From a virus (lineage: Duplodnaviria > Caudoviricetes), in the IMG/VR virus record IMGVR_UViG_3300035703_000121, positions 1 to 55,516 of that record: a DNA stretch of 55,516 nucleotides; one strand, 5' to 3'. The position numbers and the translations under genes were made by a program. Position 1 is the stretch's first letter; each line of letters starts with the position of its first letter. The notes under the pieces are model-generated. The model was given only the letters and a program-made list of their open reading frames with translations, had not been told where the DNA came from and did not search any database. Below, in pieces: positions 1 through 55,516 of the stretch.

Positions 1-327
1 GGCATTATCTGCTATAAATTTCCATTTTTGCTTACCTGTTTTAGTTAATCCGTTTTTTCTCCAAAAACCATATTGATAGAAGCTTTCTCTCACCCAAAGC
101 ACATCGCCAACTTCACCGTATGGGCATTTCCAACTCTCTTGTACTTCATGTCTTGGAGGTTCTTTCATGATTTGTATTTGTTGACCAAATCCCCAACCAT
201 CAATAGGAATTATTGGTAAGTCGTTACGGATAGGTTGTGGTTTAACAACTCTCCTGGTCTGTACTTTGGTTCCGTTTAGAATCGCCTGAACCATAGGCGT
301 GCTGAATAAAATTGGTTTGAAATTCAT
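1..327 (-). CDS. ASCH/PUA-like phage protein, runs off window start
   Basis: Manual translation MNFKPILFSTPMVQAILNGTKVQTRRVVKPQP...CPYGEVGDVLWVRE; common phage family. Confidence 0.7.
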   Translation of the reverse strand, partial: MNFKPILFSTPMVQAILNGTKVQTRRVVKPQPIRNDLPIIPIDGWGFGQQIQIMKEPPRHEVQESWKCPYGEVGDVLWVRESFYQYGFWRKNGLTKTGKQKWKFIADNA

Positions 328-330
328 AAT

Positions 331-1542
331 TTAATCTTTAATATTTTTAAACAAAGTTTCCATAACACTACCGTCTTGGTAGTAAATCTCTTCTGTCGGA
401 GTTGATGCGAGAGGCTCGTCTCCACTCCATCTATCCGGCCATGTTTTAGCTTCTATCAATTCGCCAATTCTCATTATTTCATCAGCGTTTAGAATATCGA
501 TTTTTGGCATTCCTACTTTTTCGGCCTTTGAATTAACCTCTTCTTGAAGCAAAATAATTTCGGTTAAGAAATGGGCTCTTGCTTGTAGGGTTAACGGACC
601 CATTCTATACTGATTCTTTGAACGTGTTCCGTCTTTTTTGAATTCTTGACCATCTTTTCTGAGTCTATATTTTGGATATCGCATTTCTCGATACAATACT
701 TTCAGTTTTTTAAGAGGTCTTAGGTACTCCCATTTTGGATTCAAAAGAACAGTATCAAGCGATTTGTCTTTGTCAACCAAAGGACAACCGATACATCCGG
801 TTCTTGCGTTTATTTCTTCGGCTTCATCACCACCATAAGCATCGGCCACAAGCTCTGTATTCCATCCGCCGTATTTTGGCATTGGTGCAAAAACCTTTAA
901 CCAATCCCATACATTGCAAACTCTCCAATGAAGTATCGGAGCTAATGTTGCGCACAAGTCATTTTGAAGTCCGGTTTGATACCATCCTTGACCACATTCT
1001 CCGCCATCTTTCGAGCAACTAACGTTAATTCTTTGGTCGCGAACAGCGGACTCACCAAGTCTAACACCGGTTAACATGAGTATTTTTTGGCCTTTTGACT
1101 GTATAAAATCCTTAACTGCCTCTTCCATTGGTTCAACTTTAATTTGACCGGTACACCATCTGAAAGTATTTGATGGTGGAGGAACACCTCTGCCAAGAAT
1201 ATAAACCAAGAATCTTTGGTCAATTGGAGCTGTTACAACCTCAACTCTTACACCTCTTTCTTCGAGTTGCTTTTTCAATACTTGTGCAGAAAGCCAAAGC
1301 GGAGTTAATTCCATTCTTGTATCAGCTGCGAATATGGTTAAAGATTTCGGAGCTGGTATTTGCCCGGTATTGATTAATTGAACAACCAAAGTAACAAGGG
1401 TTGTAGAGTCTTTTCCCCAACTCCAAGCCATTGCCCAGTGGTCATGCATTGGTCCATACGTTTTTAACGACTCGATGGTTAAATCAATGCTTTCTGCAAC
1501 GGTTATCGGTTCTGTTCCGAATATGTTAAGTTGTGATTTCAT
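331..1542 (-). CDS. PAPS-reductase family (DndC-like PP-loop) protein
   Basis: SWGKDS PP-loop, ADTRME, RWCT, GVRLGES, RTGCIGCP. Confidence 0.8.
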   Translation of the reverse strand: MKSQLNIFGTEPITVAESIDLTIESLKTYGPMHDHWAMAWSWGKDSTTLVTLVVQLINTGQIPAPKSLTIFAADTRMELTPLWLSAQVLKKQLEERGVRVEVVTAPIDQRFLVYILGRGVPPPSNTFRWCTGQIKVEPMEEAVKDFIQSKGQKILMLTGVRLGESAVRDQRINVSCSKDGGECGQGWYQTGLQNDLCATLAPILHWRVCNVWDWLKVFAPMPKYGGWNTELVADAYGGDEAEEINARTGCIGCPLVDKDKSLDTVLLNPKWEYLRPLKKLKVLYREMRYPKYRLRKDGQEFKKDGTRSKNQYRMGPLTLQARAHFLTEIILLQEEVNSKAEKVGMPKIDILNADEIMRIGELIEAKTWPDRWSGDEPLASTPTEEIYYQDGSVMETLFKNIKD

Positions 1543-1544
1543 AC

Positions 1545-1799
1545 TTATTCCTTTTTTTGGTAATTTTTATCATTATTACCATTATCGGTAATTTTGTAAA
1601 GTGGACAAGCCAAATCTTTACATTTTATTTTTAATAATCCGTTTGTTGTTCTGTTGCTTTTACGAACTCCACAGTATTGAAAAACTTTACTGTTACATTG
1701 CCATCTTTGTCGATGTTCACAAGTATTGCAAGTGGCTAATTTTGCACTATTATCGTTTTTATTTTCAGGAAAGTCGAAAAGCGTTTCTTGTGATTCCAT
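1545..1799 (-). CDS. Small Cys-rich phage protein
   Basis: CxxC motifs; tight operon spacing. Confidence 0.6.
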   Translation of the reverse strand: MESQETLFDFPENKNDNSAKLATCNTCEHRQRWQCNSKVFQYCGVRKSNRTTNGLLKIKCKDLACPLYKITDNGNNDKNYQKKE

Positions 1800-1801
1800 A
1801 A

Positions 1802-2140
1802 CTACTTCTCATTTACAATTTGAACCTTAAACCCACACTTTGAACAGCTCTGATATTTCCAATCGGCCGAAGTGATAAGCGTATGGTTACACTCCGATTT
1901 TTTAATTCTAACCTTTAGACCTTTCAAAATTAAAACCTCGTCGTTGATCCCCTCGTCGTTCGCTCCACGCTCAAGAAGATAGGATTGGATGGCTTCGGCT
2001 TTGATTAGTTCTAAATTTGAGGATTTATATTCCTCAGCAATTTCAACAATGTTTTCGATAGCTGCATCGGGTTCAAGACCCGAGTACAGCACGAAATTCA
2101 TTTGAAAACCTATTTTGTTTTTTAAATCCGATTTTGTCAT
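1802..2140 (-). CDS. Hypothetical protein with C-terminal zinc ribbon
   Basis: CxH...CxxC; operon spacing. Confidence 0.6.
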   Translation of the reverse strand: MTKSDLKNKIGFQMNFVLYSGLEPDAAIENIVEIAEEYKSSNLELIKAEAIQSYLLERGANDEGINDEVLILKGLKVRIKKSECNHTLITSADWKYQSCSKCGFKVQIVNEK

Positions 2141-2721
2141 TATAAGTATTTATTGATTAATTCTACCGGCGTGCAGTTGTACTTTTGGCTTAGGTTGTGG
2201 ATGGTCATTGCAATATTCATTTCAACTGTAAGACCTATTTTTTCTTCTATTTCAGACAATAAACCGTATTTTTTCGCCGACCTCATTGAAATAGTTGAAA
2301 CATCCATACTACCTGGAACACACTCATGTAAAGAGAAATCGGTTTTCTCTTTTAAAACCTCTTTGTAGAATTTCTCGCATTCCTCAAAGTTTAACCATGC
2401 CACGTAATAGTTGTCTTTATCCCAAGAATATCCGCTTTTAAATGGCTTAGAAACCTCGAAAGGTTTGAAGTGAGCAATAACGGGTTCCGAGCAAAAGAAG
2501 TAAGCGCAAGGCAATTCTGTAACCTCTGTATCTTCACTTTTAAGTGAATTATCGAATTTTTCAATTGCTTCTACTTTGGATTTTCCATAGACAGAAAGTT
2601 CCATTTTACGGCGTGGTTTTTCAGGATCAAACATCTGGGTAACCACATTGACGCCCATTTTTTCAGAGCCGTTTTTTGCAACGGCTCTGATTATTGGTTG
2701 ATAGAAATTTACTTTTCTCAT
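2140..2721 (-). CDS. Hypothetical phage protein
   Basis: 193 aa ORF with coupled start/stop. Confidence 0.6.
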   Translation of the reverse strand: MRKVNFYQPIIRAVAKNGSEKMGVNVVTQMFDPEKPRRKMELSVYGKSKVEAIEKFDNSLKSEDTEVTELPCAYFFCSEPVIAHFKPFEVSKPFKSGYSWDKDNYYVAWLNFEECEKFYKEVLKEKTDFSLHECVPGSMDVSTISMRSAKKYGLLSEIEEKIGLTVEMNIAMTIHNLSQKYNCTPVELINKYL

Positions 2722-2725
2722 GACT

Positions 2726-3841
2726 TTAAGAATTTAACATTACCGGCATTACAAGCATCAAATACTCTTCGTCATTACCACACATTTCGGGTTTAACGAT
2801 ACCGGCTCTGTTTGGTGCGGATGTCTCGATGATTGCTTTCTCGGTTGATACATTACCCAAAGCTTCGGAAAGGAAGCGAGCATTGAAACCAATTTGGATA
2901 TCGCCACCATTTGGCTCGCAAGTAATTGTTTCGGTTCCATTGGTGCTGTAGTTCTTATCCTCAGCCATAATGTTCAAAGTTTCGCCGGTTTGCTTGATGG
3001 CCACCTGATGAGTAGTTTTGTCCGAGAATATCGAAACGCGTTTTAAAGAAGCCAAAAACTCTTTGGTATTTACCATGAATGAGTTCGGGTTGTTCTTTGG
3101 GATAACGGCTTCATAGTTTGGATATTTAGCATCAATCAATCTGCTTTTCATTTCGTAATCTCCAAAAGAGAATGAGGTGTTGTTTTGATTGTATTTGATT
3201 TCAACCTCAACATCTAAAGTGGCCAAAATTCCTTTGATGATTCCCAGAGGTTTTTTTGGAACGATAAAGTCAACTTCCTGATTACAGCTCACATCGTTTC
3301 TAACATACTTGGCCAAGCGGTGAGCATCGGTAGCCACAAAGGTTATACTGTTAATTTTCACTTGGAAAAGCACGCCATTCATTACCGGTCTAAGTTCATC
3401 GTTACCACAAGCGAAAATTGTATTGCTGATGGCGGTTTCTAATGATTCCGATTTGATTGTGATAGCTGCGGGATTTTCCAAATCCAACGACTTTGGAAAC
3501 TGATCACCATCGTAACAAGCAACAGAATAGTTTCCGGAAGCAGAAACAATCTCGATAAGGTTGTCGGCTTGCTTGTTGATTTCGATTGGTTGTGATGGTA
3601 ATAGCTTTAGGATATCCAAAAGCATTTTCGACGGAATACATACTTTGGCGTCGGTTTGGCTTTCAACTTCTAATTTAGCAATCATGGTGTTATCCAAGTC
3701 CGAAGCGGTGATTTTCAACTCATTGCCGGTTACTTCAAATAAGAAGTTTTCCAATATTGGCATGGCGCTTACACTTACTCCGATTCCTGATAAGTATTGC
3801 AGTTTTTCTAATAGTACTTTGCTGTTTGATTTGATATTCAT
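2726..3841 (-). CDS. dnaN: DNA polymerase III beta sliding clamp (phage-encoded)
   Basis: 371 aa; ASDLD, RPVMNG, VATDAHRLA, YPNYEAVIP, IGFNARFL, LMLVMPV. Confidence 0.93.
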   Translation of the reverse strand: MNIKSNSKVLLEKLQYLSGIGVSVSAMPILENFLFEVTGNELKITASDLDNTMIAKLEVESQTDAKVCIPSKMLLDILKLLPSQPIEINKQADNLIEIVSASGNYSVACYDGDQFPKSLDLENPAAITIKSESLETAISNTIFACGNDELRPVMNGVLFQVKINSITFVATDAHRLAKYVRNDVSCNQEVDFIVPKKPLGIIKGILATLDVEVEIKYNQNNTSFSFGDYEMKSRLIDAKYPNYEAVIPKNNPNSFMVNTKEFLASLKRVSIFSDKTTHQVAIKQTGETLNIMAEDKNYSTNGTETITCEPNGGDIQIGFNARFLSEALGNVSTEKAIIETSAPNRAGIVKPEMCGNDEEYLMLVMPVMLNS

Positions 3842-3861
3842 TTTTCTATTTTTAAATGGTT

Positions 3862-5205
3862 TTACGCTGATTTTTGAATTTGTTGTTTTACTTTTTTAGG
3901 CTTTGAGCCTTTCAGAACCTTTCTGATTTCGGGAATGTTTTTATTGATTAATTTTCTGATTCTTTCGTTATGTTGCGTTGGAAGATTTTTAAAACCTCTT
4001 GACTGCTCTATAACCATTTCCGGAATAATCATTTCAATAGTTTCAACCCTTTTGCCATCAATCTTGGCAGAGAATATTAGAGAATGCTTTTTGAGATAGT
4101 ATTCATTAACAAAAACACAATGATTAAGTTCGTCTCCTTCTTCTTCAAACTCCTTCACGCTTTGGAGTAATCTAATTGAAAGGTCTCCATCGGTAAATTC
4201 TAAATCAAAGAATTTCTTGCATCTTTCAACGTACTCAACTATTGCCTCATTGAGATTTTCTTGTCTTTTTTGAGCGGCCAACAATTGTATTTCTCGTTCT
4301 TGTCGTCTTTGAATCTCTCGCTTTTTGTTCATCAAGCGATCATGCTCTTTTTTTAGTTCTTTCGGGCAGACAAACTTTGCGTTTCTCACGTCTTTTCGGA
4401 AGTACCGAAGTAAATCCAAGTAGTCAAAATACATTGAGGCATCATTGACTTTGTATTTATTCCGGAAGCATATTTTTAGCGTTGGCCAGTAATGATTTAC
4501 GTTAGAGTAATGATTTCCGCAAATTGCCTGAAGAAGTGAATACTGTTTGATTTTTAAAAGCGTTTCTGCTTTAGGGTTGTTTGGGATATATTTCAAAGCA
4601 TCCATAAAATTGATTCCTCTCAAATTCTTGTCGATTCCGTATTTTTTGTATTCCGGCTTGAAATAAGAGTCGGGATGATACATGTGCGGGTAAACATCGT
4701 ATTTATGGTTGTTGTAATAGCTGTTGCCATTAACTCTAATCTCCATATCACCACCCCAAGAGTCACAGTGCCAGTTTGAATGGTGATGCAATGCGTAAAT
4801 AGTATTTTTGCCATCGGGTCCAACCCAGTTCTGCACTATTTCGTGTAAAAAATACTTGGCCGGCATCCCCTTTTTGTAATGAGCAATCAGTTCAAAATTT
4901 CTGATTACTTGAAACTCTTCCACTACTTCGGCAAGAGCAAAATAATTGACTTGTCTATCGGTTCTGCAGCGGGATTCTTTTACATCAACCTTTGTGTTAC
5001 AGTTAGGGCAAACGGCTTTTTTTCTTTTCACTAAATCAAGAGAAAAAGACTCTCCACAGTCCAAACAAAAAGCAGATTTTTTAGTAGCGTATGCTCTATG
5101 CTCCAAGCATTCTCTATAAGCCCACTCTTTTTGAGCTTTGGAAAACCCAAGCAGCTCTTTTGCTAAAGAGACAACTCTGAAATGAAGTTTGGTTCTCGGT
5201 TTCAT
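3862..5205 (-). CDS. PcfJ-domain protein
   Basis: N-terminal Zn motifs; YFDYLDLL, EHDRL, EEGDELNHCV, QSRG motifs; adjacent to PcfK-like gene. Confidence 0.85.
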   Translation of the reverse strand: MKPRTKLHFRVVSLAKELLGFSKAQKEWAYRECLEHRAYATKKSAFCLDCGESFSLDLVKRKKAVCPNCNTKVDVKESRCRTDRQVNYFALAEVVEEFQVIRNFELIAHYKKGMPAKYFLHEIVQNWVGPDGKNTIYALHHHSNWHCDSWGGDMEIRVNGNSYYNNHKYDVYPHMYHPDSYFKPEYKKYGIDKNLRGINFMDALKYIPNNPKAETLLKIKQYSLLQAICGNHYSNVNHYWPTLKICFRNKYKVNDASMYFDYLDLLRYFRKDVRNAKFVCPKELKKEHDRLMNKKREIQRRQEREIQLLAAQKRQENLNEAIVEYVERCKKFFDLEFTDGDLSIRLLQSVKEFEEEGDELNHCVFVNEYYLKKHSLIFSAKIDGKRVETIEMIIPEMVIEQSRGFKNLPTQHNERIRKLINKNIPEIRKVLKGSKPKKVKQQIQKSA

Positions 5206-5208
5206 GGT

Positions 5209-5616
5209 TTAGAATAATTCGCCTTGGGTAACTGCGGGTTGGTCCTCTTTTTTGGCTTTTGCCTTTTTGATTAACTTATCCTTAGCCTCTTGAATAGCTA
5301 ATTGCATTGCTTTTTCTTTAGCTTGGGCAATTTCTTCTTCTGATAAATCAACTGCGTGGTTGACTACTACTTTAGCTTGAATTGGTTTTCCAATCTCAAC
5401 CTTTTCTTCATCGTAGTAATGCATGGCCATTCCGAAGATTTCCTCGTCAGCAAAACCTACAGCTCCGCTATTCTTTACGGTGTTTAAAATGTAGGTGATG
5501 CAATCGTCGATGTTTTTTTCTGGGTTTTGCATTTTCTCAGCAAAAGCCGGATCATTAGCAGCTATGCTGTCTAAATGTTCTTTGATTGTTTTTTTGAAAG
5601 TGTCTGTTGATTTCAT
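5209..5616 (-). CDS. PcfK-like / AcrIIA9-family protein
   Basis: KNIDDCITYILN, HYYDE, VVVNH motifs characteristic of PcfK/AcrIIA9. Confidence 0.85.
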   Translation of the reverse strand: MKSTDTFKKTIKEHLDSIAANDPAFAEKMQNPEKNIDDCITYILNTVKNSGAVGFADEEIFGMAMHYYDEEKVEIGKPIQAKVVVNHAVDLSEEEIAQAKEKAMQLAIQEAKDKLIKKAKAKKEDQPAVTQGELF

Positions 5617-5618
5617 GA

Positions 5619-6011
5619 TTAAAGTTTATTTGATAAGTAATCGTTAATAATTCCGGCAGTCATTTCGAATGACCAACTAAAGCAGGCAAAATATCCTTTG
5701 GCTCTTAGCTGTTTGATGGTGGCTTGCTGACCTTCCAAGTGTTCATCTTTCAATAACTCTCCGTTTATTTTGAAAGGGCTTTTTACTTTCAATTCAATAA
5801 AAAGACCGTTATATTTTTCGTTTGGTTCAAAAATTAGCAAATCGGGCGTTTTAAAGCCTTCTTTTTGAATTTGCTTATTTCTTTTCTGTTGTGGGATAGT
5901 TAGCTTAACTGATGCTATCGTATCGCTGAGAAAAAGCATTTTAGGATATTGAATAGAAATCCATTTGCATATTTTCTTTTGTAATTCAAATTCTGGTTGG
6001 CTTTTACTCAT
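5619..6011 (-). CDS. VRR-NUC family nuclease
   Basis: PDLLIF...LFIELK...Q...L..KGY PD-(D/E)xK pattern. Confidence 0.75.
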   Translation of the reverse strand: MSKSQPEFELQKKICKWISIQYPKMLFLSDTIASVKLTIPQQKRNKQIQKEGFKTPDLLIFEPNEKYNGLFIELKVKSPFKINGELLKDEHLEGQQATIKQLRAKGYFACFSWSFEMTAGIINDYLSNKL

Positions 6012-6385
6012 GATGCTTTTAGTGTTACTTCAAATTTTTCTTTTAATTCCAAAAAGTTAAACCAATCCTTTTCGCTCCACTGTTTAACCGATTTTCCCCA
6101 GAGATAGTGTCGGTTATCTTTTCTAAGGACATCAAGTATTTCAAAATAGGTTAGGCCTGTATTGATGAACTTTGGCTTAGTATCTTTCAGAACAATGCCT
6201 CTACTTTTCAATAATTGCTCTTCTGTTTTTTTGCTTTCTCGCCAAGCTTTGTTTCTAGCTAAAGCCCTTTCTCGGTTATTTTGATACCAAGTTTTTTTCT
6301 TTTGTTTAGCTTTTTCCTTGTTTCTATTATACCAATCCCTTTGCTGCTTGGCTTTGATTTCTTTAATTGTGAGTTGCTGCTCCAT
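6008..6385 (-). CDS. Basic hypothetical protein
   Basis: ORF in operon; WYxxN repeats. Confidence 0.6.
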   Translation of the reverse strand: MEQQLTIKEIKAKQQRDWYNRNKEKAKQKKKTWYQNNRERALARNKAWRESKKTEEQLLKSRGIVLKDTKPKFINTGLTYFEILDVLRKDNRHYLWGKSVKQWSEKDWFNFLELKEKFEVTLKAS

Positions 6386-6396
6386 TTTTAGAATTT

Positions 6397-6621
6397 TTAA
6401 ATTGTTCTGTAATTGATTTTAGATTGCTTGGTCTCATATTGAACCGGGACTTCTTCAAGCATTTTCTCAAAACTCATTTCTCTGATTTTATCTATCCGAA
6501 GCGTTATTTTATACATTTCAGACAGAAGCTTTGGTAGAGAGTCGTTTGGGCAATAAGGCATAAAGTCTTTGTAATCTTTGAGCCTCATTTCTAACCGGTT
6601 CTTTTGGGTTATAGAATTCAT
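6397..6621 (-). CDS. Hypothetical protein
   Basis: ORF in operon. Confidence 0.55.
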   Translation of the reverse strand: MNSITQKNRLEMRLKDYKDFMPYCPNDSLPKLLSEMYKITLRIDKIREMSFEKMLEEVPVQYETKQSKINYRTI

Positions 6622-7334
6622 TTTTGAATTGATTTTCTTTTTGATTTCAAATACCCCAGGTATGGTACCATTTCCGATTTACTGCTCCAATCCAAAATGG
6701 TGTCTTCAAGCATTTGTCGGTCCATAGATTTTACCATTTCATCAATCTCTTTTTCTGCTTTTTCCCTTCTTTCCTTTTCGGCCTTTTGAGCTCTTTGTTT
6801 AGCGTAGAACTGTTCGACGGCATTATTTTCATTTTGTTTAGAATATTGCTCAGACTGCTTTTTGTTTAATATTTCAACCTCAGCATATTTTTTATCCAAG
6901 TACTGATCCATCCATTTATCTTTTCCTAAGATGTTTTGGCCATCGACTTTGTAATCTTTGCCGTCTCCAATCATACCTTGCCGAACTTGTTTTAGCATCA
7001 AAAGAATATCTTCAATTGTTTCGTAAGGATACTTTTCCATAATGTCAATAGCTATCATGGAAGCTTGCGTACTTGTGATGTTTTTTCCAACATTAAATCC
7101 TTCTGAAAATCTGATTAAGAAATATGTTATTACTTTAGCGACATTGATTTCTCCAACGGCTTTTTGAAGGCTTGATAGCTTGGTTCCGTCTATGGCTTTT
7201 GTAATTGTCAAATTCTTTTCAATAATCAATAAAGCAACTTCATTCTGAGACGCCAAACATTGCATTAACTGCGTCGTTAGCGGATTTTTTAAGATTTGAA
7301 TCTGATTTTGCGTTACCTGAAGTCCTATTTCCAT
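6618..7334 (-). CDS. Replication-associated protein (possible helicase-loader role)
   Basis: Overlaps the end of the initiator gene, lambda O/P-like arrangement. Confidence 0.5.
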   Translation of the reverse strand: MEIGLQVTQNQIQILKNPLTTQLMQCLASQNEVALLIIEKNLTITKAIDGTKLSSLQKAVGEINVAKVITYFLIRFSEGFNVGKNITSTQASMIAIDIMEKYPYETIEDILLMLKQVRQGMIGDGKDYKVDGQNILGKDKWMDQYLDKKYAEVEILNKKQSEQYSKQNENNAVEQFYAKQRAQKAEKERREKAEKEIDEMVKSMDRQMLEDTILDWSSKSEMVPYLGYLKSKRKSIQK

Positions 7335-8058
7335 AATTTCCTTCTATTATTTTGTTAAAATTTGTCGGTTTAAAAATCCAATCAAAAGATGCCTTCCAGC
7401 CACTTGAATTATTCCCATTTAAAAAATCTGAATCTGCAACCATCTGAAGTGCTTTTCCAACAGTTTCTAGTCCGTGCTCTTTTATTCTTGAATTAATAGC
7501 TGCTTTTCTTTGTTCGTTTAATTTTTGAACTTGAGGAAGCCCTACACATACTTGATTAAAAATTGAAACGATTTCTTGAAAATTTGGTTTTGCACTTTTA
7601 TTTTTTTTGATTACAATTCCTTCTTCTTTTTCTTCTTCTACTTCATCTTCATACTTCATACTTCTATCTTCTAAAAAAGCATCGCTTTCGCTTATGCGTT
7701 TATCATGCGTTCGCATAAATGCTTTTTTTTCTTTATTTTTAGGGGTTTCAGAGGTTTTTTTCCATCTTCTGTCTGCTGATTCTTTCGCTTTTTCGCTTTT
7801 TTCTTGCTGTTTTTTTCGTTCGATTTCAAGTCTTTTGTTTGTCAAAAACTCTCCGTCAAATTCAAACTTACCTTTCAGATCATCGCTAAGATTTTCCCAA
7901 GGTTTCCCGATGAGAAATTCAAGCCTTTTGACTGGAATTTTTCCATCTGTCCATTGTTTGCAAATCATTTTAATGTACATTCCAATTTCTTCATTGGTAA
8001 GATAAGTGCAGCCGGTAAGAAAGTCTTGAGCATAAAATTGAAATGCGGGTGCTTTCAT
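7240..8058 (-). CDS. DUF1376/YdaU-like replication initiator
   Basis: PAFQFYAQDFL...EEIGMY N-terminus; FDWIFKPTNFNKIIEGNY C-terminus. Confidence 0.8.
   Translation of the reverse strand: MKAPAFQFYAQDFLTGCTYLTNEEIGMYIKMICKQWTDGKIPVKRLEFLIGKPWENLSDDLKGKFEFDGEFLTNKRLEIERKKQQEKSEKAKESADRRWKKTSETPKNKEKKAFMRTHDKRISESDAFLEDRSMKYEDEVEEEKEEGIVIKKNKSAKPNFQEIVSIFNQVCVGLPQVQKLNEQRKAAINSRIKEHGLETVGKALQMVADSDFLNGNNSSGWKASFDWIFKPTNFNKIIEGNYGNRTSGNAKSDSNLKKSANDAVNAMFGVSE
7673..7730. repeat. Candidate origin iterons of element A
   Basis: Clustered ATGCGTT/TCGCAT repeats inside an AAAAAAGCAT..ATGCTTTTTT inverted repeat within the initiator gene. Confidence 0.5.
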
Positions 8059-8064
8059 ATTTTT

Positions 8065-9216
8065 CTATTTTTGAAATGGTACGTTTGTTAACTGCTTTCC
8101 ATTGTTCCAAATGGCATATCTTCCTTTCTCGTCTTGTTTGATTTTCATGGTTTCTATCCTACCGAAGAAATTGAAGTTGCCACCCAAATCAACAATCCAA
8201 GCACTCTCTTTCTTTGGAGAAATTCTCATAGCTCTACCAACTATTTGATAGTATAGCGACAAAGACATTGTGCTTCTTGCAATTAAAACACACTCCAATT
8301 CTGGGTAATCAAAACCGGTAGTAAGAACCCCAACGTTTACCAGGCATTTTATCTTACCGTTTTTAAATTGAGAAAGGATTCTTTCGCGTTCTTCTTTCTT
8401 GGTCTCTCCGGTGAGTAAAGCAGATCCCGGTATATTTTTAACCACAATTTTTGCCTCATCAATCATTGAGCAAAAAACCAAAAGGTTTTTACGTTTCTGC
8501 AATAGTCTGTAGGCGTAATTGGTGATTTTTGCGGGCATATCTATTGATTTGTAGTATCTTCTAAGGGAAGCCTCTGAAAAGTCCGTTCCTGAGCTGTTTA
8601 ATTCAATTTTTGAACGGTCAACAACATTGAAAACGAAATACTCCAACTTTGAAAGATATCCGGCATTGAACAAAACATCGTTCTGAACATAGTAAAGAAC
8701 CTCATGAAACAATCTCGGGCGTGTTCGAGTAATAAACCTCAACTCAGAACCAAATGAAGTATTTGATAATCGATAAGGAGTAGCGGTAAGACCTAAAACT
8801 TTTGCTTTTGGAAATGTTTTGATCAGTTGCTCATACATTCCGCCTTGGGAGTTTACTAAGTGGCACTCGTCAATAAGAATGTTTTCCAATCCTTCAAATA
8901 AATGAAGCTTGTTAATAACACTTCCAATGGTGCAAAAAGTAACGCGGCTTACTTTTTTCTGTCCGGCAGAGGCGCTGTAAATGGAAGCATGAAACCCATA
9001 AGAAATGTACTTTGCAAAATTCTGTTCAAGAATTTCTTTTGATGGCTGAAGAATCATTGTTTTACCACTCAATGGCGCGACTAAGTTTGCAATGACAATA
9101 CTCTTACCGGCACCGGTCGGAAGTATTTCAATGGCATTTTTGTTAGTGGAACCGGTGAAGTATTTTACACCGGCATCCACAGCCTCTTGTTGATATGGTC
9201 GTAGCTGAAAAGCCAT
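8065..9216 (-). CDS. SF2 DEAD/DEAH helicase (RadD/YejH-like)
   Basis: LRPYQ, PTGAGKS, DECH, TATP, TGFD, QIVGR. Confidence 0.9.
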   Translation of the reverse strand: MAFQLRPYQQEAVDAGVKYFTGSTNKNAIEILPTGAGKSIVIANLVAPLSGKTMILQPSKEILEQNFAKYISYGFHASIYSASAGQKKVSRVTFCTIGSVINKLHLFEGLENILIDECHLVNSQGGMYEQLIKTFPKAKVLGLTATPYRLSNTSFGSELRFITRTRPRLFHEVLYYVQNDVLFNAGYLSKLEYFVFNVVDRSKIELNSSGTDFSEASLRRYYKSIDMPAKITNYAYRLLQKRKNLLVFCSMIDEAKIVVKNIPGSALLTGETKKEERERILSQFKNGKIKCLVNVGVLTTGFDYPELECVLIARSTMSLSLYYQIVGRAMRISPKKESAWIVDLGGNFNFFGRIETMKIKQDEKGRYAIWNNGKQLTNVPFQK

Positions 9217-9217
9217 T

Positions 9218-9850
9218 TTATTCTTCCTCTTCTTCGTCAGTTCCTACTTTAGCTCCGGCCAAGTCCATGTTGTCTTCTTCTTCAAAAGTCATTACGGACT
9301 GTTCAAATTGAGGCGCTAATTTCCCATCCATATACTGCTCAACTTCTGAAATAGCAGCATAAATTCTTTGGGTCAATTCTTCGATGTAGAGATAAGTGGC
9401 TCCCTCAAGTTTTATTTTTGGAGTTTCAAATGAGATACTTCCATAAGTAACTTGTTTGTGGCCAACTAAAATCACCGATTTGTTTTCTTCAACACCGGTA
9501 ATTTTAAAACCGGAAACAGAATACAAATTCAATAAGTCCTCGGCTTCAAGTTCTGAAAGAGGTGTTTGGTTGTTGGCATCTTTAAAAGCTCCATCAATGT
9601 GAGCCAAAAAGACGTTTAAATCTTCGAATTTCTGTAGCATATCATCGTGTACAACATGCACGCCTTTTCGGCTTATGATATCGCCTTTGGTTTTACCATC
9701 AAGTAACTCATAAGAGTAGTTACACATTTGGTCGCGAAGAGCAGCACCTTTGATCTCAAGTTTTTTGTCTGAGATAAGGTCTTGTGCGTTTTCACGCACT
9801 TTCATTTTTTTTAGTAACTTGTCGGGGTTAATTTCAATTGCTTTTGTCAT
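9218..9850 (-). CDS. Hypothetical protein with acidic tail
   Basis: 210 aa ORF in operon. Confidence 0.6.
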   Translation of the reverse strand: MTKAIEINPDKLLKKMKVRENAQDLISDKKLEIKGAALRDQMCNYSYELLDGKTKGDIISRKGVHVVHDDMLQKFEDLNVFLAHIDGAFKDANNQTPLSELEAEDLLNLYSVSGFKITGVEENKSVILVGHKQVTYGSISFETPKIKLEGATYLYIEELTQRIYAAISEVEQYMDGKLAPQFEQSVMTFEEEDNMDLAGAKVGTDEEEEE

Positions 9851-9858
9851 TGTTTAAA

Positions 9859-10176
9859 TTAATTTGGTTTAACGTTTATAAAATATTCTTTGTACTTCCC
9901 TTCTTTGGTTTCTTTTTGTACCGGCACACCGTAGATATCTATCAAATCTTTCACACGTCGTCGTAAATCGCCGATTCCGTATTCGACTAAGGCTTTTGTA
10001 GTGGTAAGCCTTTCGCCTCGTAAAAACGCCTCATAAACGATTTTACACTGTTTGGTAAAATGCTCGATGTTTCCATCAAATATTCTTTGGCTTTCAATGT
10101 TGTTTTCATTGTGAACCAATGGCGCTGAAAGGTCAATGGGCGCGTTAAAATCGATTTGTAGTTGTGGTGTGCTCAT
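9859..10176 (-). CDS. Winged-HTH protein
   Basis: LTTTKALVEYGIGDLRRRVKDL pattern. Confidence 0.6.
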   Translation of the reverse strand: MSTPQLQIDFNAPIDLSAPLVHNENNIESQRIFDGNIEHFTKQCKIVYEAFLRGERLTTTKALVEYGIGDLRRRVKDLIDIYGVPVQKETKEGKYKEYFINVKPN

Positions 10177-10613
10177 AAATACTGTTCGTTATTTTTCAAT
10201 TGCACTTCTATTTCTTGGAGCGCAGCCAAGTCTGTTGGTTCCGGAAGATAAATCCCGGCTTGTTTTGATGCGTAATCTCTAAACTTGTCAATTACATAAG
10301 TGGTTTGGTCTTTATCGATATTGGCGAAGCTTTTATAAGCATCCCTTACCTCTCCGGTTTTCTCATTTGCTCTTTCATATCTAAACACTTCCGGACAAAT
10401 GATTTTCTTAATCATTTCTTGCTTTACATACTCGAAGTCCTCTCCGTATTCCCAAGCAAACCACCCAACAATCAAGTGGAAATAGCTATTTTGATTGACA
10501 GACTTTTTTTGGGATATTCTTTTCAATTCAAACGGCTGACCTTTTGCGATGAAGTGTTTGATCTTTTCAATAGCTCGCTGGATGTCGATTGGCTTTTGTG
10601 GGTTGTAAACCAT
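10173..10613 (-). CDS. NinB/DUF1367-like recombination accessory protein
   Basis: SVNQNSYFH...GIYLPEP motifs. Confidence 0.6.
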   Translation of the reverse strand: MVYNPQKPIDIQRAIEKIKHFIAKGQPFELKRISQKKSVNQNSYFHLIVGWFAWEYGEDFEYVKQEMIKKIICPEVFRYERANEKTGEVRDAYKSFANIDKDQTTYVIDKFRDYASKQAGIYLPEPTDLAALQEIEVQLKNNEQYL

Positions 10614-10616
10614 TGG

Positions 10617-10805
10617 TTAAAAATTTGTTTCAGGAAACTTTTCTTGTAGCAACCACAAAGGCGCTTTTAATTCTTCTTTGGTGGCATCAAATTCAACTAA
10701 GCTTTTAGGAAAGTAAACTTTGTCGCCCTCGCAGTCTAAATACCAACTCTTTTCAGTCTGACTAATTAGTGTGGCTTCGATGGTGTAGATGTCGTTACGG
10801 TTCAT
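10617..10805 (-). CDS. Small hypothetical protein
   Basis: TEKSW...FPKS...PLWL, common phage family. Confidence 0.55.
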   Translation of the reverse strand: MNRNDIYTIEATLISQTEKSWYLDCEGDKVYFPKSLVEFDATKEELKAPLWLLQEKFPETNF

Positions 10806-11121
10806 AGTCCGGATAAACTTGTTTTATTGCATCAACAGCTATCTGTTTGGCGCATTCTAAATTTTCTTTAGCGTTTTTTACTCCTACTATTTCGCCTGTA
10901 GCTATACTTTGCAAGGCATTCAATAACTTTGGGGCTGCAGCTATGATATTTGCTGCTTTTTCATTTGCTACACTTTCACAAACTAAATAACCACCATAAT
11001 ATTCAATATCAGAATCTTGACTTTCCTTTGGATTTAAAGGGCTTGGGAAATTTGTGTTTATCTGTTTAGTGTCGGAAACAACTGTTGATTTATAATTTCC
11101 GACTTTCCAATTTTCTTTCAT
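10795..11121 (-). CDS. Hypothetical phage protein
   Basis: ANIIAAAPKLL motif. Confidence 0.55.
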   Translation of the reverse strand: MKENWKVGNYKSTVVSDTKQINTNFPSPLNPKESQDSDIEYYGGYLVCESVANEKAANIIAAAPKLLNALQSIATGEIVGVKNAKENLECAKQIAVDAIKQVYPDYEP

Positions 11122-11123
11122 AC

Positions 11124-11861
11124 TTAAAAAGGTGTTTTATTAAAATCGATTTCCATTCCGTTAACCGCAGCGCAAACATTTTTACCGGTGAGTTCGTAAA
11201 CTTCATCAACAAATTGCTTTTCGTTTGAATTGGTGTCCGATAAGTGAATCAGTACGATGTTGTTAACTGCTGACAAGTCATTTGCTGACAACATTTCCTT
11301 GCAGTTTTCGAGTGAAAAGTGACTTCTTAAAATTCGGTTTCTCAAAAACTCTTTGTCGCTGTCCGGTCCGTATTTCTTATCAATGATTGCCTTTGAATAG
11401 TTGGCCTCGATAAGAATGTTGTTTAGTCCGGGAAAAGTGTACTTGCAGTAGTAAGTGTCGGTAAGAAACAAAACCTTACCACAGTCGCGGTGCTCAATCA
11501 AAAACCCCATACAAGGCACATCATGCTTAACGCTGAAAGGCATCACTTTGAACCCACCTAAATGGTGAACGGCTTTCTCTCGCAATTGGATAGCGTTATG
11601 ATTTACAAAAGTGCTTGTGGCGACTAATGTTTCGGCTGATGCGTAGGTTGTAATTCCTAATGCCATTACGTCTTTGATTGACTTTGCGTGGTCACCGTGG
11701 GAATGCGAAACAATACAACCAACTACTTTTGAGTAATCAAAGTTCAAGGCTTTCTTGATTTCTTTGATGTTTACTCCGGCTTCGATTAGGAGAGCTTCAT
11801 CCCCATTGCTGAGGATGTAAGCATTTCCAATACTGCCCGTACTAATTACTTTCAGTCTCAC
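11124..11861 (-). CDS. Metallo-beta-lactamase-fold hydrolase (probable exonuclease)
   Basis: SHSHGDH, HDV, TDT, IEANY, HLS. Confidence 0.85.
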   Translation of the reverse strand: MRLKVISTGSIGNAYILSNGDEALLIEAGVNIKEIKKALNFDYSKVVGCIVSHSHGDHAKSIKDVMALGITTYASAETLVATSTFVNHNAIQLREKAVHHLGGFKVMPFSVKHDVPCMGFLIEHRDCGKVLFLTDTYYCKYTFPGLNNILIEANYSKAIIDKKYGPDSDKEFLRNRILRSHFSLENCKEMLSANDLSAVNNIVLIHLSDTNSNEKQFVDEVYELTGKNVCAAVNGMEIDFNKTPF

Positions 11862-11863
11862 GT

Positions 11864-12763
11864 TTAGAAATTAGGTTGTGCGGGCGTTTCTTCTGATTGT
11901 TTTTCGGCAGCAGCGGCCGTCGCTTCACTTGTGGTATTTGATGGTGAATTTTTTACTTCTTCAAAGTCGATTTCTTCTGATGCTTTTTCAAAGTATAAAG
12001 TTTCTTTGTTGGCTTCGGTTTTGATTTCGTGCGCTACGTTTTCGGCTGTAACGTCGATTACTTTATCCTCTTCCAATGGATCATACAATACAGAATCGTC
12101 GGAACTACTGATAAGTAATTTACAAGCTCTGTTGATTACGGTTTTGATTGCCATTTGGTCAGCAAAGTTTTTGTGTGCTGGAGAATTACCTTTGCTCCCG
12201 CCTTGTCCCCAAGCCATTCTGATTTGGTTAATGTTCATTACCTCAACATCAACATCGCCATTGTTTAACTCATAAACTGCGTAAGCACCAACTATCTCAT
12301 TGGTTCCGATACTTTCTAGGGTTTGAGTGTGTTTCAAAACCTTTCTTCTTCCGGTTGTAGAGTCAACCTCAAACTCAAATACATCGCCTTTGAAAATTGC
12401 ATTCCCTTTGATGGATTTTAAGTTTCCGTATCTCTTAGCGGTTACGATATTTCCGGCATAAGAAATTGAGCACTCCAATTTGTTTCCATAAGGAATGAAG
12501 TAACATTGTTTTTTTATTGGAGAAACTCCATAAACAACCATCTTTAAAAGCGCTTCGGCAACTGAGCCTTTATCACATTTTTCAAGGATGTTGTTTTTAG
12601 GATCAGACAAAATGATGTAAGCCGATTTCAATGCATTTTCTGCGTTGTAATCTTTTGGCAGAGTCAACTCTCCCGATTTTTGGAAAGCATCGATTTTAGC
12701 CAATACTTGTGTTGAAATGTCTTTTTTGATTTCCGCTACAGCGGTGGTGTTTTGTGCACTCAT
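11864..12763 (-). CDS. recT: RecT-family single-strand annealing protein
   Basis: QCYFIPYG, GAYA, MAIKTVINRA. Confidence 0.85.
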   Translation of the reverse strand: MSAQNTTAVAEIKKDISTQVLAKIDAFQKSGELTLPKDYNAENALKSAYIILSDPKNNILEKCDKGSVAEALLKMVVYGVSPIKKQCYFIPYGNKLECSISYAGNIVTAKRYGNLKSIKGNAIFKGDVFEFEVDSTTGRRKVLKHTQTLESIGTNEIVGAYAVYELNNGDVDVEVMNINQIRMAWGQGGSKGNSPAHKNFADQMAIKTVINRACKLLISSSDDSVLYDPLEEDKVIDVTAENVAHEIKTEANKETLYFEKASEEIDFEEVKNSPSNTTSEATAAAAEKQSEETPAQPNF

Positions 12764-12767
12764 TTTT

Positions 12768-12986
12768 TCAAATATTAATTGTTAACTGATTTTCTTGTTT
12801 TGGTAATTCTGCGGCTTTACTGCATTTTATTTCAAGGATTTCAAAACCGTATTTTTCCATTTCTTTGGCTGTATTCTGATTGTGTTGGCAGTTGGCCGTA
12901 CAATCAAATGAGCCTATTTTAACTCCGATGTTTACCGGGCATTTCTGCGTGAGCATTCCATCGGAGTCTCTGATTACTTTGTACAT
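12768..12986 (-). CDS. Small Cys-containing protein
   Basis: ORF with coupled spacing. Confidence 0.5.
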   Translation of the reverse strand: MYKVIRDSDGMLTQKCPVNIGVKIGSFDCTANCQHNQNTAKEMEKYGFEILEIKCSKAAELPKQENQLTINI

Positions 12987-15016
12987 TACGCTGCTAATTC
13001 TTTGGTTTTAACCTCCAATTGCTTGTGCATTTCAGATACTACCAATCGAACCAACTGACTGTCGGTATCAATTAGCGTATGAACGCTCTCGGCATTGTCG
13101 ATGAATATCGGAGCTGATACTCCGTAGAATTCGCAAAGCGTGTTGATGATATCCAATCCGGCATTTATTCTCGAAGCGGTGTTTAAATCGGAGAAAGGCA
13201 CTCCGTTAACCATGGCCACGCAAGTTTCACGAAGTCCGCCGTTGATTTGTTCTTCAAACATTTTGAAGTTTACCATTTTGAACTTATCGTTGATAGCAGA
13301 CTCCAATCGGTCTATTTTGTCTTTGATGAAGTTCTCAATTGTGAATTGGATTTTCTCTACATCAACGATTTGTTGGCCAAGTGTTCTTTCCTCGTCTTTC
13401 AATTGTTCGATACGCTTGTCGGCAGCTTCAATTTGCGCTTTGGTTTGTAGTTTAGCTTTGATTGAATCAATCTCGATAACCAAGCCTTTTTTCTTCTCTA
13501 CAAGCTCCGTATTGTCAACGGTAGGTATTTCTACCAATTGACCTCTTAAAGTGGCTAATTCCTCTTTTTTGGCGGTGTAGGTAGCATGTAATGAAAGAAT
13601 GCTTTGGTAAACAGTTTCTTCTGATGGCAATTCTGTACCTGAAACACCGTTTAGGCTTTCTATTTCGGCTTTTATTTTCTCGATTTTACCTTCTGTAGTT
13701 TGAATGTAACCTTTGCCGTTTTCAATTCTTGTAGCTAATGTTGAAACCTCTGCTTCAATGTTGGTTTTTTGAGCCGATAAGTTTTGACCTTCCGATGTGA
13801 TTTCATTAAGCCTTTTGATTTTGTTGGCTTTGAAAGTGGCAAGCATTTCCGATTTTTTGCTCTCAACGTCTCCCGATTCAAACTCTCTTTTGCAGGTTGG
13901 GCAATGGAAATCGTTATCGTTAAATGTCAATTCTTTGGCATTTTCAGCATTCCATTCATTACGCTTTGCTACTATCTTTTCCTCGATACCTTTGATTTCA
14001 TATTCTAAACCTGATTTCTTTTGCTCCAGCGTTAGAACAGTGTTTTTATATGAATTCAATTCGCCTTGCTCTTCCGATAAAGTTCTTGTTAACTTATCCA
14101 AAGCCGAAGTGTCCGGAGTAAGTCTTTGTTTGGCTTCACTACGAGCTGATGATTCAATGTTTTGGATTTCAACTTCAAGATTGTTGATGTTGATTCTCAA
14201 TCCTTTTTGCTCGTCTAATTTAGCCTCGAAAGCTTTGTTGGCATCAGCCAATTGTCCTTCAACTGCTTCAAGTTGTTTTTGGTAGCCTTCAAGCTCGATT
14301 TCTAATACTCGGAAGTCTTGGGCTTCGGGTTTGCTTTTGCTTACCTCATCAATTCTCGTTGGGATTGCTTTTAAATCCTCTTTGGCTTTCTTAACGGATG
14401 CCAAGATTTGAGCTTTGTAATCTTCAAGAGTTTTGCCTTGGGTTAAATTGGTAAGAAGTGATTCATAGGCAGGATTTCCGGCAGCAATATCGGCATCGGA
14501 AACTTCGCCGGTGATTTGAGTAAGAAGTGATCTTCTTAGCTTCCAATCGATGTTGTTAAAGTAAGTTGGAGAAGTAATCATTTTGAAAACTTGCTCGTCA
14601 AGGATAGCGCTTACTTTTTTATTGAACTCGGTTACGTTTACCGGAACATCATTCCAGTATAAATCGGTTACGTTTCCGGAAAATTCAGCTTCCAAAGAAC
14701 CTCTTTTCTTAACCCAGTTCTCTTTTAGGATTCTGCGCATAGTAACGGTGTCACCATCGATTTGATATACAGCCGAAACTTCGTGCTCTATCATCGGGAT
14801 AGCTTTCCCGAAAACATCAAGGGTTTTGATTTCAAAATCTTTTCGGTCAGAACTATCTTTCCCGAATAACAGCCAGTTTACTGCATCGGCTATTGTGGTC
14901 TTTCCGGTACCATTTGCACCATAAATATCTGTTTGGTTGTCAAAGTCGATATGTAGCGATTTGATTCCTTTAAAACTCGAAAGAGTTAAACTCTTAATTG
15001 TGATTACTTTTTTCAT
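12986..15016 (-). CDS. Rad50/SbcC-like AAA ATPase
   Basis: FKGI, GANGTGKTT Walker A, coiled coil with CPTC hook, PIFIDNAE Walker B. Confidence 0.85.
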   Translation of the reverse strand: MKKVITIKSLTLSSFKGIKSLHIDFDNQTDIYGANGTGKTTIADAVNWLLFGKDSSDRKDFEIKTLDVFGKAIPMIEHEVSAVYQIDGDTVTMRRILKENWVKKRGSLEAEFSGNVTDLYWNDVPVNVTEFNKKVSAILDEQVFKMITSPTYFNNIDWKLRRSLLTQITGEVSDADIAAGNPAYESLLTNLTQGKTLEDYKAQILASVKKAKEDLKAIPTRIDEVSKSKPEAQDFRVLEIELEGYQKQLEAVEGQLADANKAFEAKLDEQKGLRININNLEVEIQNIESSARSEAKQRLTPDTSALDKLTRTLSEEQGELNSYKNTVLTLEQKKSGLEYEIKGIEEKIVAKRNEWNAENAKELTFNDNDFHCPTCKREFESGDVESKKSEMLATFKANKIKRLNEITSEGQNLSAQKTNIEAEVSTLATRIENGKGYIQTTEGKIEKIKAEIESLNGVSGTELPSEETVYQSILSLHATYTAKKEELATLRGQLVEIPTVDNTELVEKKKGLVIEIDSIKAKLQTKAQIEAADKRIEQLKDEERTLGQQIVDVEKIQFTIENFIKDKIDRLESAINDKFKMVNFKMFEEQINGGLRETCVAMVNGVPFSDLNTASRINAGLDIINTLCEFYGVSAPIFIDNAESVHTLIDTDSQLVRLVVSEMHKQLEVKTKELAA

Positions 15017-15081
15017 AATTTTGAAATGATTTTTATTTAAACTTATTTTTAGGTTTTCCCACTGTTAGCGCAGTGGGTTTT

Positions 15082-15261
15082 TTATTTTTCTGCTTCGTTC
15101 CAGTGTTCCCATTTTGAACATTCTCGTTCTTCCTCAGCATCGGTTGGTGAACATTGTTTCTCAAGAAGGTGTATCCACCACCACATGAATATCACCGTAA
15201 ACATTCCTATCAAAACCGCTATGCCTATGCACACTACAATTATTTCGATTACTTCTCTCAT
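15082..15261 (-). CDS. 59-aa membrane protein (not in ORF track)
   Basis: Manual translation MREVIEIIVVCIGIAVLIGMFTVIFMWWWIH... Confidence 0.55.
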   Translation of the reverse strand: MREVIEIIVVCIGIAVLIGMFTVIFMWWWIHLLEKQCSPTDAEEERECSKWEHWNEAEK

Positions 15262-15264
15262 GGC

Positions 15265-15411
15265 TTAGCTGATGTAAAGTTGATATCCGTAATACATTGC
15301 TCCGATTAAAGCTGCAATGGCTACCACCATTAGGAACTGAAGAAATCTGTCTCTTAGGAAGATTTTGTAAAAGGTTTCGTCCTCAAAATGATTGTTGTTT
15401 AAATTTCCCAT
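15265..15411 (-). CDS. 48-aa membrane protein (not in ORF track)
   Basis: Manual translation MGNLNNNHFEDETFYKIFLRDRFLQFLMVVAIAALIGAMYYGYQLYIS. Confidence 0.55.
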   Translation of the reverse strand: MGNLNNNHFEDETFYKIFLRDRFLQFLMVVAIAALIGAMYYGYQLYIS

Positions 15412-15413
15412 AA

Positions 15414-15641
15414 TTAAAGCCATTTAAAATCTGTTAATGAATAATCGTTTAGCATTTCATCAAGCTGTGGAACTTGATATTTGTAAGCTAGCTGAAGTAG
15501 CTCAAACGCTCTTTCTTCACACTCTGTTGCGTCAAATTCTTTACGGATAATTGAGCCTAATAAGTGGAGGCTTTTTTGGTCAGCAATTCCAGTATTTTGA
15601 AGTTTTGCTATTAATTCTCCTTTTTTGTGTAATTTTGCCAT
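15414..15641 (-). CDS. Hypothetical early protein
   Basis: ORF in operon. Confidence 0.6.
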   Translation of the reverse strand: MAKLHKKGELIAKLQNTGIADQKSLHLLGSIIRKEFDATECEERAFELLQLAYKYQVPQLDEMLNDYSLTDFKWL

Positions 15642-15723
15642 GTTCTGTTTGATTATGCCTTGCTGGGCTGATTAAATTTTACTAACCGATTGTTGCTGCA
15701 GTCGGTTTTTTTATTTTGTTCTG

Positions 15724-15951
15724 TTAGGCGCTCTTAGTTAGCGTGCCGATTAATTTTAGTTTTGCTTCTTCCGGAAGAACGTTGTCGCCCTTTCGGGTGC
15801 GCCTTGGAGTAGTTCCCAACATCGCCAAGGCGCGTTTTGCTTCACTTTCGATTCGTGTAGCGTTTGCTATTATTTGGTTTCCGCAAGATTTTAAAACCTT
15901 CGCTTCTTCCAATTGTGATTTATGAAATGCTATTTGCTGTTTGCGGTTCAT
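15724..15951 (-). CDS. Hypothetical early protein
   Basis: ORF following the Cro-like gene. Confidence 0.55.
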   Translation of the reverse strand: MNRKQQIAFHKSQLEEAKVLKSCGNQIIANATRIESEAKRALAMLGTTPRRTRKGDNVLPEEAKLKLIGTLTKSA

Positions 15952-15953
15952 AA

Positions 15954-16166
15954 TTATGCGGTTTGCGATTCTGCTTCAAAAATTTCTGCATCAGTCAGTC
16001 CAGTGCTTTTGTAGTAATTCACCGCAGCCATTTTTGTTAGGTTATCTGAATTTCTTTCTGCCAACTGTTGTACATTTCTTTCTGTAACTCCTAAAGCCAA
16101 AGCTGTACTTAATCGGAATTTCTTGTCAGTCAGCAGTTTTTCAATGATTAATGCACTTACTTTCAT
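15954..16166 (-). CDS. Cro-like HTH protein (probable start MKVSAL at 16166)
   Basis: TALALGVTERNVQ HTH; divergent from repressor; TATATTTG promoter at 16199-16206. Confidence 0.65.
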   Translation of the reverse strand: MKVSALIIEKLLTDKKFRLSTALALGVTERNVQQLAERNSDNLTKMAAVNYYKSTGLTDAEIFEAESQTA

Positions 16167-16198
16167 TCTCTTTTTGTATTTTTGTTCGTATATATATG

Positions 16199-16264
16199 CA
16201 AATATACAAACAGTTTGCAAACAAAAAAATATTTTGAGAACTATTTTGGAAACTTTTTGCAAAT
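16199..16264. promoter_or_regulatory. Element A lysis/lysogeny switch: leftward TAnnTTTG promoter and TTTG(C/G)AAA operator repeats
   Basis: CAAATATA at 16199-16206; GTTTGCAAAC palindrome at 16213-16222; TTTGGAAA and TTTGCAAA copies. Confidence 0.55.
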
Positions 16265-16294
16265 AATTTTAAACTGCTTGAAAGTATTGAAGTT

Positions 16295-16969
16295 ATGTAT
16301 AATAAAAATTTAATAGAGCGCGTTTCTATTATGAAATTTGATAACCCAGTTACTCAAATATCAAATGATTTACAGTATTCAAAAGGTACCGTAAGTAGCT
16401 ATTTAAATGGGAAAATTAAGGCAAGTAAAAACTTTATTGAAGATTTTGCAAACTTTTACAAACTCATTAAAGAAGAATTGATTGATTCAAAACCACAAAC
16501 AATTCCTTTAAATACAGAAATCGTCAAATCAAAAAACAGTGATGCTTTAAATAAGAATGCTGGATTGCTCGTTCCTTTTTATGATATTGATTTTTCAGCT
16601 GGTGCTGACATAGCAACCATAGATAATAATCAAGTTCAACCGGACTACTACATGGATGTTCCGGAGTTTTCCGGTTGTACTGCTTTCAGAGCGTACTCGG
16701 ACAGCATGGAGAAATTAATAAAAAGCGGCAGTATATTGTTTGGAACTAAAGTTGATGAGTGGAACATACATCTTGAGTATGGTCAAATTTATGGCATCAT
16801 CTGTAGCGATGGAAGACGTTATTTAAAATACATACGACGACACCATGAAAATTCAAAAGAATATTTTCTTTTGAAAAGCGAAAATGAATCGTATGATGAT
16901 TTTGATATTCCTAAAATTGCCATTAGATCAGTATGGCTGATTCACGGATGGCTCAATAAGAGAACATAA
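16295..16969 (+). CDS. CI-like repressor with S24 peptidase domain
   Basis: N-terminal HTH (SKGTVSSYLNG); VPFYD, SAG, DSME, YLKYI, LKSEN. Confidence 0.85.
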   Translation: MYNKNLIERVSIMKFDNPVTQISNDLQYSKGTVSSYLNGKIKASKNFIEDFANFYKLIKEELIDSKPQTIPLNTEIVKSKNSDALNKNAGLLVPFYDIDFSAGADIATIDNNQVQPDYYMDVPEFSGCTAFRAYSDSMEKLIKSGSILFGTKVDEWNIHLEYGQIYGIICSDGRRYLKYIRRHHENSKEYFLLKSENESYDDFDIPKIAIRSVWLIHGWLNKRT

Positions 16970-16982
16970 AAACAAATATATC

Positions 16983-17537
16983 ATGAAACAACTATTTACA
17001 TTATTGGCTCTGATTTTTATATCAACGGCCATTGCCCAGGAAAATGAGTTCGTATTAGGACCGGAAAAAATGACGGACTATATTGTAATTCCATTTGAAG
17101 GAAAAACACAGCAAGAGCTTTATAAAAAGTCTTTGCAATGGATTGAGTTTGCATACAAAAATCCAAAAGAGGTTCTTAAAGGAAATATTGAAAACGAGTA
17201 TATCAGATTTCAAGGTTCTAAAAAAGGACTAATTGTAATGAATGCATTGGGAAAACATTACTATGATGGAAGATATACAATTGAAATCTCCTTTAAAGAT
17301 GGTAAATGCAAATTTGATATCATAGAAATTGAATACTATACGCCGTATTCTCAATACAACCCCGGTGGATGGAATTTGTTTGGAATGGATAACACTTCGG
17401 CTTATTTTAAAAAAGGTGAGCTAAGAAGCAATTGCAAGTACTTTACTGAAATCCCTCAATACTTTAATAGTTTAAAGGATGAATTTATTGCTTTTATGAA
17501 AAGTGAAAATTTACCAACTAAAAATTCAGAATGGTAA
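16983..17537 (+). CDS. Secreted DUF4468-like protein (lysogenic cargo)
   Basis: Sec signal ending AIA-Q; ELYKK..W, ISFKDGKCKF. Confidence 0.65.
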   Translation: MKQLFTLLALIFISTAIAQENEFVLGPEKMTDYIVIPFEGKTQQELYKKSLQWIEFAYKNPKEVLKGNIENEYIRFQGSKKGLIVMNALGKHYYDGRYTIEISFKDGKCKFDIIEIEYYTPYSQYNPGGWNLFGMDNTSAYFKKGELRSNCKYFTEIPQYFNSLKDEFIAFMKSENLPTKNSEW

Positions 17538-17538
17538 A

Positions 17539-17817
17539 ATGTACAATTCCGACAAAGCCATATTAAGACTTATCGAGCTATTAATTTTCGAGAAGAAAAT
17601 TAGATTTGAATTTGAGTTTGCTAATTCTATTGATATGCTTCCTCAAACCATTTCAAGAATTAAGTCTGGAAAAAATCACTTTACAGCGACACACATAGAA
17701 TTGATCTGCAGACGTTATAATGTGAATGCTAATTGGATATTCGGAATTCAAAAAAATGTTTTTAACGATAAAAACAGTATAGAAATTATTGATTTTTATA
17801 CTTCAAAAACCAAGTAA
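17539..17817 (+). CDS. XRE-family HTH protein (probable start 17539)
   Basis: PQTISRIKSG...NVNANWIFG. Confidence 0.75.
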   Translation: MYNSDKAILRLIELLIFEKKIRFEFEFANSIDMLPQTISRIKSGKNHFTATHIELICRRYNVNANWIFGIQKNVFNDKNSIEIIDFYTSKTK

Positions 17818-17948
17818 ATAAAGGCTTTAATAGTGTTTCATTGCCGACAATGTTAAACGACAATAAAACCTCAAAAAATAGTCAAAATCAGAATAAAAAA
17901 CTGCCGTAAATACAGTAATTACATTGAAATATTTGTTGGGTAATGTTT

Positions 17949-17991
17949 TTCATAACCCTGAGGTCGAGAGTTCAAATCTCTCTCTCGCTAC
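17949..17991 (+). tRNA. 3' half of tRNA-Met(CAT) (att core, not a full gene)
   Basis: TTCATAACCCTGAGGTCGAGAGTTCAAATCTCTCTCTCGCTA; no D-arm or 5' acceptor strand upstream. Confidence 0.85.
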
Positions 17992-18003
17992 AAATAAAAA
18001 AGA

Positions 18004-18036
18004 ACCTCAACCCTTATCCCAACAGGGGTTGAGGAC
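18004..18036 (+). terminator. Hairpin downstream of the tRNA fragment
   Basis: CCTCAACCC..GGGTTGAGG inverted repeat. Confidence 0.55.
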
Positions 18037-18103
18037 TTCTAAAAGTCACTTTCGATTCATGTAGTTACAACAAAACGGCAATGTAAACGTCAATGTAATT
18101 ACC

Positions 18104-19291
18104 ATGAAAAAACTATCCAACAACTGCTCCCGAACAGAGGTTTGGGCTTCTCCCGATAATTGGGAAACTACAACAGCAAAATCTGCTCTTAAAAAAAACT
18201 GGTACGTTCAATGTGATTTTTACGATCCATTGCATTCAAAAAAATATCCAAAAGGATTTCCTTACCGGAAAAAATTAAACAAATTCAAGACTCTTGAAGA
18301 GCGCAGAGCTGCTGTAAAATTACTTATGGTTGAAATACCCAAACTATTAGACCAAAAAGGATATAACCCGATAACCGGTAAGTTTATGATTGAAGAAGCG
18401 CCGGAACAGATCATTGCATTAAATCCACAAATGCATTTTATCAAAGCGCTAACCATAAACTATCCTTTACTTTCTGTTTCTGAAGGTGTAAAAAAAGAAA
18501 TTAAGAGAATTGTAAAAAAGATTGATCAGTCGGCAATTGATTTGAATTTGAATATTGCAATTTGTCAATTACATAGTGGGCATATCCGCGACCTATTGGA
18601 CCGGTTAAACCTTACGCCAAACGAATACAACAAATACCTTACGCATTTATCAATAGTTCTTTCCGATTTAGTAGAAAAGCGCATGTTGTTTCACAATCCT
18701 ATTCGCGACATCAAGAAGAAGAAAACCATAAAAAAAATGCGAGAAACTCTCGAAATCTCGCATCTTCAACAGATTTTCAAAGTTTTGAAAAGCGAACATT
18801 ACACCTTTTATCGATACGGAATGATATTCTTCCATTCCGGCGCGAGAACATCAGAGCTTTTTCGGGTTCAAAAAAAGCATGTCAATTTGGAGAAGCAGGA
18901 ATATAAGGTTACAATAATGAAAGGCGATAGTTATAAAGAAGTGAAGAAAGTAATATTGCCTAATGCTTTACCTTTTTGGGAAGAGATTATTTCGGAATGC
19001 TCCAATGAAAATGATTTTTTATTCACTCGAAATTTGCAACCCTCATTAACACCAATACAGCCTTACCAAATTACAAAGCGATGGAAAAGGTTGGTTAAGG
19101 ATAAACTATCGGTAACTGCAGATTTCTATTCTTTGAAACATTTGTTCCTGGATGAATTGGATAAGGTTTCGGTTCTTGCCGGACCAATGGCCAGCCACAC
19201 GACAAATGTTACCGAGAAAAACTATTTGTTTGGCCGAGAAGGACGCAAGAATGAAGCATTAAAAAAGGTGAGAATTAATGTAATTACTTAA
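18104..19291 (+). CDS. int: Tyrosine integrase of element A
   Basis: SGARTSE, KG, YSLKH, ASH, Y; adjacent to attP. Confidence 0.88.
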   Translation: MKKLSNNCSRTEVWASPDNWETTTAKSALKKNWYVQCDFYDPLHSKKYPKGFPYRKKLNKFKTLEERRAAVKLLMVEIPKLLDQKGYNPITGKFMIEEAPEQIIALNPQMHFIKALTINYPLLSVSEGVKKEIKRIVKKIDQSAIDLNLNIAICQLHSGHIRDLLDRLNLTPNEYNKYLTHLSIVLSDLVEKRMLFHNPIRDIKKKKTIKKMRETLEISHLQQIFKVLKSEHYTFYRYGMIFFHSGARTSELFRVQKKHVNLEKQEYKVTIMKGDSYKEVKKVILPNALPFWEEIISECSNENDFLFTRNLQPSLTPIQPYQITKRWKRLVKDKLSVTADFYSLKHLFLDELDKVSVLAGPMASHTTNVTEKNYLFGREGRKNEALKKVRINVIT

Positions 19292-19292
19292 A

Positions 19293-19320
19293 ATAAAAAA
19301 CCGCCCAAAGAGGGCGGCCA
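19293..19320 (-). terminator. Intrinsic terminator of lysis operon A
   Basis: CCGCCC..GGGCGG followed by T tract on minus strand. Confidence 0.65.
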
Positions 19321-19369
19321 AAAGTCCTTTCTATTCGACTGTCGGAAAGGGCATGTTATTGTATGTAAA

Positions 19370-20119
19370 TTATTTACTGATTATTTCATTGGTTAGATAT
19401 CCCAGGGCAGCAGCTCCCAAAATCGGGATAAGCTTTGGCCGTTTTCTTTTGCGTTCTTCTTCAAGCGCATCTTTAGCGTCTTGAGTGTTGGCGTTGGCGT
19501 TATCCAATAATACTTTGTCGTTGGCTATTGTTGTTTCAAGGTTTTTGTTTTTCTCAACCTCTAAATTATAGTTTTTGGTAGCCAATGAAAGTGAATGGTT
19601 TAGTTTGGAAATCTCTTTTTTTTGCAGAGGTACTTCCGCTTGTGCCGCTTCGCCATTTATGATTTTGGTAGCAATGGCAGAAAGTGGTGGTTTTGTCATT
19701 GATAGCGCATTTCCTTGAATGAAAATATCTTTGTCTCCGGCTTTGGCCACATCTTGATAGTACTTCTTCCAATCGTTTAAAGTATTGTCTTTTAACTTAT
19801 CGATTTGCTTTTTAGCATTGGATTTTACCTTGTCGATTTGTTTGTGGAGAGAGGCTATTTCTTTCTTGTTTTTGGCTAATGAATCCTTGTTTTTAGAGAT
19901 AAGATTGTCTTTTTCCTTATTCGCTTGTTTGAGAGCTTTATTATCTTTTATGATTGTTTCCGACTGCTTGTCGCGTATTGCGATTTTTTCATTTAAAACG
20001 TTGATGGTGTCGCTTTTTCCGGAACAATCGAATAGTATCACAATAAGTAATACTACTGAAATCATATAGCCTTTGTAGCGTTTAAAAAAGTTCTGTATTT
20101 TAACAATGTCTAGTTTCAT
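19370..20119 (-). CDS. Spanin-like coiled-coil membrane protein
   Basis: N-terminal hydrophobic segment with Cys, long coiled coil, C-terminal hydrophobic tail; last gene of lysis cassette. Confidence 0.5.
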   Translation of the reverse strand: MKLDIVKIQNFFKRYKGYMISVVLLIVILFDCSGKSDTINVLNEKIAIRDKQSETIIKDNKALKQANKEKDNLISKNKDSLAKNKKEIASLHKQIDKVKSNAKKQIDKLKDNTLNDWKKYYQDVAKAGDKDIFIQGNALSMTKPPLSAIATKIINGEAAQAEVPLQKKEISKLNHSLSLATKNYNLEVEKNKNLETTIANDKVLLDNANANTQDAKDALEEERKRKRPKLIPILGAAALGYLTNEIISK

Positions 20120-20355
20120 GATCTGTATTTTTTTGATTCAATTATTAGTTCGTTCAAACGCTTTTCGTCGTCGGAGTAATCCATTCCGGTCTTTTTCTTG
20201 GTGTGGATTACTATTTTAAAAATCCTAATCTTATCCCGAATATTGGCATACTTTACATTTTTGTTGATGTAGTTTTTGTTGCTTTCGTCAATTCGAATGA
20301 TGGTCAGGTAGTACTTCCTGATTTTTTCATCAACAAAAGCATCCAGGAAGTTCAT
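20116..20355 (-). CDS. Conserved lysis-cassette protein (MNFLDAFVDEK family)
   Basis: Paralog at 52963-53211. Confidence 0.75.
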   Translation of the reverse strand: MNFLDAFVDEKIRKYYLTIIRIDESNKNYINKNVKYANIRDKIRIFKIVIHTKKKTGMDYSDDEKRLNELIIESKKYRS

Positions 20356-20356
20356 T

Positions 20357-20872
20357 TTACAACTTTGGATAAACTATACCGTTTGTATCTTCAATGAAGT
20401 TACCGGCATCGACTAACGCTTTTAATTCTTGCCAACGGTAACTTGTTCCGTTCGGTTTTCTCAATTGAAAATGAGGAGCGTCTTTAAAGGACTTCCAATC
20501 TCCGCCCCATTCCCAGCCTTTGGATTTGAAGTAGTTCACAATCTCCATCCAATCAGCTTTTGAGTCTTTGTCGTAATCTCTAATTTGAGACCAACTTGCT
20601 TCCTCAAAACTTCCATTTCCGTCATTATCGTAAAGCAAAACAATATCGAAAGCCAAGCCGTAATTGTGAATTGATTGCCAAGCGCGAGCATTTGTCACCT
20701 TTGGCCGTTTATTGAATAAAGCATCTTGTTCGCTTGGCGTTCTATGAACGTAAGCAAATCGAAGCCTTGCGCCTTTTCCGAGCAAGTTGTTTGCTTCTTT
20801 GTATTGCTGTAATAGAGTTTCTCTAATACTTGGGTGCGCTTGAGCTATTCTTTGTAAAGTAATTGCGTCCAT
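20357..20872 (-). CDS. Endolysin, M15 family (L-Ala-D-Glu-type) peptidase (probable start MDAITL)
   Basis: SIHNYGLAFD, WGGDW, DAPHFQ. Confidence 0.88.
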   Translation of the reverse strand: MDAITLQRIAQAHPSIRETLLQQYKEANNLLGKGARLRFAYVHRTPSEQDALFNKRPKVTNARAWQSIHNYGLAFDIVLLYDNDGNGSFEEASWSQIRDYDKDSKADWMEIVNYFKSKGWEWGGDWKSFKDAPHFQLRKPNGTSYRWQELKALVDAGNFIEDTNGIVYPKL

Positions 20873-20873
20873 T

Positions 20874-21431
20874 TTAATTTTCGTTTGCTGTTTCGCCTTT
20901 AATTGAGCGCCAAGCACTCCAAAGCTTGTTAGACATAAGTTTTATTCTTTCAAATAAGTTAAACCCGCATTTCGGCAAATTCTCGTGTACAATCGAGAAG
21001 CCTTCATTCAAACAGAATAGTAAAAGAATGAATGTGGGGAGTGTTATTTCGGCATCGGAAATGCTTTCATATCGTAGGTTTTTGATAAAAAACACCTTTT
21101 GAAATTTGTATAGTATCAGCGGAAATCCCATGTACACCATTCCTTTGACAAACATTTTTTTGAACTTGTCGGAACTGAAGCCTTCGCCTTTACCAAAGAA
21201 CCATTTGTCTTTGCGGTCGGTTTTGTTTTTCCACTCGAAATAGGAACCTAAAACGCCGGTTACCAAGTCAGCCAAGAATAGCCAAAAAAGAATCCAGGCA
21301 ACTCCTTTGAAATCAACTACCGGTGAAACAACTACTGCCGGAGCAATTGTAAAAAATACAGCTGTCGGCTTTTTAATGATGAATGAAAAAAGAGTGAATT
21401 TTGGTAGGGCTACCGCTAAAAAGTTTCTCAT
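20874..21431 (-). CDS. Holin-like membrane protein
   Basis: ADLVTG, FSSDKFKK, EGFSIVHENL pattern; directly upstream of endolysin. Confidence 0.7.
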   Translation of the reverse strand: MRNFLAVALPKFTLFSFIIKKPTAVFFTIAPAVVVSPVVDFKGVAWILFWLFLADLVTGVLGSYFEWKNKTDRKDKWFFGKGEGFSSDKFKKMFVKGMVYMGFPLILYKFQKVFFIKNLRYESISDAEITLPTFILLLFCLNEGFSIVHENLPKCGFNLFERIKLMSNKLWSAWRSIKGETANEN

Positions 21432-22348
21432 GGTTTGATTTGTATTGTGGAAATATTTCCGGTTCTAATTTCGATTACTTCTAAAATTCGCTTTTGATTG
21501 TTTTGGTATGGTCGCCATCGACCGGCAAGTGTGCAGTTGTATTGACCAACGCAAGCCGTGGCAATGAATTCGTAAATAGGGCTTTCGAACATTGGGCGGT
21601 GGTCATTGGATAGGTAGTAGGCAGCCAATGTGCTTTCGGGAGTTTCATAACCATGCGCAACCGATTCGCCAAAAAATAATGCACCGGAAGCCTCATAACG
21701 CTCGAAAAAACCTGAATGCGATAAACTATCGCTGTCTTGCAATTGGAGTGCTTTATCCTTAGCTAAGTGATACAAATCCAAGCTGGTTTTGTAAGGAGAA
21801 AGTCCGAGTTCTTTTCGGTGCTCATTGTTTAGCTGAATGATTTTCGATTCCTTAGAACTCATATAGTCTGCCGGGATTTCTCTTTGTGGAAATGGCACGA
21901 ATACTATTTCCTTTTCGCATGATGTTAGGACAAACAACACCAACAACGATAAGCCAATCAAAAGCAATTTTATAGCTGTGGGAACTTCCTTTTTTTGCAT
22001 TCGAAGTTTAATGGCTAATACCATCCAATAGACAGCATAAATCACTATTGAGCCATCGAAAAGAAACTCCGATTTGTACTGTGGAAAAAAAACAGCGGTT
22101 CCGGATCCGGATAAAAATCCTATAAGCGTCCAAAGGATATCCCATTTGTCGAAATTGGAATTTTCAATTTGCGCTTGCATCCATTCGTGGCCACCACCGG
22201 CTAAACCCCCAAATACAAATGAAGCAAAAGCAATTCCAATAAATACACCGGCATTATGTGGATAAGAAGAAAATCCGGTAATGTGGCTGATATAATTCCA
22301 AACAAATAAGCCAAGAATGCCATGGGCAATGTTAAAGATAGTTTTCAT
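21428..22348 (-). CDS. Multi-pass membrane protein fused to CAP/SCP domain
   Basis: Several TM segments; internal LVLFVLTSC; NEHR..LGL, SH, GESVA, S.DHR CAP motifs. Confidence 0.7.
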   Translation of the reverse strand: MKTIFNIAHGILGLFVWNYISHITGFSSYPHNAGVFIGIAFASFVFGGLAGGGHEWMQAQIENSNFDKWDILWTLIGFLSGSGTAVFFPQYKSEFLFDGSIVIYAVYWMVLAIKLRMQKKEVPTAIKLLLIGLSLLVLFVLTSCEKEIVFVPFPQREIPADYMSSKESKIIQLNNEHRKELGLSPYKTSLDLYHLAKDKALQLQDSDSLSHSGFFERYEASGALFFGESVAHGYETPESTLAAYYLSNDHRPMFESPIYEFIATACVGQYNCTLAGRWRPYQNNQKRILEVIEIRTGNISTIQIKP

Positions 22349-22764
22349 AGTTTGTAAAGTCTAATGTGAACAATGTTGTTGTAAGTGCCTTTGAGCATGT
22401 GGCGCCATACGTTTATAAATGTAAATCGGGTGAAGAACCAACGCTGAATGATTAATTCAATCGGGTAGTTAAGCGCAATCATTACTGAGAAAAACTCTCT
22501 GTCGATTTCACTTCCTACATTACCATTAGCATTTCTCCAATCATGAATGAAGCTCGCGAGCTCCCAACGGCTTTTAAATCGGGAACGAACGAAAGTTGGA
22601 CCGTCGTAGCTAAATTTTCCGGCTTTGAAATCTTCCCAAGCAAAAGTGAAAAGCTCACGAATCGGATGATTAAAATCCAATCCGTTCATTTCGGTGTGCA
22701 TCGACTCATAGGCTTGCTTGAGTTCTTCTGCTGTAAAATCGCTATAGAATTTATTCTTTCTCAT
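22345..22764 (-). CDS. DUF1353-like protein
   Basis: YDGPT...ASFIHDW...D.EF; paralog at window end. Confidence 0.6.
   Translation of the reverse strand: MRKNKFYSDFTAEELKQAYESMHTEMNGLDFNHPIRELFTFAWEDFKAGKFSYDGPTFVRSRFKSRWELASFIHDWRNANGNVGSEIDREFFSVMIALNYPIELIIQRWFFTRFTFINVWRHMLKGTYNNIVHIRLYKL
22607..22733 (+). repeat. 127-bp exact direct repeat, copy 1
   Basis: Identical to 55390-55516; first mismatch at 22606/55389. Confidence 0.95.
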
Positions 22765-22765
22765 A

Positions 22766-23509
22766 CTACACCAATTCGGCTAAAATTCCTTGTAAAACTG
22801 TTGTAAAACCACCTGATAAGGTTGGTACTTGCATCGACAAAGCATCACGAACTAATTGTAGAGGATAATTATCGGCGGCATTGGTTAAAGTATCGGCTAA
22901 TTCTGTACCGCCACGCATTACATAACGATCTATTTCTTCTTTAAAATATCCGTATAAAAAAGCGAACTGTTCCGGCTGTTGGCTTTTGAAATACTCAAAA
23001 ATCAATTCGCGCTGCTGCTTTTTGAAAAACTCTTTGTCGTCGTCCGAAAGCTCGTAGAAGATTTCCCAACTGTCAGCTACTTGACCGTTCATTTTGTAAA
23101 GCTTGGTTATACGTCGGAATCCATCGGCATAACCGTCCGGTTGAAACCAGTATTTTTTTTCAGAACTCCAAATGATTTTACCATCTTTTTTGTACTTCTT
23201 TTCTCCCTTCAATCCTTTATCGGCTAAAGTTGAATCGCGCTTGATGCCTTCCAGGTTATCTAATTGGATTAGCTTGTATGGCAATGCTGCCAATTCAGGA
23301 TAAAGCACGTGAAGCGCAAGGCGATTGCCAATTTCTTCTTCGGTAGTGCCATCGTAATACGTGCCGGTTTCCGAGTTGAAATACAAATTTTCGGAGCTGA
23401 TTGTCGGTAGTATATCAGTTGATAGTTCCGGTTGCTCACCTTCGGCAAAATAATTTGAACCGGTTACTTTACCGGATTGGTCGAATAGGATGTATAGTTT
23501 GTCTGCCAT
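22766..23509 (-). CDS. Hypothetical tail-fibre-associated protein
   Basis: Follows the fibre gene. Confidence 0.55.
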   Translation of the reverse strand: MADKLYILFDQSGKVTGSNYFAEGEQPELSTDILPTISSENLYFNSETGTYYDGTTEEEIGNRLALHVLYPELAALPYKLIQLDNLEGIKRDSTLADKGLKGEKKYKKDGKIIWSSEKKYWFQPDGYADGFRRITKLYKMNGQVADSWEIFYELSDDDKEFFKKQQRELIFEYFKSQQPEQFAFLYGYFKEEIDRYVMRGGTELADTLTNAADNYPLQLVRDALSMQVPTLSGGFTTVLQGILAELV

Positions 23510-23511
23510 GG

Positions 23512-24954
23512 TTAAATAATATCTGATGATGATGTATCGGTTGAAGCACCGATTTCGATTAACTCAAAACTTCCGCTATCTACTTGCATTCCTGTAGTAG
23601 CTACTGAAAAAGCAATTGATGGTATAATAGTCCCTGAACTATTGCAATTGAACTCAAATTCAAAACAAATTTTAGCTACCGTAAGCGCACTATTAGAAGC
23701 AATTTGAGTAGCGCTAAATGTTGTAATAGATTGTAATGATGGTGTGCTTAGTGCGGAAGCAATTAAACCGGCTCCCAATCCGCTGACATAAGAAGCCGTA
23801 GCGGTTCCTAAAACACCAAAACTGATATTTTTTGAACTTCCTGACAACGCCGAAAGTACCACCCAACCTTTACATTTATACTTTTTACCTGATACTACTG
23901 CTTTTGAACCATTGCCGGAAGAACCTACATTAAAAATCTTTTGCAATGCAGTAGTATTATCGAGCGTTCTAGGTGTAGATTGCGACATCCAAGTTAAAGT
24001 TGTACCGCCAACTGTAATATCTTGCAGATTAATATTAGCAGTACCAACTACACCAATATTACCGGTTGTATAAGTTTTACCTTTATAAGTTCCGCCAAGG
24101 ACATGGAACAAACAATACTTAGCTGCTGAACCGGTTTTAAAATCATTTGGTCGTGTCCATGCGCCGGAACTGTTTACAACCCAAGGCCCATTTTCTTTTT
24201 GGTCGGTTTGCGCCAAAAGCAAAATAGTGTCGGTAGTAACTAAATTAGAATCAATTGTTATTGAACCCGAAAGTGATGCCACGTTAGTTCCAACTGCAAA
24301 TCTTGCCGGTTGTTTAATTCTTAAAGCATCGGTATAATCTTTAGCTTCTGTCAAAGCCGATGCAATAGCGGCAGCTTGCGCCGTCGATACCGGTTTTGAT
24401 AAATCGGAAGTATTATCAACACTTCCTAATCCTAAAGCATCTTTTGAAAAATCGAGCACTTCAAAAGTCAAAAGCCAACTTTCAGAGAATGCATCGCCGT
24501 TTATTTTTTTTAATACCGCAGTTCCGGCACGCAATGTAATTCCTGAAAATTCGTCAACTGTAATACCATTTACTTGAATGCTTGGATTATTATCTACATC
24601 AGGGATGCAAAATAAATCTACATCGGAAACGTTGTGGATTTTCAAAACGGTATTAACCGGATAAAGTTCGGCCGGTAATAAAACATCATCACCATCCTGG
24701 TTGTACACAAGTTTACCTCGGTCGTTAAGTTCCAAAATGGTTTCGCCATCGCCATCAGATAAACGGATCGTGCGGTCGCCAACTTCCAATACTTCCGGCA
24801 AACTTTGTGAACCAACACTAATACCTGCCAATAAAGCGGCTTTTGTTGTGTAATATGGTGTTGTATCGCCCGGCTTTACTACGTATAATTTAGCGTTATC
24901 AGGAACATCTTCCAAAAACGTCATTACACTTACTTTTACTTCTCCTGATGCCAT
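23512..24954 (-). CDS. Tail fibre / receptor-binding protein
   Basis: LGSVDNTSDLSKPVSTAQ and QTDQKENGPW fibre motifs; G/S/T-rich. Confidence 0.7.
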   Translation of the reverse strand: MASGEVKVSVMTFLEDVPDNAKLYVVKPGDTTPYYTTKAALLAGISVGSQSLPEVLEVGDRTIRLSDGDGETILELNDRGKLVYNQDGDDVLLPAELYPVNTVLKIHNVSDVDLFCIPDVDNNPSIQVNGITVDEFSGITLRAGTAVLKKINGDAFSESWLLTFEVLDFSKDALGLGSVDNTSDLSKPVSTAQAAAIASALTEAKDYTDALRIKQPARFAVGTNVASLSGSITIDSNLVTTDTILLLAQTDQKENGPWVVNSSGAWTRPNDFKTGSAAKYCLFHVLGGTYKGKTYTTGNIGVVGTANINLQDITVGGTTLTWMSQSTPRTLDNTTALQKIFNVGSSGNGSKAVVSGKKYKCKGWVVLSALSGSSKNISFGVLGTATASYVSGLGAGLIASALSTPSLQSITTFSATQIASNSALTVAKICFEFEFNCNSSGTIIPSIAFSVATTGMQVDSGSFELIEIGASTDTSSSDII

Positions 24955-25430
24955 TACAATCGTATTTTTTTGTTATCTTCTGTTACTATTAAAAAACCAT
25001 CCTCGGTAGCTAAATAATTACGCGCTAATCCCGATGGTGCTGCAAATTGGCGCGGTGTAAAAATTATTTCATGTATCATGTTATCCGAAGTAGTATCTAC
25101 TTCATCAAATGTGGCAAATGTGGCCCCAACGTTTAGCGCGGAATCAAATATATCCGAGCCGTTAATACAGGTTATTGTTACCACATTTACATCTCGTGTT
25201 ATGGTAAAATCATCCGATAAATAATCGAGCGTAAAGGCTTCAACATAGTTCACCGCTTGATCTACTGCATTCGCGCCTATGGTACATTGCCCTGGAAACG
25301 CTCTGGATGTTTTAAAAGTAAATCCGCGAGTGAACTCGGTTGTTACAGGAAACAAAGCGTAATACTTAAATTGCAAAGTATCATCTACCTGCGCCGGTTC
25401 TAAAAATGTTATTTTTAAAATCACTCCCAT
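24954..25430 (-). CDS. Minor tail protein
   Basis: Resembles the N-terminus of 26004-28724; C-terminal LATEDGFLIVTED. Confidence 0.6.
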   Translation of the reverse strand: MGVILKITFLEPAQVDDTLQFKYYALFPVTTEFTRGFTFKTSRAFPGQCTIGANAVDQAVNYVEAFTLDYLSDDFTITRDVNVVTITCINGSDIFDSALNVGATFATFDEVDTTSDNMIHEIIFTPRQFAAPSGLARNYLATEDGFLIVTEDNKKIRL

Positions 25431-26011
25431 TACACCGCAATCACATTGTTACTTTCTACATCATCAATTATATAGACTTCAGTAGCCGTTGTAGGCGCAC
25501 TGAAACTTACTTTGCATTCTATAGTGTTGGTTATTTCAAAATAACCACCATCGCCGGTTATTTCTATTCCAATAGATTCTAAAGCAGTTAAATCGGCAGG
25601 ATTGAAAGCTTCAGCAATCCACAAATCAATTTCAACTACTGTATTGGTTTCAAATCCCGGAACTTCAAAACGTGCTTTTAACGGCGTTCCATCAGGAATT
25701 TTAGTTAAGGTTCCGGCAGTACTTACTGCATCGCGTACATAAGACGTATTTAAGTTGAAAGCCTTGGCATTTCGCTTTATTTTCCAAATAAATGCATCGG
25801 CTTCAAATAAATGATTAGCATTATCCAGGGTTTTGTAAAATGCTTCTTTGTTATCCGAATCCAAATCGTTTATATCCAAAACATAGTTGGTCCCGGGAGT
25901 AACATAGTTATCCAATACATCTACCTCATAACTACTGTCAGCCGTTAAGGCTGCAATAATATCGGCACGGTTTACTTGGCCATTTAATACTATTTGAATT
26001 TTATTACTCAT
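25430..26011 (-). CDS. Putative tail protein
   Basis: Position in tail operon. Confidence 0.5.
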   Translation of the reverse strand: MSNKIQIVLNGQVNRADIIAALTADSSYEVDVLDNYVTPGTNYVLDINDLDSDNKEAFYKTLDNANHLFEADAFIWKIKRNAKAFNLNTSYVRDAVSTAGTLTKIPDGTPLKARFEVPGFETNTVVEIDLWIAEAFNPADLTALESIGIEITGDGGYFEITNTIECKVSFSAPTTATEVYIIDDVESNNVIAV

Positions 26012-28724
26012 ACTGTATATCTGTTAATTCGGTAAACTTGGCTTCGGTAGCAATAAACTTTGTTTTTCCGGCAAACAAATCCAAGTTTAATGTGGTTGGA
26101 ATAAAAACCTTATCTTCATTGTTAAAGTAGAAATCGATTAAATTACACGGCCACAACAAAGCCAAAGCAGAAGCCTCGAGCCTAAACATAGTTTCGGCCT
26201 GAATGCCGTGTAAGGCTTTAGCAACTGTTTTTGGGAAGGTATCTACTGTAGTGCTGCCAACTAATTTCCAACGCAATCGGTTAGCAAAGTTTTCAGGAGC
26301 GTACTCTACGTGCATATATTTTAAAACATCGGTTGAATCTACAGCAGGATAGGCTTTGTAGTTTTTTGGTATTACCGGAAAGCCGGTGTATGATTCTAAA
26401 TAAGCCAGTTTAGAATTACTGTCATTTAAAAAATACCATAGAGAATCAAAAGAAGTTTGCTCACCGGTAACTTTTTCCATAAAAGCCGCTTTTTTAAATC
26501 CTTTTTCAAAAAGCAGTTCTATTAACGATGATGAAACATTAAATGTATTGTAATTCAAATCGAGCTCTACATTAGGCGCAAAATAATGATGCGCTAAATA
26601 GTCAGCATTGGATGAAGTACGATCAATAGTTTTAAAGAAATCATCATTAATTGGATAACCAATAGCAAATGAATTTTTTACCGAAGCATCAACAGTACAT
26701 GAAATTGGTAAATCATAAGATAATTTTTGAGTAAAGTTAATTTCACGGAAAGCCGTTAACGATTCGTTTTCATTGTAACCTTCAATTACTTCAAGCTTAA
26801 CTGTATCAGCAATAATTCTTTCAAATGCAATGTTATCCAGCGCAACACTACTTTCTTGAATTATAGGCATTAAAATTCTAAGTTTTAAATAACCTTCAAC
26901 ATCAGAACTAAATGTGAATTTTAGTTTAAAAACCAATTTATAAATACCAGTACCATTATCTGAACTTTGAACCTCATATCGCAAATTTGCATCCGAAGAA
27001 AACGACGGCCTATTACTATACTTTTCTACACCATTTATAAAAATTTGAAAAGGCACTAAACGATCATAATAACCTTCATCAAGTTTGTTTTTAAAAGTAG
27101 TTTCAGATAAGTTTACATTAATACCATCTACAGTAAATTGAAATTCAAATTCATATTTTAAACCAGGCTTCACATATGGCGTTTCAACCGATTCCAAATA
27201 CCTGTTTACCGCAGTGGCTTCGTTTAAATTATAATCGCCCACAGAAGATGTTTTACGCCAATAAAAAATAGAATAGTTTTCTGTAAATGGCGCAGAAGCA
27301 AAAGGGTTGAAAAAAATTGGTGTTATAAATAAGCCCGATAAATTAGAAATCCATTTTTTAAGCTTTACCATTCCATACAATTGAAAAATTGCTGAAACCG
27401 GTAAATTATAGCCAATTGACTTATAGTATGAATAAAACTGTTTTTCTTTATCTATTCTAACTATTTCGTCCGAGAATAAATTTTTACTTCCGTTAGCCTT
27501 AAAATTTAAATTAACTTCACGGAAAGGTGTAAGAGCTGTAAAGTTTGGTGTTGGCTGTAATTTAGCACCACAATCCACCAATTCTTTTTCGGTGATTAAA
27601 TCGGCAATTCTTACACCATTGGTATCAAACTGTAAATTGGTAGTTTCCAATTCGGCACGGCGGTGAACACCTTCTAACCACCAATAGCCTCGAAAACTGT
27701 ACAAAGTCATTAAGTTAGAAGAAACGATATCTTCTAAAATTTCGTAGCAGTCTTTATATTTTTCGCCATCCACAAAGTCGAGCATATTAATGCCGAGCGC
27801 TTCCCAGGTGTATAATTCAGATTCCGGCACAACCGAAGGTTTTACCACTAAGTTTTGCGCCAATCCGGTTTGCTCTAAACAATAGGCAATTACCTTAGCA
27901 ATAGGCAAAGTGTTTTGGTAGTACCAAGCCGGAAAGTATTTTCCTTTTAAACTACCAATCATATCGGTAGCGGTGAAATCTACAAAAAACAATACCTGTT
28001 TGTATGGTTCGTTGTATTGGTCCGGCAGTAAAAAACCGCGCCAAAGCAATTGTTCATCATCCGTTACATTTATTCCCACTACTTCAACACGGTATCGTTT
28101 TTCATCACCGCTAAACAAGTGCAAAAACTTAGCATCCTGCGCATCGAGCACCGCCATATTAAAAACGAGTTTTGATATAGCCAAAGCCTTGGTTAAATCG
28201 TCGCCACCGTTAAAATCGATTTTACAAGCGTTGGCCGAAGCCAATTCCTGAATTAAGATGCGTTCGTTTTCGTAAGTATCATAAATCCTGATACTGATAT
28301 CTTTGTAATCCAAAGCCGGTAAAATTTCCGGTTCCGGCACTGTAATCGTTTCAGTTGCTAAAGTTGTAATGGTACTTCCAGGATCAGTAAGATTTGTAAA
28401 ACTCCAGGTGGCCGCCACTCTTAAATTAACGTAAAAGCCATTGGTGCCCGAAGCTTCAAAGGTGGCAATACCATCTAAATCGTTGGCATTTAAGTTGGTC
28501 AATAAGTTAGTCATGGTTTCGGCCAGGGTTGCACCAATGCGCACCTGGTTAGTAGCTGCCGGAACTCCGGTAACAAATGTTTTACTAAGCCATTTACTGT
28601 AACCCAAAGCCACATTAAACACCGAAAACGACATTAAGTAAAACGCCGTAGGATTAGAAGGAAATGTTATTTTTACTCTATTCGCCACGTCTTTCGCTTT
28701 GGTTTTTTGCTCTGTTAAAAGCAA
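26004..28724 (-). CDS. Large minor tail (hub/tip) protein; start may be GTG at 28688
   Basis: Follows TMP; LWRGFLLPDQYNEPY...ATDMIGSLK motif. Confidence 0.7.
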   Translation of the reverse strand: MLLTEQKTKAKDVANRVKITFPSNPTAFYLMSFSVFNVALGYSKWLSKTFVTGVPAATNQVRIGATLAETMTNLLTNLNANDLDGIATFEASGTNGFYVNLRVAATWSFTNLTDPGSTITTLATETITVPEPEILPALDYKDISIRIYDTYENERILIQELASANACKIDFNGGDDLTKALAISKLVFNMAVLDAQDAKFLHLFSGDEKRYRVEVVGINVTDDEQLLWRGFLLPDQYNEPYKQVLFFVDFTATDMIGSLKGKYFPAWYYQNTLPIAKVIAYCLEQTGLAQNLVVKPSVVPESELYTWEALGINMLDFVDGEKYKDCYEILEDIVSSNLMTLYSFRGYWWLEGVHRRAELETTNLQFDTNGVRIADLITEKELVDCGAKLQPTPNFTALTPFREVNLNFKANGSKNLFSDEIVRIDKEKQFYSYYKSIGYNLPVSAIFQLYGMVKLKKWISNLSGLFITPIFFNPFASAPFTENYSIFYWRKTSSVGDYNLNEATAVNRYLESVETPYVKPGLKYEFEFQFTVDGINVNLSETTFKNKLDEGYYDRLVPFQIFINGVEKYSNRPSFSSDANLRYEVQSSDNGTGIYKLVFKLKFTFSSDVEGYLKLRILMPIIQESSVALDNIAFERIIADTVKLEVIEGYNENESLTAFREINFTQKLSYDLPISCTVDASVKNSFAIGYPINDDFFKTIDRTSSNADYLAHHYFAPNVELDLNYNTFNVSSSLIELLFEKGFKKAAFMEKVTGEQTSFDSLWYFLNDSNSKLAYLESYTGFPVIPKNYKAYPAVDSTDVLKYMHVEYAPENFANRLRWKLVGSTTVDTFPKTVAKALHGIQAETMFRLEASALALLWPCNLIDFYFNNEDKVFIPTTLNLDLFAGKTKFIATEAKFTELTDIQYE

Positions 28725-31314
28725 TTAGTAAATCACTACCTTTCAAGGTAACATCAGCAACCATAGGAATCACAGTACCACCGCCACGCTCTAATTGGTT
28801 ATACAATCTTCTTTGTTGGCGATCATTCAAAATAAGCTCACCACTATTCACACGCGCTAAAATACGGTCACCGTAAAAAGAACTACCACCTACAATACCA
28901 CCATCGGCAAAAGCACCTATGTTAGCAACTTGAGATTTAACAATACTTCCTAAAGCAATTAATGCAACCCCGGCAGCTATTGCACCAAATCCTTTTAATC
29001 CAGTTAAAGCTTTTTTTATCGCCTCAATAGCGGTACCTGTTGATATAGCTATTTTACCTAATTGAATTAACATATTTCCTAAACTTGAAAAAATCAATTC
29101 ATTAAAGCCTTTTAACAAACTACCACCATTAAAAGCACCTGCAATAGCTTCACCAATACCCGAAGCAAAACCCTCTAATGTAGATTCAATAGCAGCATTA
29201 AAATCTTCTTGTAAAGAAACAGCGGTACTTTTTAAATCTTCAACTGTTGTTTTTACTTTTTCAGTACCTTTAATATCATTAATAACCAATTGAGTACCGG
29301 TTATTAAATCTTCAAACTCCTGGTATTTTCTTTTACCTTCTTCTGTGGCATTAGAAAAGCGAGATTGTAATTCTCTGTAATAGGATATTTGATTTTCAAG
29401 ATCTTCTAAAGAAAAAGTTGGAATAAAAACACCTTCAGAATCAGCATTAGGAATTTCCGGTTTAGGAATTTTGATTCCTTTTTTAGAAATGGCATCAATT
29501 TGCTTTTGGTAGCCATCTATTTTGGTTTTTAAGATATCAAACTCAGTAGAATTGGTAGCCACTTCCCTTTGCGCTTTTCGAGCCAATTCAATAAGGCTTT
29601 CATAGTAAGCAATGGTTCCAACTTTTAAACCACCAACCGCTTCAACCTGCACACCGGTTTGAGCAATAATAGCTTTTTGGCGTGCGATTTCATTTTCGGT
29701 TAGCTTTGCAGATTTTTGGTCCAATTCTGATTTAACACCTAAAAGATATCTATCTTCTTTTTGCGCTAAAGCATCAGCATCAATTTGTTCCTGCTTAATT
29801 TGTTTTAAAAAACGGTATTGGGTAGCTAATAATTCATTTTTAGTTTTATAAACATCAGCAGTTCCTTTTGAAATACTACCTTCAGCTAAAAGTTGTTTCT
29901 CACCACCTTTATTAATTTCAATGATCCTTTCACGGATTTTTTGTATTTTTTGTTGGCGCTCGATTTCACCTTCTAATCTTTCTTGCGCTCTTTTATCGAG
30001 TTCATTACCAATAGCTGCCGCTTTTGATTTATCAAAAATAGCTTGGCGCAATTCTTTGTAAATACCAACAGACTGTGCGTTCTTTAAATTTTCAAAATCG
30101 ATATTTTTAAAGTACGCAGGATATAATTCCTGTAAACGTTGGTAGGCCGCTTTACGTTCGTCAATACCCAACTTAACATCAGTTGAAGATTTATACAATC
30201 TATCCAAAGTAGATACTTCAGACAAAGCTGCTTTATTTCCGTTGGCAATAGCTGTATTTAATGATTGTTGAGCCGTTACAACTTTAGTTTGGTTTGAATA
30301 CCATAAAGCAAATCCGGCAGCAATTGCCGCAATAGCAACTGCCAAAGCTGTATAAGGATTAGCCGCTATTAAAGCAGACATTGCTGAAAAAGCATCTTTT
30401 AAAGCATTGAACTTAGTAATTAAATTAGGGATAAACGTAAGCAATGCACCGGTAGCAGAAAGCAATGGTCCAATTGCTGCAGCAATACCGGCAATAACCA
30501 CTATGGTTGTTTTGGTTTCCGATGATAAATCGGAAAAGCTTTTAATTAAACCATTCACAAAAGTGATAGCTTTAGTAAAAGCCGGTAAGATAACACTACC
30601 TAACTGCTGTCCTACTTGTTTTAAACTTTCAGTAAAAATTCGGGTTTGGTTAGCAGCACCGCCACCGGTACGCGCAAAATCGCCCTGGGCGTTTTTAGTA
30701 TTAGCCAATATGTATGCGTAGCGCAATTGCACTTTTTCGGCTTGCGAAAAGTCTTTAAACTGTTTGGTGATTCCTTGCGATAAAGCAAATGCCTGAAGAT
30801 TGGTTTCAGTCATTACAATACCGAGTTTTTTAAGCGATTCCGTTTCGCCCGAAAATACTCCGGTTAATGCGGTATTGGCAATATCAATAGAAATGTTTTT
30901 GAATGATGCCAAGTCACCGGCTAAACCCACCAACGATTTAGACATATCGGCAGCGCGATCTACAGGCAAGCCCAAAGAAGTAGCCATATCACCAAAAGTA
31001 GCCGCCATATCCAAGGCAGTTCCTTCGGATATACCAAAGGCAGTTAAGGATTCTTTTGCAAACTCACGAACCGCTGCCGATGAATCGCCAAAGGCCACAT
31101 CAACTTTATTCAAACTTTCCTGGTAATCACTGGCAAACTTTACCGAAGCGGCTCCGGCTGCCAATAAAGGTGTTGTTAAGTAAAGCGATAAGCCATTGCC
31201 CACACTTTGTAGTTCACGTCCGTATTGGTTAATCTTACGGATGCTATTTTGCATTTCGCTTGAGAAGCCTCGCAAATCAGCACTAAACTTAACATTGATA
31301 GAAGCTAAACTCAT
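28678..31314 (-). CDS. Tape measure protein
   Basis: Ala/Gly-rich helical; GETESLKKLG; FADGGIV...RVNSGELIL. Confidence 0.9.
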   Translation of the reverse strand: MSLASINVKFSADLRGFSSEMQNSIRKINQYGRELQSVGNGLSLYLTTPLLAAGAASVKFASDYQESLNKVDVAFGDSSAAVREFAKESLTAFGISEGTALDMAATFGDMATSLGLPVDRAADMSKSLVGLAGDLASFKNISIDIANTALTGVFSGETESLKKLGIVMTETNLQAFALSQGITKQFKDFSQAEKVQLRYAYILANTKNAQGDFARTGGGAANQTRIFTESLKQVGQQLGSVILPAFTKAITFVNGLIKSFSDLSSETKTTIVVIAGIAAAIGPLLSATGALLTFIPNLITKFNALKDAFSAMSALIAANPYTALAVAIAAIAAGFALWYSNQTKVVTAQQSLNTAIANGNKAALSEVSTLDRLYKSSTDVKLGIDERKAAYQRLQELYPAYFKNIDFENLKNAQSVGIYKELRQAIFDKSKAAAIGNELDKRAQERLEGEIERQQKIQKIRERIIEINKGGEKQLLAEGSISKGTADVYKTKNELLATQYRFLKQIKQEQIDADALAQKEDRYLLGVKSELDQKSAKLTENEIARQKAIIAQTGVQVEAVGGLKVGTIAYYESLIELARKAQREVATNSTEFDILKTKIDGYQKQIDAISKKGIKIPKPEIPNADSEGVFIPTFSLEDLENQISYYRELQSRFSNATEEGKRKYQEFEDLITGTQLVINDIKGTEKVKTTVEDLKSTAVSLQEDFNAAIESTLEGFASGIGEAIAGAFNGGSLLKGFNELIFSSLGNMLIQLGKIAISTGTAIEAIKKALTGLKGFGAIAAGVALIALGSIVKSQVANIGAFADGGIVGGSSFYGDRILARVNSGELILNDRQQRRLYNQLERGGGTVIPMVADVTLKGSDLLIAFNRAKNQSERRGE

Positions 31315-31336
31315 ATAATACCGCTTTTTAACGGTA

Positions 31337-31384
31337 TAAAAGTACCTTTCAATGGTAGTTTTATTGCGGACGTTTTGTCCGTTT
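31337..31384 (-). promoter_or_regulatory. Late promoter motif copy 1 (TMP operon)
   Basis: AAACGGACAAAACGTCCGCAA-N19-TACTTTTA. Confidence 0.7.
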
Positions 31385-31390
31385 TTACCA

Positions 31391-31420
31391 TAAAAAAAAA
31401 CCAGTCTTTAAGACTGGTTT
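31391..31420 (-). terminator. Intrinsic terminator
   Basis: AACCAGTCT..AGACTGGTT plus T tract on minus strand. Confidence 0.65.
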
Positions 31421-31986
31421 CCTTCGGCATACTTATTTTCAATACCATATTTATTTAAGGCATTTAAATAAGCAATATGTGCTTCTTCTGGCGTTAAAAA
31501 TCGGCCTAAATTTTTAGTTTTATTATTAATAGAAATACGTGCCGCCCATCTTTTTAATCTTTGATTACTTTTATCATAAGTAACCCCTGTATAATTAGAC
31601 ATGGTTTTTTTACTTTTATAATAATGTGTAGTATTCTCTCTAATTGTTAACCACTCTAAATTCAAATAATAATTATTTAATTTATTTAAATCTTTATGGT
31701 TTCCTTTATGTTTTTTAGTTGGCTTTTTACCAATAAAACATTCTAAAACTAATAAATGAACAGAAAATCGCTTTTGTAAACCATCTTTACATAACACAAC
31801 AACATAATATGCATTTTTAGCATAAACAGAAAGCTTTAAATCCCTACCTTTCATTACTCTTTTTACACCAGAATAATGATTTACTAAAAAATCAAAACTT
31901 CTAACATTACCCCAAGAAGATATTTGATACAAACCTTCATAACCCGGAATATCTTTCCATTGTTCCGGTTCTCTAACTTCTTCCAT
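31408..31986 (-). CDS. NUMOD4-HNH-AP2 homing endonuclease
   Basis: WKDIPGYEGLYQISSWGNVRS, VHLLV..FI, NHKD..KLNN..NLEW, YTGV..WAARI..LGRF; AT-rich. Confidence 0.88.
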   Translation of the reverse strand: MEEVREPEQWKDIPGYEGLYQISSWGNVRSFDFLVNHYSGVKRVMKGRDLKLSVYAKNAYYVVVLCKDGLQKRFSVHLLVLECFIGKKPTKKHKGNHKDLNKLNNYYLNLEWLTIRENTTHYYKSKKTMSNYTGVTYDKSNQRLKRWAARISINNKTKNLGRFLTPEEAHIAYLNALNKYGIENKYAEGNQS

Positions 31987-32034
31987 GATTTTTAAAAAAT
32001 TTTTATTAAAACTTTAACATAAAACATCCATTTT

Positions 32035-32062
32035 AAAAAAAGCACGGCTTTCACCGTGCTTC
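32035..32062 (-). terminator. Intrinsic terminator after the tail chaperone genes
   Basis: AAGCACGG-TGAAAG-CCGTGCTT followed by T run on minus strand. Confidence 0.7.
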
Positions 32063-32097
32063 CCCACCAAACTAAATTTTGGTTAACCAACCCAAAA

Positions 32098-32484
32098 TCA
32101 TTTTTTTTCGCCATCTTGTTTTGCATAGAAGGCTTTTACATCTTCAATTTCCTGAAGGAATTTTTCGTAATCGGCTTCAGTCATTTTTTTGATAACTGCT
32201 TCTTCAAATCCAAAGGAAATAATATCTGTTGGTTTAAAGTTTCTTTTTTGATGCGGCATCATACACGCCCACATAACGTTTCGCATTATGATAAGTCGCT
32301 CCTGACTTTCCGCATCTTTTTCTTTTTGGTAACCGGTAAGCTTATTGTTAAACTCCCGATAGGTTAACTTGTAAAACTGTTTTGGTGATAGCCTTAGTTG
32401 TCCAAAAGCAATAGCTTCGAGATCATCCCAGGTTAATTCTACTTTTTGTTTGCTCCCGTTTTGATCGGAGCTTTCTGCTTTCCC
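32098..32484 (-). CDS. Tail assembly chaperone T segment (expressed by -1 frameshift)
   Basis: Open -1 frame LTWDDLEAIAFGQLRLSPKQFYKLTYREF... after GGGAAAG at 32478-32484. Confidence 0.8.
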   Translation of the reverse strand, partial: GKAESSDQNGSKQKVELTWDDLEAIAFGQLRLSPKQFYKLTYREFNNKLTGYQKEKDAESQERLIIMRNVMWACMMPHQKRNFKPTDIISFGFEEAVIKKMTEADYEKFLQEIEDVKAFYAKQDGEKK

Positions 32485-32822
32485 TCGGCTTTAGGCATAG
32501 AATCCATAAAAGCTTTGAAAACTAACTCAATTGCATTAGTCATTGTTTTCATATCCGACAAATACAATTCATCCAATTCATCGGCGGTTAACGTTTCTGT
32601 ATTCTCTGTATTGGCTTCAATAGCACAAAGAATAATATCGTTAATCACATCGATTTGCTCAAAGGTTAAATTGTCGGTCATATTTTCAAAAATGGTTAGT
32701 TTTTGAATAACCTCATTTAAACCAGGAACGTTCCACTTAACCGAAAGCAAACGCAAAACCTTCATGCCGAATTTCAGCACGAAGGTTTTTTTGTTTAGCT
32801 CTAATTTTAAAGAATCATTCAT
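32439..32822 (-). CDS. Tail assembly chaperone (gpG-like)
   Basis: LKFGM motif; lies between tail tube and TMP; slippery site. Confidence 0.8.
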   Translation of the reverse strand: MNDSLKLELNKKTFVLKFGMKVLRLLSVKWNVPGLNEVIQKLTIFENMTDNLTFEQIDVINDIILCAIEANTENTETLTADELDELYLSDMKTMTNAIELVFKAFMDSMPKAEGKQKAPIKTGANKK

Positions 32823-33295
32823 TAAACAGTATATTTTATAATTCTAATAAATAAGTTATCTGTGAAATTTATGTTTTGAAAATCATTGTAATAAGTATAT
32901 ATCTTAATTGAATTTAAAGATTGAATATCAAACTTAGTAACAACAGTATTCAAGTAACTTGAATCCCAAATCTCAACAGTTGAAGTAGCATTTAAAAAAT
33001 CAGCAACACTTTCTTCAGTTATAACACAATTAACAGTATCGTTAACTGCTGTTAAAGTTTGCCCTAATGTATTTTTGAACTCAGTAAGAGTAAAAGTAGC
33101 AGAAGAACCTGAACCAGTTTTAGTTAATTTTGCAACGTACTCTAAATAGGTTGGAGCTAACGCTCCAACCTCTTGATCTACATAATCAACAACATCTTTC
33201 ATCTTTCCACCTACATCAGAAGGCGAAACTGAACCTGGAGTCGTTTCACTAGTAATCGCCGCATCAATAGCAGCTTTTAATTCTACGTTTGTCAT
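32822..33295 (-). CDS. Putative virion decoration/fibre protein
   Basis: N-terminal ELKAAIDAAITSETTPGSVSPSDVG; sits in structural operon. Confidence 0.5.
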   Translation of the reverse strand: MTNVELKAAIDAAITSETTPGSVSPSDVGGKMKDVVDYVDQEVGALAPTYLEYVAKLTKTGSGSSATFTLTEFKNTLGQTLTAVNDTVNCVITEESVADFLNATSTVEIWDSSYLNTVVTKFDIQSLNSIKIYTYYNDFQNINFTDNLFIRIIKYTV

Positions 33296-33355
33296 ATTGT
33301 ATTTTTAAAAAATTTACGAAAACTCACTACTGAACTCACTAGTGAAAACGCTAGC

Positions 33356-33769
33356 TCACGCAGAAACGGTTGCTTTAGTTAAGTCGCCATTCCCTTTAAA
33401 AGAGAAGCTACCTTGCACCGATTGCCCTACGGTTGCATCGATAGAAGCACTTTCTACATACACTTTACCAGTGTATTTCCACTCACCGGTTTCATTTGTA
33501 GAAAACTCGAAATCCAATTCGGTTTTCGCTAACAAATAATCCAGGATTTCATCGGCACTTTTATGCGTAGTATCACCCGAAGGCAAAGTAGCAAAAAGCG
33601 CATCGGTAGAAGCATTCCAAGTATAGTTACCCGGAGTATTTACCGATCCTTCAGTATCTTTAGTCGCAATTTCTTCGAGCGACATCGAGATATCTAATTT
33701 ACAAGAAGTTGCATGGTAAATAGTTTTACCTTCAGCACTTATACGAACATTTTTCCCTTGAAAAATCAT
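33356..33769 (-). CDS. Major tail tube protein (TP901-1-like)
   Basis: HATSCKL, ATKDT, WNAS, YTGKVYV, SFKGNGDL. Confidence 0.85.
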   Translation of the reverse strand: MIFQGKNVRISAEGKTIYHATSCKLDISMSLEEIATKDTEGSVNTPGNYTWNASTDALFATLPSGDTTHKSADEILDYLLAKTELDFEFSTNETGEWKYTGKVYVESASIDATVGQSVQGSFSFKGNGDLTKATVSA

Positions 33770-33774
33770 AATTT

Positions 33775-34119
33775 CTAAGTTGTTTGAATATTTATAATTC
33801 CGTTAAACAGTTTCAATTCGGCATCATATTCCACATCCGAAAGTTTCCAGTGATAAACTCGCGATCCTTTAAACATTTCGGTTAAAGTATCGGTTAACTC
33901 CACGCAATCATCGTAGTTTAAAAACCACAAAAACAAAGCGATATCGTACAAATCACCATCGGTAGATAATTCGTTACGCTGCACGCGGTAGGTTGCCAAA
34001 GGAAAGTTTTTCCCTTCGGGAGCCATAAACGGATATACTTCCTGATTTAAGACATCGGTAAAAGCCGATTGCCCTAATAAGTAAGAACGGAATTCCGTTG
34101 ATTTGCTTTTTAAACCCAT
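33775..34119 (-). CDS. Tail terminator-like protein
   Basis: VYPFMAPEG..FP..TY; gene order. Confidence 0.65.
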   Translation of the reverse strand: MGLKSKSTEFRSYLLGQSAFTDVLNQEVYPFMAPEGKNFPLATYRVQRNELSTDGDLYDIALFLWFLNYDDCVELTDTLTEMFKGSRVYHWKLSDVEYDAELKLFNGIINIQTT

Positions 34120-34121
34120 GG

Positions 34122-34646
34122 TTAACTTAGTTTATCAATTTTCTTTTGAATGAATGCTGCCATTCTTTTTTCGGCATCAGCCGTTACTACCCCATCGGTA
34201 GCTTTGTATGCGTTTGTCATGAAAGGCGTTGCCCTGGTGCGCGATTTTATTCCGGCACTGTTATTCGCACCGGCAGTACGTTTGCGCTTAAATCCCTTTT
34301 GGTAAACCGCATGGCCATCGTGTACAAAATGACCGTACCAACCATCAAAACTACCTTTAGCCCGCGGACCGGCATAAATTGTTGGATTCTTAGCTTTGCG
34401 ACCGGTAATTAAACCAATCGATTTTTGCAAAGAACGCGGCTGCACTAATTTTTTAGTTCGTTTACCGGAAACCCAATGTGCTTTAGGTGATACCGGAACC
34501 AACTGCTTTGCCGATTGTACTGTTGGCCTTGCGACCATTCGGAGTATTGCTAATGTTTCGCGCTTTTTATCTTTGTCATCTGCCAATTTTTTTAACTGAT
34601 CAGTTAACTTATCAAAGCCTATAACATCAACCCGAATATTACTCAT
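34122..34646 (-). CDS. HK97 gp10-like tail completion protein
   Basis: GWYGHFV..G, PFM..AY. Confidence 0.75.
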   Translation of the reverse strand: MSNIRVDVIGFDKLTDQLKKLADDKDKKRETLAILRMVARPTVQSAKQLVPVSPKAHWVSGKRTKKLVQPRSLQKSIGLITGRKAKNPTIYAGPRAKGSFDGWYGHFVHDGHAVYQKGFKRKRTAGANNSAGIKSRTRATPFMTNAYKATDGVVTADAEKRMAAFIQKKIDKLS

Positions 34647-34971
34647 ACAACTTGCAAATCAATTTTAAGTGCGATTTTCTGCCAATTTCCATAACATGAT
34701 TCACCTGGAAGCGCGTACCGTTATCAATAAGAAGTAAGGTGTTTTGCTTTTGCAGAACTTCACTTCGGTACCGGATAACGTAGGTACGATTTACCAAATG
34801 AATTACACGACCTTCTTCATCTTCGCCACCGGAAACTTCTTCCATAAAAGCAAACGGTTCACAAACTGTAACTTCGGCATCCGTTTCAAAACCGGTATCG
34901 GTTTTGGTTTTGGTTACTTCTACAATTTGCACCTTACGGTCCATTTGCCCAACGAAAGGTTTTTTTTCCAT
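34639..34971 (-). CDS. Head closure protein (SPP1 gp16-like)
   Basis: GQMDRKV, YVIRYR. Confidence 0.75.
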   Translation of the reverse strand: MEKKPFVGQMDRKVQIVEVTKTKTDTGFETDAEVTVCEPFAFMEEVSGGEDEEGRVIHLVNRTYVIRYRSEVLQKQNTLLLIDNGTRFQVNHVMEIGRKSHLKLICKLYE

Positions 34972-34974
34972 AGC

Positions 34975-35547
34975 TTAGTAATTTCGGTATGGTCGCATTA
35001 AAGAACGTGATGCGGAATTGTTTCCGATTTCGCCAATATCTTCACGGCGCTCATACATAGATGTTACCATCAATAGTATGGCTTGGTAAATTGGTTTTGG
35101 CAATGTTTTCGGTTCGTAACCTTGCTTAATTTCGATAATTACAGCATCATCACGCTCGGCAGTTTCAGGATAGCTTTCAAACTTGATTTCTTTACAACCA
35201 ATAGTGCTGCTTTTACGAAGTTTGTAGTTAGTATCTTCCATTGCTGTAGTTTCGGTTGCACCAGGCGCGTAATAAACAATACTTTTTACAGTATCGTTAT
35301 CAGCACTTTGTGTAAACTCGAAAGTAGCAGAAAGACTGTCTAACTCAAAGGTTTTAACACCCGGATTTAATACACGGCCGGTATAATCTTCGGCAGCTGC
35401 AACCGCCGCATTAATATAGCCCTGGATTAAATCATCTTCTTCTTCAAAATCAGCTTCTAAACGAAGCTGTTTTTTTACTTGCACCAATGTTACCAAAGCG
35501 GTATCATCGGTACTATCAGGCGTAAAGAAATGGTTTGTTACTTTCAT
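34975..35547 (-). CDS. Head-tail connector (gp6/gp15-like; probable start 35547)
   Basis: VTLVQVKKQLR..EDDLI..YI.AA; QAILL..YERRE; LMRPYR. Confidence 0.85.
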   Translation of the reverse strand: MKVTNHFFTPDSTDDTALVTLVQVKKQLRLEADFEEEDDLIQGYINAAVAAAEDYTGRVLNPGVKTFELDSLSATFEFTQSADNDTVKSIVYYAPGATETTAMEDTNYKLRKSSTIGCKEIKFESYPETAERDDAVIIEIKQGYEPKTLPKPIYQAILLMVTSMYERREDIGEIGNNSASRSLMRPYRNY

Positions 35548-35557
35548 GACCTTTTTT

Positions 35558-35740
35558 TTACTTATCTGAAGTATCAGCATCAGTAGTTACAGGAGCATCT
35601 TTCGAATTGCAAAAAGTTGCATATCCTAAATCAACAATTTCAGTTGCTAATTTTTTTTCAACTTCAGCAACTTGACCTTCACTTTGCGGTAAACCAAATC
35701 TTAGTAATGGTAAAACCGCTTTAATTTTTACATTTGCCAT
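35558..35740 (-). CDS. Small protein after the capsid gene (probable start 35740)
   Basis: GQVAEV..LA...V..GYA pattern. Confidence 0.6.
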   Translation of the reverse strand: MANVKIKAVLPLLRFGLPQSEGQVAEVEKKLATEIVDLGYATFCNSKDAPVTTDADTSDK

Positions 35741-35758
35741 GTTTTTTCTTTTTTTTTT

Positions 35759-35794
35759 TAAAAATGGATGCTTATGAAAAAGCATCCATTTTTA
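35759..35794 (-). terminator. Terminator after major capsid gene
   Basis: TAAAAATGGATGCTT..AAGCATCCATTTTTA. Confidence 0.65.
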
Positions 35795-35801
35795 TGTTAT
35801 G

Positions 35802-37100
35802 TTATGCAGTCATAAAGTTGTTTTTAGCAAACGCTTTAGGGTTTGCAATTTGAACATCAGCTTCCATGTTAATAATTAAATTAACTGAAGCAGCTGAAGC
35901 AGCGGCAGTAGAACCTGAATCCACAACAATTTCAATTCCACCCCAAACACCTACATACAACTGAGAGAAATCACCAAAAATAATTGGGAAAGTATCAGGA
36001 GTACCAGCGATCTTTTTAACTAAAGAAGTCGATACTGTAGGATAACCATCAATAAGATTGTTTTGCATAATAGCACCACCCATATCAGTTCCTTTGGAAA
36101 CCGTTTTAAGTTTTGCTTTCAATTTAGGATTACACAAATATCCCATTGAGATTTCTGTAGAATCAGCATCTTCAACCAAACCTTGTAGCTCAACAATATT
36201 TGCATAAGTCGGAGCACCGGCAGAAGTTTGATTAGCAGAAGCAGAAACACCGGAAATATTTAAAATACCAACAGGCTCATTATTTACAGACAAACCTTGA
36301 ATTGCCGCACTTTCTAAAGCTCTACGAATACCATTCTGCAATCTCATTCTAATAGCATTTTCTACATCAATAGAAGATTGCATGATAAGCTTACGTGTAA
36401 TAGAAACTAAAGCACCAACTCTTTTTGGAGAAAGCTTAGGACCAACAAATTTTTGTTTTTGACCGCTTAAAGACTCCCCTTCTTCCAACCATTCAAATGT
36501 ATAATTTGAAGATACAGGCAAAGGAATATCGCCACCGGTTAAACCAGTCCAAACGTTAGCACCTAATTCTTCCAAAAATAATTTTGGCATGAATCCTTCA
36601 ACCAATACCGGTGAACCATCAACAACTAATTGACCACCATATTCACCATCATCCTGGGTAACAGTTTGCTGAGCCGCACGCGACATAAAACTTTCAGGAA
36701 CGTAAACAGCATTTGGATTTACTTCCAAACCGCGTGATTCACGCTCAGCAATAGCTAATTCCTGAGCTTCTTTTTCAGCACCGGTTAATTTACCACCAAG
36801 AACACCTCTTAAGTGAGCAGCTAAAGAGTAAGTTCTTTTTTGCTTACCACTTCTTTTTTTGTTTTGATCTTGGTTTTCTAAAAGCGGATCACCACCTTCT
36901 AACGAACGAAGATTTTCTTCATAAGCTACAGCATCGGCGATTTGACCGTTTAAACCTTCGATTTCACTTTGCAGCGTTCTGAACTGCGAAGTTTCTTCTT
37001 CGGTTAAATTTCTTTTTTCGGCTTCAGCGGTTGCGTGAAGCGCTCTTTGAGCTTCAATCTTAGAAGCTCTCAACTGCTTTAATTGTGCGGATTTTTTCAT
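35802..37100 (-). CDS. HK97-fold major capsid protein
   Basis: N-terminal coiled delta domain; GGQLV, LSPKR, EPVGILN, FGDFSQL. Confidence 0.92.
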   Translation of the reverse strand: MKKSAQLKQLRASKIEAQRALHATAEAEKRNLTEEETSQFRTLQSEIEGLNGQIADAVAYEENLRSLEGGDPLLENQDQNKKRSGKQKRTYSLAAHLRGVLGGKLTGAEKEAQELAIAERESRGLEVNPNAVYVPESFMSRAAQQTVTQDDGEYGGQLVVDGSPVLVEGFMPKLFLEELGANVWTGLTGGDIPLPVSSNYTFEWLEEGESLSGQKQKFVGPKLSPKRVGALVSITRKLIMQSSIDVENAIRMRLQNGIRRALESAAIQGLSVNNEPVGILNISGVSASANQTSAGAPTYANIVELQGLVEDADSTEISMGYLCNPKLKAKLKTVSKGTDMGGAIMQNNLIDGYPTVSTSLVKKIAGTPDTFPIIFGDFSQLYVGVWGGIEIVVDSGSTAAASAASVNLIINMEADVQIANPKAFAKNNFMTA

Positions 37101-37106
37101 TTCCTT

Positions 37107-37730
37107 TTACAAATTTTGATTAATAAATAATTGAGCCTCAAAAGCACTGAGCTCTTTTTCGTTGCGAGTTTGCTCGGTTGTATTTTCTGTGGAAGATTTT
37201 TTTAAATCTTCGCGGATTTCTGCAATAGTTTCGGCGCTGCGTTTAAGCGCATCCGGGTTGGAACCAATAGGCACAATGGACCATTCGTATAACTCGGTTC
37301 GGGTGAAATAGATCACACCAGGGTTTTCCCCTGCCTGAGCATCGCCATAACGCCACTCTTTTACGTTGGCGCCTACCGATGCCATGCGCAATGTTCCGGC
37401 TTGTACTTTTTTCCAAATGGTATCGGCCGTAGGGTTAACATCGGCTTCTTCAAAGCGAACTTTACCAATAAGCTGATTGCCTTCGACACGAACCTCACTG
37501 GTTCCGATAATCATATCAGGGTTATCGCTCCAGGTACGGTGGCCGTATGCTACAATAGGGTTATTGTTGTATCGGGTTAAATCCCAACCATCAATTTTAA
37601 AAACGGTGTCGTAAGTATCGACCGCTTCGGTAGAAATCACAAATTCAGCTTCGCGATTCTTAATATTTTCATCGGTAAGCGCACGTATAACCGCTTCACG
37701 AATAACACTTTTAGGCGCTGTTCTTTCCAT
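37107..37730 (-). CDS. HK97-family prohead protease
   Basis: NPIVAYGH, ASVG, LYEWSIVPIGSNPDA. Confidence 0.88.
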   Translation of the reverse strand: MERTAPKSVIREAVIRALTDENIKNREAEFVISTEAVDTYDTVFKIDGWDLTRYNNNPIVAYGHRTWSDNPDMIIGTSEVRVEGNQLIGKVRFEEADVNPTADTIWKKVQAGTLRMASVGANVKEWRYGDAQAGENPGVIYFTRTELYEWSIVPIGSNPDALKRSAETIAEIREDLKKSSTENTTEQTRNEKELSAFEAQLFINQNL

Positions 37731-38949
37731 TTCCTTGCTTTTTAATATTAGCTTCTAATTGTTTTTCGGTGTAAGTATTGGTTGGTGTTAGGTATTCATC
37801 TAACAATTTTGGCCCGGCATTCATTTCTTCTAAAGCGCGGCCTTCATTTCGATTCATCAATCCGTAGTACACTGCTTTTCCGATGTACTCGATTCGGGTG
37901 CGCATATCGGCACGAACCAAAACGTTTAGATTACCTCGGATGAAGTATTCTTTAACTTTGTCGGCATCGGTAAATAGTTTGAATTGTAACTCCTGTTCGA
38001 AGTTGGTGCAATGCGGCTGAATAGTATCGGAAACGTGATCTAAAGATTGTTGCTCGATATTATTATTGGTGGATTGCTTTAATGATTTGATTTTGTGCAG
38101 CGCAATGTTAAACCAACGCGCGATATCTTCGATAGTTACTTGGTTTAATTCTACGATTTGCGCTTCTTCTGGTGTTATCGATATAGAATTAAAAGTCATT
38201 CCTTCATCGAGAACTGTAACCCTATCCGGTGACTTTTCGGCCATTGCATTTTTAAAGGCGGTAACAATTGCTTTTTTAGCTGCCGGATTTGTTGTTTTAT
38301 CGGTAGTAATAATACCCTGGCGAACTCCTTTGTTTTCCAAAACGGTTTGGGTGTAATCTTGCAACTCTAAAGCAATATTCATTTGCTGTGCTGCATAGCT
38401 TATTACCGAAACACCTACTAAGCCGTTAAGCGAAAAAAGCTTGATGTGAATTACCTCGGAAGCCAATAACGGTTTTCTGTAGCCTTTGATGTAGTAAAGC
38501 ACTTCGGCACCGTTTTTCTTTACATCGGTAACATCATCCCATTTTACAAAAACAAGCTCTACCGGAATGCCACGCGAATCGGTTTTGATTACCGATAAAC
38601 CGTTACCGCGCAATAAGGCAGAAGTCCACATGGTTTTTTTCCAGGTGAACGGTGTCATGTGCGCATTTGGGCGATCATTAAGGAGTTTGTGAACGTAGTG
38701 GGATTTATCTTTTACGCTGTTGCCATCTTGTTTGTAGTAAACGAAAAAAGGGATTTTAGCCAAATCGTTGCTGATTTGCTCTACAGCGTTATAAACCGCG
38801 GAAAGTTTTAAAGAGTTTTTATAGTTTGAAGGTGAAGTTTTTGCACCAACACCGCCGGAACCAAAAGAGAAAACACCATCGAACAGACTGCCGCCCTGGT
38901 AATTACGATTTGTGCCGGAAAACGTTGATTTAAAGACCTTATCAAACAT
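37711..38949 (-). CDS. HK97-family portal protein
   Basis: AVYNAV..IS..LA, PNAHMT, LRGN, EVIHIK, IARWFNI, NEGRALE. Confidence 0.92.
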   Translation of the reverse strand: MFDKVFKSTFSGTNRNYQGGSLFDGVFSFGSGGVGAKTSPSNYKNSLKLSAVYNAVEQISNDLAKIPFFVYYKQDGNSVKDKSHYVHKLLNDRPNAHMTPFTWKKTMWTSALLRGNGLSVIKTDSRGIPVELVFVKWDDVTDVKKNGAEVLYYIKGYRKPLLASEVIHIKLFSLNGLVGVSVISYAAQQMNIALELQDYTQTVLENKGVRQGIITTDKTTNPAAKKAIVTAFKNAMAEKSPDRVTVLDEGMTFNSISITPEEAQIVELNQVTIEDIARWFNIALHKIKSLKQSTNNNIEQQSLDHVSDTIQPHCTNFEQELQFKLFTDADKVKEYFIRGNLNVLVRADMRTRIEYIGKAVYYGLMNRNEGRALEEMNAGPKLLDEYLTPTNTYTEKQLEANIKKQGNGKNSA

Positions 38950-38968
38950 GATATACTTTTTAACAATG

Positions 38969-39016
38969 TAAAAGTATAATGGCTGAAAGGTATAATTGCG
39001 GACGTTTTGTCCGTTT
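38969..39016 (-). promoter_or_regulatory. Late promoter motif copy 2 (portal/head operon)
   Basis: AAACGGACAAAACGTCCGCAA-N19-TACTTTTA. Confidence 0.7.
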
Positions 39017-39120
39017 TTAATTTAATGTAGAAAACCACGAAAACGAAAATACAGCCGCTTTTGTTTATAAGTAAAGTTGTTTTCCTGGAAATTAAAAGTT
39101 ATGTTTGTAACAGACGTAAA

Positions 39121-39324
39121 ATAAAAAACCGAAGGTGCGAACTTCGGTCTTTCTAAATTTTCTGTCTTATGTCCTACATCAAATCACTGATGAAGAAGTT
39201 TAAATCTTTTGAGTTTACTCTATTGAGTATTCGAATTAAGAAGTAAACTTTGGGAGAAAGTCTAACGGGATGTAGACGCTCCACCGGTTTTAAAAGCCCT
39301 TTGTTACAGCAAAGGGTTTTTTAT
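39121..39324 (-). ncRNA. Candidate antisense RNA
   Basis: Minus-strand TATATTTG at 39330-39337; minus-strand terminator at 39121-39152. Confidence 0.4.
39169..39246 (+). CDS. 25-aa basic peptide MSYIKSLMKKFKSFEFTLLSIRIKK (candidate type I toxin)
   Basis: Lies between TATGTTTG promoter (39100-39107) and terminator (39292-39323). Confidence 0.4.
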   Translation: MSYIKSLMKKFKSFEFTLLSIRIKK

Positions 39325-39385
39325 TTTTACAAATATAGTAATAAAAATAATACCACGTGCACCGAGTTAATTTTTTTTTGGCAAT

Positions 39386-39468
39386 AAAAAAAGCCTACCA
39401 AGCGGCAGGCTTTTTTTCGAAGTTTTAAACATTACCTAAATCATTTACATGAAAAAAATACAGAACGT
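39386..39468 (-). ncRNA. Candidate ~80-nt late sRNA
   Basis: Promoter copy 3 followed by a terminator, with no minus-strand ORF between them. Confidence 0.4.
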
Positions 39469-39473
39469 GAGTA

Positions 39474-39521
39474 CAATAATAGGCAATGATGTTTATTTAT
39501 TTGCGGACGTTTTGTCCGTTT
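39474..39521 (-). promoter_or_regulatory. Late promoter motif copy 3
   Basis: AAACGGACAAAACGTCCGCAA-N19-TATTATTG. Confidence 0.6.
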
Positions 39522-39939
39522 GTTCTAAATGATTAAAAAGACCAATAGGAGTTGATGATGGCTGCGCAGTCAAAGATTTTATATACTGCTCATTCATTTT
39601 TTGAAAATCAGAATCTATTTTTTTAGCAATTAACTTTCTTGATTGATTTTCAATTGATTCTAATGAATTAGGATTAAAATCCACTTTGTAATTTTGCCCA
39701 TCATATACATGATTAATTACACCAATTTCAAGACCATTGACAGTTAAAATAAATGAATTAAAAGAACCTGGGATTACTTTTTTATCATAAGCCTTGCAAT
39801 ATTTCCCAAAATATTCATTTAAAACTTTATTAATTAATTTTTCTTCTAATTCAATAATTGATTCTAACACTTTAGAATCCATTTCTTTAAAAGAAAAATC
39901 AATATTAAGTTTGTTTTTTACAAATTTAGGATCACTCAT
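39493..39939 (-). CDS. AT-rich hypothetical protein
   Basis: 148 aa ORF. Confidence 0.55.
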   Translation of the reverse strand: MSDPKFVKNKLNIDFSFKEMDSKVLESIIELEEKLINKVLNEYFGKYCKAYDKKVIPGSFNSFILTVNGLEIGVINHVYDGQNYKVDFNPNSLESIENQSRKLIAKKIDSDFQKMNEQYIKSLTAQPSSTPIGLFNHLEQTDKTSANK

Positions 39940-40120
39940 TTTCTTTCAAATTTTTAACTTCAAACTTTACCCAAAAAAAGCCTGAAAGCAGTTCGACAAT
40001 TATTAAAATTACAACCAAGGCATAGCGCACAGGGTTGAAGGCTATAAAACTCCAGGAAAGCAATAAGGATGTAAGCATAGCCAAGACAAAGGTAAACAAG
40101 ATTATAAAAGGTATTTTCAT
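39932..40120 (-). CDS. Small 2-TM membrane protein
   Basis: Two hydrophobic segments. Confidence 0.6.
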   Translation of the reverse strand: MKIPFIILFTFVLAMLTSLLLSWSFIAFNPVRYALVVILIIVELLSGFFWVKFEVKNLKENE

Positions 40121-40398
40121 TTTTTTTGATTTTGATAGTAACGTTTCAGTGATTTTCGGAAAGCTTCGTTATTGGTAAACATAAATTTACCAAATAAATC
40201 GAAGTATGTGTTGTTAACCTGGTGAAAGGCATCTTCGTTGGTTTTTGCTATTGGCAGCAGTTTAAAATAGTGATCAAAGAAACCTTTTCGGGTTCCGAGT
40301 TGCTTCATTAGTTCATTTTCGCGGCGTAGTTTTTCGATTTCAAGGCGTAAGGCGTTTTCTTCGTTGGGCGTCATAAATTGGGCGGTTTTGGTTAGCAA
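40117..40398 (-). CDS. Hypothetical protein after TerL (candidate late regulator)
   Basis: Small basic helical ORF overlapping terL; regulatory role is inference. Confidence 0.55.
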   Translation of the reverse strand: MLTKTAQFMTPNEENALRLEIEKLRRENELMKQLGTRKGFFDHYFKLLPIAKTNEDAFHQVNNTYFDLFGKFMFTNNEAFRKSLKRYYQNQKK

Positions 40399-42140
40399 TA
40401 AAATTCTTCATCGGGATTGTTGTATATACTTTCGTTAGTTTCTTCATCGGGAGATAAAACACCGGCCAAGGCATTAATTAAAGCTGCAATTCCATCGATT
40501 CTTTTGCCGTGCTTATGACTTGCGCCTTTACTGATCATAATGTTACCCTTACTATCTTCGATAACGACACACCCGGAAAGCATCCAGGCCATTACCGGAT
40601 TGTTATCGTGTTTTATTTTGCCTTCGTAAATTAATTTTTCCAACATTTTTGTTGGGAAGTTGAGCACCGGCATTGTTTGCTGAAGCTCGGAAACCTTAAC
40701 ACCGGCTTCTTCCATACGAGGTGTAAGGCCACGCGCATTCCACGGATCTACTTCGACACGCTGAATGTTTAAAAAACTGTAACGCGATGCAATAAAATCC
40801 AAAATATAATCGTGATCCACACGGTTGCCGGGCGTTGCTATCATATAGCCATTATCTACCCAGTAACGGTATGGCACACCATCGTTTCGGCTGCGTTTAT
40901 CGATATTATCTTCCGGGCAAAACAGAAATGGTTTTACATAGTAAAAGCCTTCTTTATCGGCTTCAGATAGCAGCACAAAAGCTGTAATATCTGTAGTACT
41001 GGATAAATCTAAACCGCCATAACAACCTAATTCTGTGAATATTGATAACGGAATTTCTTTCAAATTATTGCATAATTTAGTAGGATTTTTATTGATATCG
41101 TTTTGCATCCAAATTTCGTTTGGAATCCAAACTTCGAGCGCATCTACCCACATATTTAAGTGCTTGGTTTTGAAGTTTGGTATTTTAGATGGCTGATTGA
41201 TTGCCTTGGTATATTCCACCCGAATACCATCGATTGAAAGACCGTTACCCAAAAGCGGATTGGCCTTGTACCAAACGGATTCATCCTGCCAATCATCGCC
41301 TTCATCAAGATCATGAATCATTATCCAAAGGGCATTATCTACCTTGCGACCTTCGAGCACTTCGATAACGCTATCTTCATAGTTTTTGCAAACGCTCATG
41401 GTAGCGGCACCGGCCGTAGTAATGTGATAGGTTAACGGCTGCAAACGGCTTACGGATGATGATTCGAGGTTTTCCTTTACGGTATCATCGCGGTGGGCGT
41501 GATATTCATCGATGATAGAAAATTGGGCGTTGATTCCATCCTGGGTTTTACTATCGCCACCCAAAGGCATCATTTTACCGCCGGAGCGATGGAAGTGAAT
41601 TACTTTTTGGTGTTTTTCGAACCTTAATCGGCGCAGCAACGGATTTGCGACCGGCGATTCGATAAAAGATGCTGCCTGACTAAAGCAAAGCTTTGCCTGT
41701 TCTTCTTTGGTTGCTCCTACATAGACTTCGGCTTCCATTTCGCCATCGAGCGACATCATGTAGAGTGCCAATCCGGCCATTTCTGCCGTTTTACCGTTTT
41801 TCTTGGCACGTTTGTCGTACACGGTGCGAATGCGGCGCGTGCCATCGGGATTTTTCCATCCAAATATGTTGTAAATGGTGAATTGTTGGAACGGCGCCAG
41901 GTTAAATGGTTTGCCGGCCATTTTTCCTTTGGTGTGGTTTAAAAAATCAGGGAAGAAATCTACTGCAAACATTCCTTCGCGATGGTTTAAGGTGTAACCG
42001 GAAGCTTCGGCAGTTTCTATCCAGGTGTAAAAACGTTCTACAGCTTGGCGAATGCGTTTTCCCACCAATATTTTACCGCTACGCACGTTGGCAGCGTATT
42101 GGAAGGGAACGGATTGAAGCATTTCTTTGGTTGGGCGCAT
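40392..42140 (-). CDS. terL: Terminase large subunit
   Basis: AKKNGKT, IIDEYH, ITTAG, KANP, GLDLS, RIDG. Confidence 0.95.
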   Translation of the reverse strand: MRPTKEMLQSVPFQYAANVRSGKILVGKRIRQAVERFYTWIETAEASGYTLNHREGMFAVDFFPDFLNHTKGKMAGKPFNLAPFQQFTIYNIFGWKNPDGTRRIRTVYDKRAKKNGKTAEMAGLALYMMSLDGEMEAEVYVGATKEEQAKLCFSQAASFIESPVANPLLRRLRFEKHQKVIHFHRSGGKMMPLGGDSKTQDGINAQFSIIDEYHAHRDDTVKENLESSSVSRLQPLTYHITTAGAATMSVCKNYEDSVIEVLEGRKVDNALWIMIHDLDEGDDWQDESVWYKANPLLGNGLSIDGIRVEYTKAINQPSKIPNFKTKHLNMWVDALEVWIPNEIWMQNDINKNPTKLCNNLKEIPLSIFTELGCYGGLDLSSTTDITAFVLLSEADKEGFYYVKPFLFCPEDNIDKRSRNDGVPYRYWVDNGYMIATPGNRVDHDYILDFIASRYSFLNIQRVEVDPWNARGLTPRMEEAGVKVSELQQTMPVLNFPTKMLEKLIYEGKIKHDNNPVMAWMLSGCVVIEDSKGNIMISKGASHKHGKRIDGIAALINALAGVLSPDEETNESIYNNPDEEFYC

Positions 42141-42148
42141 AGGGTTAA

Positions 42149-42394
42149 TTATAATTTTGATTCATCATTCAATTCTTTGGAATTATTTAGCATATATTCA
42201 CTTAATTTTGAATACGCCTCTTGGGTATTTTTAATATCAAAACCCCTAAACTTTACACGTGCCGGATAAACATTCTTAATTTCTTCATTTTCAATTTCAA
42301 ATACTAAAGCCCATCCGAAAATATGAAGTATTTGATTAATGATAAGAACTAAACCTGTACTTCTAAATTCTGACCATTCTTTTTTAGTTACCAT
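42149..42394 (-). CDS. Hypothetical protein
   Basis: NQILHIFGWA..YPARVKFRGF. Confidence 0.65.
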   Translation of the reverse strand: MVTKKEWSEFRSTGLVLIINQILHIFGWALVFEIENEEIKNVYPARVKFRGFDIKNTQEAYSKLSEYMLNNSKELNDESKL

Positions 42395-42563
42395 AATTTT
42401 TATTTTTTACTGTTGTTAATTGGCCCATATTTTTGTTTACTCCGGCGCGAAGATTTGCTACATCCTGTTCAGTCCATCGGCTTAAAGGTTTTAACCATAG
42501 GTAGTGTTTACGGTTGGTGTTTAGTAGCTGCTGCGCTTCTTGTTTTGAAATTAGTACTTCCAT
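42384..42563 (-). CDS. 59-aa protein (not in ORF track)
   Basis: MEVLISKQEAQQLLNTNRKHYLWLKPLSRWTEQD...; resembles the C-terminus of 6008-6385. Confidence 0.6.
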   Translation of the reverse strand: MEVLISKQEAQQLLNTNRKHYLWLKPLSRWTEQDVANLRAGVNKNMGQLTTVKNKNYGN

Positions 42564-42565
42564 AG

Positions 42566-43396
42566 CTAAAGCGATATTGAGTTTAACGGTGATTTTACTT
42601 TGCTAATGATAGCATCGGAAATGTGCGTGTACACCATAGTGGTTTTTACATTGCTGTGGCCGGCTAATTTTTGGATGATGTTGATATCGATTCCATTTTC
42701 GACCATGTGGGTAAAACAGTTGTGGCGCATTAGGTGCGTGTACACTCGTTTTTTGATTCCGGCTTTGTCTGCCAATTGTTTCATTACTTGACCGATGCTT
42801 CGGGATGAATACTGATCTGTAAATTGGCCGCCTAAAATGTATGTTTTGGTTTTGTAGGCGTACCAATATCTTTCGAGCAATTTAAGCAGCGGTTCCGGTA
42901 ACATTACTTGGCGGTCCTTTTTGCCTTTTCCGGCAATGATGTTGATTATCATTCGGCTTCTGTCGATATCGGACCAACGTAAGTTTATTACTTCGGAAAC
43001 TCGCAATCCGCAAGCGTAAAGTAACGCCAGGATAACTTTGTGCTTTAGGTTTTCGCATACATCAAACATAGCTTGTACTTCATCCTGGGAAAGTACTATT
43101 GGCAGTTTCTTTTCGGATTTTGGATAAGGTATTTTTGCCACTTTGTTAGGCATTTTTACGGTATGCTTGTAAAATGCATTCAATGCGCACAAACGATGTT
43201 TGCGGGTGTTGATTGTTTCAGCCTGAAGCAACCAAAGCTTTATTTTTTCGTTATCGATGGCTTTGGGTTCTTTCTCGGCTTTGAAGTGATTCAAAAAACA
43301 CCATACTTGCGAAGCATAGTTTTTTCGGGTTGCTTCGGAGTTGTAAATCAATTGAATATCAATCGAAAATTTTTGATGCCAGTTTAGAATATCCAT
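42566..43396 (-). CDS. IntI/XerD-like tyrosine recombinase (probable start MDILNW at 43396)
   Basis: KLPIVLSQDEV, YACGLRVSE, GKGKKDR, HLMRH, LAGHSNVKTTMVYTH. Confidence 0.9.
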   Translation of the reverse strand: MDILNWHQKFSIDIQLIYNSEATRKNYASQVWCFLNHFKAEKEPKAIDNEKIKLWLLQAETINTRKHRLCALNAFYKHTVKMPNKVAKIPYPKSEKKLPIVLSQDEVQAMFDVCENLKHKVILALLYACGLRVSEVINLRWSDIDRSRMIINIIAGKGKKDRQVMLPEPLLKLLERYWYAYKTKTYILGGQFTDQYSSRSIGQVMKQLADKAGIKKRVYTHLMRHNCFTHMVENGIDINIIQKLAGHSNVKTTMVYTHISDAIISKVKSPLNSISL

Positions 43397-43434
43397 AGTG
43401 TAATGTTTTGATTTTGTTGGTGGTTTTGATGGTG

Positions 43435-43463
43435 GGATACATATAGTAGTTATCTTCAATTGC
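43435..43463 (+). other. attI-like site / cassette left end (G|TTATCTTCAATTGC)
   Basis: GTT core just upstream of the recombinase; nearly complementary to 43976-43991. Confidence 0.6.
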
Positions 43464-43666
43464 TACGATTCATTTTCTAAATGACGTTTTTCTAATTGGT
43501 AATAAATATCAGCTATCATTTTAGGAGTTGTTTCTTTATCATACGCCATTGCTTCTCCACCGTGCAAAATGAATAGTTTTGATATTTTAAATAAGTGAAA
43601 AATAATTCCAATAATATTAAGCATTAAGAAAAATGGCAATCCGAGTATTCGTTTTAAGTATTTCAT
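43463..43666 (-). CDS. Cassette ORF 2, small membrane-associated protein
   Basis: 67 aa with hydrophobic N-terminus. Confidence 0.6.
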   Translation of the reverse strand: MKYLKRILGLPFFLMLNIIGIIFHLFKISKLFILHGGEAMAYDKETTPKMIADIYYQLEKRHLENES

Positions 43667-43956
43667 TTGTTTATTTCTTTTAAAATTTCTTCACTAAACT
43701 TATAAATAAGCTTTTTGTTTGTAAGGTATAAACTTCCAAAATCGCCACGTTTACGAAGTTCAACCATTCCTTTAGCACTTCTGATTTTATCTGCGAAATC
43801 AACCATATATTTAAAAGAAGTATCTTTTTCGTTTGGTAATCTTCCATCGTGCATAATTCTAAAAATCTCAACGCTAATCCAGTTATCAATTTGATTATTC
43901 CACTCTTTATGTGTTTCATCAATATTGTATTTTTTAAATAATTTTTCTTTTGTCAT
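43663..43956 (-). CDS. Cassette ORF 1 (probable start MTKEKLF at 43956)
   Basis: 97 aa; the longer ORF call runs into the attC hairpin. Confidence 0.65.
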   Translation of the reverse strand: MTKEKLFKKYNIDETHKEWNNQIDNWISVEIFRIMHDGRLPNEKDTSFKYMVDFADKIRSAKGMVELRKRGDFGSLYLTNKKLIYKFSEEILKEINK

Positions 43957-43984
43957 AAAATCTGTTTTAAAACCCGCAACTGAA

Positions 43985-44120
43985 AGATAACAGCGTCTAT
44001 AAAAAATGTCTATTTTGAGCACATTTGTAATCATCAGTATTTATTAGGTTTGTTAGTGTTTTATTTGTTATTATTGTCTTGTTTGGGCACGCCACTTCTT
44101 ATACACGCAAAACGTTATCC
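43985..44120 (+). other. attC-like recombination site (~136 bp)
   Basis: AGATAAC-A-GCGTCTATAAAAAATG ... CACTTCTTATACACGC-AAAAC-GTTATCC imperfect inverted repeat. Confidence 0.7.
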
Positions 44121-44555
44121 GTTCATTTTCCTTTTCAATAATTCATCAAACAAATCGTATTGCCCTGGGTTAACATCTTTGAGGTCTTTATCAGATTTTG
44201 GATCAAGTCCAAAAATTTTACAGCATTTCAAAATGCTATCTTCGGCTTTATCCTTCAAGGTTACTTCTGCGCTGATGTTTTTAGCACCGGAAGAAAACTT
44301 TTGTATGTAACCAGTACCCATGTTTTCATTATTCAAACGTTGGATTTCGCGAAGCGCCCATTCAAACTGCGCAGCTGATTCGGCATAAACTTCCAAAGCT
44401 GTTAGATAGATATCTTTCAATCTTTGGCGTTTTGCCAAATAGGTTCCCATTATTTTATAATGCTTTTTAGCAGCATCGGTTAAATAAATTGGCGGCTTTG
44501 GACACTTTAACAAAGTATCTTTTCCTTCATTGATACTAACAACACCTCTTTCCAT
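44115..44555 (-). CDS. terS: Terminase small subunit, P27 family
   Basis: PKPPIYLTDAAKK, LEVYA, FGLDP. Confidence 0.85.
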   Translation of the reverse strand: MERGVVSINEGKDTLLKCPKPPIYLTDAAKKHYKIMGTYLAKRQRLKDIYLTALEVYAESAAQFEWALREIQRLNNENMGTGYIQKFSSGAKNISAEVTLKDKAEDSILKCCKIFGLDPKSDKDLKDVNPGQYDLFDELLKRKMNG

Positions 44556-44559
44556 AAAA

Positions 44560-44675
44560 CTTTAATTTACTTTACTTTACCCCCCCTTACTTTTTATACT
44601 TCGAGTAAAATTTCGATTCAACAGCGATGTAGGTGGTATTACACTTTACGAGATTTTATCCCATTACCCCCTTTT
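44560..44675. other. Probable cos/packaging region
   Basis: Between HNH and terS as in HK97-like cos phages; C runs; cut site not identifiable. Confidence 0.35.
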
Positions 44676-44980
44676 TCACCACCGGATTTTTTATTATGAC
44701 ATTCTTTTGACATTGATTGCAACTCATTATCATCAAACGGATCCAAGTTGTTATCCAAAAGAAACTTTAAACCTCTCACGTGATCCACTACTTCAGCAGG
44801 CTTTATAACTTGAATTAACTTGCATTCATTGCATTCACAAATAGGATGCGATTCACGATATGCTTTAGACTTCTTACGCCACTTCCAGGAGTTATAGAAC
44901 CAACTCATATCAATAGGCCTTTCGAACTCTTTTCGTTCAGGCTGCCAACTTCTTTTTATTTTCTTCGGAGCGTTTGCCAT
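44639..44980 (-). CDS. HNH packaging nuclease (HK97 gp74-like)
   Basis: FYNS.KWR, PICEC..C, VVDH, LQSM..CHNKK. Confidence 0.8.
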   Translation of the reverse strand: MANAPKKIKRSWQPERKEFERPIDMSWFYNSWKWRKKSKAYRESHPICECNECKLIQVIKPAEVVDHVRGLKFLLDNNLDPFDDNELQSMSKECHNKKSGGEKGGNGIKSRKV

Positions 44981-44982
44981 AA

Positions 44983-46458
44983 CTAAAACGGACTATCATC
45001 TTCACCAAACGCTTCACCAGGTGATGGCTTCGGTAACTCTTTATTGTCGATATATTCTACCCTTTCAAAGCTATCGGTAACATCAACAAACTTTGTCTTA
45101 TCGCCCACCCAACGCAGTAAAGTAGTTCCAACAGAACCGGCACGATACTTAGCAAATATCACTTCACTATTTGCTCCGGCATTAATTAAACTATGTAAGC
45201 TATCATCGTATTGAGTTTCATCAATATCGATGTGGTAATACTCTGGGCGATAAAGGAACTGTACAATATCTGCATCCTGTTCAATCGCACCACTATCACG
45301 CAAATCAGATAACAACGGTCTTTTACTTGCACCGCGCGTTTCACATTGGCGGCTTAACTGCGACAATGCTATAATCGGTATATTCAATTCCTTCGCCAAC
45401 TTCTTTAACCTTCTACTAATGGAAGATATTTCAGCTTCACGATTACCCTTAACACTTCTATCAGTCATTAGCTGAATGTAGTCGATAATCAAAACTTTAA
45501 TGCCATACTTGCGCTGCCAAAGCTTTGCCTGTATTACGATATCAGTAATATCAGTTTTACCCGAATCATCAATGTAAAGCGGATATTTACTCATTCGCTC
45601 CTGGTGTTGTGTATAGCTTTGAAAGTAATCGTTCTTTTCAAATCCCTTTTTCAACAACTGCCCAAGATGAAAGCTTGTGTCAATTGCAACTGCACGCGCC
45701 GTTAATTGCTCAACAGACATTTCCAAAGAGATAATTCCAACCGCTTCATCCTTCTTACAATTCTCAATGGCGCACTTCAAAACATAACTCGTTTTACCCA
45801 TACCAGGACGAGCAGCAACAATCACCAAATCTTGTTTGCGATAACCACCGGTAGATTTATTGATAATAGAAAAGCCAGTATCAATACCAACCAACTTCAC
45901 TTCATCTTTGTTATTGCTTAACAACTGTACACTTTCTTTCAAGTTTTGCAATGCAGCCGGAAAACTCATTGTAGTTCTTCCGGTAGATACCGAATCTTCT
46001 ATGCTATCAAAAGCCTTTTGCCAACCACGCAACAAATCAAAAACATCCACACCATCATCATAAGCAAAAGAAATGTTCTGACTGCTAAACATGATAATCT
46101 TACGGCGCATCCAGTGCTGTAAAACAATTCGGCAGTGGTAATCAATGTGAGCGCTACTCGATATCTTTTGTGTAAGCTGAATCAAATAAAAATCACCGCC
46201 GGCATTCTCTAACTGCTTTTGCTTTTTTAACTCATTCGATACCGTAAGCATATCAATCGGTTCGCCTTGGTTGTATAGCGATACAATAGCCTGGAATATC
46301 AATTGATGTTCATACTTGTAAAAAACTTCAGCAGTAGGCAATATCAACATTGCATCTTCCAATCCCGATTTATCAATCAGCATAGCACCCAAAATTGCTT
46401 GTTCTAAGTCAATTGCTTGTGGTGGAAGTTTGCCGTTTATTGTTTCTAAATTTTCCAT
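44983..46458 (-). CDS. dnaB: Replicative DNA helicase
   Basis: PPQAIDLEQAILG, AARPGMGKT, IDYIQL, LSQLSR, LRDSGAIEQDAD. Confidence 0.95.
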   Translation of the reverse strand: MENLETINGKLPPQAIDLEQAILGAMLIDKSGLEDAMLILPTAEVFYKYEHQLIFQAIVSLYNQGEPIDMLTVSNELKKQKQLENAGGDFYLIQLTQKISSSAHIDYHCRIVLQHWMRRKIIMFSSQNISFAYDDGVDVFDLLRGWQKAFDSIEDSVSTGRTTMSFPAALQNLKESVQLLSNNKDEVKLVGIDTGFSIINKSTGGYRKQDLVIVAARPGMGKTSYVLKCAIENCKKDEAVGIISLEMSVEQLTARAVAIDTSFHLGQLLKKGFEKNDYFQSYTQHQERMSKYPLYIDDSGKTDITDIVIQAKLWQRKYGIKVLIIDYIQLMTDRSVKGNREAEISSISRRLKKLAKELNIPIIALSQLSRQCETRGASKRPLLSDLRDSGAIEQDADIVQFLYRPEYYHIDIDETQYDDSLHSLINAGANSEVIFAKYRAGSVGTTLLRWVGDKTKFVDVTDSFERVEYIDNKELPKPSPGEAFGEDDSPF

Positions 46459-47192
46459 TACTGTAACGCTCCTATTTTTTTTGGTGTTGTTTCTGCATTC
46501 ATTTCAATCACTCTGCCTTTGTCCTGGTTCCTAAGCCAATTCCAGGCATATTTTTTAAACCTTCCTTCCAACACATCAGGATCATACTCCAAACGTTCCT
46601 GCTGAACTGTAGCTTCAAACATTTGGGCAAACATGACGAAGTCAGAAATCTGATTCTTAAACTGCATCATCAAACGCTCAAATCTTTCAGGAAAATTATT
46701 TTCAAAAAAAGCAAGCGAACCCTCTATCTGTGTTTTATTATATGGTTTATTATCTGTTCCTATTATAGAATGGCTAATTTTAGCCACTCCATTGGTTAAA
46801 TTTAGCCGTTCCATTGGTGAATTTTCACCACTCGATTGGCTATTTTTAGCCAATGCATTTTTACTGACTTTAGACGATGTTTTGTAAAAATTTACTACTT
46901 CATCACTAAGCGAATACCAATTAGTTTTATCCCAACTTTTTTCATTGAAATTATCAATGATCAATACTTCAAAATCGACCAATTTTTTAATGATATTTTT
47001 CACCTGAGAATAACTCCAAAACGGAAACAATTCAGCAAATGCAGCTTTGGTGTTGTAGGTCCAATAGCGACCTTTGTAAAAGTGCTTCTCATTGGCTTCA
47101 TTTTGTCTAATCCAAAAAAAGATATTGTGAATAAAAATCGCTTCATTCACGCCATACTCAGTAGCCAATTCACTATCAAAATTATAGGTCAT
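46458..47192 (-). CDS. Replication initiator (wHTH)
   Basis: YGVNEA, GRYWTYNT..ELFPFWS, DKTNWY; internal iterons; coupled to dnaB. Confidence 0.75.
   Translation of the reverse strand: MTYNFDSELATEYGVNEAIFIHNIFFWIRQNEANEKHFYKGRYWTYNTKAAFAELFPFWSYSQVKNIIKKLVDFEVLIIDNFNEKSWDKTNWYSLSDEVVNFYKTSSKVSKNALAKNSQSSGENSPMERLNLTNGVAKISHSIIGTDNKPYNKTQIEGSLAFFENNFPERFERLMMQFKNQISDFVMFAQMFEATVQQERLEYDPDVLEGRFKKYAWNWLRNQDKGRVIEMNAETTPKKIGALQ
46771..46852. repeat. Four palindromic iterons (origin of element B)
   Basis: TGGCTAATTTTAGCCA-like 16-mers at 46771, 46793, 46815 and 46837. Confidence 0.8.
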
Positions 47193-47406
47193 TTTCTGTA
47201 TTTATTTTACTGTGAAAAATCATATCAGTACCGCCGTACCATTCAATTTTATTATCAAAAAACTCCTGAACAACATCGCTAATAGTATTCGGACTACTAC
47301 CAACTACATCACCAATAACCTGCAAACGTTTTTCTGGGCTATTGAAATACAATTCAAGGATTTGAAACTTCTTATTTAAAGTCAAAATATTAGCCATAAA
47401 AATCAA
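47182..47406 (-). CDS. Small HTH-like protein
   Basis: IGDVVGSSPNTISDVV. Confidence 0.5.
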   Translation of the reverse strand: MIFMANILTLNKKFQILELYFNSPEKRLQVIGDVVGSSPNTISDVVQEFFDNKIEWYGGTDMIFHSKINTENDL

Positions 47407-47936
47407 AAATTAGTGTATCGAGAATATTTCTGTAAAACCATTTCAGGTGTTTGCCCAGGCTTCAATTCAATTCGAAGCTTTGAATTTACCTGTACATATT
47501 TCGATTCAATTTTAACTAAGGTTTTATTTTCTTGTGGCTTTCCCCAAATACCATTTAACCGGTTCCGTTCTCTTATTTCAAAAGTTTCTTTAGGAGTTCT
47601 ATACAAACCAAGCAACTCCATTTTTTTAGAAATAGTACTTCGCTTAAAAACCTTTTTTGAAGGCAAATTAGCATTGATATAATCAGCCATTTCTTTGTTT
47701 CCGGTTGTACGCCAATTTTCAAAGAAATAATCCAACTGATCCTTGGTCCAATTCACAATAAGTTCTCGTTGCAATCCTTCGCTATAAGCCCACATTCTTA
47801 CATAGGTTTTACTCAAACCTGTTTTAGCAGCAATTTCTTCATTGGTCATTGTTTTAAAGTTATTCCTAACAAAATCCTTTTGCCATTGCTGCATTTCAAT
47901 TTTATTTGGTGGAACCCTTCCTATTCTCTTATCCAT
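47403..47936 (-). CDS. HTH-repeat DNA-binding-like protein
   Basis: NEEIAAKTGLSKTYV; W..Q..F repeats. Confidence 0.55.
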   Translation of the reverse strand: MDKRIGRVPPNKIEMQQWQKDFVRNNFKTMTNEEIAAKTGLSKTYVRMWAYSEGLQRELIVNWTKDQLDYFFENWRTTGNKEMADYINANLPSKKVFKRSTISKKMELLGLYRTPKETFEIRERNRLNGIWGKPQENKTLVKIESKYVQVNSKLRIELKPGQTPEMVLQKYSRYTNF

Positions 47937-47938
47937 AA

Positions 47939-48247
47939 CTAAACTGCAATTTTAATTTCACATTTAACCTGGCATAAAACTTCATCAATCCGGCGCTTAA
48001 AATCGGCTTCACATTTGTATCTGTAAGCCAACATTTCGGCCACCGTTGGAACGTATAAATAAGTCATTTGATAAGCCTTACCTATCATGTGCCAATCGTA
48101 CTGGAAGAAGTGATACAAAATAAAAACCACCACTTTCTTTTCATCGGTATCGCGAAACTGAAGTATATCCGACCGCTTACAGCCAAAGTACAGTGTAACG
48201 GCATTTTCTACCTCAGTAGCTACTTTATGATCAAATAGAGATTCCAT
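47939..48247 (-). CDS. Hypothetical protein (probable start MESLFD)
   Basis: ORF in early operon. Confidence 0.55.
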   Translation of the reverse strand: MESLFDHKVATEVENAVTLYFGCKRSDILQFRDTDEKKVVVFILYHFFQYDWHMIGKAYQMTYLYVPTVAEMLAYRYKCEADFKRRIDEVLCQVKCEIKIAV

Positions 48248-48258
48248 ATTGCTTTGCT

Positions 48259-48501
48259 TTAAAAATTCTCTCCACAATCGTTACAAGTCCAAACTTTATC
48301 AGGATGACTTTCAGTGTAACGGTATCTTTTATGCTCGCAATTTTCTACTTTAACTTCATCCTCAAAATCATCCTCAAACTCAGTAGCCCAACGAATGATG
48401 TTTTTACCCACAATAACCAACCAATAAAGCGCAGCCGTAAACAATCCGGCACATATTGCAACAGCAAATACTTGCGCTAAGTCTAACACAGCTTTCCACA
48501 T
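48259..48501 (-). CDS. Small membrane protein with zinc ribbon
   Basis: TM segment plus CxH..CxxC. Confidence 0.5.
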   Translation of the reverse strand: MWKAVLDLAQVFAVAICAGLFTAALYWLVIVGKNIIRWATEFEDDFEDEVKVENCEHKRYRYTESHPDKVWTCNDCGENF

Positions 48502-48623
48502 ATAGCACACTCGGTTATCATTTCAAAATAATCTTTCGCTTCACAAACCTTTCCGGGTTCGCAATTTTGCGGCACAACCACAATCGGTTCTTTCACTTCA
48601 ACATTCATAGCCAATTGGTCCAT
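48483..48623 (-). CDS. 46-aa Cys-rich protein (not in ORF track)
   Basis: MDQLAMNVEVKEPIVVVPQNCEPGKVCEAKDYFEMITECAICGKLC. Confidence 0.45.
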   Translation of the reverse strand: MDQLAMNVEVKEPIVVVPQNCEPGKVCEAKDYFEMITECAICGKLC

Positions 48624-48639
48624 GTGTTGTTCTAAGGTT

Positions 48640-48939
48640 TCAATTCCCATACAGAAGGTGTTTAATTCGTGAGGTTAAAATTTTGTATCTACCGGTTTCT
48701 GTTTTAATAAATCCATCAGGACCAAATTTTCCATCCAAACACCACCGGCGAAGTGTTTCGCTATCTTTTATCGGGAAGAAATCACCTTTAACCACTTCGG
48801 TAAGGGTTAGGTATTTCTTTTTTAACAATCGTTGTTGCTCTAAAGATTTATTCAACTGAAAATCGGTCGCCGATACAATTACCAATCCGCGATCCTGCAA
48901 CAACTGCATAAAATCGTCAACGTTAATTAGCTTGCCCAT
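48640..48939 (-). CDS. Excisionase-like HTH protein
   Basis: YLTLTEV..ETLRRWC..GK..GRYKI MerR/Xis-like pattern. Confidence 0.55.
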   Translation of the reverse strand: MGKLINVDDFMQLLQDRGLVIVSATDFQLNKSLEQQRLLKKKYLTLTEVVKGDFFPIKDSETLRRWCLDGKFGPDGFIKTETGRYKILTSRIKHLLYGN

Positions 48940-49231
48940 TTTTTTCGAAGTATTCTTTTAAACGAGTTTCAAATTTGCGCACGGCATTTTCACCATTTAA
49001 GGCAAAATCATAAAGGCAGTTAGGCTTCATTATAACCTCGCGAGTAATACACTGGTTACCTCTTTTATCTACACCAGGAACCGCTTTTACATCAGCTTCT
49101 ACAATATCGCCGGTGGTAAGGTTGCACTCCCAAACTTTTTGGCCACTTTTTACCACATAGCGTTTGGCCGGAGCGGCGTACTGCAATGGCGCAAAGAATT
49201 TGTTTTTTAAGTATTGATAAATACGAAGCAT
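48923..49231 (-). CDS. Hypothetical early protein
   Basis: ORF in operon. Confidence 0.55.
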   Translation of the reverse strand: MLRIYQYLKNKFFAPLQYAAPAKRYVVKSGQKVWECNLTTGDIVEADVKAVPGVDKRGNQCITREVIMKPNCLYDFALNGENAVRKFETRLKEYFEKNGQAN

Positions 49232-49233
49232 AA

Positions 49234-49527
49234 TTATTCGGCTTTTAATTTTTCATATACAATCTGAAGCTTCTTTGTCATTTCCTGGTCAACTTGTTGC
49301 ATTTGCCACATACGTTTTAAAACACGCATATCAGCATCCGGGAAATATTGTTTGACTATAACTTTTAAAGCCGGAAATGAAGTAAATCCAAAGGCAAAAA
49401 AATCACCAAACAATTCACTTGACTTACGATATTTTAAAAATCTTTCGTAAGCTTCTTTTTCTCTTACCTCTAAAACATTATCAGCAGTATTACTCATTAT
49501 GGTACCATTTTTGTACATTTGTTTCAC
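49234..49527 (-). CDS. First early gene (Cro position)
   Basis: Divergent from the repressor. Confidence 0.55.
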   Translation of the reverse strand: MKQMYKNGTIMSNTADNVLEVREKEAYERFLKYRKSSELFGDFFAFGFTSFPALKVIVKQYFPDADMRVLKRMWQMQQVDQEMTKKLQIVYEKLKAE

Positions 49528-49556
49528 ATATAAAAACGCACATACGTTTAACAGAA

Positions 49557-49609
49557 CAAATATAACGTAATATTACGTATTTAAACAAAATTTTTACGTA
49601 ATATTTTAT
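49557..49609. promoter_or_regulatory. Element B switch: leftward TATATTTG promoter and ACGTAATATTACGT operators
   Basis: Perfect palindrome at 49565-49578; variants at 49596 and 49777. Confidence 0.7.
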
Positions 49610-49643
49610 ATTTATTTTTAAATGTTGTTTTAAATAACTGATT

Positions 49644-49949
49644 ATGAATAGTTTAGAGTTGAAAGAATTAAGGAAAAAACAAGGTTTAACCCAACAACAA
49701 TTGGCAAATTTGATAGGAGTTTCCTTAAAAACAGTTCAGAATTACGAAAAAGGAGAAGTCATACCGGAAACAAAACACGAAATATTACGTAATGTTTTAA
49801 ACCCGATGGTGATTAATGAACCCAATACTGAATACAAAATAATTCAGACAAATTGTGAAGAAAAGCTACAAAACGCTATAAAAGAGATTGAATTGAAAAA
49901 TGAAATAATCGAGTTATTGAAAGAAAAAATACACTTACTTAAAAAATAA
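49644..49949 (+). CDS. XRE-family repressor
   Basis: LKELRKKQGLTQQQLANLIGVSLKTVQNYEKG; C-terminal coiled coil. Confidence 0.88.
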   Translation: MNSLELKELRKKQGLTQQQLANLIGVSLKTVQNYEKGEVIPETKHEILRNVLNPMVINEPNTEYKIIQTNCEEKLQNAIKEIELKNEIIELLKEKIHLLKK

Positions 49950-49980
49950 TTTTCTTACATTTGGGTTAAAATCCAAAATC

Positions 49981-50526
49981 ATGAAAAAATTATTATTATT
50001 ATCATTTAGCTATATCTTAATTATTTCTTGCAATAATTTATCAAAAAATAAAGATAATTTATCTACAGAAGTTGATACTTCAGTTGCAGGATTTGATAAT
50101 ATGAGTGTTGAATCTCAATATGAAAAACTAAAAGATTCAATTTTAAAAAATCAATTTAGAAAAAGAGCTTTTGACACGACAGGAATATCAAAAAGCCCAG
50201 TTATTGTACTAAATTCAAAATTTGTAGAAAAAGAATACTCCAACTACAAAGACATTCAATTAACTTATAAAAATGTTTCAAATAAAAAAATTCAAGCTAT
50301 TAGATTTGAATGGTTTGGAGAAAACTCATTCGGAGAAGCAGCCGACATGGGAAGCTCTCTTTTGTTAGGCGAAGGTGGTGGATTTACAGATGAAATTTTA
50401 TCTCCTGGAAGAAAATCAACTGGAACATGGGAAATTTTTTCTAAAGACGGAAAAAAAATTATAACAGCAAGAGCTTACGAAGTAGCTTTTACTGACGGAA
50501 CTATTTGGAAATTAAGAAAAAATTAA
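49981..50526 (+). CDS. Lipoprotein (lysogenic cargo)
   Basis: MKK..IISC lipobox; own TACATTTG promoter at 49956-49963. Confidence 0.7.
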   Translation: MKKLLLLSFSYILIISCNNLSKNKDNLSTEVDTSVAGFDNMSVESQYEKLKDSILKNQFRKRAFDTTGISKSPVIVLNSKFVEKEYSNYKDIQLTYKNVSNKKIQAIRFEWFGENSFGEAADMGSSLLLGEGGGFTDEILSPGRKSTGTWEIFSKDGKKIITARAYEVAFTDGTIWKLRKN

Positions 50527-50537
50527 ATTTAGTTATA

Positions 50538-50876
50538 ATGAAAAATTTATTATTCATCGCTTTACAATTTGAACAATCATCTTCAACTGATTTTACAGAA
50601 ACTTTAATTACTTATTTCTTTATATCTGTAATTGTATTTCTGATTGGAGCATTTTTAACAAGATTAGTTTTTAGCATTTCAACTTTTTTAAAACATCAAA
50701 AAGCAAAAACACTTTTGCTTATTAAAATTGCTCGTAAAAATGGAGTTTCAGAAAAAGAATTAGATGCAATTTTAGCTATTACCGATCCTAACATTGGTGA
50801 ATTTACACATTTAGTAAACGATAAATCAATCACCGAAATCGATAAGTTAAAGTTTGAAGAAACTAAAAATCAATAA
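50538..50876 (+). CDS. Membrane protein (probable start 50538)
   Basis: One long TM segment. Confidence 0.6.
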   Translation: MKNLLFIALQFEQSSSTDFTETLITYFFISVIVFLIGAFLTRLVFSISTFLKHQKAKTLLLIKIARKNGVSEKELDAILAITDPNIGEFTHLVNDKSITEIDKLKFEETKNQ

Positions 50877-52065
50877 TTTTCCATAACGCTTCATCCCTAA
50901 CCTTCATCGGGTAGCGGTCTTTATAATAATTATCTACATCATTGCGTTCATGGCCCATTAGTTCGCGCAGTATATCTTCTTCAATACCCAATCGTTTACC
51001 AATGGTAGCAAAGCTATGCCGGGCAACTTTTACGCTCAAATTGCCGCCGGCAGGCATTACCTCAATACCACAATCCTGCTGCACCATTTTAAGCACCTTG
51101 GCGTAACGGCTTCTAAAGCTTTCGTAAATATCTTTTTGCTTATCCCAAGGAAACAACCATTCACCAGGGCATTCGTATTTTTTCAATATAGCGGCAGCTT
51201 TCGGATGTATTTTTAAGTCAATTGGTTGCCCGGTATTGGTTTTACTTCTTTCAAAAAACACACGGTCCTTAATCACGTTGTTTTTCTTCATGTAATACAA
51301 GTCAATCAAATCACAGCCGCCAAAGTAAAAGCCAAGCAACCACATATCTACATACTTTTGCCAGGAAGCGGCCACAGTAGCCGTTTCCAATAACCGTATA
51401 GCATCGGCATCAATATGCTTTTTTCGGCTGGCATAACTCTTAACACTTAAACCCGCAAAAACGCCCGCAAACGGCTTTTCATCAAACAACTTATACCTAA
51501 GCACCGCTTTGTTATAAATACTGCGTAAAGTGCGCAAATACAAATGCACAGTAGCCGGTGCATTACCTATGCCAAGCAAATACCTTTTAAATCGGTTGAG
51601 CAATTCATAATCCAATTGCACCAAAAGCACATCTTCACCAAATGGCCGGAACCGGTTCAGCACGTTTTCGTAAACTTTAATATTCCCTAACATTTTATTT
51701 TGAAGCTTTGGGCTATGCTTACTATAGTCATCAGAAAGCTTTTTCATTTCAGCCACCAAGCCATTGGCAAAATCATAAAATAAGATATCAGAAACCTCTT
51801 TTTCAAAAATGGCCGCCAAAAACAAATCGGGATTGGTAGGATTATTAGCTTTTAACCTTCGGGCACGCATTTTCAAATCCATGATCATTGGCGCCAAAAA
51901 ATCAAACTCGGGATGTTTTTCAGTAATCATTTCGGCAGCAGCATTAAAATACCTAATTTCGCATTCATAAATATCACGTTGCCGAGCAATACCCTTGTGC
52001 GATACTTTTAAGTATAAAAACGATTTTCCTTTAGCATCCACCCGAACCTTAAAACGATAAGTCAT
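50863..52065 (-). CDS. int: Tyrosine integrase of element B
   Basis: SAM-like YLRTLRSIYNKA; RSKT, VARHSFAT, LMGH, Y. Confidence 0.88.
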   Translation of the reverse strand: MTYRFKVRVDAKGKSFLYLKVSHKGIARQRDIYECEIRYFNAAAEMITEKHPEFDFLAPMIMDLKMRARRLKANNPTNPDLFLAAIFEKEVSDILFYDFANGLVAEMKKLSDDYSKHSPKLQNKMLGNIKVYENVLNRFRPFGEDVLLVQLDYELLNRFKRYLLGIGNAPATVHLYLRTLRSIYNKAVLRYKLFDEKPFAGVFAGLSVKSYASRKKHIDADAIRLLETATVAASWQKYVDMWLLGFYFGGCDLIDLYYMKKNNVIKDRVFFERSKTNTGQPIDLKIHPKAAAILKKYECPGEWLFPWDKQKDIYESFRSRYAKVLKMVQQDCGIEVMPAGGNLSVKVARHSFATIGKRLGIEEDILRELMGHERNDVDNYYKDRYPMKVRDEALWKIIDF

Positions 52066-52146
52066 TTTCGATTTATTTTCAATTTTAAGCTAAAATAAGG
52101 AAAAAAAAGGAAAAAACGTGACCAAGTCAAAAAGTATAAAAACAAG

Positions 52147-52171
52147 AAAAGCACCGTAAATACGGTGCTTT
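52147..52171 (-). terminator. Hairpin downstream of tRNA-Arg fragment
   Basis: AAAGCACCGTA-A-ATACGGTGCTTT. Confidence 0.6.
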
Positions 52172-52176
52172 AGACG

Positions 52177-52219
52177 TGATCTCAGAAGGATTCGAACCTT
52201 CGACCTACTGCTTAGAAGG
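52177..52219 (-). tRNA. 3' half of tRNA-Arg(TCT) (attP core of element B)
   Basis: Reverse complement CCTTCTAAGCAGTAGGTCGAAGGTTCGAATCCTTCTGAGATCA; 5' half absent. Confidence 0.85.
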
Positions 52220-52304
52220 TATAAAAAACAGATATTTATATACTACAATATCAAATACTTAGCAATTTTAAACCTCTTTTTTACCTCTCGTTTATTTTCA
52301 ATTT

Positions 52305-52976
52305 TCAGCGTTTTATTGTAAATATCGGCACAGAGTAACCTACATAAAACCGCTGCTGAGTGTCGGCACTAAAATTTAAAATAGCACCGGAACCAAGTTG
52401 AAAGCCTACATTAGCTTTAACCGAAAAATTGTTAAACTCTTTGGTGTTTCCTACTTCAACACCGCCAAGCATTCGGAACTTTACTTCCTTTGGGTTTGGT
52501 ATTTCAATCTTTCGGGATTTGATTTTATAATCGAGTGCTATGCTTTGAATTTCACCACGAACCAAACCTTTAACGGCGGCCGAGATAGTATCGTTATCAA
52601 ATTGATGATTAAAAGATTTGATGGTGATGGCATTTTTGTAAAGCAATTGCTGAAGGCTATCATTCGCATTCATAAAAGCCTGGTCCATTTCCTGATTCTC
52701 TTTAAACAATCTTTCGGCTTCAGCTTTCCAATACTCCAATTCCTTTTTAGACAAATTTTGTCCAAAAAATTGTTTGTCATTTTTTGACAAGTCATTTTTT
52801 ACCAATGGCTTTTGCAACGGTTTTACAGCTTCAAATTTTCCTTTTACTTCAGGCAACACAACTGTAACTTTTTCAGGCTTATTATCGCAGCTTTTAAACC
52901 AAAGCAGCAAAAAAAACACAGCTATACCAATAGCACCTATCAGGACTTTATTGGCAGTTTTATTATCGTTTTCCAT
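52305..52976 (-). CDS. Spanin-like lysis protein
   Basis: N-terminal TM ending WFKSC; C-terminal amphipathic beta strands; last gene of lysis cassette. Confidence 0.5.
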   Translation of the reverse strand: MENDNKTANKVLIGAIGIAVFFLLLWFKSCDNKPEKVTVVLPEVKGKFEAVKPLQKPLVKNDLSKNDKQFFGQNLSKKELEYWKAEAERLFKENQEMDQAFMNANDSLQQLLYKNAITIKSFNHQFDNDTISAAVKGLVRGEIQSIALDYKIKSRKIEIPNPKEVKFRMLGGVEVGNTKEFNNFSVKANVGFQLGSGAILNFSADTQQRFYVGYSVPIFTIKR

Positions 52977-53211
52977 TTTTTAATAGTTTAGCTTTTTCAA
53001 TTAATTCTTCCATCCTTTTTTGATCATCAGAAAAATCCATTTCATATTTTGATTTTAGATTGATGACTACTTTAAAAATTCTTATTTTTTCCCGGATGTT
53101 AATGTGCTCAATAGTTTTATTGATGTATTTTTTATTACCATGATCAATAGCCATAATTTTTAAATACAGCTTGCGTATTTTTTCATCAACAAAAGCATCC
53201 AGGAAATTCAT
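52963..53211 (-). CDS. Conserved lysis-cassette protein (MNFLDAFVDEK family)
   Basis: Paralog of 20116-20355. Confidence 0.75.
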   Translation of the reverse strand: MNFLDAFVDEKIRKLYLKIMAIDHGNKKYINKTIEHINIREKIRIFKVVINLKSKYEMDFSDDQKRMEELIEKAKLLKNGKR

Positions 53212-53729
53212 CAGGCTTCGTTTGTAGAGATTACCCCGGTGGCGCTTAATTTAATCACCCGAACGTTATCCGGTTGCATTTTACTCCAGGCAGTACGGCG
53301 AATGCCAATACAGCGCACTTTTTGGATTCGGATGATGGAAACCTTATCGCCCTGGTTACCACCAAGAACGTGATAACATTTATCATCTTCACCAACGTAA
53401 ATACCAACATGGCCGCCACCGTTTCGGGAAAACACCAATACATCGCCAAGCATGGCAGTTTTTTGCGGTGTTCCGTAGTTGTTCCAATTGCGCGCCCAAA
53501 GCGGATTAACCGGGAAAGCTTTTCCTGCTTTGTGGCAAACATAGGCCATAAACAAACCACACCACGGAATTTCATCGGCAGTGTATTGTTTTTTTAAGCC
53601 AACAGCATCCGCCCATCCTAAAATTACCGGGTTGTTATCTTTACCCAGCAACTCGGTTACACCGATTAGCTTGTAAGCTTCAACCAAAATTTTAGGAGCC
53701 GGTTCGCGTTTCAAAAAGTTGTAACTCAT
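53211..53729 (-). CDS. Endolysin, TIGR02594/CHAP-like
   Basis: DEIPWCGLF, ARNW, GDVLVF.R.GGGHVG, LGGNQ. Confidence 0.85.
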   Translation of the reverse strand: MSYNFLKREPAPKILVEAYKLIGVTELLGKDNNPVILGWADAVGLKKQYTADEIPWCGLFMAYVCHKAGKAFPVNPLWARNWNNYGTPQKTAMLGDVLVFSRNGGGHVGIYVGEDDKCYHVLGGNQGDKVSIIRIQKVRCIGIRRTAWSKMQPDNVRVIKLSATGVISTNEA

Positions 53730-54046
53730 TAGTTTGTAGGTATTAAAATTTTAATAATTGCAGCCAATACACCACCCGAAATAACAATAGTGAGCAAAAC
53801 ACGCCAATACAATTCGTGCAAAGTCACTTTTCTATGTATTTCCCTTAAAATGGTGATATAGCCTTGATTTCCGTTAAATTCATTATCGGTTAACGAACTA
53901 TAAATCATATCAATTTTTTTATTCGTTTCGCTGCGAGTTATATCATCATTATCCTGGCGTTTTTTAATGTTATCCAAGTGAGTTCTTATACTCTTTATTT
54001 CATCTTTAATTTCAATGATATCTTTTTGCTCTTGTGTATTTTCCAT
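53729..54046 (-). CDS. Coiled-coil protein with C-terminal TM (holin accessory-like)
   Basis: Probable start MENTQE; C-terminal hydrophobic helix. Confidence 0.55.
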   Translation of the reverse strand: MENTQEQKDIIEIKDEIKSIRTHLDNIKKRQDNDDITRSETNKKIDMIYSSLTDNEFNGNQGYITILREIHRKVTLHELYWRVLLTIVISGGVLAAIIKILIPTN

Positions 54047-54047
54047 T

Positions 54048-54284
54048 TTATTCTTGACCTTGATTGTTACCAAAAAACTTACCTATAATTGATTCAATTT
54101 TATTGATCAATGTATCAGGGGAAAAAAGCAGAAGGATTCCGCAAAGCAATCCACTTATAAAAACATAGAAGTTTATTGGCTGCTGAAATACCAATGTGAC
54201 AAACATATAAGCTAAAGATGCCAATAAAATAATCACTCCGGTTAAGGTTGACTTCCAACCTTTTTTGATGTTTTTTCGTTTCAT
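54048..54284 (-). CDS. Holin-like 2-TM protein
   Basis: WKSTLTG motif, two TM segments, upstream of endolysin. Confidence 0.65.
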   Translation of the reverse strand: MKRKNIKKGWKSTLTGVIILLASLAYMFVTLVFQQPINFYVFISGLLCGILLLFSPDTLINKIESIIGKFFGNNQGQE

Positions 54285-54295
54285 GGATTTATAGT

Positions 54296-54778
54296 TTAGT
54301 ACCGCGTTAAAATGCAGTAGTTAATATTTTCGTAGTAGGCTAATCCTATATGCGTGCTCTCAGAATTTTCGATAACCGCTCGATGGTCATGGCTGCGCAA
54401 ATAACCCGCAAATGCGCTACGTGGTTCTACCATATTAGGGGAAATTATTTCTTTGGCATCGGCCGCCATACAGGCGAATTTGCGTTGTTCCCATTGGTGG
54501 TGGCTTGGTCGTTCGTTTAATTCCAAATCGTCGGCAATGGCTTCCTGGCAAACTTTGCTTGCCAACACTTCGGGGATAAGCCCCGGTAAGCCTAAAAATT
54601 CACGGTGGCCGTTAATCAAATTCAGTAACTCGGTTTCCTTTTCGTTTAGCTTATTTTTGGTAATTGGCTGATAGCCGAATTTAGGCTCGACATACTCGGG
54701 CTTTTTTTGCTTGATGCCACCGTAAACAAACAGCACAAATCCGAGAATTATAAACGCTATGACGAAATACCAAATCAT
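54296..54778 (-). CDS. Membrane-anchored CAP/SCP domain protein
   Basis: LINGHR..LGL, SH, YLRSHDHR..IE...THIG. Confidence 0.75.
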   Translation of the reverse strand: MIWYFVIAFIILGFVLFVYGGIKQKKPEYVEPKFGYQPITKNKLNEKETELLNLINGHREFLGLPGLIPEVLASKVCQEAIADDLELNERPSHHQWEQRKFACMAADAKEIISPNMVEPRSAFAGYLRSHDHRAVIENSESTHIGLAYYENINYCILTRY

Positions 54779-55131
54779 TGCTTTTTTGTTCTTAAAATAT
54801 CACCAACAGCGACAATTACAGCAATTCCAAAAAGCCAATTAGATAGTAAGGCGTTCGGATGCAATACCGCCAACAATCCGCCGACTATTGCAAAACAACC
54901 ACCAAAAATGTATTCGATAGCCGGAGAATCAATATTAAATAGTTTTCCCTGGAACCAATTAAAAAGCCCATTTATAGACAAACCGGCAATTGCAGAAAAA
55001 AAAGGAATACCGATGTATTTACCATCCCAAGTAAAGTTTACTGTGTAAACGTGCGAGAAAATAAAAAATGCAATTGAAAGCCCAAGGTAACCATGGAACA
55101 AGTTTCGGATGAATTCGATAAATTTTTTCAT
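54775..55131 (-). CDS. Multi-pass membrane protein
   Basis: Similar to the N-terminal part of 21428-22348 (N..HG.LGL). Confidence 0.65.
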   Translation of the reverse strand: MKKFIEFIRNLFHGYLGLSIAFFIFSHVYTVNFTWDGKYIGIPFFSAIAGLSINGLFNWFQGKLFNIDSPAIEYIFGGCFAIVGGLLAVLHPNALLSNWLFGIAVIVAVGDILRTKKQ

Positions 55132-55516
55132 AGTCTGTAAAGTTTGATGTAAATGATTTTTTTATACGTTCCTTTTATCTTGTGGCGCCATACGTTTACA
55201 AAAGTGAATCGCGTGAAGAACCAACGCTGAATGATTAATTTAATCGGATAATTAAGCGCAATCATTACTGAAAACATTTCATTGTCTACTTCTCGGCCTA
55301 CGTTACCCATTGAGTTTCTCCAATCATGAATGATACTTGCCAATTCCCATCGGGATTTAAAGCGAGATTTTACGAAAGTCGGACCGTCATAGCTAAATTT
55401 TCCGGCTTTGAAATCTTCCCAAGCAAAAGTGAAAAGCTCACGAATCGGATGATTAAAATCCAATCCGTTCATTTCGGTGTGCATCGACTCATAGGCTTGC
55501 TTGAGTTCTTCTGCTG
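55128..55516 (-). CDS. DUF1353-like protein, 5' end beyond window
   Basis: Paralog of 22345-22764. Confidence 0.7.
   Translation of the reverse strand, partial: AEELKQAYESMHTEMNGLDFNHPIRELFTFAWEDFKAGKFSYDGPTFVKSRFKSRWELASIIHDWRNSMGNVGREVDNEMFSVMIALNYPIKLIIQRWFFTRFTFVNVWRHKIKGTYKKIIYIKLYRL
55390..55516 (+). repeat. 127-bp exact direct repeat, copy 2 (window end)
   Basis: Identical to 22607-22733. Confidence 0.95.

Follow-up and report, generated by a model that had tools for sequence, protein, structure and literature searches.

A candidate integron-like cassette platform in the terminase operon of a tailed phage

We analysed a 55,516-nucleotide stretch of DNA from a tailed virus (Duplodnaviria; Caudoviricetes; IMG/VR record IMGVR_UViG_3300035703_000121), hereafter the window, at the point where a tyrosine recombinase gene lies between the genes for the two terminase subunits (Table 1). 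Upstream of this gene, which we call Rec, are a short leader, a conserved attI-like junction, a cassette with two small ORFs and an attC-like hairpin that abuts terS. Along the plus strand, the order recombinase, attI, cassette, attC matches the layout proposed in an earlier, sequence-only reading of this DNA, and the two ORFs that it had placed after the core are both there. The cassette ORFs lie on the strand opposite to the classical one and are co-directional with Rec and with terS-terL. Neither cassette ORF matched a family in Pfam, NCBIfam or PHROG. Homologues of ORF A at 50-56% identity occur in other viral contigs, and the ORF A homologue in locus L035 is flanked by two attC-like elements. 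A nucleotide search against cultured phages returned a single match, 54 bases within the terminase large subunit gene.

Table 1. Features of the Rec locus in the window (strand left empty where none is assigned).
Feature	Position	Strand	Remarks
Terminase large subunit	40392-42140	minus	Flanking, downstream of Rec; PF03354, PF20441
Rec	42566-43396	minus	276-aa tyrosine recombinase, Xer/IntI group; ATG at 43396
Leader, junction motif to Rec start codon	43397-43436	minus	Partly conserved (window and 21 loci side by side)
attI-like junction	43437-43452		Conserved outer half ATACATATAGTA, then GTTA (plus strand)
Rec-proximal cassette end (R'-derived arm)	43449-43463		GTTATCTTCAATTGC; complementary to 43976-43991; 53 nt upstream of ATG
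Cassette, 665 bp	43450-44114		Putative crossover points between G and TT at both ends; two ORFs
Cassette ORF B	43463-43666	minus	67 aa, hydrophobic; no family match
Cassette ORF A	43663-43956	minus	97 aa from ATG 43956 (123 aa from 44034); no family match
Inverse-core arm (extended R'')	43976-43991		GCAACTGAAAGATAAC; repeats 43449-43463 in inverted form, plus one extra base and the A/G difference seen across the family
attC-like hairpin region	43992-44113		Arms GCGTCTATAAAAAATG (43993-44008) and CACTTCTTATACACGC (44093-44108); loop about 84 nt
Distal GTTA core	44114-44117		Overlaps terS stop codon (TTA 44115-44117); fixed outer array boundary in this phage
Terminase small subunit, terS	44115-44555	minus	Flanking, outside cassette; PF05119 45 bits; phrog_83

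The Rec translation carries both of the IntI-like motifs for which it had first been singled out, KGxKDR (as KGKKDR) and TTxxYTH (as TTMVYTH), and matches PF00589 with 138 bits as well as PF13495. Among the curated NCBIfam models, Rec clears no family cut-off, that for integron integrases included: best matches comprise XerA_Arch (190 bits, cut-off 220) and XerC (171, cut-off 335), and the scores are 167 against 330 for XerD, 173 against 265 for integrase_gron (TIGR02249), where the match is split in two stretches, and 114 against 435 for NF011946. The matching chains in the Protein Data Bank are 4a8e (127 bits), 5hxy (116 bits) and the integron integrase IntI4 2a3v (113 bits, in two stretches). 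Alignment bears out the suspicion that Rec lacks the extra segment of classical IntI, with 29 residues in Rec where VchIntIA has 72; this insertion is described as essential for integron function by Smyshlyaev et al. 2021 (PMC8138268). The alignment between Rec and VchIntIA reaches the C-terminal tail, and the two XerA-type chains shown stop 8-9 residues earlier. More than 120 Rec-related protein clusters (at least 72% identity) are present among the matches listed. Rec had also been set apart from two other integrases, and the window does hold two further tyrosine integrases, one of them at 18104-19291, 1.1 kb downstream of an S24 repressor-like gene.

The junction motif, ATACATATAGTA followed by GTTA, lies 48 nt upstream of the Rec ATG in the window and 46-49 nt upstream of it in all 20 upstream regions examined. 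Repeated full motifs within a locus were ruled out by a position-weight scan, which gave a single copy in each. Every array in the loci examined terminates against this junction, the inner half of which differs with the neighbouring cassette, as expected for a recombinant junction. The arrangement thus appears to share with integrons a fixed attI-type site that adjoins the recombinase gene and at which cassettes are inserted, and crossover would take place at or beside the step between G and TTA on the plus strand.

Within the window, the core GTTATCTTCAATTGC is found where the sequence-only reading had set it, about 50 bp upstream of the recombinase, and the inverse core GCAACTGAAAGATAAC is likewise present, starting at 43976 where the earlier text implied about 43977. 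Beyond GTTA, the two cassette ends are complementary at 9 of 12 positions with one indel, a degree of complementarity seen in only 0.65% of non-partner cassette-end pairs; an earlier test with a shuffled 20-nt arm gave p = 0.31. Because of the indel, the cassette-end repeats fell outside the 25 longest inverted pairs when a repeat finder was run over 42000-44700. The attC-shaped hairpin is real as far as its arms and its TAAC and GTTA bounds go, with AAAAC after the second arm and 13 Watson-Crick pairs, 2 G·T pairs and 1 mismatch on the minus strand. Taken alone, it is weak and does not rise above chance: its duplex energy of -11.0 kcal/mol is equalled by 11% of non-partner half pairs, and folding of both strands, a check that the earlier reading had proposed, gave z-scores of +0.86 and +0.96, no better than shuffles. 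A motif-plus-energy scan of the window found about 30 places as good as the hairpin, against 5-15 in shuffles. The covariance-model check, run with a model (R1) built from two short-loop relatives, returned no match at the window's long-loop site. What speaks for a real feature comes from relatives, which carry strong, covarying hairpins at the homologous position, and from population variants; the hairpin copy in the window, which has a single cassette, could be decaying.

Population variants came from contigs about 97% identical to the window in two other samples (runs X2 and X3). In the X3 contig, 494 other letters replace positions 43453-44110, and the X2 contigs diverge at 43453 and at 44113; identity returns at 44111-44113. 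The break points of these natural variants, 43452/3 and 44111-3, are exactly the predicted limits of the cassette, which the sequence-only reading had drawn at 43450 and 44114. All are replacements, with zero strand-changing joints listed, and neither a circular cassette nor an empty attI-like site was seen among the contigs of close relatives.

The same architecture recurs in 17 related viral contigs, where the Rec-adjacent arrays hold 1-8 units and together comprise 50 distinct cassettes and 38 distinct hairpins. The complementarity first noticed between the inverse core and the cassette's own start recurs throughout these 50 cassettes. Of 20 loci, 16 have an upstream inverted copy of the roughly 16 nt before TAAC at p <= 0.05; among the four that fail, two have less than 130 nt of upstream DNA. 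The copy starts with GTT(A/G), GTTG being the form in L008. When cassettes were walked upstream, 35 of 38 scored at least 13/16, a score reached by 1.3% of 605 control TAAC sites outside arrays. A G/A difference at position 11 is common to 40 of the 50 distinct cassettes and never swaps sides in those 40; it occurs in none of the 8 control sites at or above the same score. A cassette end matches its own partner at 9.44 of 12 positions and non-partners at 4.65, figures that are partly selected since a score threshold guided the walk; no such selection entered the evidence from hairpins and spacing.

Nearly all cassettes in these arrays share one orientation, with the longest ORF on the Rec strand in 49 of 50, and the median coding fraction is 0.90. 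Individual units also recur at different positions: an 848-bp unit is third in L004 and second in L010, a 193-bp unit is third in L010 and sixth in L020, and a 712-bp unit is second in L001 and first in L020. For the 193-bp unit, homology begins and ends inside the TAACG core. Cassettes that vary between close relatives and reappear elsewhere in other arrays are what is expected of mobile integron cassettes, and the units described here appear to be of that kind. The Rec-plus-array module itself is found upstream of the terminase large subunit gene in some loci and elsewhere in others, adjoining a reverse-strand integrase-like match in L014. Of 23 related loci, 17 have under 3.3 kb of sequence between Rec and the upstream contig end, a sign that metagenome assemblies may break at arrays. 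In some MAG contigs the module sits inside long contigs.

The 38 inter-cassette elements fall into two length classes, of about 70-90 nt and 114-130 nt, and fold as TAACG-stem-loop-stem-TGTTA. Pairing between the two halves of the same hairpin averages -17.9 kcal/mol versus -8.0 (s.d. 2.4) for non-partners, and 28 of 36 own pairings lie under the 1st percentile of non-partner values. Across a model-fitted alignment of 14 elements, in which two rows are the seed sequences matched on the reverse strand, paired cells make up 96.5%, versus 64.6% after shuffling and 33-44% after sliding; compensatory changes occur at 21 of 24 stem pairs, and the observed values were reached in 0 of 500 shuffles. 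The elements of the relatives are thus attC-like as judged from their sequences, being imperfect palindromes in which structure rather than sequence appears to be conserved. With a covariance model built from two elements, more of them were detected, both in other loci and in two Polaribacter phages, Leef_1 and P12002L. For long-loop elements, a MAFFT alignment of 27 sequences left the stems out of register and RNAalifold gave zero pairs, and a four-sequence long-loop alignment was likewise out of register. Single-sequence folding separates the AT-rich long-loop hairpins poorly from shuffles (sense-strand z of -2.6 in L020 and -0.4 in L010).

The stems also carry a strand bias. In 73 of 76 G·T pairs the G is on the 5' side of the ORF-sense strand, which folds more stably than its complement in 30 of 37 elements (Wilcoxon p = 3.7e-5); the wobbles make the fold strand-specific. 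This strand corresponds to the bottom strand in integron convention. By eye, asymmetric spacers were seen beside the cores.

The region, which combines this architecture with stem covariation, variable arrays, cassettes shared at different positions and exact replacement in near-identical phages, is in our judgement likely to be a cassette platform that is carried by the phage and operates in the manner of an integron, and the platform is putatively functional. By virtue of its adjacency, Rec would be the enzyme that recombines the fixed attI-like site just upstream of its own gene with structured sites on mobile cassettes. Read in ORF sense, a cassette would open with a long imperfect hairpin, followed by GTTA and some 12 nt, one to three ORFs, about 12 nt complementary to the start, and TAAC; in a circular cassette, these parts would come together as a single long bipartite stem, at the middle of which the crossover would lie. 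Cassettes would insert at the Rec-proximal site, excision or exchange between arrays would be possible, and the folded ORF-sense single strand would be the substrate. Expression of the ORFs would come from read-through, since they run in the same direction as Rec and the late operon around it. DNA methyltransferases account for 10 of the 20 largest cassette ORFs and PAPS-reductase-like proteins for 3, and from this cargo rich in DNA-modification genes we propose that the phage probably uses the platform to exchange accessory genes, anti-restriction genes among them.

Several observations bear on whether Rec is involved at all. Hairpin-flanked modules might instead be shuffled by homologous or illegitimate recombination at short cores and stems, with Rec an unrelated neighbour such as a resolvase. 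T4-type phages have stem-loop-flanked mobile modules that resemble such a system, and attC-like elements of the same kind lie without a nearby Rec in Polaribacter phage P12002L, which has no Rec homologue at E <= 1e-20, and in L035. These elements indicate that the hairpins can persist, and perhaps also move, without a linked Rec. The contigs also revealed no recombination product. Shuffling of this sort does not account for arrays that end at one conserved site, which keeps a distance of 46-49 nt to the Rec start in all 20 regions and across genome contexts, or for unit boundaries within the 5-nt core. The start of each cassette complements the end of the same cassette, with the G/A difference fixed at position 11, which a circular intermediate cut at a defined point would produce and homologous exchange does not explain. 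We therefore regard shuffling independent of Rec as unlikely.

The G·T bias admits a further reading at the RNA level, in which the hairpins process, stabilise or attenuate the operon transcript and gene turnover is a side effect: the 73 of 76 wobbles are G·T on the transcribed strand, and G·U-rich stems would fit an RNA-level function equally well. The elements also sit between co-directional ORFs, some of which begin in the loop. However, the long-range complementarity of cassette ends, the Rec-adjacent junction and the replacement of whole units at the cores would then go unexplained, and Rfam holds no family that matches the hairpin elements. We consider this account very unlikely, and an RNA role could coexist with recombination.

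Rec could alternatively serve as a lysogeny integrase or as a Cre/loxP-like enzyme for cyclisation or dimer resolution, the upstream motif being an attP- or lox-type site beside a hypervariable region. Here the presence of two other tyrosine integrases in the window, one near the S24 repressor-like gene, weighs against a role in lysogeny, and neither an inner junction half that varies with the adjacent cassette nor variable DNA built of units with matching ends is accounted for. A single conserved site by a tyrosine recombinase gene near the terminase genes would fit such an enzyme, as would the Rec homologues in the cultured flavobacterial phages Leef_1 (37% identity) and Cellulophaga phage Ingeline (29%), whose integrase genes are read as signs of a temperate lifestyle by Bartlau et al. 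2021 (PMC8776804). The balance of these points leaves this explanation highly improbable. The last alternative, a Rec-flipped phase-variable switch whose invertible segment is flanked by the roughly 15-nt inverted repeats at 43449-43463 and 43976-43991, 512 bp apart beside a tyrosine recombinase, can be given next to no weight, since 49 of 50 cassettes share one orientation, the position-11 difference keeps its sides in 40 cassettes and the variant contigs display replacement, not inversion.

Integrons are regarded as bacterial. On balance, we lean towards the broader proposal that Bacteroidota phages possess complete integrons of a separate class: a minimal IntI relative that lacks the I2 domain would act on long folded sites, G·T wobbles would specify which strand of these sites reacts, and the arrays would be stores from which anti-restriction genes are exchanged. 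If true, the integron principle would exist in a second form, seemingly independent, in a widespread phage lineage equipped with a recombinase, a docking site and a cassette pool of its own, and this would explain the quick exchange of DNA-methylase and other counter-defence genes among these phages. It would also supply recombinase biochemistry with a small enzyme that lacks the IntI insertion and yet apparently copes with structured sites. Such an enzyme could stand midway from Xer recombinases to the integrases of classical integrons, making the origin of the latter from Xer-like enzymes testable. Some flavobacterial-phage 'integrases' taken as temperate markers would be cassette recombinases instead, and Polaribacter phage Leef_1 may offer a related system in culture.

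Classical integrons consist of intI, attI and arrays of attC cassettes, and are known as mobile classes 1-3 and as sedentary chromosomal forms. The phage loci resemble them in that a tyrosine recombinase gene adjoins a fixed insertion site, cassettes mostly have a single ORF and one orientation per array, and cassette sites are imperfect palindromes, conserved in structure over sequence, bounded by AAC/GTT and about 95-160 nt long with the cassette ends included. Unit boundaries agree with the putative crossover between G and TT on the plus strand, each cassette's start complements the inverse core of the same cassette, ORF-less cassettes occur, arrays vary between close relatives and the fold is strand-asymmetric. 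There are also differences: Rec lacks the I2 insertion and scores under the integron-integrase cut-off, and the carrier is a phage genome of Bacteroidota. Classical cassettes are expressed from a Pc promoter, with ORFs pointing away from attI and attC downstream, whereas here the cassette ORFs lie on the opposite strand and point toward Rec, the hairpin precedes the ORF within a unit, and transcription would be shared with the phage operon. The complementarity of cassette ends extends over about 16 nt and includes a fixed G·T, against about 7 nt in classical cassettes. The strand asymmetry seen here arises from G·T wobbles; in classical sites, bottom-strand selectivity is set by extrahelical bases.

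By sequence, the nearest relatives of Rec are the Xer enzymes (XerA, XerC/D and XerH, which act at dif-type sites), above all XerA_Arch and the chains 4a8e and 5hxy, and Rec has the same two-domain size, without an arm-binding domain. Unlike these enzymes, Rec falls under all Xer cut-offs, accompanies arrays of structured, sequence-variable sites and not one symmetric site, and adjoins a junction whose inner half is variable. The Xer dimer-resolution class was rejected on the scores under the cut-offs and on a site context that is an array junction. The inverton/shufflon class was likewise rejected, on the orientation and replacement data.

Phage-borne sites of this general type have been described before. 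The account of phage integron fragments in Qi et al. 2023 (PMC9892861) covers integrase-less attC clusters (CALINs), some with methyltransferase cassettes, and one predicted attC of P12002L, which may or may not be one of the elements analysed here, that is reported to be recombined by IntI1 between G and TT. P12002L has TAACG-hairpin-GTTA elements between methyltransferase and Mom-like genes, much as in the arrays described here. That account (PMC9892861) reports no dedicated recombinase and treats the sites as integron fragments carried by phages, whereas the arrays described here come with a Rec gene and a junction that are both conserved. Among the cultured phages with a Rec homologue, no clear array was seen in Ingeline. 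Leef_1, by comparison, has AGCTAAC and then CCCCTATATAC, a similar motif, 55 nt upstream of its integrase gene, and three upstream intergenic regions take the TAACG-hairpin-GTT(A/G) form by eye, one of them with a match to model R1 (E = 0.02).

Every element of the miniature integron-like system that the sequence-only reading had placed inside the terminase operon was found where expected, confirming the observation, and in this complete virus record of 55,516 bp all genes around the locus lie on the minus strand (Table). The tyrosine recombinase Rec combines a Phage_integrase catalytic domain with a SAM_4 N-terminal domain and scores below the cut-offs of the curated models XerA_Arch (190, cut-off 220), XerC (171, cut-off 335), XerD (167, cut-off 330) and the integron integrase TIGR02249 (173, cut-off 265), the last matching in two stretches. 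Among solved structures, Rec matches two archaeal XerA-type proteins best (127 and 116 bits), followed by Vibrio IntI4 (113 bits). The IntI4 alignment is split, with Rec residues 174–203 facing IntI4 residues 177–249, and the IntI-specific insertion is therefore absent from Rec; this alignment reaches the C-terminal tail, and the printed alignments to two XerA-type chains stop 8–9 residues earlier. Together, the model scores and structure alignments place Rec as a member of the Xer/IntI group that itself lacks I2, not as a classical IntI. The phage record encodes three tyrosine recombinases including Rec, the others being a 395-aa integrase at 18104–19291, 1.1 kb downstream of an S24 repressor-like gene (S24 peptidase; region 16295–19291), and a 400-aa integrase with a SAM_5 domain at 50863–52065.

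Genes around Rec in the window and hairpin-associated features in two cultured phages
Record	Feature	Coordinates	Strand	Remark
Window	DnaB-like ORF	44983-46458	-	name given by eye
Window	113-aa Cys/His-rich ORF	44639-44980	-	
Window	Terminase small subunit	44115-44555	-	
Window	Small ORF	43663-43956	-	no family match
Window	Small ORF	43463-43666	-	no family match
Window	Rec, tyrosine recombinase	42566-43396	-	276 aa
Window	Small ORF	42384-42563	-	
Window	Small ORF	42149-42394	-	
Window	Terminase large subunit	40392-42140	-	
Leef_1 (L026)	Integrase-side motif and intergenic elements	2185-2332, 3678-3956, 4348-4506, 5860-5875		
P12002L (L027)	Elements	29973-30078, 32126-32279, 38015-38118, 38816-38950		

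A scan of viral contigs identified 23 loci with Rec homologues at 60–81% identity (L001–L023), and a large protein collection listed more than 120 clusters with at least 72% identity, all of 276–279 aa and named 'XerD' at most. Homologues exceeding 60% identity also occur in metagenome-assembled genomes, namely those of a Flavobacterium, a Chitinophagales member, a Saprospiraceae member and one unclassified 'uncultured bacterium'; cultured phages yielded no close homologue, the best being the integrase of Polaribacter phage Leef_1 at 37% identity. We compared 20 upstream regions, from the window and 19 loci, leaving out two duplicates, two loci without upstream DNA and one unrelated locus. All 20 carry a conserved motif 46–49 nt ahead of the Rec start codon, reading TAAC then TACTATATGTAT in the Rec sense. 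A position-weight scan found a single copy of the full motif per locus, and to its left both sequence and genes vary from locus to locus.

In most loci (16 of 20 at p ≤ 0.05), an inverted copy of the variable stretch of about 16 nt that closes with TAAC lies 230–1000 bp upstream, the exceptions being L014 (p = 0.07), the window (p = 0.31), and L011 and L015, where upstream DNA is too short for the test. The inverted copy begins GTT(A/G), with GTTG in L008, and differs nearly always at one position; on the same strand, position 11 is G at the unit start and T at the unit end. Between these cassette ends lies one tightly packed gene, sometimes two or three, unrelated from locus to locus. A stepwise upstream walk detected further units, giving arrays of eight units in L014, six in L016 and L020, five in L007 and L010, four in L006 and L022, three in L004 and L005, two in L001, L008 and L009, and one in the window and four others, counts in which several arrays are truncated by contig ends. 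At least 13 of 16 positions were complementary in 35 of 38 walked units, versus 1.3% of 605 control TAAC sites outside arrays, and position 11 was G/A in 40 of 50 distinct cassettes versus none of eight high-scoring control sites. Spacing between units falls into two narrow classes, though the search restricted it merely to 20–230 nt. Some units, 32–102 bp long, lack an ORF and are hardly more than two complementary ends (L021 ~5918–5949, L020 2522–2572 and L018 2168–2269). Because 17 of the 23 related loci reach a contig end within 3.3 kb upstream of Rec, and the contigs of L006, L008 and L016 stop at most 16 bases from a unit boundary, array heterogeneity is suggested to break metagenome assemblies.

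The inter-unit elements, 38 of them distinct, share one fold: TAACG, a 20–25 bp stem, a loop, a return stem and TGTTA. Element halves pair with their own partner at −17.9 kcal/mol, versus −8.0 (s.d. 2.4) for halves of other elements, and 28 of 36 elements fall under the first percentile of non-partner pairings. R1, a covariance model built from two short-loop elements, detects further elements in L002, L007, L014, L022 and L035, the last a contig with a homologue of cassette ORF A, as well as in two cultured phages, Leef_1 and P12002L. The resulting 14-row alignment, which is fitted to R1 and includes two rows that are reverse-strand matches of seed sequences, has 96.5% paired cells, versus 64.6% when shuffled and 33–44% when slid, and compensatory changes in 21 of 24 pairs. 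In 73 of 76 G·T pairs the G lies 5′ on the ORF-sense strand, which is the better-folding one in 30 of 37 elements. In the model-fitted alignment A5, G·U occupies pairs 5/112 and 24/92 in 11 of 14 rows, and both look like conserved wobbles, not drift; the first joins the G that follows TAAC to the T preceding GTTA. An A-rich stretch, ACAAAACAAT then TTAAATTAAA, is common to the long loops (columns ~90–120 of hairpin alignment A1), and several units have an ORF start within the loop that reads on across the 3′ stem and GTTA arm. The window hairpin is degenerate: its 16 positions comprise 13 Watson–Crick pairs, two G·T pairs and one mismatch around a loop of ~84 nt, and neither duplex energy (equalled by 11% of non-partner pairs) nor folding z-score, motif scan or model R1 gave it significance.

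We compared contigs from four public sequencing runs to window positions 42300–44700. Contigs of run X1, which is probably the sample the window came from, are identical to the window, an 11.8-kb contig of X3 is ~97% identical over 42572–43452 and 44111–44617 with 494 other letters in between, and in X2 one contig matches as far as 43453 before diverging and another matches from 44113 on. These X2 and X3 break points fall at the GTTA of 43449–43452 and at the core of 44113–44117, in agreement with the predicted limits of the 665-bp cassette (43450–44114). A second variable spot lies right after the Rec stop codon at 42555–42572, across which the X3 contig carries 404 other letters, and the X2 contig departs from the window before position 42572; genes between Rec and the large terminase gene vary among loci, and no hairpin or core structure was seen at this spot in the window. 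Other viral contigs carry homologues of ORF A, and in L035 the homologue is flanked by two R1 matches.

Individual cassettes recur at differing array positions from phage to phage, and the longest ORF lies on the Rec strand in 49 of 50 distinct cassettes. L010 and L020 share a 193-bp unit whose homology runs from the TAACG before the hairpin to the TAACG after the ORF, limits that point to a mobile unit of hairpin plus ORF, presumably cut inside the core. The 20 largest cargo ORFs include ten DNA methyltransferases (one under the Pfam cut-off), three PAPS-reductase-like proteins (one under the cut-off), one further tyrosine recombinase, one RNA-ligase-like protein and five without a match. A 403-aa PAPS-reductase-domain gene at window positions 331–1542 belongs to the phage backbone; the same domain is cassette cargo in relatives. 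A 1,944-bp cassette in L020 (3175–5118) carries three ORFs, one encoding a tyrosine recombinase of 326 aa that has SAM_4 and Phage_integrase domains and ~25% identity to Rec.

P12002L and L035 also carry hairpin elements of the array kind in the absence of Rec. Leef_1 has a junction-like motif 55 nt upstream of its integrase; three of its intergenic elements take the form TAACG-hairpin-GTT(A/G), one being an R1 match (E = 0.02). In P12002L, methyltransferase and Mom-like genes flank elements of this form, and no integrase is annotated in the whole record. Bartlau et al. 2021 (PMC8776804) interpret the Leef and Ingeline integrases as signs of a temperate lifestyle. Smyshlyaev et al. 2021 (PMC8138268) regard the insertion that Rec lacks as essential to integron function. 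Qi et al. 2023 (PMC9892861) describe 21 phages with parts of classical integrons and attC clusters that have no integrase, including methyltransferase cassettes in Polaribacter phage P12002L, and experimental recombination of one predicted P12002L site by IntI1. The literature searched, with Qi et al. the one relevant source, yielded no description of any dedicated Rec-type enzyme accompanied by a conserved junction.

These data support an integron-like interpretation of the Rec–junction–cassette locus, as the sequence-only reading had proposed, in which recombination is predicted and Rec appears tied to the arrays by position. Read on the plus strand, the layout matches that of an integron, with the recombinase running leftward, a junction, and cassettes ending R″-L″…L′-R′ with a putative crossover between G and TT; judging from this geometry, the better-folding strand would be the bottom strand of the integron convention. 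The system differs from classical integrons in that its enzyme lacks I2, its ORFs lie on the other strand and point toward Rec in the same direction as the phage operon, the complementarity of its cassette ends extends over about 16 nt and includes a fixed wobble, and its strand asymmetry is carried by wobble pairs.
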